64,000 bases of DNA from Thalia democratica (taxonomy: Eukaryota): NCBI GenBank assembly GCA_965202585.1, contig OZ241826.1, positions 72,788,001 to 72,852,000 of the forward strand. Direction: 5' to 3'. Of the stretch, positions 1 through 64,000 are shown one piece after another. The notes under the pieces are model-generated. The model was not told where the DNA came from and did not search any database. It was given only the letters and a program-made list of their open reading frames with translations. The position numbers and the translations under genes are program-made. Position 1 is the first letter of the stretch; every line of letters starts with the position of its first letter.

Positions 1-150
1 TTCTTTGATAAAAGTAGAATTTTTTTTTTTAAATATTAAGCAGTAACACATTTGATGTTATTTTTAATGAAAGTTCCATTTTTTTTACTTACGTTATAAA
101 AAACTGTAAGTTATGAAAAAGCTGTACTTTCAATTGCCATACTAGTAACT

Positions 151-375
151 GGTATACTATCAAAATCCACCCACGTTCAAAATCCAACCGATTTTTTTAT
201 GTTTTCTTTATTTATTAATTTATCTTGTATATTTTGTAAGTTTTTTGAATTTTTTTGCATTTTTAAATTTATTTTTCACGATCACTGTTACCCCTAACCC
301 TTACCCTCGATCGGTAAGCGGTTCTCGAATTTGATCGGGTGGATTTTGAACGCGGGTGGATTTTGAACGTCTCCC
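151..375. mobile_element. MITE-like non-autonomous DNA element, copy 1
   Basis: Tandem CAAAATCCACCC(A/G)CGTT units at the left end and their reverse complements at the right end, with a T-rich spacer. Flanks CTAGTAACT / TTAATAACT look like a decayed 8-9 bp TSD. A second copy lies at 58321. Confidence 0.75.
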
Positions 376-3300
376 TTAATAACTATAGACCATGTTTACT
401 AAACTACTTGAGATATTAAAAAAAACAAAAAGACAACTAGTTTAAGTGAAAAAAAACTTCGGTATATCCTTTAATGTGTAACACACGGTAAGCAGAATCT
501 TGTATTGTCTTTCCTGCACCAATTATTTAAATAAAACATATATTTTTCAAATAGTAAAATTAAATGCACGATAAACTTTTAAATGCGTGGTAACACATGT
601 ATTTCACGCGTTTGTTGCTTATAGCTATAATTTAAATTCTAAATTACTTTTTTCCAGTTAAAAAAAACCTTAGTTTTAAGTTTGGACTAATTTTAACAAT
701 GCAATAAATAAAACAAATAATATATAGGCCTATTTAGCATCAAGTTTAAACCTGTCATAGTTTAAACCATATAAATTTGCATTTTTGGACCTAAGTTAAA
801 TACGTAAAATCATACCGAAAATTGCTGTATATTGAAAAAAATTATCGAAATATTATTAAATTTCATTTATAACAAGTTTTATATGTTAACTTCTACTTTC
901 TGGGTTGAATGGTATGTTTGTTTTATAAATAAACAATTTACATTACTAAATGTATAACAAGCTTATATTTTTATAAAATTAATTGTTATTTTCTTAAAAT
1001 AATATTTGACTCAGTGAGTAAAACTTTTAAAAACTGTATTTAATTAGAAAATATTTTTAATAAAGTTAAAAAAATAATTTTATATATTTCTAAATGTATT
1101 CCTTACAATTAAGTAATAGTTAAAATTCAAAAATTAAAACATACTTTATGATTTTTTTTATAAAAATAGCTTATGAAAGTACTGATTTAGTTAACATATA
1201 ATTGCTGTTAAACTTTTTTTTTTTTTAGCAATTTTAATGGAAACTAATTCTGAAAGTACATCTTTTAATCTTATAATTTTGAAAAGAAGCCAAATTATTA
1301 CTTATCATCCACGGATTGAACACAACTGATAGAAGAAATGCATCAATTTGTTAAAAAAAAACTTTTTGACTTTCTGTTTTATACTTGTAATAGAATTGTC
1401 AATACTCTTATACTTCTTTTTTTTTGTTTTATACAACTAATACTTTGTTTATTTACTCAATAATTTTTCAAAACTGTCTATTTTTTATAAAACTTATAAA
1501 ATATTTATTAGTTTTAACTTTGTTAATACCAGTTTTTTGATTAAATCAATTAAAAAATCTTGTTGCTCAATACATTGGTCAAATTTTTGAATAAACATTT
1601 GAATTTATGCAGAATGGCTGATTAGTTATTTTTATCTGATTTTAAAGTTAGTGTACCTTAGATATTTAATTACCTTAACCCAATAGTCCAAAACTGAGTT
1701 TTATTATCTAATGTTCTATAACAAACATGTTAACTAATTAGATTTGTTATATTTTTATAACTTCACAAAAAAAGCATATTGAAAACTGGTACAAACAAGG
1801 ACCTAGATAAACAAAATAAAATGATATATAAGTATAAAGACATATATAGGTGTAATATCATTAATTAACTTTAAATTAAATTTTTTCTATGTCTCTGTAG
1901 CAAAACTTAGAGACTTTATAGCTTCTTAACAAATTTATAACAAAATATAACTAATACTAGCTTTTGCACCTTAAATTTTATAGATTTAAATAACTTTTCC
2001 TTAAATCTAAAAATCTTCCTAAATTCAATTTGTTGAAGTTAACTGAGTTCGTATAGAAACAAAATGGACATAGAAATAGCTTGTTTGTCAATTACAAAAG
2101 CATGTAACGTTGAAATACTTTCACGGACGGAATAAAAAGTTTAAGTTTGTCAATCTTAATTTAATGTACTTTAAAAATTCACAAACTATTAACAGACAAG
2201 ATTGTTAAGCTCATCACAAAGATATTTTAGTTGTTAAACGTTACCAAAAATGTATAAAACATTATTATGACTCTACAAAATGTATAAAATTATATATAAT
2301 TTTAACTTTAAGTTTTATATTTAAGTTTTTAATTTAACTAAAACATCAAATTAGATTAACTTTGTTAAAAGAAAGTGTTAGTTTTAAACTTAAGCAGCTA
2401 AAGTGTTTCAATAAAAAAGTAATTTTTATACTAGTTTCTTATAAAGTTTGTTATTTCAAAAAAAATTACATTACATTCCTTAATACAAAATTATACAAAC
2501 TCTCTTTTAAATAATTACAAGTTTAGAAAGTTTAACAATATGGCAGACTAAAAATTGTTATCATATGTATGAAGTATCTTTGTAATTGCAAATGATACAT
2601 TTATATTAGTTTCGACTAAAAAAAGTTTTTGTTTATGTTTTGAGTTAAATAAGATTAAAAACATGTTATTTTTTCCCAGTTGTACACCTTTTAAGTTAGT
2701 GTATGGTACTGTTTTTTCTCTAGTTTAGCTAATTTAACCCAAAAACTAAAAAGTATTATTATATTAAATTTTGAGTATGTTAGCTAGTACTAAAAAACTT
2801 TGATTTGTTTTACATCATAACTAAGTAAGAAATAAGTTATTGTAAGTATAAATTATAAATCAAAAAAAACTTTGTAATACGAAGCTTATATAAAATAAGA
2901 AGTCGTAGTTAGAATCATATTTAAGTTATAAGATCTTATTCTTAGTTTAATAAACATCCTAAACTGTTTAATTAAAACTTAAAGTATTAATATAATCCAA
3001 TTAATTAATTAAATAAGTACAAGTAGCAAAAAAATTACAACGACTGTAAATTAGTTCTACTAAAAATATGATCAGGTTGTACATTTATAGTAGATTAGTA
3101 GTCAACAACATGAAGCAGAACTTATAAAATTTAAAAGCTTCTTTGTTTTCACTGAAGTTTCTAAAAGCACTGATATGTGTGTACAGTAGTGCTTATAGAT
3201 ACTTACTGTCCATAGAAAAAAAAATTAAAATATTTTTTAAACTAATAACTTTTTAGCTTATGTTTTTTTAACCTGTATTATTGAATCCTTTATTTTAAAT

Positions 3301-5380
3301 AAAAACTAGTATGCAAGTAAAAAAATGTTATGTAATAACTTCGACGAAAAATGTTTATTTATATATAATTTATTTTAATAATTTACACAGTGCAAAAACA
3401 GACTGTAAGTATTTGTGTTTTAAAAATCTAGATAGATTATGATCAGATTTTATTTTGTTACCTTGCAATAATCTATAAAGCATTATAAAATAAGTTACTA
3501 AAATTTATTAGGTGCACTTAATATTAATTTATTATTTGCTTTTTTAACATTTTTTTCATAAAATTAAACTAACATATTCTGCAAAAAAGACTCTTAACTT
3601 TGTTTTATAAGTCATACTTGTCTTTTATTTCAAAAAACGACCTTTGTCTTTGAAAACTATAAAAATGTTACGAAATTAGTTATGAAACCCAATGAAGTTG
3701 AATTTCTTATCATTAAAACAATACTAAGACACGTGTCAGAATTACGATTAAAGATTAAAAATGGTATGTGCTAAAAGTTATAGATTAAACTTCCTTTATC
3801 GTTACACAATGACTAAAATTAAAAACACTACTCCCTAAAAAATTTTAACTATCAAAAAAGATTGTAGTCTTACAAATTTGAACTTTAGGAGTTAAATTAA
3901 AACTTCCTCTAAAAGTTTTGCAATTATACCGTAGCTGAAAAGCTGATTTAAGAAGTTATAGTTACATAAATTTTTTATACTAATTACTTAATAAGTACTT
4001 TTAGCTATACAAAAGGTCTGAAACGGTTTTAATTGAATTAAAGTTCAAAATTTCTTATATAACAGAAATTAGAAAATAATTCTTATTATTGAATAGATTT
4101 TTAAGAACAATCAAACTTACTGTTGCAAATAGTTTTCTTATGAACACAATCTAAAGTAGTTTATAAAAACTGAAAACAAGCCAATATGCAAATGGTAATT
4201 GGTTACTGATTTTATGTTGCTTCACAAAAAGATTAGCTGTACAGTTCAGCTATGTTAGTAAAAACAAATTTGTTTTGTAAAATATAAAATGAAAACTACT
4301 TACTACTTTAAAAAAATCATAAATTAGCTGTTTTTTTTACTTATGTCAGTAGCAATGTATTATTTTTACTTAAAAAATAAATTAAATAAAAAACTTTGAA
4401 GTTAAGTTTTACACTTGAATTGTTTTGTGTTTTTTTATATTTTAGCCTTTTAAACAGAAAATTTAGCAAAATAATTTATTCAGAAGAAATTATTGTTTTT
4501 TGTATCAAAAAATAAGATAGAATATTGTATATAGTTAGCCAATGCAACACTGCAACAGGTCCAAGCGAAAACATCTGACAAAGTATGACTTACGATAAAC
4601 TGTTTCTTAGTTTGATATATATAAATTAGTTTTGTGTAAATAGTATTATTTTAACACAAAAGGTCTCCACAAAGTTTTTTTTGGACACCATACTAATAAT
4701 AATTTTATTTACAAAAAAACAACGACGTTTCACCCGAAATTGGGATCTTCAGGTGTGAATAGTAAAAATAAATGATGACGGTGGACAACTAAATACAAAG
4801 TGTAAAATAATTTATATAATCAAATTTATAAAAATCAATACGCTAATTTAACATTATTGTTAAAATAGACAAACATAGTATATGTATATATTTATAAATT
4901 AAAGTAAACTGTTAATAAAGAAGTATTTAATAATTGAAATAACTGGTGTTACTTGGGATAGTTCATGTATTTTTACGTTTTAACTAAAGTTGAGAAACAT
5001 ACTAGTATATTTGTAAAAGAGACTGTAATTTGTTTTGTTAGTCTATAGAAATTTTCATAAAACTATACCAAACTACAAAACTATTTTAAAATTAAGTTTT
5101 TGGTTTTTTAACCAGCCAGTGCATTTTAATTATATTCTTTAATTTTAGTATTAAATTTGAATTATATAACAGAACTTACTAATTTTTTTAAAAAGATTGT
5201 CATTTTCTTACTTTTAAGACTCATAAAGCTTTACTAAACTGTGTTTATTTACGTTTCATACAAAAAAGTCTCATACAGCGCTAGTATGTGGGAAGAAAGC
5301 TATAAGAAGCTCATAAGTTGTTTGCAACACGTCAGAATTTTCACAAATTTGGCATAAATTTAGGTAATTTTGGCACGTCG

Positions 5381-5394
5381 GTTGCCATGACAAC
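5381..5394. promoter_or_regulatory. RFX X-box
   Basis: GTTGCCATGACAAC, 1 mismatch from the palindromic GTTGCCATGGCAAC, in a CpG-rich patch. CRE palindrome TGACGTCA at 5448-5455. Confidence 0.6.
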
Positions 5395-8300
5395 TTTAAA
5401 CCGGGTAGCACCGAAAGTTCACTGCTAATAAAATAAACATGTCGCTATGACGTCATAAGACCGGTCTGATGGCAAGCCGAGCGTGAAAAGAGAATGTTTA
5501 TTTAGATTGCAAATTAACCCAAGTTTCTTTGATCTGTGTGCCACCATTAAAAACCTTGCGAAATCGAACCACTTTCCCGAAGTTTAATTCGCGGATATAT
5601 GGGCAATGCAGTTCGATGTTTGTACGGCGATTACAATTAGCATTCTGCCTGATTGAAATTCCGCTCTAAAAGCCATTAATTATAGACACTGTTTTGTTTT
5701 TTCTGCAAATATCTTTCCGGTTGCGTTTGAAATTGCAAAGAAGCTTCTTGCAGTTGCGCTTACATGGTGTTAGTAAATTGACCCTATGTGTTGTTCTAGG
5801 TGAATTAAAAAAAAAAATTAAAACATTTTGTTTTTTGACTATAGCTATTTGATCTAAAATTTACGAAAATTCATAAATAAAACTCATTTTTGTTTTCTAT
5901 ATCCTAGTAAATCTATTTGCCTAATTATAAATGATAGTAAATTAATAATTTTTTGTGAAATTAAAATAATCAAATAGCTTATAACTCTATTGCGCAACAA
6001 ATAAAAACATTTCAACTTTTAGTTGTACTTTTTCTAACGCACTTGATATTAAAACTTTGGTTTTGTTATATTGTTCCACAATTATCAAAAAAAAAGGTTA
6101 AAAAGAATGTGTTATAAAGCAGCTTGTTTGTAAAGTCAACTGAATCAAGTGTACCGGTTCTGTTTAGATTTTACTTTAATCAAGTTTACCTTTGCAACGC
6201 TAATCTTGTTTGATCACTTCTACTCGGGCGTGAAACGGTTTGCATGATGCGAAATTAATTCAAATCAAATACCGAAATGAACAAGCTTTTTTTTAATGAG
6301 CTGCTGCTAATGATCAATTTCCTACGTTTAATACTTGTTAATGAAGGTTTTATTGGATTAAAAGCGCGCTGCTAGCATTGCAAGTGTAAACAAAATTTCC
6401 ACCTAAAAACGCTAGCTTGCAATAAATACACCTTTAACGCGAGCATATCGAGCTCGGCTTTTTGTTTCAGTACCAGTTAATCCGGATATTTCTAATTTCA
6501 TTACGATATTCAGATGCTAATGCCTCTCGTACGTAGAACAAGAAGAACTTAAAAAATGCATCGGTTTCGATTTGGCAAGAAACAAAGCCTTCATTTGAGC
6601 AACGTTAGCTACCGTCGTAGGACATTAAGTCCAACTTGAGCTTATTGTTCTTAAGCACAGCCTGCAACTAATACACTCGAGCACGGTTAAAAGCCTGTAT
6701 TTAAAACATTTGCGGCAAAATTTACGGTCTGAAACTTTCAAGCAAGTATGCAAGAATTTATTTTTCGAAAACTAAGCAAGATAACAATTTGATATATTTT
6801 TTCTCAACAATCATGTATCTGTTAGTAACGATTTTAGGTGGTTAAGAAATGGTTTTTTAAGTGTATTTAAAGTCAATAAATTTTGCTATCATTAAAACAT
6901 TGTATTTTGTTTAAGATTAAGCGTAAAATTGAAATGTAGACATTAATAATGAATTAAAAATAGTCATAAATTTAAACTATGACATAAAATTTTGTTTAAT
7001 GATATATTATGCACAACAAAAACGTTTTTTAATTGTTTGTGCATACATTTTTAAGCAGTTATAGCAAATTATATACATACAAAAAAAATCCACAACCTGA
7101 AAGATAGTTTTTATTGTACTTTTAAGTTTTTAGCAATAAAGTCTGATGTAAGTAAGAAAAAATGTAATAAGTTTTTCTAACATTACCGATGTTCTTTAAC
7201 GATACCTACGATTAAGCGTTCTCACATTTAGATAAAGCAAGGGTTTGATAAAATATATGAAATTTAATATATGTTACTTCGATACGTTTAAAATTCATTA
7301 GTATAATCGTGCGTTTCAGTTGGCACAAACTTTCAAACGACTTTTCACAGAATACTTAGCACTTATAAATATTCATATTGGTGTCGCGCACTTCTGCGGT
7401 CAGCGGCTAATGAAAAAGCGAGGAAATTTTCCTCAATTTGCCCGCCACAACAAACACCAAACGAAATACACAATCGAGTCAGTCAAGTATATTGGCTGCA
7501 AAGTATTTTTAATAAAAAGTAATGACCAGCGCAGCACGGCTACAAATTCAAGCAATGCTGTCGCGTGTGACGTAAGCCCTCGTGGAATTTGTGTTGAAGT
7601 TATGTGCACAAAATTCTGTTTCTAATACATGCTAATGGCAGCACTGCCTAACAGTCGATAAAGATGTTTTGGGTAAAGTTTTTTAAATATGTTGCTATCT
7701 ACATAAAACATACTTGTTTGGTAGTTAAATTTAAGAAATGCGTCGTATTAGTTAATGGTTTATGTTCAAAGATTACAAAAGTACTTCCATAAAAATAAAT
7801 CTATAATTAAAACTTATTTACATAAAGCAAACTACTTGATAATTAAAAGTAACTAATACGACTCGTAAGACAAATATTCATAAGACTAGAGATTGAGTTT
7901 ATAAAATTGTTTGCGACATTTTTTCAAAAATAATTTTAAAACATAATCTTGCAAAGAGGCATAAAAATAGGATATCACTTTTCAAATTTAGTCATTTACT
8001 TGAACAAAACGATGTCAAAACAAGAAAAATTTGGTAATAAATTTTGTCAATCAACAAACATCAGTTAAAGACTCCTTTGTTTGTAGAGTCAGTTAGTAAA
8101 AGAGTAGGTCAAGCAGAGTACAACATTTTTGCTTGTTCTTTAAAAAGTTTCTTCAGTAAGATTTAAATAAAACTTTAATTACTTTTGTCAATTTATCTAC
8201 ATAGATTTTGTCAAAGCAATTTTTTGTGTTTTAACACAGCTGCTACAGTAATTAAAAAAAAAAAAGTTTGCTTCTTTTGTTATCCACTTTATCTTACCAA

Positions 8301-10649
8301 AGAAGAAACAGGGAGTAACATTGTTTAGATAAGTTTATTATTTTCTATTATTTTTTCCAAAATTCTACATGAAGAATTTAAACATACGAAAGCGTCGCGA
8401 CAGATAAAAAATCAAGTTAGTGATAATTTTGTAATTTTCGATAATTCATAGGTGTCAATTTAAATCGACATTTTCTTGATTCGCCAACTTTCCGATCGCC
8501 CGCACTGCTGTCGGCTCGCAAACCACCAGTTTGAAATTTCCATCAAGAAGTGAAAACACTCGTGCTTTCGAGTGCATTGTGCCCATTGTTGCCGTCCACC
8601 TCTGAGTTTGATTAAGTGGCTGGCCAAGAGTGGCCGCTTCGTTTGTCTTAGTTGCTACTTGTTGCTTGCTGTGCTGCACTTTTTGTGTGCGGCTTTGTGA
8701 AATATTTCTTCAAGCAATTAAGTCTGATTGTGTGATTATAAATGTTTCGAATGTTGAGGGTTTGTTTGCTACAACGTTTGTGGAAGTTTCGTTCGGGTTA
8801 ACAACAGTATTTACGCCTTAAACACCAGTATGATATTTAAAAAAAAGTAAATTTATAAAATACATCGAGTTTTTTTTTGTAAATTCAAGTTTTCTTAAAC
8901 TAAACTAAAACCCCAAAATCACTATTCACACATTCAAAACGAAATCATTTTCACCTCGATGTAAAATGTTACCATTTTATTAATCAAGGTTTATTCTTAA
9001 AACCACGATAAACATTAAATCATTGATTTCGATTGTGATTTTTTGAACTTTTGTATCAATTTGTTCTTTTAAATATATATATTGCATTAAAAGATTTGTT
9101 CTGGTCTACAAAAGCTTTTCATAAAAATAAAAGCAAGACATTAAGCAATGTTAATAAATTTTACAGACAGCTCTTACAAAAAATTGACAAAAATAGCAAA
9201 TACTAAAAAGGTATTCTATTTAGACAATTCATTAAAACAAACGGGTAATCCTATAACTTTTCGTCGTAAAATTTTAGCCAATAACAAATTCGTTAGAGCG
9301 TAAATGTTTTTTATTTTTAATGTTAATGAGTATTTTTTAGTTTTAAGGGTACTTTGAAAGTTATTATTGAATATCCTAAATGAATAATTACGAAAACATC
9401 AAAGCAAAAGATTAAAATCTGTTTTTGATGCTCTCTTATTTTTCTGGTAAATTTTTTTTTTCAAAAATAAATAATGATATTTCCAAGTTTACAAAGATAA
9501 AGAGTTTAAATACTAAATTCCCACTCACAATTATTTGACCTGTGAAAAGGTGTTATGTGGATTTAAGTGCCTTTACAAATGTATTCACTTAAAAATAACC
9601 TAAAATTTGACCTTTAATTGATACTCATGTCTATTTTTAAGTTGCTATTATAAAACATGAGCTAAAAAGACAGTACATTTTATGCTTAAACCATGTTTTT
9701 TGAAGTATAATTATTCTTAGAATAAACGTAACTTAGTCAAAAAACATTCGAAGATAGTTATACAACTCGGCTTTTATTTCATACATAAACGATATCGCAA
9801 ACAATACTTTATCAATACTTTTTTTATCTTTGGCTTTTTTATATATACAGTAAGGGTGATTATGGTAAAAACACAATTAAGTTATGGAATAAAGTTAAGT
9901 TTAGGTGGTTTTGTAAAATACATTTTTGTTTGTAGTGTAAACCACACAATATACACTGTAATAATGTAAAATTAAATAAATTTCAACCTCTCTGCGAACT
10001 TTTGAAATAACTTTTATTTATCCTAAATGTAACCTGACCTTTACCATCTCTTAAACTATGAAATAAATACCAGCGTAAAGCATCTATAATAGCTTACTTG
10101 CATAATGAATTGTGCATAATTTTAATAGAATTTCAATTTTTTTACAGTTTTTATCTAAGCTTGCATAATATGACATAAAGAAGTACTCGCTCAAAAAAAA
10201 CATTTTATCATTTAATCTACTTTATAATACTATTTGTTATTTACGATTAAAAATACTAATAACTCTGAAACTTTATTCTTATTTCATTTAAGCAAAAATC
10301 AATCAAAATAGTTTTGAACTTAAAAATAAAATATTAACGAAGTATTATAGCAAAATACGGTAGAAATTCCTTTAAAGAAGTTTTAAACATATAATAGTTC
10401 TATTTATATGTAACTTTTCTAACTTTTGTACATACAGACCTATTGACAGAATAAACTCTAATGCTATCAAACATTTTCCCACGGAGACAAATTTTTTTCT
10501 GTCACTATCGTGAACATCAGTGTGAAAATATGAAAATAAGTATAAAAAGAACAGTGAGCCCCAAATAACGGTCATTACCAAAGTGTATAAAGTTACATTT
10601 TTTCAAAAGCCAACAGTTTCTCTAAACTAAATATATCTTGTTACCAACC

Positions 10650-10749
10650 GTCTCCTAGGCAACAAAGGGTCTTTTTGTGCCACTCGGCTGTCGTAGTGAT
10701 ACAGGGAATGATTAGGAACAAATTCCGTCACGAAGGTTGTCATAGTAAC
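10650..10749. promoter_or_regulatory. Pair of RFX X-box-like motifs
   Basis: GTCTCCTAGGCAAC (10650-10663) and GTTGTCATAGTAAC (10736-10749). Confidence 0.5.
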
Positions 10750-11540
10750 AGTTTGAAGACGTCTCCAGATACGCATCTGACAATTTTTTATGGTCCTATT
10801 TTGAGTTTTATTTGTTTTAAACCGGAGCAATACTTTAGTATTTTTTTTTTTTTTAATACTGATTTTTTTGTAATAATTAATGGAGATGATATAAAAATCT
10901 GTTTTATAAAACTGTTTTTATCATAAAGAAATACAACACTGAATCGTTTAAAATATTTTGGTTATAGTTATCAAACTGAATGTATTTCTTTATTATTTTG
11001 TCTATTTAAAGATGTTGAAAATTTTATATAGAATTATGTTCTAAGTCATATTTTAATTTGTTTTAAATTGTTATATAAACGTATTTAAGTCATAAACCGA
11101 TTTTTTTAAATAAATAGTGTTCAAATTGAAATACGACTATGTTTAAAACACGTACTAAAAAATTTATCAATTAAAATGTTAATAAACTTCTACAATAGCA
11201 AAGCAAATACAATAACTTTTCTTAAAAATTATTCTAAACTCCAAAACAATTGTTTTGAAAAAAACAACATTTGTTTGAAAAATTCGTTTCTCTTACAAAA
11301 TCACATTGACATAAATCACCAACCGAAAATCTTACGTCTGCGATTGAATAAACAATCACCATTAGGAATTTTTCCCGTTTGAACATCGCGCATCGTGACA
11401 ATCAGCTCATTGTGACGCCGACCGCAAATAGGAAGCGACACGTCATCGAACAATGCTCAAAAACCAAAATAATAGGAAACTGGGGTTGCACAGACCGGGT
11501 GAAAACAATTAGCTACCGTTTCCAAGCGACAGCCGAGGAT

Positions 11541-11591
11541 GTTTCCATGACAACCTGGCGAAGTCAGCCGTGACTTGGTTGCGATGGCGGC
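11541..11591. promoter_or_regulatory. RFX X-box plus a weaker second site
   Basis: GTTTCCATGACAAC (11541-11554) and GTTGCGATGGCGGC (11578-11591) in a CpG-rich, promoter-like patch (about 11330-11730). Confidence 0.5.
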
Positions 11592-14082
11592 TAAATCACG
11601 TCGCTATTTGGTTTTAAATCGTGTAAATCAACAAGTAGCCTTAAACGGCCATTGTGACTTCATTTGAGCTTCCTGTTGTCTGGAAGTTTGCGAAATATTT
11701 CTCTTTTCAGCATTAATCAGATCGTAAAGTGAGAAATGAGTAAACAATGGAAAATATAGGAATTGTTTTACTCACTTGCACTTACAAAAACTTTTACTTG
11801 AGAAACATATAAACTTTATTAACATGGTTTGAAATAAACAGAAGTTTCAGAAAACAGCTAAAGAATAGAAGAAAAAAAAATCCAGTGAAAAATACTTAAG
11901 CACCAAGTTTTAAATTATATATTTTACTAAAGATAGTTTATCATTATTTACAAAGTTTTTTTTTTCTCAAATATTTCATAGAACAGAAGCTTTTTGTCTT
12001 CACTTAAATGAGTCAGGCATAAAAATTCTTCAAAGTTTTCTTTAGTTTTACGAAAAATGTATCATTATCAAAACTCGATAATAAAGTGAAAGGAAAACGT
12101 TTTAATTACTACATAAACCTGTTTGGCACAGATTACAAAACTTTATAGGCATCAATTACGTTATATGTTCCCATGATCTGCATTTAAAAAAACGCTTGAA
12201 ATGATTTTAACTAGTTATTGTTTTAAATGTTTTCTTATATTTTTTATAGAGGTCTTTAAGGTGTTTACAAAAATTTATTTTGTGTTACTAGGTGTGCATT
12301 CTGGAGTTATTAAAATAATTAAACTTAAAATACGTACTTTTGATTAAGCTATCTATATATACTAAACTACGGAAAATTCTATTTGTACAATACTTAATAT
12401 AATAACACAAATACGTAAAACAAAGAATTTTTTAAATACGCCTTTAATTAACATGTCTCTTCTCGACTGAAAAGATCAATAAATGCATTTCAAACCTTTT
12501 TTCATTATTAACTAATTGCAATTTATTTTCTGCGTTCTTTTCAAAGTTAACATTATTTGATATGGCTTAATATATCTATATAGAATAGTGTTACTACAAA
12601 ATAAATCCAAGAATTGCGATAACACTTTTATAGTTGTGTGAGTTTTACAATTAAACTAAAAAAGAGAAACAAAACAGTACTGACTAAAACGCTGCATTTT
12701 AAAATACCAGCTATTGGTCGGAAGTATTTATTATTATCTGATTGATGGTATTTACTTTAGAGTTTAACAATGTAGTGATGTTAAGAAACCTTTTAGCAAA
12801 ACAAAGACTACGTAGCTTTTAATCGACAAATTTGGTTGGGGAGCAAATTTGACACAAGCTGAGACTCTAACAAAAGAGAAGTATGACTCGTCATATCTTG
12901 AAGATCGAAACTTGTGATGTCGCAGATTACATCTCGATTGAACAAATAGGCGTAAAATTAGCACCGGACGCTGTGACGCAATAAACACGCATCGCCGCAA
13001 TTATGACATCATAAGTTTGCTTCATCAAAGAAGCCGCGCAGCAAACAACAAAAAATAAAGGAAACTTACCTAAAAAGAAACAAAATTGTATATACTTTTT
13101 TATAGTTAACTTTTTTAAACTATGTTAACTTTTTTAAAAACGTAACAAAATCTGATATACATTATACGTTATTTTTAGCGGGCTAGTTTCTATTATGCTT
13201 CAAATTCATTTTATAGAATAATATTTGTTTTAAAACTTGTTTGTGTGTGTTCAAAAACTTAGTTGAAACATATTTTTGCGAAATAGCACATAAATGCCAA
13301 TCAAGATATTTTAACAGCCGCAAAACAAGATCAAAAGATTGCAAGCATGTGAAAGTGTTCTTATCGAAAAAAGCAAAAATAACTATGAAGCTGAGCAAAC
13401 AGAAATTTTTGGTTTATTAGCATTAACTTATCATATCTCGTTACATATTCACCTTTGTAATTTGTTGTTATTTTCTGCTGCTAAGCCCTGTGCATATAAA
13501 CTTGCACGCATTACAGGCTGTTGATTTCTGGGTAAAACATGCTCTGCAAGCGCAGTCGAGAATGTTTGCTTTGAATTTAAAAAACATCTCAGAGACGAAA
13601 CATGTTTACGTTTCGCAGGTGAAGCTTCGACCCGCGGAGGCCTCTGTGGTGCAAGCGCTACACAAAAACAAGTTATTTTCGAGGAAATTTCACTCTGACC
13701 CCTGCTGGTTCATAATAGAAGCTCTGTCGCAGTAATGGCCTCATTAGCAGTTCGTGACTATGCCGACGCCGCTGCCTTTTGGTGAAAAATAGTTTCGATG
13801 TTGAACGTGAAAAGTTTACTGTCAGTTTGTCAGCAGCTCAAATTGTGATGAATATTCTCGTGGCGTACGTGTAAAGAAACGTTACGGTGTTAGTGTGATG
13901 TGAGCTGCTTAGCACAATTGAATTAAAGGAAATCGGTTGTCAAAGACAAAAACTTGAATTACCGTACGTGATGTTTTTTTCAGTTTAAAAAAATGTTTTT
14001 ACTAATATAGGCATTTTACGTTATTTTCCAACGTTTTTACAAAGATATTTTTACTATTTCGGCGAATTTAATACGATTACTA

Positions 14083-14151
14083 ATAAGTTACGTGAGTTGT
14101 AGTTTTAAAATATAAGTTACGTGAGTTGTTCTTTTAAAATACAAATTACGT
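14083..14151. repeat. 29-bp tandem repeat, about 2.4 copies
   Basis: ATAAGTTACGTGAGTTGT(AG/TC)TTTTAAAAT twice, plus a partial third unit. Confidence 0.85.
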
Positions 14152-14459
14152 TTTGTTCTAAAGTAATTAAAGCTAAATATTTCAACAATGAGAACATGGA
14201 AGAAAAAATTGTCTTATTTAAAAAACTAATAATATAAAACTGTTAAAATAACTTAAGTTTTTATATTCTAATAAAAAGGTTGAAAGTACTTTGACAAATT
14301 ACATAAAAATATTATTATAGTAGCTGTTTTGTTGAAAATACCTTTGGCTTAAAATATGAAAATCTAAATAATTCAAGTCACAGTATTCATAAACAAAAAA
14401 AAAATTCAACTGCTAACCAACACAGAAGCGCTTTTAATCCACGTGACGTATACATGCTA

Positions 14460-14618
14460 ATTGCCATGGCAACAAGAACCCGACTGCGGACGACGGTTAT
14501 GAGTAATAAAGGCTACTTGGCACAGTCAGCGGCGAAATGCTCCTTCGCGATTGGTCAACCCGTAATAGTGGTCATCAAAGCGTAAAAAGTACAACTGAGG
14601 GGTCGGTTCCATGGCAAT
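14460..14618. promoter_or_regulatory. Pair of RFX X-box-like motifs
   Basis: ATTGCCATGGCAAC (14460-14473) and GGTTCCATGGCAAT (14605-14618); E-box CACGTGAC at 14440-14447. Confidence 0.5.
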
Positions 14619-17020
14619 TTACCCAGCGTAAGTGATAACTCGAGAAAAAATACGGCTCCTTGACTAGTTAATTCGAAGATAATTTCGTTTCCATGCCACC
14701 GTAGGTTAATCGGACCGCGGGAGCAGGTAATTGGAAAATGCGCTTTTGTGATTGGTTTATTTTTCTGGCCACTGGAGTATGACGACCTCACATCTCAGCG
14801 GTGGCATCGAAACAGAGTTTTGGGAAATTGACGCAACTATGCTCGTTTATTTGTCACTTATGATTTTTTTCTTTATCAAGTTGCATAAAGTTTACAATCA
14901 ACTTATTTTTTTTTTTTTTTTTAAAGTTGTAAAACTTTAAAATTAATTTATCGAGATGTTTCACTGTATTTAACCTGCTTATTTTTTTAGATTTTGCATA
15001 GAAAGCCAAGCTATAAAACAAATTAAAAGAGTATTAAGTTATTTCGCTTTTAAAAATATTAACGTTTTAACTTTTTTGTTAGTAAAGATAAATTAAGTTT
15101 TTTGATAATAATTAGTCTTGGCACTTTTATGATAAATTATTTTTATACTAAAACGCCTATTGGTACTTGAATAAATATATTGTTATAAAAAACAGTTGGC
15201 TAAAAGTTTTTTGTAAATTTTAAATGATAAAAACCAGTAATTTACACAAAAAAAAAAGATAAAATCAAAGCAAGCTACTTGCAAAATACCAACAATTGGC
15301 GTTTTTATTGTTAGAATTTCCCCACAAAAACTTCTCAGCAATCAACTGTTCGATTAGCGACGCTTTTTATTGTTTATCTCTTTTCTTATTCAACACTTAT
15401 TCCCACAAAACTTTTCTTGTTTGCCAACAAATTTAACCCTTTTTTAAAACTGTTTCCCCACATATTTCAGATTTTGGCATTATCCCTTGTTACAACTTAT
15501 GCTTTTAAATTACGTAATAGTTTTTAAAAGTTTTTGAGTTTATAAAAATAAAGCAAAGCTTTTCAGACAATGCAGTAATAAAGTGTTATTTTTTGCAAGT
15601 AGTACACCTTTTTCCTAATACTCAAACAGACACATACTCATTATGTACGTAAAGTTTGAAAATAAGTCCAGACATATTTTGGTTAGCAATCTTATTATTA
15701 TTCTCAAACTTTAGTCTACGCTTCCATACACTTTTAAACACAAAATTAGACAAGTTTTAAACGAAAGCTGAGCTAAAGCAGGCCGTGAAAAGAGTTGTTT
15801 GTATCTGAAAGTATTTAATTAATTGCCGGTGCTTTAAAAAGCCCTTAGTTACTCAATAAAGTGATTGTTAACAACTAAAGAGGTGGTTGAAAAGCAATTT
15901 ATCTGGAAGATGGCACGAATTTCGAGCTATTAAATCAAGTTTCAAAGCTACTTAATGTTGCATTGTATTGCTTAATGTCTTTTTACTGTCATTTAAAGTG
16001 AGCAGTTTGAAATTTTATACAGATTGCTTGATCGTTTTAGCCGTCAATTTTTTAATTCAGGCTGGAAAATAACTATTTCAAAACTGCTTATACTTTGTAT
16101 TGTATGAATTTGTAACAATAAGTTATGAGCTTTAAAGTCATTCTATAAATAGTTTTTTTTAATTTTAATTCATTAAGTTGTTTTATGTTTTATATATCTT
16201 TAAAACGTAGAATCTTTTCTTTAAAATTCTTAAAAAAACCCTGTAAACTTGGTCTGTTTTTAATAAATACTAAGTTTTTTGTACAGTTAAAAGCTTAATA
16301 ACATATAAAAACTATGTCCGATTTAGTTCCAGTTTATTAATTTAAGCAGCGAAAACTTTTACAACGATTAATTTTGCAAGTGCAAATTTTATCATAGGAA
16401 AAAAATTTAATGAATATTTTAAATATAATTTTCTTTTTCAATTATAAAACAGTATAAGCTTAAAACTTTTTTGTTAAGCTTTTATACAAACAAAAATGAA
16501 AACTGTATTTTTATTTAGATAAAAAAAAGAAGAAAGTTCATGATTCACAAACAATAAATAGATAAAAAAAAACTACAAAATAACGTACTTTTAAATGTTT
16601 AATATTAATTATCACTAATTTTTTGACAAATTATCATTTATTTTAATGTAATCAAATTTTATTTACGGTAAAGTGAAAGCTAACTAAAACTTTAATGGAA
16701 ACAAAAACAACAGTGTACCAGCACTGTCAGCTATTCAGCTTAATAAAAAGAGTCTAAAGGAATTTTTCAGAAAGTTTTTTCTACCAGTTTGAAATAATGT
16801 AACACACCTAAAAACTCTTTTATGATAAATCTAAATGAGAAATTAAAAGTTACAGGGCTTTCTAAAAGATGTTTTTGCCAAAGCAAAGAATTGTTTCACT
16901 AAAAAGAAGTATTTTATGACGTCACAAAATCCACCGAGAAATCATCGATCAGCTCTTTCACCTCAACTTACAGCTCTTGCAGTGTCGAATTATTACGTCA
17001 CAAAGACGTTCTCGTCAGAA

Positions 17021-17461
17021 TCAGGTGTCGTCTTTTCCGTACCTACGGTGATTCAGAGCGACGGCTTTTCGGCTCGCGTGAACTCTTTGAGCGGGGGATC
17101 TTATGCGTCTGTACGGGTTTCGCTTCTTCCTGCTCTTATTGTTTATCCGCACTTCGCGGCGACCTTCCTGAACTTTCTTCCTTTTTTTCTTAAGATGCTC
17201 CTCTCGTTCGAGGTCCACCGAAGTGATCCTCGGGTGCTTGCAGTCCTTGTGGAACGAGATGTCCGGCACAAAGTCCATCTTTCTTCGCATCTTCATCACC
17301 CGCTTGCTGGAGTACCTCACGTTGAAGTTCCTCCACTGCAGGTAGTTCTTGAAGGCGTCGTTGACCAGGTGGTAGTTGTACTCGTGCTTGCCGTGGGGAA
17401 TCACCTTGCTGAACTCACGGTACTGGCATTTGCGCGGGAACTTTCGCCAGTATCTGGTTTT
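17021..17461 (-). CDS. FGF-like last coding exon (core C-terminal half plus basic tail)
   Basis: Acceptor TTTTTCAG ending at 17462; open for 146 codons to TGA at 17023-17021; GC-rich; includes the track ORF 17021..17404. Confidence 0.88.
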   Translation of the reverse strand, partial: KTRYWRKFPRKCQYREFSKVIPHGKHEYNYHLVNDAFKNYLQWRNFNVRYSSKRVMKMRRKMDFVPDISFHKDCKHPRITSVDLEREEHLKKKRKKVQEGRREVRINNKSRKKRNPYRRIRSPAQRVHASRKAVALNHRRYGKDDT

Positions 17462-20400
17462 CTGAAAAAGTTATTGTTATGAGCTTGTATAAGTTAGTCT
17501 TAAACTAGTTTCAAATTATGTTTGAAAAAAAAACCATTTGTAAAATAAAATAGGTTACTAAAATAGGTACATTAATTTGTTAGTTATTGCTCGTATATGC
17601 TACTTTTGAATTTTACAAAAAAGTTCTATGCAAGTAGGCTACCTCAAAAACCACCAACCACCACTGTAAAACAGTTTTCCAAAAGAAACAAGGATTATTA
17701 AACTACGACCTATATGAGCACAGACATAACATTTTCAAAAATTGCATTCTTAGTGCATTTTTTTGTTTAAAGGCTACCTGTAAGAAACCACCAACACACA
17801 CAACCTTTCATTAGCGGGCACTTTAACATGTAAGTAAGCTTGTGAAAGTACTGAGGTGTAAATTACACGAGTAAAGATATGCGAGCTGTATAAACATGTT
17901 GTTATTTGTAACTCATCCATGTACCCTTGTTTAATGCACTTCACAACGGTTTCAAGACTTTGTTTTTACTTTAACAATTTCACTTCAACTTAAAATTTTT
18001 GATAGCTATATTTTGATTTTGTTCTTAATTATTTTTTAGAAATTTTTTATGAACTAGCGTAAACAAAGTAAACGTCAGGAGTCTAGAGAAAAATTTTTTT
18101 GCTGGTTTTAAATCATTGATATTTTGGCATATAACTGAAACTGTCTAAATTTTAAAAAAATTAAATATTTTTTTCAGGCAAGCTGATTGGATATTAAAAA
18201 GGAAAACGACATTTCACGCTTCAAGCAGAGAAAATTTACTTACAGAATTTTAATGCTAATTTGGCTCATACATTCGTGACTGATTTGTTTAATGTTGCTA
18301 AAACGAAAATACTAAACACATTTTTATGTGTTATAAGCAGCATTTGAAAGATACGACCTTGAAGTTCTTATCAAATCAAATAATTCAATTTTGCCCTTCG
18401 ATGCCTCGTTAATGTATTATAATAGTTGTACAAACCTTGAACACGGGCCGTCTTCTGTTGCTCCTTGTCTGACACAAGGTTCTGTTGGACTTCGTGTCTA
18501 TCAACCGCACTGTAGAGTAAACCAGATTGCCCTGCTTATCGTACATGGATTTGCCGTTTACTATGGTGAACATATCTGAAAAACAAAATAATGTTTTAAG
18601 GAAAATGAGATTAGTTAAACTTTAAAATAAATATGTTTTGTGCTTATCGGTTAGTAAGTAAAACTTTTTGATTGTGAAATAAAAAATCCGTATAGCTAAG
18701 TATAGGTGTTAGAAAATAGAAAAGCTAATAGCTGTTATAGTGTACAATAACAGTGAAGTACTTTTAATGTTAATAAAATGTTTTTAATCTAAATATGAGT
18801 AACCTAAGCTAGACTATTTTGATAAAAAACTAAACTTATTATTCTCTTTTTCAAACTACAATACAGCTTGTTTTTTAAATGTTAGATAAAGTAATGAGTT
18901 TTTATAACTAAAAATTGACAAAATTTCAGATTGCAAGAGCTGTTTTATACAAAACTAGGATAATTTAAGATAATCCGGCAAACATTTGGTCGCAGATTTA
19001 TCTTTAATCTCTGCTGATTATAAACAAAAAATGAGTCAGTAGCTAGTTAACACTTGTTAACTGCAATGTTTCACGGATTGTTTAGTTTTTGATTTAAAGC
19101 AAATATAAAATAAAAACTGCAATGTAGTTTGATTGAAAGGTAACTTTTGTGTTAACTAAGCTAGATCTATGAAATTTTTTTAATGTTTTACTGTACTACA
19201 TAAGTACTTTAACAAATTTCAGCAGATAAATACTTTATAGGTTTCATTTTCTTAAATATTGCTGAAATAAAGATATAAAATTCTTAGTATAGAATTTTAA
19301 GGGTTATTCGGGAAACGATATAGTTAGTTATGACAATAAAATATAAATATTGAATATCTTACAATATACATAAACTGGTACAACACTTTATTATTTTAAA
19401 CTACAATGACTACTTAAACTTTTCAAAGAGTAAAAAATAACATTAACAATGTAAAGTACAATGTAGAAAATAAAAACTTACAATTAGTGTTTCCGTTCAT
19501 AGTATCTTTTGGCTTCCTTTTACTGAACTTACGACTTCTGTCGGCAAATAAAATAAATTGCTTGTCCTTGTGTAACAACGAGTATAGATGGCAGTTCTTG
19601 CTTATAACCGAAGACGGGTAGTGCTAGATAGAAAAATAATTGAAAAATGTTGCTTAGTTTTTCAAACCTAAGTAAACAGTTCTAGCTTTAGCTTTTGTGT
19701 TTAACTTTTCACTGTTTTCTGCATTCTATTATTGATTTTATGTTGTAAACGTTTCTGTTTTTAGTATGCTTTTTTAATTATGAACAGTTGGAAAGTCGTT
19801 TTTTATTTACTAAAATATTTTCTAGAAATTTATGATTTTTACAAAACACTATTATAATTAACTATAATAAACTCTAAACAGTAGACTAAAAAAAAAATTT
19901 TTGTAGTTTTTGTTTCAAACCCCATGGTTTTTAATACTTAGTATACATTCTTAAGCATAGATTTTAACTAAAAACTTAAAAAGTAAAAACTATGTTTTTT
20001 AAGTAAAATATAGTACAAAAATTTTTTAATTGTAAAAATAGCACAAACTAAGGATTATTTTTTTAAAAAACTACTTCTTTAAAACATTTTAGATTGAAAC
20101 ATCTTGATTAAATTTTAATTACACTGAAGTAAAGATTACTTATTCAACACATCTATTATCTAAAGAACTTTAGTTATTAAATAAAAGTAAAAAGTTTCAT
20201 TTTTAGCTCAAAAAATTTGTTTTAATTAGTTCAATGTCAGATTTGAATTAAATTTTAAGATTAAGAAAACCTTATGTTTAAGTTTCAAATAGGGCAATAA
20301 GTTATTCTTTTATTTATAGTTTTACCACTTGAAATCAGCTACAATTGTTACATATTGTCATACAATATAAGTGCATAACTTCTGATATTAAAACATCAAA

Positions 20401-20552
20401 GACATCCTTCAAAGAATATAAACGTTTGATTCTTTTTCAATTGGTTATATAGACCTACAAGATTTCTTTTATTTTTCAAAACTAACTTGTTGTGCGGCGG
20501 AAGCACTTAGGACACTGTGGAGAAGGATAAGTGTAATTTCGAATATCATCAT
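17021..20552 (-). CDS. Divergent secreted FGF-like protein, 262 aa; complement(join(17021..17461,18436..18575,19482..19623,20487..20552))
   Basis: Four exons splice in frame with canonical GT-AG sites (phases 0,1,0). Product: MMIFEITLILLHSVLSASAAQQ|HYPSSVISKNCHLYSLLHKDKQFILF...NTNY|MFTIVNGKSMYDKQGNLVYSTVRLIDTKSNRTLCQTRSNRRRPVFK|KTRYWRKFPRKCQYREFSKVIPHGKHEYNYHLVNDAFKNYLQWRNF...KMDF...DDT*. It has a signal peptide plus FGF-core-like motifs (hLYS, VRLI...LC, CxYxE, NY..L..A, terminal F). Family assigned by eye; subfamily not assigned. Confidence 0.75.
18436..18575 (-). CDS. FGF-like coding exon 3 (equivalent of the conserved middle FGF exon)
   Basis: Acceptor TTTTTCAG ending at 18576; 140 nt, phase 1 in, phase 0 out; donor GTTTGT at 18435. 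Confidence 0.82.
19482..19623 (-). CDS. FGF-like coding exon 2
   Basis: Acceptor AG at 19625-19624; 142 nt, HYPSSVISKNCHLYS...MNGNTN+T; donor GTAAGT at 19481; phase 1. Confidence 0.8.
20487..20552 (-). CDS. FGF-like coding exon 1 (signal peptide)
   Basis: Acceptor AG at 20557-20556, ATG at 20552, MMIFEITLILLHSVLSASAAQQ, donor GTTAGT at 20486; phase 0. Confidence 0.75.
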
Positions 20553-22187
20553 TTTCTGTAAAAAAGTTTATATGAAATCAATCATGTGTTTAAGAAGCGT
20601 AAAAAGCACTAAGTGCTAATCAAAGCCTTCCAGCAAGTACTTTAATTGGTCCCCAAATATCAAAGCTAAAAGTCTTTTAGTTTGAAAACTCTTTGTTTTT
20701 TTATTTGTGATAGTTTTATTACAAGTGGTCGAGTCATTAAGTTTCAAAAGTGTTTTATTTTTTATTGCAGCAATTTGTTTTTCAACCTTATGAAAACATT
20801 ACACTTTATGTAAGGCAATAATATATGGCAATAGTTATAAGCAATTTTTTATAATTTTTTTTACTCAACTGAAAATATAAGTGAACTGAAAGTTTAAGTA
20901 TGCAAAGAAACAAAGTTTTACAGTTAAAATCGACAAAATTCAAGGTAAAAAACTAATTATCATAAACTTGTTATAAATTGTCGCGACGTGATTAATAATT
21001 CATAATACTTGCAAAGTCTGCTATGCTATGTTTGGGGAATTAAATCAAGATACATTGTTTATGAAATTGATTGATTAGTAAGTTTTAGTGCCAAAAACAA
21101 AGTTTAAAAGATAAAAACTGAGCTAGTAGCTATTACCTAGTTAGTAGCGATTATCTTTTAGTGCGTAGAAGCTTAAAGCTATGTATATTATAAAAAGTTA
21201 AAGTGCATAAAACCCTTTTGACTATTTTCTAAAGACTAGAAGTAAAGTTGATTTAAGGAGGTTAAAGTTGTATACTAACTAATGTTAGTTTAACATACTA
21301 AATTAAACAGATACTTGTTCCAAAAATTCTAGAAAAATAATAAACAAAAGAAGTTAATACATTTAAAATCACATTTTCAGTTGCAAAACAAAATTCTTTT
21401 GATGTTGCATTGCAGCTTTGAAAGTCGTACGTAAAATCTCATTTAGCGTACATTAAAATGTACATTAAGTAAAAACGTTTTATACGAAAACATGACACGA
21501 ATAACGTTTAGCACTAATACAATACTAAAAAAGCTGCTTTACTAAAATATAAACTATTTTTTTGTCTTTATTTAGCTTCAGAAACAGTGAAGTTTAGTAA
21601 AATCAAGTACATAAATGATCGAACTCAAAAGGCATTTACAAGCAAAAAAATGCTGTCTTAAGCAGTTTAAAGTTTTTATATTTATTAATTTTTAGATATC
21701 ATTTAAGGCAACTTCCTCTATTGTGCTGCCAAGTAATTCACAACTTTTTGTTTATGTTAATACGCATGCACAAGAAAATCGCGCACGGCGGTCCGGGCAG
21801 CGCAGAACCTTGAAAGAGAAATTCACAGGTAATTACAAATAACTACACAGCAACCCCATAAGAAAGTAAGAAGATTCTGTTGCCTATTACACGCCACCTC
21901 TATAAACAAAAACGTAACACGATGCCCGGGTAGAGAAAACAAGTTTGCAGCGTCCGAAAGTCTTCGTGAATTTTCGGTAAACGTTAATCTTGTTTAAAAG
22001 TTTATTTTTGTCACAACGACTTACAAACTTCTAAGTTATTTTAGAATAGTAATAAGTTTGTTAAGAAATTTTCATTTGTACTAATAAACTTGCAAAAGTC
22101 TTATCACCTTACTATATTTAAAAACAGCAAGAAACGTCGATAACTTTTACCCAACTACAAAGTATATACAATTAAAACAAAACTTAC

Positions 22188-22295
22188 CTCTTTTAACTCT
22201 AAATCTGTTGGCTTTTGGTTTTTGTATAATTCTTCTTTTTCTCACAGTTTTACACAAACACATGACGTTTCTACGTGATCCCTCATAAAAGCTTT
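22188..22295 (-). other. Probable non-coding 5' exon of the FGF-like gene
   Basis: Strong minus-strand donor GAG|GTAAGT at 22187. Coding exon 1 is preceded by an acceptor, so an upstream exon is needed. TATA-like TATTTATA at about 22330-22323. The 5' boundary is approximate. Confidence 0.35.
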
Positions 22296-25200
22296 GAAGA
22301 CAAGTATTTAAAAAGAGATGATTATAAATACTGATAAAGTAAACAAGATTTCAGAGCTTTTACCACGATAAAAATCTTTTATTATTTATTAAGATATCGC
22401 AATTGAAAATGAAAAATAATTTTATTAGCTACTGTTTACTTAAGTCATTATTTTGACGTTTGTAAACATTGCAAATTTCGTACTTTTTGACAGAAATATC
22501 CTTTTTTCAACTTAAAAATATTAAAAATTAATAATAAATACATACTTATATCAAAATATTTTCATAAAAAAATTTCATTTGTAGATCATCTCTAAGATCA
22601 AAACTTTCTAAAGCATTAACTATAAACACATTTTTTCTGTTGTGATATATCAGTAACTTAGGTACAAACTATAAAATCAACTCTACAAGAACTTTTATAA
22701 AACTTTTATACCTATTTAAACATCAATGCAAAACAACTTCTAAAACATTCTTTTTATTCAAAAGAAACATCAAAACTTTTAAATTAAAACGAAACGATAA
22801 TGGTTTTACTACAACCTTGTAAAGGCAACCAGCTTTATCAATTACACGCACTGATTAAGGTTTTATTTTGTTGTGAAAACATTCAGTTAGCCGACATTTA
22901 TGTCGCTCTATCTTTAGCATTGAAACACTTTTGAAATTGCAACTGTTGTTTATTTATTTCAATTAAACTGGTTAACTTTGAAAAAAAAAATCAAACATTG
23001 TATCACCAATTTTGTTTAATTATATTTGTAACGGTTTAAAAAGAATATAACCTTCTCAAAGTATACAAATTATATATTTATAGTTACTTTACTATGTATA
23101 ACTTAAAGTTTTTATTTATAAACTTAGACTAAATAAACAATATTTATCTAAAAACTAAAATACTGACTTTAATGAAAATAATACTTTAATGAAAGTATTT
23201 CAAAAACTTTTTAAAGCATGTGTAATGAACTTAATCATTGTTTAGATCAGTATACTTTTTTTTTAATTTTAATGTTGTTTCGGTTTCTAAAGTGACTTAT
23301 GTTAAAACTAAACTAAGTTTAGTTCATTTTATCACCGGTCAAAAAAACTTGAACGAGAATAAAAGAAAAAATGTTGCGAGCCTTTTTCAGTAACGTTTTT
23401 TTTTGTGCGCAGCGAAAAGTGTAAAAAGGGACGAAAATAAAGAAAAATTGAAAGTTTTCTACAAGTTAATTAAAATATAAGTAGGGAATTTTTCACGAAA
23501 TTGGAGTTTTGATGTTTCTACTAAAGTTAAAATTAGTTTTACCTTGTTTCTACCATTTTTTTATGTATATTGATAAAATATTTCTAGCATATAGCTTAAC
23601 TACAATGCTTAATAATAAAGTACAAAATTTATCCAACATTTTTTTTTTGCTTTCATAAAGTACATTTTATAAAACAGCTTCTATTTACTTACTTATGACT
23701 AGAATTTACCAAAAATATATAAATTTTTAAATAGTTTATGATTGAGATAAAACAAGCTTTGAAAAATTTATCACTTAAACTATCACTTAAACAATGTTTT
23801 CATATTTAAAATTATTTGTTTATACTAGTCTTTTTTTATTATTAAGTATAAGTTTAAATGTAAATAAAATTTATAGTAAGTTACAACTATTTTAAAAGTA
23901 TTTTTAAAATCTTTTTTTTTTAATTTACATAAATTACTAGTCAAAAAAAAAAATGTTTTAGATAATATTGCAGATAGTTTTAAAGATCAAATTTATTTAT
24001 AAACAACTTTTTTAACTGCAATCTATGTTTTTGTTTTATTGTCTTAATTACATATCAATTTAGATTAGTTACGGAGTATAACTATTTTATTAAAATGTTT
24101 TTACAATTATACTTCGAAAAATAAAACATATGTTGTCCGTCTTTGTAACGTAAAATTATTTATGATATAAGTTTAATGGTTTTAAACTTATGTTAGCTAG
24201 ATTAATAGAAAATTATAGATAGGTTTTATTAGGTTAAATTTCAGCAGTTATTAAAAAAAATGCTAATACTTTACATTAAATAAAATTGATGAATTTATAC
24301 TTTATGCATTAATTTTTAAAAATGTTATGCAATGATAGCTCACATAGGTATTTGTTTAAAAAAGAGACCACAAAACTTCGTTATTTAAATTGTTCATAGA
24401 CTGAAATCTTAAAACAATAGACTCTGCTAGTCGAGATTAACAATGACAATAGCTTAAGTAAGCATAACAAAGGGAAAAGAGTGTACTAAAGTGTTTAGAT
24501 TTACGTCAATTTTCGCGGCAAACTTGAAATCGTTGCAGTTGTAATCCCGTACTTAGCCAACTGCACAACGCATGGTAGCCTTTTGTGCAAGAGTTTGTAG
24601 TAACTTAAAGTGATGCTTCCAATTTGCAAGACAACAATGTATATAGGGCTTCAATTGTGAACTTTGTGTCGGGTTATGCTAAGTGGTTCGGGGAAGTCGA
24701 CTCTTGTTGTGAAATATTTCAGTAGTCACGTTTATGTGAAATGTTAAAGTTAACAAATTTTTTTATAAAACTTCTACTTTACTTGGTGTTGTTTTCATTT
24801 GTACTGTTTTTCGCAATACTTTGTGTCATAGTTTTTATAGTTTTTAAGTACAAAATGTTGACTGTTAATAGTAAATGTTAGATAATAGTTGATGCTCAAA
24901 AAGTAGATATGTTTCTTTAATGGTATTTAATTCTTTAAGTACACGTTTAGCAAAATTTTAAATTAAACATTTTGAGTTAATTAAAAACTTTCTTTTTAAA
25001 AAACTTAATTTTTAACTAGAAGTTTTAAATAAAATTAAACATAGTTAACAGGAAGTTTTCAGTTTTTGAAAACGCTTTATTTACAAACTAACGTAGAAAG
25101 CTATTTTTTAGAAAATAAAAATAACTAGCTTAAGTATTAACCTGAAGTATAACTTTTAAAACAGCTATTTTAATATGTTTGGTTTATAATTCGTAAAAAT

Positions 25201-28200
25201 AATCACTAAAAACCTTTGTACGAAAATACGATGGTATTGAAGTTATCTTGATTTGACTTGTCAGCATTCGATTATCTTTTTAATTTTAAACTTTCTGCTA
25301 GTTTTTTTGAATTATGAATGCTTTGTTCTGTAAAAGCATTTGAAATCGATTTTATACATGATAAACATAAACGTAGATATTTATAAATAATATGCAAGGA
25401 ATAGAATAGATAAATAACATTCTACAATGATTTTGTAGAACTATCAAACCTTAAATCAAAAAAAAGAGTTGCAAGTAAAATTCGTATATAAAGTCTAACA
25501 TATTTTAAAAACTACACAAAACAGTTTTAAAAATGAAATTGTTGTCTGTTTAATATTAAGTATTTAAAATACTGTGTTTAAAAATATTAGTATTTAAAAA
25601 AGTATTAAATTTAAAAAAAATTACTTCTACTTATTTTGATTTTGATAAGAAACAGTACATTTAGTAATGTATTTGATAAAACAAAAATAGACAAAAACTT
25701 ACTTCAGACTAGAAATTTATTGTTACATACTACTAAATAAGTATACAAAAGTTTATAAAAATTAAAATTCGACAGCATTACAAAAACAAGACAAAAAAAA
25801 ATTATTCAAATACAAAAGGTCGGTTAACTAAATATTACAACCTTGCATTTTTAAACTCGGGTTTTATAATTTCTAGAAATCTTCCTAACATATTATCACA
25901 ACAGCACTTCCTTATATTACTGAGACTCATTCTTTATAAATGAGGATTGGTTTGTAATAAAAATCAATTTTAAAAACAGTTGTGACGTTATCTACATTAA
26001 GTAAACTTTTAGAAAAACTTAAACTTAGCGTTAAAGGATTTTTAAATGAATTGAGTTGTATAGTAGAGTTTAGCAAGAGATATAACTTATTTTATTCTAA
26101 AACGTTATTGGGAAAACATAAACAGCTAACAACCAGTCAAAAATACTAGTTGTAAATAATTTTTCTACAATTTAAAATATAAGAAAAATTAATTTTTATA
26201 ACTTTACTAATATTGAGGTTACCTTAACTTATAAAATTTTCAACTCTAAAAAAAGGCTTTGACAACACAATTGAAATGCTTACTACATGTTTTTTTTTTA
26301 AATTTTAGTTTTATAAAGAAATATTAAAATACTTAATAACTAGATTCGTTTTTTTTGTTAAATCAAATGAAACGCTGTTATTTTACTAAAATTTTTATTG
26401 TTACTAACTATTATTATTGCTTTCATCCATAATATCCCAAACCGTAGAAAACATATTGGATTAAATACATACATATACTGAATGTTTTAATTTTTGTTAA
26501 CTTTATTAAAACATCAATTATTCACTTAGTGTATGTATATCTTGCAAATAATGTAAACTTTTATTGAACTAAAAAATTAAAATATTAATCTATAATTTAA
26601 AAATTTTGTTTACATAAGTTTGTCTATATTTTAAGTTCATCATTTGCTAAGTATAATATAAGTGTATCAAAAGCCGTATGCTTAAAAATAAGACCTATTG
26701 TTTGCTATGTGAGATAGTGTTTTATAACCACACTAAAACCATAGTATCACAGGCTAGCCAAATCATTATGATTCAAAACCTTATAAAAGAATGAATATAT
26801 GCTAAAGTTAAAGTGTCAAAATAATTACATGTATTTACAACAAAATTTTAAACATAGCACACATTTCACGTTCAAGTTTTACAGCAGCTTTAACATAACA
26901 ATTACTTTGAGAAGTTGTTGTTTGTGTTTTTGAATAACAGTCGCAATTCCGTTAGTGTAAACACTTTTGTGTTTAAGTTGTTAAGGATGTAATTTTCAGA
27001 CTTAAATGCTAATCCGTGCTCACAACGTTTTAAGTTTTGTTGTACTTTTGTAACGTTTAGCATATCACTTTGTAATAAACTGTTTTTTTTTTCGAAAACA
27101 AAGAAAAACGTTGAAAAGCAGTTTATGTTGTTACAAAACCTGTTTTATTTGAACTTTAATACATTTGTATTTTAAGTATTAAAAAAAAAAAAATATTTTA
27201 AAAGTTTTAAAAACTTGACTAATACAGATTATAAAATGCAATTTTTTATACCTAAAGTATTTGTAGTACTAACAGTTTTTTTTTTTGATATAAGTTAGCA
27301 TAAAAAAACTAGTTTGCCTCACGACTTAAAATTTAAATCTTTACAAAGAGCAAAAATAGACAAAATTATTTTTATTATTCTGTATCATTATGGTAGTTGA
27401 TGGTTGTATTATAAAAAAAAAAGTAAGTATATGTATAAGAAAGACTTTCTTAATTTAACTAAATTCAGTTGTGCTGTACACTCTTTAAAGAAACAATTAT
27501 CAATATAAGGTAACATTAAAAATTTATTTTTATCAATGAATAATAAATTCCACTTGCTTAATATTACAGTTATTTTGTTATAAAGTTATCTAATTAAAAT
27601 TGAATTTAATACTTTATAGTTATTGTATTAAGAGTTGAATAAATACATTAATTTTATTTTTTTAAATATAAAATACTAAAAGTGTTGCAAATGTTTTAAT
27701 GCATATATCAAAGAAGAAAGAGTAAAAACTTGTATCGAAATCTTTGTTATACAAGCATTTCAAGTAGAAGATTTCGATGTTCTAGTGCATTTCAACAGAC
27801 AAATGGAAGTCCAAAAAACAAACAAAGTGGTTATTAAGATGTCACTTGAGTATCTAAAACTCCTTTAGAGTGCAAGCCGCAAGTCTTTTATTTGAGAAGA
27901 AAAAAACTTTTGATCTTTTGTTTTCTAACATTTTGCTTGCAAAATTGCATTAATCCTCAAGAAAATGCGAAACGAAATGCTTCAACCAAGAAATCTCTAT
28001 TGTTTTTACATAAAAAGTCAATTTAGTCATAACTATTAAAAGTTTTTAAAACTGTAAAAGTTCATTTTTAGGTTTAATAATGTTATAATAAAACAGTTTT
28101 ACAGCTTTTAAAAAATGTAAAGTTTCGTATTCAGTGTAGTATTTTCAAAAATGTTTATAACTTATTTTATATTAAAAAATAATACTAATTTCACTTTTTA

Positions 28201-29581
28201 GGCTTTACAAACCAATAATAACATATTAAAACATACTTTAAAGAAGTTTAAAGTTTATTTTACATAGTTTAGTATGCAAGAATGTTTTTTAGTTATATAC
28301 TGTGCCAGCATTTGTACATGGTGGGAAAAACAGTTTTAGTGTACATTTACTGTACAAGAAAAAAGTTTAGTTGCTACAAATTTGGTTACATGTAAAAATA
28401 CTTTTTACAATTGTTAAATAACTTTATAGCTTGGAACTAATAAATTATATAATAAAAATCTAGTTGAGCAAGTAAGAGCTATATTGATCTAATTCTGAAA
28501 AAGAAAAGCAGACATTTGTTCAATAACTTTTAACTATAATCCTTTATGTTTGGGAAAAAGTACTGTTTTTTGTGCTTAACTTAAATAATAAACTGAAAGT
28601 TATTTTACATGTTGTCATAATGTTATTAATGATATTCTTAGCTTTAAATAATCTAAAATGAAGTTTTGATGAAAATATTTTTTTACTTTAAAACACTCAG
28701 GTTGTTTTTTATGCTTCCGTTGTTATATTTTTCAGATCATCTTATCTAAGAGACTGAAATTTTACTTTGTAAGAAATAGAATTTTGTAGTTGTAAGACTA
28801 AAATAAAGTTTGTTATTATTTAAGCTATTCTGTTTGTAAATTCTTTTACGTGAAATCTTCACAACAGCTTAAAATAGAAAGCTAAAAACCCATTTTGCTA
28901 ATGGCTAATGAGTAAAAGCTAATTTCATATTTTATTAGAAAAACACCTGTTTATGAGAACATTAAAAAGTATCATTATCATTTCACGACAACATTTAACT
29001 GAAACTCTATACGAACTGACACAAAAATATTTGTAATGATTCTACGAAACATTTTATTAGGGTGTAGTATTCTAAATTGTAAAAAAAAAGTTTTAGAGTT
29101 ATTATTTTAAAACATAACTTACAATACTAAAAAAAAGATTTTTATTTTATAAATTTTAACATTTAAACAAACTTTGTTAAGAAAAATGTACAAAACATAA
29201 CAACTAATGTGAATATTTTAGACTAGTTTTAAAACATAAAAAGCTAGTATAAACTAATATAAAACTATTGATAGTTATTAACTATTAAGATATACACTAA
29301 ATTACACTTTAATTCAAAAAAAATTAAAAAACTTATTTATTGGTTATAGTTTTTTTAATAAAAAAACTTTGACTGTTTTTAAATATTTTTTCTTAGATAC
29401 TTTTGCTGTGTAACATTAAATTGTAAAATAGTAATTTTTGTAATATTTAATACTGTGAAAACTTTCGGTCAGTTTTTTTTTCATACTGTTTTAATAAAAA
29501 TCGTGCATTGAAATAGCGGTTTCAAAGTATTTTGAAAACTGTAAACAATAACTTGTTAATTATGAATTAAAATTTAAATAA

Positions 29582-29772
29582 AATAAAAAGATCTGCTATT
29601 GCGGAACATTTGGTGAATAATCAGAGTCATGCTCAAAGTTTAAATTTGAAGAGATTTAAGATAATTAAAAGTTTGATTAAAAGTATAACGTGTTTGATTT
29701 AGTTAAAATGGAAGCTATATGTATCTTAAATAGAAAACCTAACCTTTGTAGGCAAAAAGAACTTGACAACTA
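29582..29772 (+). mobile_element. Penelope-like retroelement relic, 3' end of the GIY-YIG endonuclease
   Basis: IKRSAIAEHLVNNQ...FKIIKS, then a frameshift, then NVFDLVKMEAICILNRKPNLCRQKE. Clearly homologous to 46461-46856. Confidence 0.8.
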
Positions 29773-32700
29773 TTTACTAGACAGATAATTTAGAATATTT
29801 TTTACTAATGAAACTAATCTTACTACTACTTAGTTATTTTTATTTGTAATTAGTAGTATACTAAAATTAGTCAAGAGCTATTCAACTTTACCTTTTTAAA
29901 AACAAAAAAAAAGTTACAAGGTCAGCAGCAGTTGCAAATAACAATAGTTAGTGATAAAAAGTCTTTCGCGGGCCAGATTTGTTAGAAAAATCTTTCGCGG
30001 GCTACTGTAAATAGAAAAGCTGTACTATGCAAATATAAACTTTTTCAAAGAAAAAGAGAAGTTGAAAACAGTTAGAAATTACTGTTTAACTATTCGAATT
30101 AAAGGAATGCATGGAAATATTAATTATATAAAAGTTTGAGTTTTGTAGTTTACCCAAGCAGTTTGCTCGACCCGGAGTTAGACTAAATACTTAGTCGTCT
30201 AATAAAAGTTTTATCCTGCAAATTACGTTTCAACATTTTATCAGAGCCTGAATTTTGTACTGTGTTCTGTTTAAAGCTACAAATTGTTAATGACAAAAAA
30301 ATTGTATAAGTAACTTGAATATTAAAACTTTCTGTTATTGCTAGAAACTTGTTAAACTCTTTATCTATGTATGATCTACAAATACTGAAGAACATAAATA
30401 TAAATAACAGCTTTTATATTAAAAATTATTTTAATTATAATCATAAACGTTTTTACTCTATTTTTTTATTTTTAGTACAAAAAACTTTTAATTTTCATAA
30501 ACACCTAGTGAAAAGTATACAGCGTAATGAAATCATGGAATTAGTTCTTTGTTTTCTTAATTTAAAGAAAAACTCGATGAGATTTGTAATTAAGTGTAAT
30601 TACATTTTACTAAATAACACAATTTGTACAAATTTAAGCAAGATATACTAGTTAATTTACCGTTTATTGTATTTAAATTTTCAACGTTCTTTTAAGAAAA
30701 AAATGCGTTGAAATAGGTTGAACGTTAATTGTTTTGAAAACTTCAAAAGAATATATTTCAACCAAGTTAACTTTTACGATAATTTTATTAAACTGAACCA
30801 ACTAATAACGGTTTCTTCATGTAAATTATTACAGACCTGTAACACAATAATCAACTGTGAACTTTATAGTTTCAATCAGATTGCATGCTTTATTTTTCAA
30901 CGCATCAATTATTAGCTTGATATTATCACAAAAAGTGATAAGAAATCGTAAATAGTTATCGGCTCGAGATAAACAAAACTAACACGTTTGAAATGTTTAT
31001 TTGTTTGCGCTTTTTTATCTAACGAGATACTAAAAATTCAGTCTTTGAGAAGAGAGCATAATTATAAGCTAGTTTTTTTTTGCACAAAAGGTTGTAGATA
31101 CATTTTATTATATTTCATAAATCATTCTCTATGCCACAAACTTTGTTTTATGTTTAACAAAGTAGTAAAAATCAGAAAAAAATTTTTTACCAAAAATACA
31201 ACAGTAGAAAATTAGTACTTTATTATTAATAACTCTAAAATAATTATTTTTCAAATCAGGATTTTCCAAACTTATTTTCATAATGACCCCTTAACAAAAA
31301 TTAAAAAAATAATTACCCTTTTGTTTTATATTTCCCTTCCACTAGTTAACTTCACATTTACTTTTTACTGCGTTACTATTCATTGCCCCTTATAGAAAAA
31401 AAGTCCTCCACGGGGACAATATCGCTCATTTTGGGTACTAACCATATTCTAAGTACTTAACTTTTTTTATACTACATTCCACTTGTTCTAAGTGGAATTT
31501 TATTGTTATAATCTTTCTTCATGGTCAAATGTTGAATACCAAGCTAAACTTAGTCAAATAGAAAACTTAAAAGTAAAAACTCCACGACTGCTCCAAATTT
31601 GAAAATCCACTCTATCACCCCTTTATGGCCTCCGAATTATAGAAATATCGATACCTCCCCATATGGGAAACCAACGTTTAGATTAGATCAATGCCGTTGA
31701 AAAATTATCATTACTATATGTCATAGCTTTTTAAGATAACGAAATAATGCAAAAGTTGTAAGAAAACTATTTAAGTTATCAATTAATATTCGTTTATAGT
31801 TTTCAGGTAGATCGAATTTTTTTAGTTTAAATTTATGTACTCTTTATTCATATTTATATGATTAAAATACATTGATATTATACATGATTTAGTTTTTTAG
31901 GAGAGGAAACAAAATTTTATGATATGGAATTTTAAGTTGTAGATTATCAAACCTGTTAATATTCTTAGTCAACAAAAGTCTTTAAAAATAGTTACATACA
32001 TGAGTTGTTTAAATTAAACAAAATTTAATGAAAACAAAACGAAAACAAGTATAGTTTATTTTATAAAAAGGTAACTAACCTCATTAAATAAAGCAAACTA
32101 TCTCTGAATAGTTTACTTTTAAGAACCAGCTACAATAAGCTCTAGTCTTTTTTATATATTTGTCTTGCTTCTACTTTTATTAACACACTTATTAGTTTTT
32201 TTAATGTTTTATTGTTTAGAATTATTTATTCAATTAGTCTGATACAGAAAGTAAAACTAGTTTCGGAAACACCTGTTTTTCACAGCTATGCCATTAGAAT
32301 CATTAGTTTTAGGTTACAAAAATATTTGAAACATTAAACCAACGAACAAGTCATTTTTTGTAATGACTCAAAGTAAAACATACTGACCTAAATAAAAATA
32401 TTTCTTTTAGAAAACTATTAAGTTTAGTTGTTTTACATTCAGTTTTGTTTACGTTAATAAATTTTAACGTAAACATTTTTTTTATTTTCTGTGAAAAACT
32501 TTTAAGATATTTTTTTTATGTGATTTTTTTTTTTCTTGTTACTTAAATAAAAATCGTTCAATTTTAATAAACAGCCAAAATTCAAATTTTCAAATTACTA
32601 TAAATATTTCACTATATTATAGATTTGTAAACCGCAGTAAAGTTAACAATATAGTAAGTGTTAATAATCTTACTATACATAAAAGTTTAGCTTTTGTTCA

Positions 32701-35689
32701 CTACCAATACTTATGAAAAGGTCAGTAAGCACCGTTATGTTATTGTTCAGTTTACTAAAAGCTTACTACGTATATCCTCATTCAGTCAGTAAAAGGTAAA
32801 TCATCTAAGAAATTTGTGTTTTTTTTTATTCAGCTGTTTTTTCATATATGTATTTTTTTTTAACATTTTAAAGTTTTATTTTCATAATAATACTTGTTAA
32901 AGAAAGTTATAGTTTTTGATTTCTTTTTACTTCATAATAAACTCTGTCTAAATGGAACAAAATAAACTGGCTAATGCAATATAACAGTAGCACAAAAAAC
33001 TGAGTTCAATTATATTTAGTAATTGTTTGTACAGTAGAATTTATTTATAGCTTCAGTTGGTATATTGATGGTCTATTCTTAGTCATTACCTTAGTTACAT
33101 TTGTTTAATTAAAATTTCTTTTTTTTTCTTCAAAATGATTTGATCCAACTTATTATCGAAACTCAGTGCGTACCTGTTAAGTTGGTATTCGTACTGTAAG
33201 TTTAAAACAACTTCTAGATAATAAATCTAGTTGACAAAAATTAGTGAGATAACTTTAATACTAGTTATTTAAAAAAAGTGTAAAACATTGGAATAAGTTT
33301 TAAATTTTATCAAGTTTTTTTATAATTTTAGTAAGTGCTATACAATAACTTAATGTATATATCATTGTTTTAGTTTTACAGTTCTAAGGATTAAATATGT
33401 TTTATTACATAAATATAAATGTTATAAAACTTTTTATAAAACAATTCGTAATGCGTTAAACACGACAATAATCATATACTATTGTATTATCATCTAAGAC
33501 ACTGATGAAAAGAAAAAAAAATAATTTATAACAAGCCTTCCCATTCAAAAAACGTAAGAATAATTAAACACATACTTATTACACTATTATACTTCAACCC
33601 ACAAAGTTTTATGTCTTATTCAAGTATTTTTGCTTTTTTTATGGTTTAAAAGAAAGAATATCAAAAAAGTAGTTAACAAATTTACCTTCCTTTGGTTCAA
33701 AACATACTAAAATTAGCTAACTAGATAAAATTATTACTTTATGATACTTTAACTACTTATTAACCGTATAGTCTTTTTTATAAGCACTAAGTCATTTAGG
33801 TTTTTGAATTATTTAGTAATTTTTTACACTTTAAAAGTGAACTACTTAAATAACACATATTTTTGCTGTCAAGTTAACTTCATGTATATATCTATACACA
33901 TATATCAATACTTATTGTAGTATAAACATATTTTCTAATTTTGGTACAAAGTTTAGCAAAGTTAATTTTTCGTTTTATTTCAGTAGTTAAAATAAATAAA
34001 CGGGAATAGTTGTTGCTAGTATAATAGTTTTGAATTTTGAATGATCTATAATAATTTTACACTAGATATTTGTTCTAAATTTCTGCGTTTGTTTTTTAAT
34101 TAACCTACAGGATTTTTTTGTTGATTGTAATTGTAATTGATTTTTAGTCTAAAACCATTACATTTAAAACTGTTTCTTTATGATATGTACATAAGACCTA
34201 TTTCATGCTTTAAAACAAAAATTAGAACTAAAGAAGTGTAAAGAGTGTTAAATTTTAAAAGAAATTTTGATACAAAATAATAGTAATTTTTATTATAAAT
34301 TACATTGAAAATAAAACTATTAAAAATAGCGAATTGTTAAACGAAAAGTAGTGAAATAAAGTTTAAAATACTTTAACGAATCAACTAAGCATTTTTTTAA
34401 ATTTTGAAGTTTAATTTACCAGATTTAAAGCATTTTTTATCTCTATGTCTAAAAAAATTTTTTAGAATTATTTTTATTTCTTTTTTAAACGATTAATTTT
34501 TTTTTTCACTATTTTTTAAACTTATGTATGTAAACTTAGAAAAAAAGTTTTATTTTTTCAAAAAATGTATATAGTATTATAAAAAGTTTATTTAAAGAGC
34601 TAGTCGAAAAATAATAAATTACTTAATAAGGTTTAAAATATGAAAAATACTATAGCAGTATAGAATACTAAGATACATTTTTTTCTAATACATAAATTTC
34701 AAGTATACTTAAATCTTGTAGAATACACAAAAGTTGAATTTGTTCCACAAAGTTAGACTAAATCGCTGAAAGTATGTTAAAACATATTAGTAAGTGAAAA
34801 TCAGACTTAAAAAGACAACTGTCGAACAAGACATTCAACAAAAAAGTTATAAAACTTTCTAAGACAGCATTTAATAATTAAGGGAAAATAACAACGTTAA
34901 ATCATATTTTCCGCTTTAATTCCCTTAAGTATTTCAGCTTTGTTTAACAACTTGGAAAGTTCAAGCAAGTTTGTCGTAAGTTTTCTACTAAATGCTTTCA
35001 TTTAGCTACTTTGTAAAAGTTTCTAATTAAGTTGATAATGCCAAACAAAAGTTAATTTTAAAATGAACTTATTTTCTTAATGTTTCCTTTGTATTTTTCC
35101 TGGTTGAATAATTAATACAAAAATATTAAAGTCCTTCGTATACTTTACAGCCAAAACTTGGATAAAAAAAAACTTGTTTAAAATGTTATATCATCTTGTT
35201 AAACTACCTAAATAAAACTATAGGTAAATCACGCTGTTAAGTATACTAATTCAAACGAAGTTAACAAGTTTTAAAACCTAGAAAAAGTATTTAACTTTGT
35301 GTACAAACTTTGTATTTACGAAGTAGTTTTAAGTGTATTTTATTAAAGGATTTTTTAAGGGAAAAATTGTGTATAAATTTCGTTAGGTTCCTAATAACTT
35401 AGCTTGTTTTTAAGAGATTTTGATAAATTACAGCAAACATTCAATTTAAATGATACGTTAAGTGAAATTAATAAATAGCATATAATTTTTTTATTAGAAA
35501 ACAGTGCTTGTATATTTTACAACTAAATCTAAAATCTAAAACTAATATGTTTGATAGTTCGCATTGTACTTTGACTGATTGCATACTGTGCACACTTTTA
35601 AAGTAAAAATGTATTTTTTTCTAGTATAAAAAGCTAACTTTATAACAAACTGACTCTCCTGGACAAGACATTAAAAAGTAACTGTGAAG

Positions 35690-35790
35690 AGCGGCTCGAT
35701 AAACGAAAGGTAATTTGTGCACCAGGTCCTAGGACCAAATATACTGAACTTTTTTTTTCTCGTTCAATAAACTATAATAATATTCTTAAC
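35690..35790 (+). repeat. Short dispersed repeat with a central palindrome, copy A
   Basis: CTCGATAA..AAAGG...CACCAGGTCCTAGGACCAAA aligns with 59945-60050. Confidence 0.55.
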
Positions 35791-36732
35791 ACGTTTTTTA
35801 GTATAGTGTGCAAAAAGCTTATATTCAAGTAACTTACTGTGCTTATCTTTTAAAAATGTTAAAGACCACTAGATTAAACTATTACATTTTACTTTTAAAT
35901 AAAACAACTTGTTTAAGCGGTTTTTTTTAAGGGAGTTAAATATAAATTATTAAAGATGACTCGACGTATTTAAAATTTCCTAACAGCTAATATGCAAAAC
36001 TTTAAAAGTGATGAAAATTTAATGAAAAATTTAACTATTGACAACTTAACAAATGAAGAAAACTTAAAGGCAAATTATAGTTCAGATTTAAATATAAAAT
36101 ATGTCATATAAACCTAGTCAACTATTTAATTTATAAAATTCAAATCTAGCAGAAAATTTAGTTGAAAATTTTTCGTAGCCTGACAAGTTTTAATTAGCAC
36201 CAAAATAATAAGTAATAATAAACATTTTTTTTAGATAAAAGTTACAAAGCTTAGAATTTATAAAACATAGACTTCACCGTTTCTAAAAAAATCTGTTTGC
36301 ACCTTATTTATAAAAATTTCAAGATAAAAATAATTATTTTTTTCTTAAACATATTAAAAATTAAAAATTTAGAACAAGTATGGCTGGTGTGGTGTACAGT
36401 ACGTATTTGATCAATAGTGTTTTTTGTTGAGTTTTATGGTTGCATGACAACTCATATTCTTAAATAATGTTAAACAGTAGTGTTTATATAAATAAAATAA
36501 TAGAATGAGTATGTAGATTTAATTAAATAGATGATAATAGAGAAAAGAACAAAGAAATAGTTTCATTAAAAAAGAAAACTACTATATATTACTAAACTTT
36601 TCACTTATTTTTACCATATCTTAAAAAAAAGAAAACATTTTGCAAAAAAGCTATCGATATCATAAAAACCTACATACGCATTTTTTAAAGAATTTGACTT
36701 GTCGGAATTTAAATTGTCCAAGTTTAAATAAT

Positions 36733-38151
36733 CAGGGGCGTGTCTTGACTTTTTTCAAAGGGGGTTCACAATTTTTTTGATCTTAATTTGCCGCTTAAGT
36801 ACGCATTTCTTAAGTATGCACTGCCAGTTAAATACGCAATATTTAGCCGAAAATCTATGTGTTTAAAATGCTTTTTTTCTGCTTTGAAATAAAAAACATA
36901 TAAGTAGTAATAGAAAAATATTTTTTTTAATTTGTTATACTTCATAATATTTAGATAAATTAAAACTAAAAGAACCAGAAAAAAGTTATGAACTTACAAA
37001 TTGTATATCAAAATTCAAATTTGTTATTTAAAACAAAAATATTACAGACATAACTAACTTACTCTACAAAAATTAACCTTTTTATCAGGAAACAATATTA
37101 TAAAATAATTAAAACTAGAATAAAATTTTATAAAGAGAATTTCAATTTCTATTTAAATGTTAGTATAGATGGAGTTCTTAAATTTTTTTCTTTTAAACTT
37201 TAAACTCTTTACATTTGTATATCTATTTATAATAAAAATATTTTTTTTAAGTACTTTAATCTATAAAAATTGAAATTTCACGAAAAAAATGTTTAGATTT
37301 ATACAATTAAATTAAAATATCTTTAAAGTTTATTTAATGTTTGCCTGATGGTGCAGGGATTCAAATGATGGTTTTGAAATCCCTTTGAGTTAAAAATTTC
37401 AAAAAATTAAGAATCAACTTTTTTTCCAACAGATAAACAAAAATAAAACAACTTAAATTAAAAACTTAAAACACCATTAAATGATAAAAGAATAAATTTT
37501 CAGGTGGTGTAGTTGTCTAAAGATGATTTTAAAAACTCTCTGAATTGAACTTTTCAAGGTTTAAACCCAGTTGGTTGACACGTAAACAAAAAATATTAAT
37601 GTTTAAGTACAAACACAACATTATTATATAACAACATAACACAAAATACATTATAAATTATTAATTATATAAAATTATTATTTAAAATTTTAATAAATTA
37701 TAAACGTTAAAATACATCATATACATAAAACTAAGTAAAATAAAACTTTAGTGATTATGTTGGACATTTTTTAAGTAAAATTGTACTTACTAGTTCAAAA
37801 ACAATACTTATTCAAAAGATATTTACACTAAGTAACAATTTATAATGGTAACTAAGAGCATCTTAGTAAAAAGTTTCCTAGAAAAAAAATGCTACTTTAA
37901 AACTTTTACCTATTATGACGTCACAGTTAAAATTTTATTTAAAATCTGTTTCAGCTGGGCAAAAACGAGAATTTTTTGCTACTGCAACTTTTTAATCTTT
38001 CAGTTTTATAAATTCAACATTCATTATTCAATGTTTATCAAATAACCAAAACAAAGTCAATAAAGAACGTTTTTAGTGATATTCTAAGAATCTTTTTTCT
38101 GTTCTTTTTTTTTCAGGGGGTTCACAGGAAACCAGTCAAAACACGCCCCTG
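36733..38151. mobile_element. Non-autonomous TIR element of about 1.4 kb (hAT-like termini)
   Basis: Left CAGGGGCGTGTCTTGACT and right AGTCAAAACACGCCCCTG form an 18-bp inverted repeat with 1 mismatch. GGGGGTTCACA occurs as a direct repeat inside both ends. The interior is AT-rich and non-coding. No TSD visible. Confidence 0.6.
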
Positions 38152-40579
38152 TCGTGCACTCAAGGTTTTTATTCCTATTTAACTTTATAATCTTTATTTT
38201 CAAAAAAGGTTTCGCTACTCTAGTTTAAAATACCAATAATAGGTGGTGAACTAGAACAAAACTTTCTGACTGGTAAATGTATAGTAAACAACAGGACAAA
38301 CTAGTTCATAAACATCTATAATTCGAGCTGTTCTCATTAGTAGAACACAAAGCTAGCATTAGGTAAAACTTTTAAACTTGTACAGTAAGAAAGTAGTCAT
38401 AAAGTAGTTAAAGAGCAAAAAAACAATAAAACTAATTTAAAACTAGTGATTGATTTAAAACTTCTCAACTTATATATGTTTGATTAATCTAGTTGATTGA
38501 CATTAAAACATGTTACTTTAATTAATTTTACACGACTTATAAAGTATAAAGTATGAAAAAATATAAAGAAACCGTATAATCAAAATCTTTTTGCTTACAT
38601 GACACATGTTTCATTAATTAGATACAAATAGCTTAAAGTTTATTTAAATTGAAAATGTCTTACAATTTTTAGTTGTTTTAATTTAAATATAACTGTTTGC
38701 ACACGTTGGGTTATTTACTAAATGTTTTGTAGTTTAAATGTAAAAGCATTTAAAGTTTTAATAGGGATACTATCCTCATCTTCTTCAGAAATACAAAATC
38801 CTCTATGCTTTTCGGGAATTAAAAAAAAATCTTTTGTCCTGGTGGTCTTGTCTTTAGGTACTCTTTGGAAAACGCTGATGTTTACAGTTATGATGGTATA
38901 AACATTGTTTGTTTAAACTTATTTAACCCAAGACAAAATAAAGGGAATCAAAATTTAAACGACTAAAAGTTTCTAAAACCCAAAATTATAATAATACACC
39001 TATTTTATTAAAGCTATATTTTTTATATTTGTACGTATATGTATAAATTTTAGTTTTAGCATAGTATAGCGCTTTATATTATGTATTTGTAATAATTCTA
39101 AGTCTTACTATTCAAACTTCAAACTTAACTTTTCAAAGAAATCAATAACGAATGAAGTTTGTTAAATTTTAGATAATACTTAATAATATTTTTATCTAGT
39201 TTCAGATGTATCTAAACATTAAAAAGAAAAAGGTGTTAATAAAGGTAACATTAAAACAAGGCTAAGAGAAATAATTGTTATGGTTTTAACTAAAAAATAG
39301 TTTAACTAACTTTATTGTTAACGACGTTTTTGTTTTAATGTACTACGGTATTTAAAAAAGAAAAGTAATACCACAATAAATAAGAAATAACAATCGATTG
39401 ATAACTGTAATCACTATAGATTAAAAAATTCTCTTTTTTTTAGGAAAACATTATATTTTGAAAACTTAGCTTTTACCTGGTTTAAGAACAACTTTGTCTT
39501 AACCTATACCTTGTCAGCTGAGATTGGTAGCTAAAATGGAAAAGTTTAAAAACCAAATTTCACAATAATCTTAATACAAATATTAAAAAGAAAACTGTTT
39601 TTAAACTTTTTTTCATCTAAAAATAGCCTCTTTTAAGATTAAGTTTTAGTACTTACATTTCAGTATACTTTTAAACTTTTTCAGTTAGTTTTTTGTTAAA
39701 ACTTTACCAATTTTTTTAAATGAATGTTCAAAACAAATCTAAACAACAACATTCGTTTTTAAAACTTGTTATCTTATAAGTTTTCTATTACTTAATTGGT
39801 CTAGACTAGAAAACTAATATTTTCTTAATAGAACTTTTAAGCAAAGTTGCGAACAAAATTTATAACATTAACGTAGCTAATATGTTTAAAGCTCAAGAAA
39901 CTTTTCATATCTTTTATAGGGTCTTTGTCTAATTGAGTACTAATATATCATTAGACATTACATAAGTTTTTTGAAAACTATATGATTTAATTTCTTCAAG
40001 GTAATTTTTTAAGATTTTTTCTACATTATTGTGTATCTTCCACGTATACAAAATTTCATTGTTACATATCTATGCTTTTTAATGCAGTAAACATTTCAAA
40101 AAAAAAGAACAATTTTTTTAATTTTTTCTATAAACAAAAGAAAACAATATGATTAAATATTTTTTTATTGACTCTATTAAGATTTTTACCAATGTGTAAG
40201 CAGAAAAAAAAGTTATCAAGTTAATTCTATGTTAGATATCTAAAAAATTTATATGATATTAACTTGTTTTTTTAAACGCTATCTTGACTTAATATACTAT
40301 ATATTATATAACATATTACTTTCAAACAAACGAATGAAAAGAACTAAAATAAACTTACTTTACCATTTACGTTAGTTCGAAAATATTGGATTTAATCTAA
40401 TTTTTCTTAACATAGTATATTATTTAAAGCTATTTCTTGAAACTTTTAATTTTTGTTTTTCCTACTTTAATATGTGATAGATTAAGTGAAATATAATTTC
40501 TGAACTGTCATAGAACAATTAAACACAATACAAAAGTGTTTTTTTAATTTTAATGGTTTCCCAATTACATCATGATATT

Positions 40580-41000
40580 TTAATTACATAGGTACCTGCT
40601 GATGCGCAAATATGTTTGTTCCCACCTAAAACTGCATTGAAATGGAACAGCTTTTTCTTCTAGTTTACAGTAGGTATTACAGAGTAAAACTGTTTTTTTT
40701 GCTCATAAATTATCTTACAGCTAAACTATCTTCTACCTGTAAATACAAACCTTTTTTTTTTGCAGCAGCTTCTTTGTGATAAGCTCTTAAATTGACTATG
40801 TCAGCAGTAAAACTTCATTTGTTAAGGTCGGAATCAATAACTTCGACCACCCTAACGTGAATGTCATTGACTGAGAGATCATTGTACTCTTTTTTTCCAA
40901 AAACATAAAACTTGTCTCTAAACGCTGCACAGTGTACAGGCCACAAGTAGCCTCTTTTGGTAAGTTTGACGCAAATCGCAAATTTTAGCATAGATAAACA
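40580..41000 (-). pseudogene. Degenerate Kelch-repeat gene fragment
   Basis: KRGYLWPVHCAAFRDKFYVFGKKEY...RVVEVIDSDLNK*SFTADIVNLRAYHKEAAA. It follows the Kelch consensus with TGA (40817-40815) at the conserved Trp, followed by further stops and frame changes (HFNAVLGGNKHICASAG). Confidence 0.6.
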
Positions 41001-44000
41001 AACTGATGTTGGTTACTTTAAAAACATGTAAGCATTACACTAAAAACAAACTTATATATAAGATTTACTCTAATCTTACTTGTGTTTTGATTTGAGCTGC
41101 ACTCTTTTTTAACCAAAACTGTATTGTAGTCTAAGAGGTGTAGGACTAATATTTTATGCATTGTAGTGTTTTGGATAGAGGTTAGGGGCTTGAATTATTT
41201 TATGGATTGTGGTTAATGCTAAAAAATTTTTAAGTTACAGGTTCAATTCTAGATAACAAGCTTACATAAACGGTCATTTTCGTCTAGCTTAGCTCTCAAA
41301 ACATATACTTACTTTAGGAAGTATATTTAACCATATTGTTAGCTTTTAAAGCTTTTTAGATTTAAAAGCTTGTGGCCCGAAACAAGTGCCGCCCGCTCAC
41401 TTTCACGACTGTTGAAAATGTTGAGTACTTCGAGAGATGGCAGCTCTGTGTTCAAAGTTTTTTGAACTAGTTTCGAATGTTTGAATGGTTTTATGGTTTG
41501 GGATGGAAAAGTTTTAATGGTTTGAATGTTGAGAGGAAATTTATTTTGTATTACCCTCGGATAGATGAAAAAAAAATTGTTGATAAAAATTTGCTTTTTA
41601 GAAAATATGTTCACTTATTAATCCTTCAATAAGGTTGTAAAAACTGTGAAGCTCTGTAAAACAAGTTTTAGTTTTTTTATTTTTATAATTCTATAAATGT
41701 TCTTATTGGCAGTAAATTAAGACAAACTTTAGGTAAAATTTTCATTGCAACATTATTATTTTTCTAACTTTTTATGATTAAGCTAAACATCAATGCATTA
41801 AAAATGCTTAGTTCTGATGTTGTATAACATCGAAGTTTTCATTATCTGTTTTAGATGTTTGCAGATCTAAGTATTGAAAACATTGCTCGATTTAAGTTGT
41901 TTTTTGAGCTGTTTAACTTTAATTCTTTTTGACACGAATAAAATAGCATAAAATTTTTAACATAGTTCATTCATTTAATAATAACAACAGGGTTTATCAA
42001 TTAGTTTATTTGATAACTTCTTAGATAGTTTTAAAACTTTAATAACGTTCGTATCATCTATTTAACCTGTCATAGCAAAAACAAGTATTTTTAAATACGC
42101 ATTTTAAAACTTCTAGTTTCAATAAGCTAATAATTTTTTTTTCATACTTTTATGATTTTATAGGTAACAAAAAGTCGTTTATAAGAACAGTTTATAATTC
42201 TTTCACAAAATATGAAAGTATTAAATTAACTAATATATAATAAACATGTAAAAATTTGATTTTTAAATTACTGCTTCTCAACCAGCTGTTTAGTTCAACT
42301 TAGTATGTGTTGATTTTTTTGTGCTACTTTAAGAATAAAAAACTCAACCAAAAATAAAAACTTTTTTAGCCTATTTAAAAGTGATCAATTGTAAAGTGAA
42401 AAACAAGTTCCTACTATCATTAGAAAAAAAAGGTAATATGTTAACTTTCATAACTATTATTCAAAACAAACTTCATACTTTATCTTGAAATTCTTTTAAT
42501 GTTAGTTTACATATTAGAAAAAATTTTTTAAAACAAAATAAATTTATTGTATACATAAAGACTAAGAATTAACTATTTTTACTATTACGAAGATTGAAAA
42601 GTATGATATGCAAAAGAACTAGAACAAATATAACTAAAAACACATCTATTATTTGTGCAAACTTAAGTTATATAAAGCAAAATAGTTGCTGTAATTTATT
42701 ATTTTCAATTTTATCTTTTAATAAGATACTAAATGCACAACTATATTCAAAATTAAAAAACAAGTCTGTACAACTTTATTTTGTATTGACTTATTTAAAA
42801 AATTAACTTGAGTTTTAAATGGTTTTGTGCTTAGTTTTTATAAAAGTTTTTTTGTTTAAGAACAATAAACGATCTATCTTAATATTTAAAATAATTATCA
42901 TGTTAGTCACAAAACTGTGGCAACAAAAGTTTACAAAGCATAACATTTTTAAAAACTCCTTATCATTTCAGCCTAAAGATTGTTCTGAGATTAACTTTTT
43001 ATTTACATTTTAATAAGCGTTTGATAGACTTTATTTTTAATTAGGAATAAACACTTCATATTCAAAAAAATATTATATGTTTTGATTTTTTGAAACAAAA
43101 TAAAATGATCTCAACATCTAAAGGACAAACTTTTTTTTTTCAAGACTTTAAAATGCAAACCAAATTTTGGTCAAAACGTCGTCACTCGTCAGTGCTTAAA
43201 AAATAAGATATTTAATAAAAGCAGTAAAATTGACTTAAAACTTTAAACATTTGATACTTAGGTTTTTAGAAATACAATAAAGTAGTAAAATTTTTAGTTT
43301 TTTTTAACTTTTTGTATTTATGTTGATAACGAACAAGTTATGATTAGAATTTATTGAAATTACATCTTTTTCTGTATTATCCTAAATTAATACTACCCAC
43401 CAAAATGTAAACTATTACAATATAGTAGTGTTTCTCAAAGTGATCATTAATGTACACACAATTTTGTTTATTGTTCATGGAAATTTTCCTAAGTAGTTTA
43501 AACTTTTTAGATACGTAGTATAATTTAAATTGTGTTTAAATGCTAATTTTTGATAATTTTAGTAGAGTTTTAAAGTATTTATAGCAAATATAATAATAAA
43601 AAAAAAACAAGATTAGACTTAGTACTGAAAATAAAATAATAAAACTTCGATATTAACTGTGCACAGTTTTAGAATTTTTAAGAACTACTTCACTAGATAA
43701 TAGAATTTAATTTTAAAAATTATTGTTATTTTTATTTATTTTTTAAAGATTATATAATAACATGGATAGAAATTTTAGTAGACTAATTCAGGTTTGCTTT
43801 CAAAGCAGGGCAGTTATAAATGAAGCTTCTATAAACCTAGCGGATCTAAAAATTATTATTTCTTGAACCTAACTCGGAAAAACTAGACCGCTAATTGATT
43901 TAAGTTTAAAAAACGACACATGTAAATTTTATATATAAAAAAAATATATATAGTTATGGAAACTCCGAAAAAGTACACAAGAACTTAAAAAAATATTTTG

Positions 44001-44831
44001 AAATATATTAGCCACTAGTACATTAAACTCATACAATAAACAAATAAAACATCTTAGTGTTCTATAGTTGTTAACAACTATTTAAGTAGGACATAATTTT
44101 TTCTCAAATGTATATTAATAAAAAAATGCAAAAACTTATCAATTGTACATAACATACTCTTGAATTGCTATTTTAAATTTAAAATTTATTTATAAAATAT
44201 ATAAAAACTAAATGTCCATGAGTCAGTAAGATAAATTTAAGATAATAAAAATCGTTACAAATAAATTCATGAAAATTAAATACTTTTTTGCTTTGGTAAT
44301 CTTTAGTATTGTAACTAAGTTTATTATGTAGTTATTAAAGAAATAAAATTAATTTTAAATACAATTCTTTAACAACAAATAAAAATCTGCATTAGATTGT
44401 AACTTATAGTTTTCGTTAATTTTAATACCTTTCTTTGGTAATGTATTTAATTTTCATAATAAGCCATGAAATTTTACATGGACCTTATTTAAACACCAAG
44501 TTGCAGATTTGCTATAGTTTGATTTTTAGTAAATCAAGTTGTTAAAACACTTTTTTTTTTTATACACTTATACCGTCTAACTACTAATCTTCAAAAATAA
44601 AGTACTAAAGTGTAAAAGTTAGAAGTTTTAAAGAAGAAATGTTAGCTTTATTTATACTTAGAGTAAATATCTTAGTACTAGACTTTTATTTTGGAGTGTT
44701 TTTAAAAATTAAAAACTAAGAAACAAATAAATTAACATACACTATATATTATTTATTGAACAATAAAAAAACACAGAAAGCTTGGTCTAAGAACCAGGTG
44801 TAAGAAAATACTTTTCGGTTATCGAATCATA

Positions 44832-44888
44832 TTCCACGGATACAGATCAATGTGTTGTCCAGGAAAACATTAAACTGTATCCACGGAA
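44832..44888 (-). ncRNA. Candidate pre-miRNA-like hairpin
   Basis: On the minus strand, UUCCGUGGAUACAGUUUAAUGUUUU-ccuggac-AACACAUUGAUCUGUAUCCGUGGAA folds by hand into 25 positions with 20 Watson-Crick pairs, 3 G:U pairs and 2 mismatches. Confidence 0.35.
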
Positions 44889-46460
44889 AAATAAATTAGA
44901 GTAAGTTTATGTTATGCTAGTTAATAAAAATAACTTAGTAATAAAGTATACTTTTAAAAGTCAAAATCAATAAACAAAAACATAGCACTTGCATTAATCA
45001 ATGTATTTCAATCAAATTAGTAACCATAATAGTCGTAGAAAAAAAACTGTTGGTTTAATATCAATAGAAAGTCTACCAAAGCTATAGTTTCTGTATAATT
45101 GTATTTGTTCTTTGAATCAGTAAATTTTGAAGTTTTGCAAACAGATCACAGTAAATTACAATAGAAAATTCTGTGTACCCAATTTCACTTAACACTCGTC
45201 GTGTTTAGCTTAAAATGTTTTATATCTGAAAACTATGTTTAGACGTATTAAGAACAATTAGAAAAAATAGTTTAAACATATTCAATGTAAAATTTAGACC
45301 TATTTTCCAAGTGTATTCATTAATTTTAACATATTTAAACGCAAAAATTTTTTTATCCACTTTACTATGAGCTGGCGCAATCAAAAAATACTCTCTTAAT
45401 AATTAAACTCATGGTGTCGGTGCATAATTTTAGATAAAACACTATAAGCTTTTGATGATTGATGAATATTTTATAAAACAAAAATCAATTTAAATAAGAT
45501 TTTTTTCTTTTTTTAATTCTTATACAACACTAAACTAGTTTAAACTAAAAACGTTCTACCTACAAACTTTGAATAAAAAGTTTCAAATTTCTTAGTGATT
45601 ATTTTTATAACATTATGAAGAAAGATGCAAAAGCAAACATATAATTTGTAAAAATTAATTTATTAGATATTGTTTTTTCCATGCTTTAATAATTGAGGAC
45701 TCGATAGGTTTTTTTTTTGATAATTTAATAAAAGTACTCAAATGATTTAAAGCAACCAAATTATAAAAATTGTTTTTTTTTACAATAAATTAAGCCTAAA
45801 CTTTATTTTACTATAGTTTGTCACAATAAGATTGGCCTATATGATGCAAAGGAGCTTATAAAACATTTACAATTAAGCTAAGCAGTAAAATGTTTATTGC
45901 TACAATACTAAACTCCTAAAAAATATATTAGCTTAAAGTATTTAAAACCGTAGTAAAAATTAAGCCAAGATATGAAAATATGGATAAATTTTTTTTTTAA
46001 TTTGTTATATAAAAATAAAATTAAAGTTATATGAAACAAAAAGGTTTTCGTATGAAGTACTCAACAGAATTTTTGTCAGATTTGCAGACAAAAAAATCTT
46101 GTCAATAGTTGTTTTTTTTTTTAACTTATCATATACAAAAAAAAATTAAAAGAAATAGTTTAAAATCTAAAAAAAAAAACTGATTGATAAAATATCTTTT
46201 TATAAATTCAAACATTTGAAGTTAAAATTACCTTTAAACAATATACAAAAACACTCAGTACAAAATCCAGAAACATTTCACGCTATTTTCATCAGTGGAT
46301 ACATAGAAATAAATAAAAGATAATTTTAAATTATATAGTAACAGTAGCAATCATCATAAACAAAACAATTTTACATACAAAGTCAGTTACAAAAAAATAA
46401 TCAGAGTTCTAATTATTAAAGCTGATTAAAAATATAAACAAATAAACAACAAAAAGAGCA

Positions 46461-46856
46461 TTAAGTAGATAAAGCTACACTATAGTCAAACTCATTTTGC
46501 CTACAAAGAGCAGGTTATCTGTTTAAAATACATATAGCTTCCATTTTAAGTAAGTCAAAAACGTTACAGCAACTTTTACTTATCTTAAACCTTTCTGAAT
46601 TGAAATTTTCAGCACAACACTGATTATCCACCAAATGTTCCGCAATAGTAGATCTTTTTATTGCATTCATAATTTTACTGCAACTATTTTCTTTTTTTTT
46701 ACAGCTACATTAAAAAACTTATCAATGCAAGCAGGTATATGTTCTTTGATCCTCTTTTTCAAAATACTTTTACAACTAGTTTTACTAATAGTATGAAAAG
46801 TAGACTTAAGTCAATAAAATTTAGCCTTACATTTAACAAAAGTGTATAAAACACAC
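46461..46856 (-). mobile_element. Penelope-like retroelement relic, GIY-YIG endonuclease domain
   Basis: CVLYTFVKC...ILKKRIKEHIPAC..., then a frameshift, then NAIKRSTIAEHLVDNQCCAENFNSERFKI...FDLLKMEAICILNR*PALCRQNEFDYSVAL. These are typical PLE GIY-YIG motifs interrupted by stops. Confidence 0.82.
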
Positions 46857-49800
46857 AGTTCAATAAATTCAAAGTACGGCTATAAAATTATATTAATTAC
46901 TATATCAAATACTTTTTGTACAAGTTTACCTATTTATAGTGCTTTAGATTTTCAAAGAGTATTAGTTTCACAGTGTTGCTTAATCCTAGTTTAGACTTTT
47001 ACTTATGTAAACATTTGAACTTCTTTGAAGTTTAGAGAACTTCTAGTTTTAGTTTACTAATAAAACGACCGTATTATGAATAATTTTTTTTTTTGAAAAA
47101 AAAAACCATAAAGTTGTAATATAATTTTATCTTTGATTAAAGTTATACTGATAGCTGACAAACTAATATTTTTCATTAATGTAGTTTGGACTATTTCTTA
47201 CAAAAATAAGGTTTCAGCAATATCACACTTTTAGGGAAGTATAATAAAGGTATAAAGTATACATTACAGAAAGTTGTGTACATCTTCAAAAAGCTTTTTA
47301 TGAAAACAAAATATGAATTTTTTCTTAGTTTAGATACAAGTAGTTATTTTATTAAAATGTAACAAAACATAAAAAATTTAAAACAGTCTAAAATTTAATA
47401 GTTGTTAACAGTTACTTAAATGATGCAACGAATTTTTGATTGTGAAGTTTAAGTTAATTAAAAAATTATTTTACAAAAGTTGAAAATGTTTGAAACTATA
47501 TAATGTTTTATATAACAAGAATTTAAATACACAACATTTTTTTTTGTTTTATTAATAAAATTGAATAGCTAAATGAGGTAGTTTTAATCTTTTTATTCAT
47601 TTGTACAGTTATTAATTTTATTAATATAAGAATTGTTTTTTAATTATTTTTAAAACTAACTACTGTTTTTACATTTTATATTAATTTTTGTGAATTACCA
47701 TTTAACACCTGTTTATTATCGTTAAAATATGTGTGAAGAAAAGCAATAAAAAATGTAGAACAATAAACTAACTTAACACTTTTATATTTTTTGTCAAATA
47801 CTTTTTACATAAGAAATTAATTTATGCAGACTATTGTTTAAATTAAGCTATTGAAAAAAAAAGGGAATTAAAATTGTCATAAAATTGTCAAAAATCAACA
47901 AAAAAAAATTTAAATATAACTATAATCATTATTTATGTTTATTTTACAATTAGTGTAAAACTACACCCATGGGACGTTTCAGTGTTTTTAACGTTTAAGT
48001 GTTTTGTTTTTTATTTTTACTACACCTTAATGTTAATATTATTTAAAACAACTGACAAAAACAAGTTTTTTAAATAAAATTTTCGGAAAGTGTCATTTAA
48101 CACAGTTAATTTCTATTTCTTTTCAATGTTTTTGTTATTTTTATTTATAAGTTGATTTAAGTAATTTCAAGAATTTAAATGTACATGAATTTATTGCTAA
48201 CTTAAGTTCGAAATTACTTCCAAATGTAGCTGGAAATGAATCATAAATGAAGATGAGCTGTTTTACAAAAAATTTATATTTCAAAGAAACTAAGCTAAAG
48301 CAGTTTAAGATAGCTACTTGTAGTCAAGTCTTGTTTTTGTTGACAAGTATATGTTAGCTAAATACTATTTGTTTAAAAAAGATTTAATTTCTTTTCAGTT
48401 TAACCATTACTTGAGCCTTAATAAATATTTTTTGCTTTAAAACTATGCTAAAGATTAAAGTTTATGAACATATAATCATGATTAAGTACAATCGTGACAC
48501 AGGTGTTCTAATAAACTATTGCATATTTTGAACGAAATTGTTGGTTATTAGGTCGTGAGAAAAAAAAAAACAAAGCAAGTTAATTTTTTTTTCAATTTTA
48601 CTTTTATTAAACTCTGAAAAGTTAAAAGTGCTTTACAGCTTTTCTCTAACGTTTTCAAAATCTAATGTAATGTTTTATTTCTATACAACAACAAATATTG
48701 CGTTTTTAAATGAATGAAACCTTATAAATTGTTAAAGTATTTAAATAGATTTTGGATTATCAACTCGTCTTTTACATAATATCTTAAGTAATATTTTATC
48801 AAAATTACTAATATTTATACATAAACTTACAAACAAAAAAGTCGTAAAACTAAACTACTGAGTATTGAAAAAAAAAATTACTCAATTAAAATCAATTTAC
48901 TTATTATTTTCAAAACCAGCATTTCGTTCATAAACAATATTGTAGTGATAATGATTCATTATTATACATTGCTGTATTAAAAAACAAACTAACAAAATTA
49001 AAAAATATATATACTTACAAAACTTAATTTTTAATACAATAAATTTAAATTTTAATAAACTTAGTTTTTATCACCTTGTTCTAGGTGTTTGAGTAGCATA
49101 AAAATAAAAACAAAACATGCTATGCCTCAGCTATTCTTTCCTTCTTTATTCGTTTTATGTAAGCCAAAGTAAGCGCAAAACTCGTTTACTGCTCTTACTT
49201 TGAAACTAAACTGTTTTTGTAAAAAAAGTATTTGATTTAAAAGTATCGATAAATGTTTTTAGCATTTTGTTTACTATGTAATTCAGTGAGTTTTCAATTA
49301 GTCGCACGCACGTTTGTTGTTCATATTAATTATTGTTAAATAGAGAAACACAAAACTATTCATATAAATCATTAAAAAAATTAAAAAATTGAGATTACTT
49401 TAATTTTAGTAGTCTTCAGCAAACGCTATTCGTGTTGTTTGAATAAGCTTATTTTATAGCATTTGATAACAGTTTATTTTATTATAACTAACTATTTTAC
49501 TTTAGTTTTTATAAATTTTTTTTTTATTAAAAAAATTATAAAATGGACTAATTTTTTTTTAAGCTTTGGAACTAAAAGCTTGAAAAAAAAGCCTTTTTGA
49601 GCTTCACACAACAACTTTTTTTCAACTGAATTTGCTCTTTGACATCACAACAAATTATGTCGGCACTCAAATTTAATAAAGTTTCTTTATTTAATTACGA
49701 AAGCTTACAGTCGCTGAGGCATGCAGCGAGAAGAAACTTTTTCTTTCATCCATGACATGCTCAGATTGGTGGCGGAAAAAGAAAACGTTTGAACAAGGCT

Positions 49801-52719
49801 TTGAGTCGAGTGCGGATCGGGCTTTTAATGTATTGGGATAATCGCAGTTTATTGCCGCTCAACGCGAGAAAAATCTAATTATAGACAAGCGAGATTTTAT
49901 TAAAAAAAGTCTTGTTTTAATGTAAAAACGCGAGTGCTAAAAAGTTGAACTTAGTGTTTGCTGTATCTTGAGTTAAAACAGACACGAATTTTTGAAGTTA
50001 TTTTTCACAAAAAAGAAAAACAGTTCTTTTTTTTGTGTTGTTTACACAGAAGAGGTTAATACCTCGTAATTGTTGCTTTCCGTTTTTAAACAGTGGCAGT
50101 CTTTAGCCAGCGTTTATCGCCAAATTACAGTGTATTAAAAAGCAGTTGAACACAGAAAATGATATATCAAGTCATCGCAGTACAAAAATGCGTATTGTTG
50201 GTTTTTACATGTGGTTAACTGCTCGCATAGCTCTAAAGTATTGTGTATGTGTTTTGAATTAGTTTGCATTTTTGTTGCAGTTATTAGTAATAAAAACTAA
50301 ACAAAGTTTGTTTAAATTATTTTATTATAGCATAAAATGTTCAGCGTTATACATTTCATTATATATTTTGTTTTTTCCTACTATCATTTATCTTATTTCG
50401 GAAAAGAACTTTAAGTTTTAAATTTTCATGTTTGAAAGGCTATTTTGTGTTTTAATACTGAATTTGTTGTGAAATATAGGTTATTTAGCAAGCTCACTCT
50501 TATCAATAAAGATTAGCAGCTGATAAATTGCCATGAGACTGCTTATTTAAAAGTGTACAGGTGTTGAACTTGAGAAAATTTATTAAGCAAAGTTGTAAGG
50601 CCATGAAAAGCGTTTTGATTTTTAGATGATACTTAGTAAGAGATGATTTATAAAGTATTGAAAATGAAGTTATTTAGGTTTTAATTGAATTGATACTGAA
50701 ATTCAGTTTCTTCTTTTAATTGAGATACAAATAGACTCTGTTACGTAGTCAGCTACAATACATATGAAAATTTATAAAAGAAACAATTTTTTAATCATTA
50801 ATAAAACTATCATTACAGACAATAATACTGTTAATAAAGTTATAAAATGATTATTATGATATAACTATTTCATTAAGTTTAGTTCTTTTGTAAAAAAAAG
50901 ACGTTTATTTATACTAGACATTTGTAAAACTATTTTTTTTATGCTGCATACTATAAACTATAATACTTTCATCATGATTGAAATTGTAAGAACACAAAAA
51001 TATAATTATAGATAAGAAACATAGCTCAATATATAAAAACTCTTTTTTAATTTTCAGTTTTTAGTTCTTAAGATTATATATTTCTTTTTAGTTGAGACTG
51101 GTACAAACTTTATTAAAAAAGTAATTATAATAGTTTTTATATTGTTTTACAAAAAGTATAAGCTTTTTTCGTTTTCAAGCTATAAATTATTAAAAAGAAT
51201 ATATAGTGTTAAAAGGAATTTAAAAAAACTAGCGATATCTAAATTTGTATGTTTTAAATAAAAACTTTAGTTTTTATACTACCTCTGACAAAAGGTTAAA
51301 AGTTAAATTAAAAAACAGGTATGTAACTTTGTTTATGTTTTTAATCTAGAAAGCAGCTTAACTTAATTTCAAATTATAAAGAAAATTATAATACGCAATT
51401 TTATACTTCTTAAGGCTTTTTTCTTTTTTTTTTACTCTGCCTTTTTATCGTTCTACTAGGTTATTTTCAAAAAAAAAAAGTAGAATAGGTAACTTTTAGT
51501 TGCTTTCTTAAACGTTTTAATTCTAAACTATTTTATAATATTATTAATTTTTATAAACGTTATAGAACTTGTTAGTCATTCTTAATGAGTAATTTTTATT
51601 CTAACCTTGAGTTAAACATAGACTAGTTTCGTTTTTTATAACAGCTACAGTTTTTTTTTAAACTGCTACTTACAAGAATTTTCTGTTCAGGTACAGCTTT
51701 AATAAAATAGATTTTAATTTAATCATTAAATTATAATTTTTTAAAAAGAATTTACTTTTTAGTTATAGTTTATTTACACTACTTGTTGTTTTCAGTAACT
51801 ATTGATGCTTTAAACAACGTTTTGAATAATTTTTAAACAGTTAAAAACAGCCTTTATACTAAAGTTTTTGTAAATTAAGCTAAATCTGTTAATAAACTAA
51901 TGCGTTTTTATAAAGTTTTTCTTAAACAAACCAAGGAATTGATAATTATTTTTTCAATACCATATTTGTTTATGTATACAGCTATGTACACTTGTTAATT
52001 GTAAGTTGTTTAAAGTTGCTTTTAGAATAGTTTTAATTAAAAACGGTTTTAAATTTTTTTCTTGAATTACCGAAATAGTCTAGCTGTATGTAGGCATTAT
52101 TGCACTAAACAACTTATTTAACTTTTAATTGCTGTTGTTGTAGGGACTGTATTCAACTTCTTATATAACGTTTGATAATTAAACTTTTAACCTGTCTAAA
52201 GGTTAAAAAAACGCTTAAAATGAATTTATTGTTTTTTATATGAACTTTTACTGTTATAAACAGCTAGTAACTTGAAAAAATTAGTTTTATTAGCACATGA
52301 TGAATATAGACCTTAAGAAATAAATAGTATAAATATTTGAGACTACCTGTATTTGATATTTTATACAAGTAGCCATTAAACAATTACATTTAAAAAACTG
52401 TTTATTAAAGTAGTTTATGAAATTTTTAACGAAAAAAAAAATTAAGAGTCAAGAATCTTAATAGAGTTCAGCTTTAATTAATTTATTAATTTGAATAAAA
52501 ACATTTAAAGTTTTTTATTATCTCTTTGAAAGATTTTTTACTTTTAATATTTTTTGTTTCCAAAACTAATTATTTGGAAATTTAGTAGCATGTTTGTTAT
52601 CTATTTAAGTTTTTATGAGCTGAAGCTTGTGTAAGCTCATTAAGTTTGCTTACGAAAAATATACAACGTGAATAATTGATCAAAGGAGTTCGTTGGGTCG
52701 TCAAGTAAAGCTGTTTTTG

Positions 52720-52732
52720 ATTGGTGACGTCA
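52720..52732 (+). promoter_or_regulatory. Abutting inverted CCAAT box and CRE upstream of the CWH43-like gene
   Basis: ATTGG (52720-52724) is immediately followed by TGACGTCA (52725-52732), about 590 nt upstream of the ATG, in a CpG-containing patch. Confidence 0.45.
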
Positions 52733-53317
52733 TAATAAAGGTATTAGACACGCAAATCACGTTTTAATTGTTTCCATTGTTCGTTGTGCGCTGATAAAGG
52801 AATCGTGAGAGTTTTGTTTGTGTTGATTTTCTTGTGACGCTGGCAAAAACTGCTTTGTTTTGTTTCAAATTGAATAGTCTATGTAGAACATTTTAAATTT
52901 TAAATTAATAACTTAAAACTGACAACCAGTGACAGTAGATTGCATTTTTTACATTAAATGAATAACTTCAAGTGTTTTACTGGATCAATAATCGAGTCTT
53001 AACATTAATAATTTGTTTTGATTCGCATAATCTACTTTTCGTAGCTTTTTTTACTAGAGCTCAATTTAATTTGTAAAAAACAATTAATTGAGAGCAGTTT
53101 ACATTTGCTGCGTTTTTTAACTTCAATCAAAGCTAGTCGTTTTATGTACTTATACTATATTTTCACTACAATTTCTTACACAGAGTCTGTGTTTTATGTT
53201 ATGTAAATTATCGCTTATACAATATAGTTTTGATTATAAAAAACTAAAGTGTAGCAACAAACTCTTTAATTAATATCACATTTAAAACTTCAGACAAACA
53301 CTTATTTAAACAAAGTA

Positions 53318-53771
53318 ATGGCAGTATGCAGACCTCTACAAGTGATTCAAGAAATCGAACGGGAAAACAACGAAATCGAAGTGTCGACGGTGGAATCAAG
53401 CGAGAGCAGCTCCACCGAATTGAACTGCTTACACGGTTGCAGAAGGAAGTTCAAAGAGGAAAAAGACGGAAAGTCGACGCTTCAAACCGTCGCTTCCACC
53501 ATCAACCGGCTCCTGCATCTCCTGGTCGCTTACAACCTCCTCCTTGTTTTGTGGGAGGCCCACTTCTGGCACTTCACCGACCCGATGAACCTCGACTTCA
53601 TGATCTGGCCGGTGCTGGTCGTGATGGCCGCGCTCGCAGGACCGGGCCTTCTGCTGATGTTTCCAAAAGTATCAAAGATAAGAGTGAACAATAGCTTTGG
53701 AGAACTTTTATTTTTGTTGAATCCAGTTATCCTGCTTATATGTTCTTTAGACGCTTTAAGTTTTAAGCCAA
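53318..53771 (+). CDS. CWH43-like exon 1
   Basis: ATG at 53318, open to the donor GTAAGT at 53772; phase 1. Confidence 0.8.
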
Positions 53772-56072
53772 GTAAGTAATTTTATAGCTTATAATCAAAG
53801 TCTTTTCGTTTTTAATTTATGACTTTCACTTTGTAGCTATAATTTTTTTTGCACTGTTTTTTTCAGTTTTGAGGACAATATTTTCGGCTCTTGGCTGTTT
53901 TCTTCAGCCTTTTACTTGGCATTGGCTGTGGCCAAAAGCAACAAAAGGTATCTGTGCGGAAATAGTGTTAGTGGTTTTTATCAACATGGCTACCAGATCA
54001 ATCACACGAAGCATCAACTTGTACTACGAAGACTGGAAAGTGCCTTTGACGATTTTATTGTTGATGGCAACTTGTACGTTGGCTATTGTTTTAGAAAAGA
54101 AGATCAGTAAACAAAAAGAACACGATAAAAATCTAAAAGATGTTGAAAACGATACGAGCTACTCTGAAGAAAGTGGCAACGAAAGTTCTTTAAACAAAAC
54201 TAAACAAAGAAAGAAACTAGAGAAAAAGATATCACTTTTGGTGGTCAATCTTTTGACTCCAGGTTTAGTTTCATGCTTTATGCTGTTTGCCCAGTACTTT
54301 ACTTCTTCTGACTTACTGGTTAGATGGTCGGGTAATACAAGTCCTGAACTGTCATTGCTTGTTCTTTTGTTAAGCTTTGTAACGTCATTACTGATTGCTG
54401 CTTCAATTGAAAACTTTACTTGTTTCACGAAAAAAGACGATAACAAAACAGAACGTTGCGTTTTAAAGGTTAATTTTTTTTTAAAGTTCAGTTTTAAAGT
54501 AGGTTTACGATAGCTTTGAGTACGTTTGTTATGCCTATACAGTTGCACGTCTCTTATAACTGATTTTGAAAAAGTTTTAAATTTATTTTCAAAAACAAAA
54601 AAAGGTATAACTACTTTAAAAATGTTTAGAAAAGTGTTATATAAAATATTAAGTATATATTTGAGCTTTTTTTAGTTTTAAGCTTAACCTAAAAACTTTA
54701 TCACATTTTTTAGGTTCAAAGAAGTTCTATATTGTGCGTCGCTGTCCTCTGTTCGCTGATCATTTTGGGAACATCGCTTTTTATACACGCCGATCCCTCT
54801 TGGTCATTTTTCGGAGCGACACTCTTGGTCGTTGCGCTCCCGTTCGCGTTCACCAAAATTTTACAAAACTTTCTGCTGTCGCAGAGGAACGTGGCTGCGG
54901 AACACCCGTGCTTCTACGGCGTCACCGTCATCCAATGTGGGATGGGGTTCGTTCTCATGCAGCTGTTCGTCGCCTCGTTTTCCGTTCCCAACCTGGCGCC
55001 GTCGCTGGTGGGCAGGCTCGACCTCATCATGTGGACCCAGGTTTCGTTCGTGGTGATTTCCCTTGTCAGCGGCGAGTTGTATCTGAGCCAAAACAGCTTG
55101 AAGTGTGAGCGCGCAGACCAGGGGTATACCAGAACCAACAAAGTGAGAGACTACGCCCGCGTGTCAGCTGTTTTTATCGCCGTTCTGGTGGCGTGGGTTG
55201 CCACGCGCAGCTCGAGCTTAAACTATGAATGCAGTGAGCTTGAGAGAACAAATTTTAGCAACAGTGAGCTTTTAAACGGTAGCGATTGCACTCGAATTCG
55301 AGTGATGACGTGGAACGTTCTTTTGGGGCACCAGATGTCAGGCAGGGACAATACCAAGTGCGTTTCCACGGTAATACATAAATTCCAGCCCCACATCGCC
55401 GCTTTACAGGAGTCCGACCCTCTACCGGTTTACTGGGGCGGTAAAAATTACCTGGCGGCGGTCTCCACGGAGCTGAAAGACTACAAGGTGTTGCAGGGCG
55501 TACCTCCAAAAAGTTCGTCGCTGGGTGTCGGGCTTGTGTCCAAGCTCGAAGTTCTGAGCCACCAGGCGTCGCTGTTGCCCGTCGAGCTGCCAAATCGAGT
55601 TCCCCATTACGCCTACACCAAAACAATCTTCAAAATATGCCAGGACTCGAAGCTGCACGTGATCACCGTCCACGCCGTTTACAAGAACTGGACGGACGAC
55701 GGCGGTCTGGACCAGCTGTCCACCAATCAAGTGAGCAGGATCGCCCGGGAAGCCGACTCGGTGGGCGCCGAAGACGCGGTCATCGTCATGGGCGATTTCA
55801 ACTTGAACCCTTACGAGGAGCAGATGGCGTATCTGAAATGCAAGGGCAGGCTCGAAAGCGCGGTGTACCCGAGAAACCTGCACACTACTTCCACGCTAGA
55901 CGCCCGGTCGAACATTGACAACATTTTCTACAGGAACTTGAAGTTCGATGATGGAGATGCGAGAATTTTGTCGGAAATCGGTCCCATATCTGATCATTTG
56001 CCTGTCGTTGCTGACTTTGTTTTTGACAAAAACTTTGTTAACAGTAATACTTCAAAAACTTTAAGTTGCTGA
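53318..56072 (+). CDS. CWH43-like: CWH43/PGAP2IP-like multipass membrane protein with C-terminal EEP (endonuclease/exonuclease/phosphatase) domain, 804 aa; join(53318..53771,53867..54468,54714..56072)
   Basis: The three track ORFs join in frame through GTAAGT/TTTCAG (phase 1) and GTTAAT/TTTTAG (phase 0) introns. Many hydrophobic segments precede the EEP motifs MTWNV, LQESD, TVH, GDFN, IDNIFY and SDHLPV. N-terminal segments (WHF..., A.L.P.LL, LRTIFSALG, RS...SIN) resemble CWH43 as recalled. Orthology not established. Confidence 0.85.
53867..54468 (+). CDS. CWH43-like exon 2
   Basis: Acceptor TTTTTTTCAG ending at 53866; A+TT gives Ile, then LRTIFSALG; donor AAG|GTTAAT at 54469; phase 0. Confidence 0.85.
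54714..56072 (+). CDS. CWH43-like exon 3 (TM segments plus EEP domain from about 55305)
   Basis: Acceptor TTTTTTAG ending at 54713; VQRSSIL is in frame with track ORF 54732..56072. Confidence 0.92.
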   Translation, partial: VQRSSILCVAVLCSLIILGTSLFIHADPSWSFFGATLLVVALPFAFTKILQNFLLSQRNVAAEHPCFYGVTVIQCGMGFVLMQLFVASFSVPNLAPSLVGRLDLIMWTQVSFVVISLVSGELYLSQNSLKCERADQGYTRTNKVRDYARVSAVFIAVLVAWVATRSSSLNYECSELERTNFSNSELLNGSDCTRIRVMTWNVLLGHQMSGRDNTKCVSTVIHKFQPHIAALQESDPLPVYWGGKNYLAAVSTELKDYKVLQGVPPKSSSLGVGLVSKLEVLSHQASLLPVELPNRVPHYAYTKTIFKICQDSKLHVITVHAVYKNWTDDGGLDQLSTNQVSRIAREADSVGAEDAVIVMGDFNLNPYEEQMAYLKCKGRLESAVYPRNLHTTSTLDARSNIDNIFYRNLKFDDGDARILSEIGPISDHLPVVADFVFDKNFVNSNTSKTLSC

Positions 56073-57233
56073 TTTTTTGGATTTTTTGTTTGTTGTCTAC
56101 TATGTCTTTTAAAATTTAAGTTTTTACTTAAAATAAGAAGAAAATTGTGAAAAATTGCTTTATAATCTAATCTATGGTCGATTAAAAATCAAAATTTAAA
56201 ATTTTCTATTAATTTATACATTAAACTTTGTAAGTAAAGTAAAACTGTGAAAAATAATTTGATTTAAAATATTTTAACTTTTTGTTTTAAGTAAATTCCA
56301 ATAGAGTTGTTTTTAATTTTTTCATCTATAAAGCCTTAGCATTAGTGATTTACGCTTTTTATTTTATTTTTATAAAACAGTTTATGAACCCTATTTTTTT
56401 TTAACATAACGGTATTGTTCCTTTTACTATAAAAACAAAATTAACGCTATTTTAAATAATGAAGCTAGTAAGTTTTTAAAAAAACAACTTTTCCTATACT
56501 AAATGTTGTATTAATTTTTTTAATCATAATAAATTCTTTGAATTTATTCTACCATTTTTATTATTAATTTTGAGCAGTCATTTCAAAAATCACTGTCTAA
56601 ACCTAACTCTTTTAGCTAAAACTTATCTTTTATAAGATAGTTCTTTAATTTACCCTAAATTTTTGCTTCAGTTTGAATTAATTGAAATAGTTCTTTTTTA
56701 TATATCAAACTGTTTATTTTGTACAAACATGTAGTCATTAAATTTTGTTGCAACATGTTTTTCACAAAAATCAAATAACATAAAACTTAAGCGTTTTAAT
56801 ATTATATAAAAGCTAAAGAGTTTTTTTTTTAACTATTACTTTATATTATGATGTAGCCGAATTTAATTATATAAAAAATAACAATATTTAAATATAACCT
56901 TTAAGCTATACTCTATCTGAATATTTTTTTAAGTTTAAAGTTTTTATTACCTTGAGAACCTAAATTATTGTTGTTTATTTTAAATATATTTAATAAAATA
57001 ATTAAATAAACATGAAAATATTTTACTTATTAACCTTTAATAAAAAAATTTTGAAGCGAAAAGTTACAACTTATGGTAATCTAGATAAATAAAATAACAG
57101 TTTTTATTGAACCTTCACTACAACAAATCAATAGTTTACATTTAACTTTTTTATTACATGATCTAACTAAAACCATCTGATTAATAATTTATTATGTGCA
57201 AAATAACTATTTTTGCACGATTACAAATATCAG

Positions 57234-57375
57234 CAGGGTTTTTCAAAATGGACCATATAGCTTCCTTGGAGGTTATTACAGAAATTTAGGGGACCATAAG
57301 CTGCAAAGGGGCCAAAGGGGGCTGTAAGTAGTAAAGGGGCCACATGGTGGCAATGAGGCCATTTTGAAACTTACA
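57234..57375. mobile_element. Possible decayed hAT-type MITE fragment
   Basis: A GC-rich island starting CAGGGTTTTTCAAAATGG, with repeated AAAGGGGCC motifs and CCATTTTGAAAC near the end (partial inverted repeat). Confidence 0.3.
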
Positions 57376-58251
57376 CTAGCTACTAACGATTCTTGACACC
57401 TACTAACTACACAGTAATTATTAGTGTAAAAAACATTTAAAATTTTTTTATCTCAATATACCTGTTTCTGTGTAAAACCACCTTTAAAAAAAAAGTCAAA
57501 TAGGACAAATTTAGTTGACACTAAATAATCTTTAGTGAGCTACTTACAAACATTTAGCTTAATCTAACAAAAAAAGGACATTTTTTACTTTATTGATGTA
57601 TTAAATATTTATTTTTTCTGATGTTTAAGATGTATAAATAAACTTTCCTAAATATACATATTTGCAAGAATAAAACTATTTTTCATAAAAAAGATGACGA
57701 AAAATATAATATTTAAAGAAATATATAAAATAATGAAAAACTTAATATAAAATTACTACAGTAATTTATCAAATATTGTTATTGTTATTAAAGTTTTTCT
57801 AAGCGTAATGCACAAAAATAGCTGTACTTATTTTTATGATAATCAATAGTATTTAGATAAAATTGATTGGATTTTTTGTTCTCTATTTTTTTTTATAAAA
57901 ATCAAAATTACAATGAATAATTAACTTGAAATAAAACATTTATTTACAGACAACTTTTTTATGACTTCTTAGTGAAAACTGTTTCGTAACTTATGAAGAT
58001 ATTTATTATGGTTAAAAAAGGACACTACAGTTACTTCTCACGAATTTATGCACTCGTTTGGTTATGCACTCTCGTTTAATTACGCATTTAAGAATTCTTA
58101 TAAAATACACAAAAAAAGAACAATCTTTAACATTGTAAATTCAATGTATGTATTTAGTTTTTTATATATTTCAAGAAAGTTTCAAGTAAATATTTAGAAA
58201 AATATAGAAGTAGATAATTTTTTGATAAAAATGTAATTTTTGTATTTTTAG

Positions 58252-58308
58252 CTCGTGCCTTTCATAAGGAACCTACTGTTCTCTATGGATTTGCTCTTTG
58301 TATTTTAG
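58252..58308 (+). other. Isolated exon-like segment resembling NDUFA3 exon 2
   Basis: TTTTTAG acceptor; (A)RAFHKEPTVLYGFALCIL(G), phase 1 in and out; weak GTGTCT donor; no flanking exons found. Confidence 0.25.
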
Positions 58309-58320
58309 GTGTCTTAGACC

Positions 58321-58550
58321 GGAATAATACCAAAATCCACTCGCGTTCAAAATGCACCCGATTATTTTTTTTCTTTATTTGTTAATTTATTTTATGCATT
58401 TTTGGCATTATTTTCATTCATTTTTTGTTTATTTTTCACTATCACTGTTACGCCTATCCCTTACTCTAGAACGGTAAGCGGTTCTCGAGTTTGACTGGGT
58501 GGATTTTGATCGAGTGAATTTTGAATGCGGGTGGATTTTGAACGTGTCCC
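58321..58550. mobile_element. MITE-like non-autonomous DNA element, copy 2
   Basis: Aligns along its length with 151-375 (for example ATCACTGTTAC...GGTAAGCGGTTCTCGA...GGGTGGATTTTGAACG); flanks CTTAGACC / CTTAGCCA. Confidence 0.75.
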
Positions 58551-59944
58551 CTTAGCCAACTTTTATGCCTTTAAATCAAACAAGGTTCAATGTTAAGTTC
58601 ATCACAATATTTGACGCATACAGTTTTTTTCAACCTTATAAATATAATTTTTTCTTTCTTTATTCCTTGCCCAGCCTACGTAAGATTAAACTTGTTTCAC
58701 ATAGCAATTATTGTTCACACTTAAACTTTCAATATTGAATAGATTGTCACATATATGTACAATTTGAATGAAAACTTTTTTGTAAACAAAAAAGTGAGAA
58801 AGTCCCAAAACTGTATTTAATCAAATTCATCATAAAAAAACAGTCAATATAGTAAATATATTTGCTACCCCTCGTTGAGTTACCTTCTCGTTTAGTTTCG
58901 CAGTTTCGCTGTGAACAAAATGTGTGTAGATTCGCTAGAGGTGACTGTACTTTAAACTGCTTTAAAAGGTTTTGTTGAAACATATTTTTCTTTGTAGTTG
59001 TTAGTCTTTATACTTTGTAGTTTTTTCAATAACTAGTATACAGACTATTTTTTTACTGATATAACCTATCACAAAATAGATTTGAAACAGTTTCTTTTTA
59101 ACATATATAAAATATTTTGTTATTTAATTCAGCACGCTTTTCAGTTTTGAAAACGTTACTTACATCGTTTATTTTCTACAAAATGAGTTGTTAAAACAAA
59201 TGCTTTAAAAAATTTAATAAAATGTTCATTTTAATATTAAAAAAAATAAGTATGTATAGTCATTAGATAAGAACTTTAAGTAGATGTTTTTTACTTTTTA
59301 CAGCAGTTTTTTAAAATCTAAAGTAGAAGAAAGAATAAGCTAATATAATTAATATTTAAACGAAACTAATTATTATTTCAAAGTTTTTATTCAACTATAT
59401 TATTTTATTTTTTTGTTTTGCTCACCTTAGAGTATTTTAAAACGTTCGACCAAAAAACGATGAGTGTAAACCTAAAAGGTTTTAATGAATATAAAGTATA
59501 AAAGATTGGAAGTATAAAGTTTTGGTAAAAAATGTTTTTTTAAACAAAAAAAAAGTGTTTCTGTTCAAAACTTACATCTTAATTTTTTGATATTGGTTAA
59601 TGATGCTTTACTACTGCTTTTTTCCCCCCCATTTTTTAAAATATAATTTTTCATTGATTACTAATTTTTTTTTCCAAAACCGTAGAATACTTTTTAGTAT
59701 AGTCCCTGCGAGCAATTTATTTTAGAATATTTGAATCATTACTTTAGAAAGGCTGTCGACCCCTGCAACATTGTTTTTTAAATTATACATAAACACATTG
59801 CAACAACTCAGTAAAAATGACCTTCTTTTTGAAATCTTAAAATAAAAGTGAAATAAATAAAAGCCGAGGAAAATAAACCATTTAGAGCCACCAATGTTAT
59901 TTTTTAGATTTAGAATCACCACTTAACAATTTAGGGGCATCATG

Positions 59945-60050
59945 TGGTGTACGACTCGATAATCAAAAGGTTCTTTTGTACACCAGGTCCTTGGACCAAA
60001 AATTTTTAAGCGCTTTTTTTATCGTCCAACATAAAATAGAATACAGCTTT
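59945..60050 (+). repeat. Short dispersed repeat with a central palindrome, copy B
   Basis: CTCGATAATCAAAAGG...CACCAGGTCCTTGGACCAAA aligns with 35690-35790. Confidence 0.55.
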
Positions 60051-62021
60051 TTAGAATGAATCATAAATTTACTTATTCTAGCTAAGCAGGTAAAGTTTTT
60101 ACTCTTAGTTTGTTTTTGAAATACAATGAAAGACTTTACAAAAATTTTAACAATCTTCGGTAAAAGATTGTTGCTTTAACATTTAATGGTTATTATCTTA
60201 CAAAGTTCTGTTTATGACAACACGTTATAGATAAAATATCTAAACTTATATTTATTTTTGAGTTTACTTTATAACATTTAGTTTCTTTATGCACATTTTA
60301 ATACAAAAACTCGATATTCTTCGACTGCCTATTTTTTGAAATGTATACCAGTTTTATGTATATATTTAAAAAAAAACTTTCGAGAACAAAAAAAAACATA
60401 ACAATAGTTCGCATAAGTAAGTTGCTGTACATTGTACAACTTCTACTATTTCCGATAATCAACAAGACTAAGCATGCTTTTCAAGTTCTCTATCGCACAC
60501 TTAAATACTTCAGGAAGTATAAGCACTTGACAAATTTTTGATTACCTCAAGTGTTCTTTGAACTTTATTGTGGAATCATTAACATTTTTTATGACATTTT
60601 GTTTAAATTTTGTATCCAAATAAGTTTTGGCTTACAGATAATAAACATTTATAACTGATAAACATTTTTTAAACAAACTTTGAAAGCTTTAAAGTTTAAT
60701 TTTTGTACTTTAATTTTGTTTTTTTTAGACACATGTTGCTTTCAAACATCGAGTACCAATATAAACAATTCAAGTTAATCAAAACAACAATAAGTACATA
60801 ATGTTTCCTGAAAAAAAATGTTAAATGTTTACAAGTGCTTAATAAAAGAGTTTATTGAGTTTATCACTTGACTTCAGTTTTGGTCGTTCAAAAATGCGAT
60901 GTATGATTTTTTTAACTACTGAAACTTTACACTTTAACATACTTAAAAAGTTGCTACTTATACTAAAGTATTATAATTGTAGTCAAAAATAAACTAAATA
61001 ACTGTAAGTTTAGCTAAAAAGCTACATAATTAAATTTACTCTTATGAATTAATGTTTACCGAAAAACATTTTGTAAACAATTTTCCCCTGATCAAGGATG
61101 TATCTATTAACATCACAAGACTAAATAAAACTAATACAAGTGAGCTAATAACTTAGCTTGTTTTAGAAGTCGTAGTACTTGGAGAAAAGAAAGGGCAAAC
61201 ATACGTAACAAACAAAAGATTTTACGTGAGCTTCCTTGAGTGTGGTTACGTATTGTGTTATCGTAAAGAAGGCTTGTTCTGTTTGTTCAAAGTTTGTTTT
61301 TTGACTTTAAGTCACAAGCAGTTTTGATGTACAGACTTGATGCTGTAGTTATTTTTAATTAAGTATGAAGAGTATGCTAGTATTAAAACTGATTAATATT
61401 AGTTATTATGAAATATTATTTTTCGTTAAAATCATAGAAGCATTTTTTAAATACATACAAACTTTTTATTAAAATTTTGGAAGCCATGTAGAATCTAACT
61501 ACATTTTAATTTGAGAAAAAAGTTTATAACTACTAAATAAAGCTAATATGTTGATATATTAAACTCAGACTCAATTTTATGTTATCTTTATCTAAATTTT
61601 TAAGGCAAACAAAACTTGGCTAGGTTTGAGTTTTTGTTTATTTACTTATTTTGTATCAATAATAATAAAAAACATTTTAAAGCCGTACTTCTGACTTTTT
61701 TGTATGATAACAATAAACTAACAGGCTATCCAAACTTTAAAGTTTTTTTCTCAAAGAAGTTCCTTATAACGTTACTTAGTTTACAACCATGCAATTTATT
61801 TTATTAAAAGTAAAAGTAGTCTTAAAAGCTGTCTTATGTGATTATGAAAAAAAAGCAGCGTATAAATTAAATCTCTGAACTGTTTAAAGTATAACGAAAT
61901 GTCAGTAAATAGTTTAAGTAGCAACCTTACTGTAGTGTTTTTGTAAAGTGTTACATATACAAAAAAAAAACTGTTAGCCAAAATTAGTACTTGAATACAG
62001 ATCTTGATTTTTGATATGTAA

Positions 62022-63959
<1,938 letters not shown>

Positions 63960-64000
63960 GTAAGTTTATGTAACAAGTTCAAATGTACAAAAGTATTTTT

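Follow-up and report, generated by a model that had tools for sequence, protein, structure and literature searches.

An expressed five-exon salp gene encoding a putative secreted ligand, a candidate for a cryptic FGF

Gene structure and transcription

The window, by which we mean the whole 64-kb stretch of Thalia democratica DNA that was analysed, carries on its minus strand an expressed gene of five exons, one non-coding and four coding. The gene model, rebuilt by script, places the coding exons at 20552-20487, 19623-19482, 18575-18436 and 17461-17021, separated by introns that all have gt..ag borders and pyrimidine-rich acceptors and that fall in phases 0, 1 and 0. The spliced coding sequence of 789 nt yields 262 amino acids and a stop codon, exactly the four-exon protein proposed in an earlier note made from the sequence of this stretch. 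The exons have a G+C content of 38-52%; in the introns it falls to 22-29%, and the 64-kb window as a whole has 26%. An ORF listing at its default length cut-off displays the last exon alone, as that note had remarked.

The non-coding 5' exon (5' UTR) lies at about 22188..22328, the 5' limit being merely the point at which the RNA contigs end. It was placed by blastn of mRNA contigs L009, L010 and L011, by the loose end of an RNA contig at 20557 and by the sequence itself; its donor GT stands at 22187-22186 (gtaagt), and it is joined to 20555. Coding exon 1 (20487..20555) consists of 3 nt of UTR, the ATG at 20552 and the remainder of its 22 codons, exits in phase 0, and includes a hydrophobic leader of residues 1-20 (20552-20493), a putative signal peptide. 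Coding exon 2 (19482..19623, 142 nt, exit phase 1) holds Cys33 and the segments HLYS and FILFAD. Coding exon 3 (18436..18575, 140 nt, entry phase 1, exit phase 0) holds VRLID and TLCQT (Cys104); its phases agree with the earlier description. Coding exon 4 (17021..17461, stop included) contributes KCQYRE (Cys128), NYHLVNDA, YLQWR, FVPDISFHKDC (Cys190) and a Lys/Arg-rich tail, within which the RKKR of a conserved RKKRN segment (17120..17131) fits the R-x-K/R-R consensus of proprotein convertases and may be cleaved. The 3' UTR, at about 16631..17020, includes AATAAA at 16663-16658 and at 16642-16637. All of these features lie on the minus strand.

Contigs of the RNA sequenced in two marine metatranscriptome runs of one sample jump precisely from 17461 to 18436, from 18575 to 19482 and from 19623 to 20487, with intron ends reading CT..AC on the plus strand, and so skip exactly the three introns between the coding exons that the earlier note had drawn. 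In two DNA runs the introns are covered and the splice joints are absent. Four mRNA contigs (L009, L010, L011 and L012) have an unbroken coding sequence whose ATG is preceded by in-frame stops; a poly(A) tail closes L012. Homologue searching with the last exon as query returned a full-length orthologue, P0001 (261 aa), which as a query in turn returned P0002 (262 aa) and P0003 (271 aa). The contigs encoding these three, 1.1-1.4 kb in length and from marine metatranscriptome-type samples, likewise have unbroken coding sequences; the products of the three are 92, 79 and 56% identical to the window protein and collinear with it over all three junctions. The locus is an RNA-supported gene that ORF tracks conceal.

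Conservation and family range

Comparison with L011 gives a dN/dS of 0.10 over the whole protein and of 0.047 within its core, and comparison with L009 gives 0.078; synonymous sites are saturated in the comparison with L012. Because dN/dS lies at 0.05-0.10, the gene is a functional one, and we regard its reality and function as nearly certain. A paralogue with identical exon phases is found on another chromosome, at C4:52.207-52.214 Mb, with 63% core identity to the window protein; P0003 is nearer to this paralogue, at 75% identity. In genomic DNA of another species (L036), a last exon begins at the same phase-0 acceptor and is about 62% identical to the window protein across the aligned core.

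When 1.84 billion representatives were searched exhaustively with phmmer, the matches were members of the gene's own family and three fragments of such members, and nothing else. Searches of the genome for a third paralogue or bridging copy, using an HMM and the most divergent relative as queries, found the C1 and C4 loci alone among otherwise chance-level matches. There is no clear coding neighbour within about 18 kb, and the surroundings have only the exons in common with the C4 locus. As judged from these searches, the family appears to be small and lineage-restricted: this genome has two paralogues, and all other relatives come from open-ocean samples.

Protein features

Residues 1-20 are hydrophobic, averaging 1.76 on the Kyte-Doolittle scale, and end in ASAA; this leader is kept in the orthologues. 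The leader noted earlier is present and may serve as a signal peptide. The core of about 170 residues, predicted to be mainly beta-strand, contains four invariant cysteines at positions 33, 104, 128 and 190. It is followed by a tail of about 65 residues, 36% Lys plus Arg, with the conserved RKKRN motif; the pI of the whole protein is about 10.8.

Sequence and profile comparisons with FGF

The earlier note had read the protein as a highly divergent FGF. Searched at E<=10, with HMMER filters that conceal matches weaker than about E=0.1-0.3, Pfam model PF00167 matched none of three exon peptides and none of the full-length proteins P0001, P0002 and P0003; nor did Pfam assign P0001-P0003 to another beta-trefoil family (fascin, ricin-B, DUF569 or I66). 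A six-frame PF00167 scan of the 802-Mb assembly found eight other places and not the present locus. Since a match to the profile that defines the family was sought without success, membership in PF00167 cannot be claimed. As a positive control for exon-wise Pfam searching, most canonical FGF exons of this genome scored 18-32 bits and an FHF mRNA 108 bits. Both terminal exons of FGF-C and the opening exon of FGF-B were missed; FGF exons in this lineage therefore do fall below detection. Searches of PDB sequences, by phmmer and with profiles, found no FGF.

More direct comparisons used a canonical set of five FGF cores assembled from exons of this genome (the FHF-type gene at C1:65.66 Mb, FGF-C at C1:15.68 Mb, one copy from C7 and two from C6). 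An FHF mRNA taken from a related contig of a metatranscriptome completed the set; a further gene, FGF-B (C7:52.75 Mb), was recognised and left out of the canonical-core alignment. Smith-Waterman alignment to the FHF core gave z scores of 0.7-2.7, and exon-by-exon alignments to the canonical FGFs gave mostly z of -1.7 to 1.5, with a single value of 2.55. When an HMM of the family was run against 5646 ORFs, true FGF exons ranked between 802nd and 4082nd. Reciprocally, an HMM of the six canonical cores scored about 0 bits on the family, with empirical p of 0.19-0.72 from 1000 shuffles each, and hhalign against the canonical alignment scored 12.4, versus a column-shuffled mean of 12.7 (p 0.48). 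An earlier hhalign value of P=0.025 came from a badly aligned fragment set and disappeared when the assembled canonical cores were properly aligned and a shuffled null was applied. Motif resemblances listed in the earlier note (LYS, VRL..C, CxYxE, NY) do not rise above shuffled controls in comparison with the genome's own FGFs, and a specific affinity to FGF8/17/18 finds no support.

Searching more widely, a word-indexed homologue search with one FGF exon of this genome returned two fragments only, and a metagenome scan returned no match with an alignment of FGF middle exons and two loci only with the FHF last exon. The PROSITE FGF signature PS00247 reads G-x-[LIM]-x-[STAGP]-x(6,7)-[DENA]-C-x-[FLM]-x-[EQ]-x(6)-Y. 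The window protein does not match this form of the pattern, the C-Q-Y-R-E portion alone being present; five of the six assembled canonical FGF cores fail it too, and it is for that reason a poor discriminator.

Gene architecture compared with FGF genes

The ancestral chordate Fgf gene has two internal introns in its core, ici1 in phase 1 before beta4 and ici2 in phase 0 before beta8 (PMC11733497). Introns 2 and 3 of the present gene, in phases 1 and 0, flank the central exon in the same order, although positional equivalence with ici1 and ici2 hangs on an alignment that is not significant. The last exon begins 11 residues before the cysteine of C-x-Y-x-E, as compared with 6-7 residues in the canonical genes. 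An FHF-type Fgf has lost ici1 and kept ici2, a state reported for tunicates (PMC11733497) and, like the open-ocean samples, in keeping with a pelagic tunicate genome. Gene structure supports the FGF reading as evidence independent of the other tests.

The nearest known proteins, alongside the unassigned tunicate Fgfs, are secreted FGFs that the genome itself encodes (FGF-C at C1:15.68 Mb, tandem copies at C6:38.84-38.92 Mb, and C7:15.14 Mb). Shared with them are the succession of putative signal peptide, core of about 130-170 residues and basic tail; a central exon with phase 1 at its start and phase 0 at its end; cysteines within the counterparts of LY[VI]C and KC.F; and a C-terminal segment of the F-[VLI]-P/HFL type. 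In contrast to their 18-32 bits per exon, however, the PF00167 score here is nil; the central exon has 140 nt rather than the 107 nt of the genome's canonical FGFs; about 6 additional residues separate the two core cysteines; and the G-x-L and W/Y-x-A/G-F segments are unrecognisable. An insertion in exon 3 and the loss of those two segments had both been pointed out in the earlier note. Judged by sequence, the protein would be set apart from known FGFs by its total loss of profile similarity, its longer central exon and its wider core-cysteine spacing.

Ascidian Fgf-L and other unassigned tunicate Fgfs are treated in PMC11733497, which cites Satou et al. 2002 for them. Fgf-L is a lineage-specific tunicate Fgf with no placement in a chordate subfamily, lying within the Fgf family in phylogeny, and tunicate Fgf evolution is fast (PMC11733497). 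Since the phmmer search of 1.84 billion representatives matched no ascidian protein at E<=0.001, orthology of the present family to Fgf-L is unsupported.

Language-model and structure-prediction results

When residues 23-195 of P0002 and of P0003 were submitted to an ESM-Atlas feature search, FGF clusters from arthropods, cnidarians and chordates led both lists at 0.90, a borderline score that 4-10% of shuffled proteins reach and for which there is no calibration for protein parts. The top matches share 168 features with P0002 and 170 with P0003; among the top 100, FGF clusters number 48 for P0002 and 52 for P0003. Lower ranks are occupied by fascin, ricin-B, DUF569, FRG1 and I66 clusters, together with one cluster without a family; those of fascin, ricin-B, DUF569 and I66 score 0.81-0.84. 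Fascin, ricin-B, DUF569, FRG1 and inhibitor I66 we take to be beta-trefoil folds. From an artefact of composition, generic basic proteins would be expected, not trefoil lectins and protease inhibitors. Exon 4 by itself gave no usable match in the same search.

A divergent arthropod FGF-like cluster (252 aa) is the nearest or second-nearest neighbour, similar in length and mostly invisible to Pfam, with a likeness to the present family that comes from features alone. Just 23% of the members of this best arthropod cluster match PF00167, and divergent FGFs therefore often evade Pfam.

AlphaFold2 returned a pLDDT of 36.2 for the full-length protein and 37.7 for the core, from alignments of 9 and 11 rows in which many entries were partial exon peptides or fragments; Foldseek with the second (core) model gave noise. 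These low-confidence models (pLDDT 36-38) place strands where an FGF alignment expects beta1, 2, 4-10 and 12, a placement that may weakly favour the FGF reading. The earlier claim of an FGF beta-trefoil therefore stands in part: ESM-Atlas neighbours are FGF and other beta-trefoil clusters and the intron phases fit, but the comparisons with PF00167, PDB, HMMs and hhalign are at chance.

Discussion

We consider it somewhat probable that the gene encodes a secreted ligand derived from the FGF family and folded as a beta-trefoil. Such a descendant would have kept the two ancestral core introns, and its sequence would have diverged past detection by profiles. Its N-terminal leader would be cleaved and the protein secreted as a paracrine ligand, which the basic surface and tail would hold on heparan sulphate and which might undergo furin-type processing at RKKR. 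FGF23 is processed at an RxxR site. By analogy, the conserved R-K-K-R here could be a furin-type site, although, unlike the FGF23-type site, it lies in the basic tail beyond the core.

The strongest competitor is a lineage-restricted family of secreted basic proteins with no FGF ancestry, with a fold of its own or another small cytokine-like fold, whose likenesses to FGF would be coincidence or convergence; we hold this to be possible, if doubtful. Every alignment-based test, against Pfam, the PDB and the genome's own FGFs, came out at chance, 1.84 billion representatives yielded no relatives beyond the small family itself, AlphaFold2 gave no confident fold, and a first ESM match of 0.90 is attained by 4-10% of shuffled proteins. 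A chance neighbour would, however, have to be the very family that had been proposed beforehand, and would have to be so twice, for two members; nearly all of the remaining ESM matches listed would also have to be beta-trefoils by chance; and the pair of phase 1 and phase 0 introns about the central exon fits FGF gene structure. That pair of phases, which suits FGFs, also tells against a beta-trefoil of another kind, such as an IL-1-like or lectin-like protein. The fascin, ricin-B, DUF569 and I66 clusters in the ESM lists would agree with a non-FGF trefoil, but they stand lower, at 0.81-0.84, than the FGF clusters that head the lists and fill about half of the top 100, and Pfam finds no match to those trefoil families; this origin strikes us as very unlikely. 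A last alternative is that the locus makes no functional protein, being a pseudogene, a transcript without coding function or an accidental reading frame. It has no database annotation and no Pfam domain, but several species and both paralogues preserve the full reading frame, dN/dS is as low as stated above, and the mRNAs are spliced, with one contig polyadenylated. As far as sequence evidence reaches, that explanation is refuted, and we give it practically no weight.

A more far-reaching interpretation, which we put forward tentatively and judge rather unlikely, is that an FGF descendant without the canonical receptor-contact segments, under very strong purifying selection, represents a new class of secreted signalling ligand of pelagic tunicates that acts through an altered receptor or another one, or else that a wholly new secreted fold mimics FGF.

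Tunicate FGF repertoires have been strongly remodelled: appendicularians show both losses and bursts, and ascidians have Fgf-L (PMC11733497). For pelagic thaliaceans, our literature searches brought up no account of the FGF set. Against this background, the gene is a concrete candidate for a cryptic FGF that may prove instead to belong to an orphan family. If it does not derive from FGF, it would define a well-supported orphan family of secreted proteins. If it is an FGF descendant, standard Pfam-based catalogues would be missing ligands in fast-evolving lineages, and the protein would be a strongly constrained, lineage-specific signalling molecule for salp development or blastogenesis.

Gene structure and surroundings

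The gene model of the earlier note, which consisted of the four coding exons only, is correct for those exons but incomplete: a non-coding 5' exon on the minus strand (22188-22328), 1.6 kb upstream of the exon carrying the ATG, was missing from it. A TATTTATAA element coincides with the 5' limit of the RNA contigs. A 188-aa plus-strand ORF at 16916-17482 lies antisense to the G+C-rich coding exon 4 and is its shadow ORF; conservation and splicing both agree with the minus-strand frame.

On the 3' side of the gene lie nine G+C-rich islands (5350-14850), with at least 38% G+C against a background of 26%. No convincing ORF occurs in any of the nine, and both of the two islands tested are single copy in the genome. 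The islands may have a regulatory role, or they may represent a gene that is either non-coding or made up of short exons. Large open exons of a neighbouring gene, one of them 452 aa, occupy 53270-56069 on the plus strand.

Related genes in the same genome

A paralogue with identical exon phases is encoded on chromosome C4 (52207180-52213757; minus strand of locus L026, 5630-9210), and two proteins from open-ocean samples, P0003 and P0006, are closer to this paralogue. Its first (leader) exon was not found.

Among the canonical FGFs, several near-identical copies with three core exons apiece occur at C6:38.84-38.92 Mb and C7:15.14 Mb (L005-L008, L022-L025, L030-L033). The copy around C6:38.844 Mb has the middle and last exons, with no first exon within 10 kb. 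When the Pfam FGF profile PF00167 was applied to single exons, the first and last exons of FGF-C (C1:15.68 Mb; L020, L004, L028), which ends in a C-terminal Lys/Arg/Glu-rich tail, went undetected, as did the first exon of FGF-B (C7:52.75 Mb; L021, L003).

Chromosome C1 also encodes an FHF-type (Fgf11/12/13/14-like) gene (65659827-65661375; L001, L002). In its core the first internal intron is absent and the second is kept, a pattern that has been published for ascidians and appendicularians (PMC11733497).
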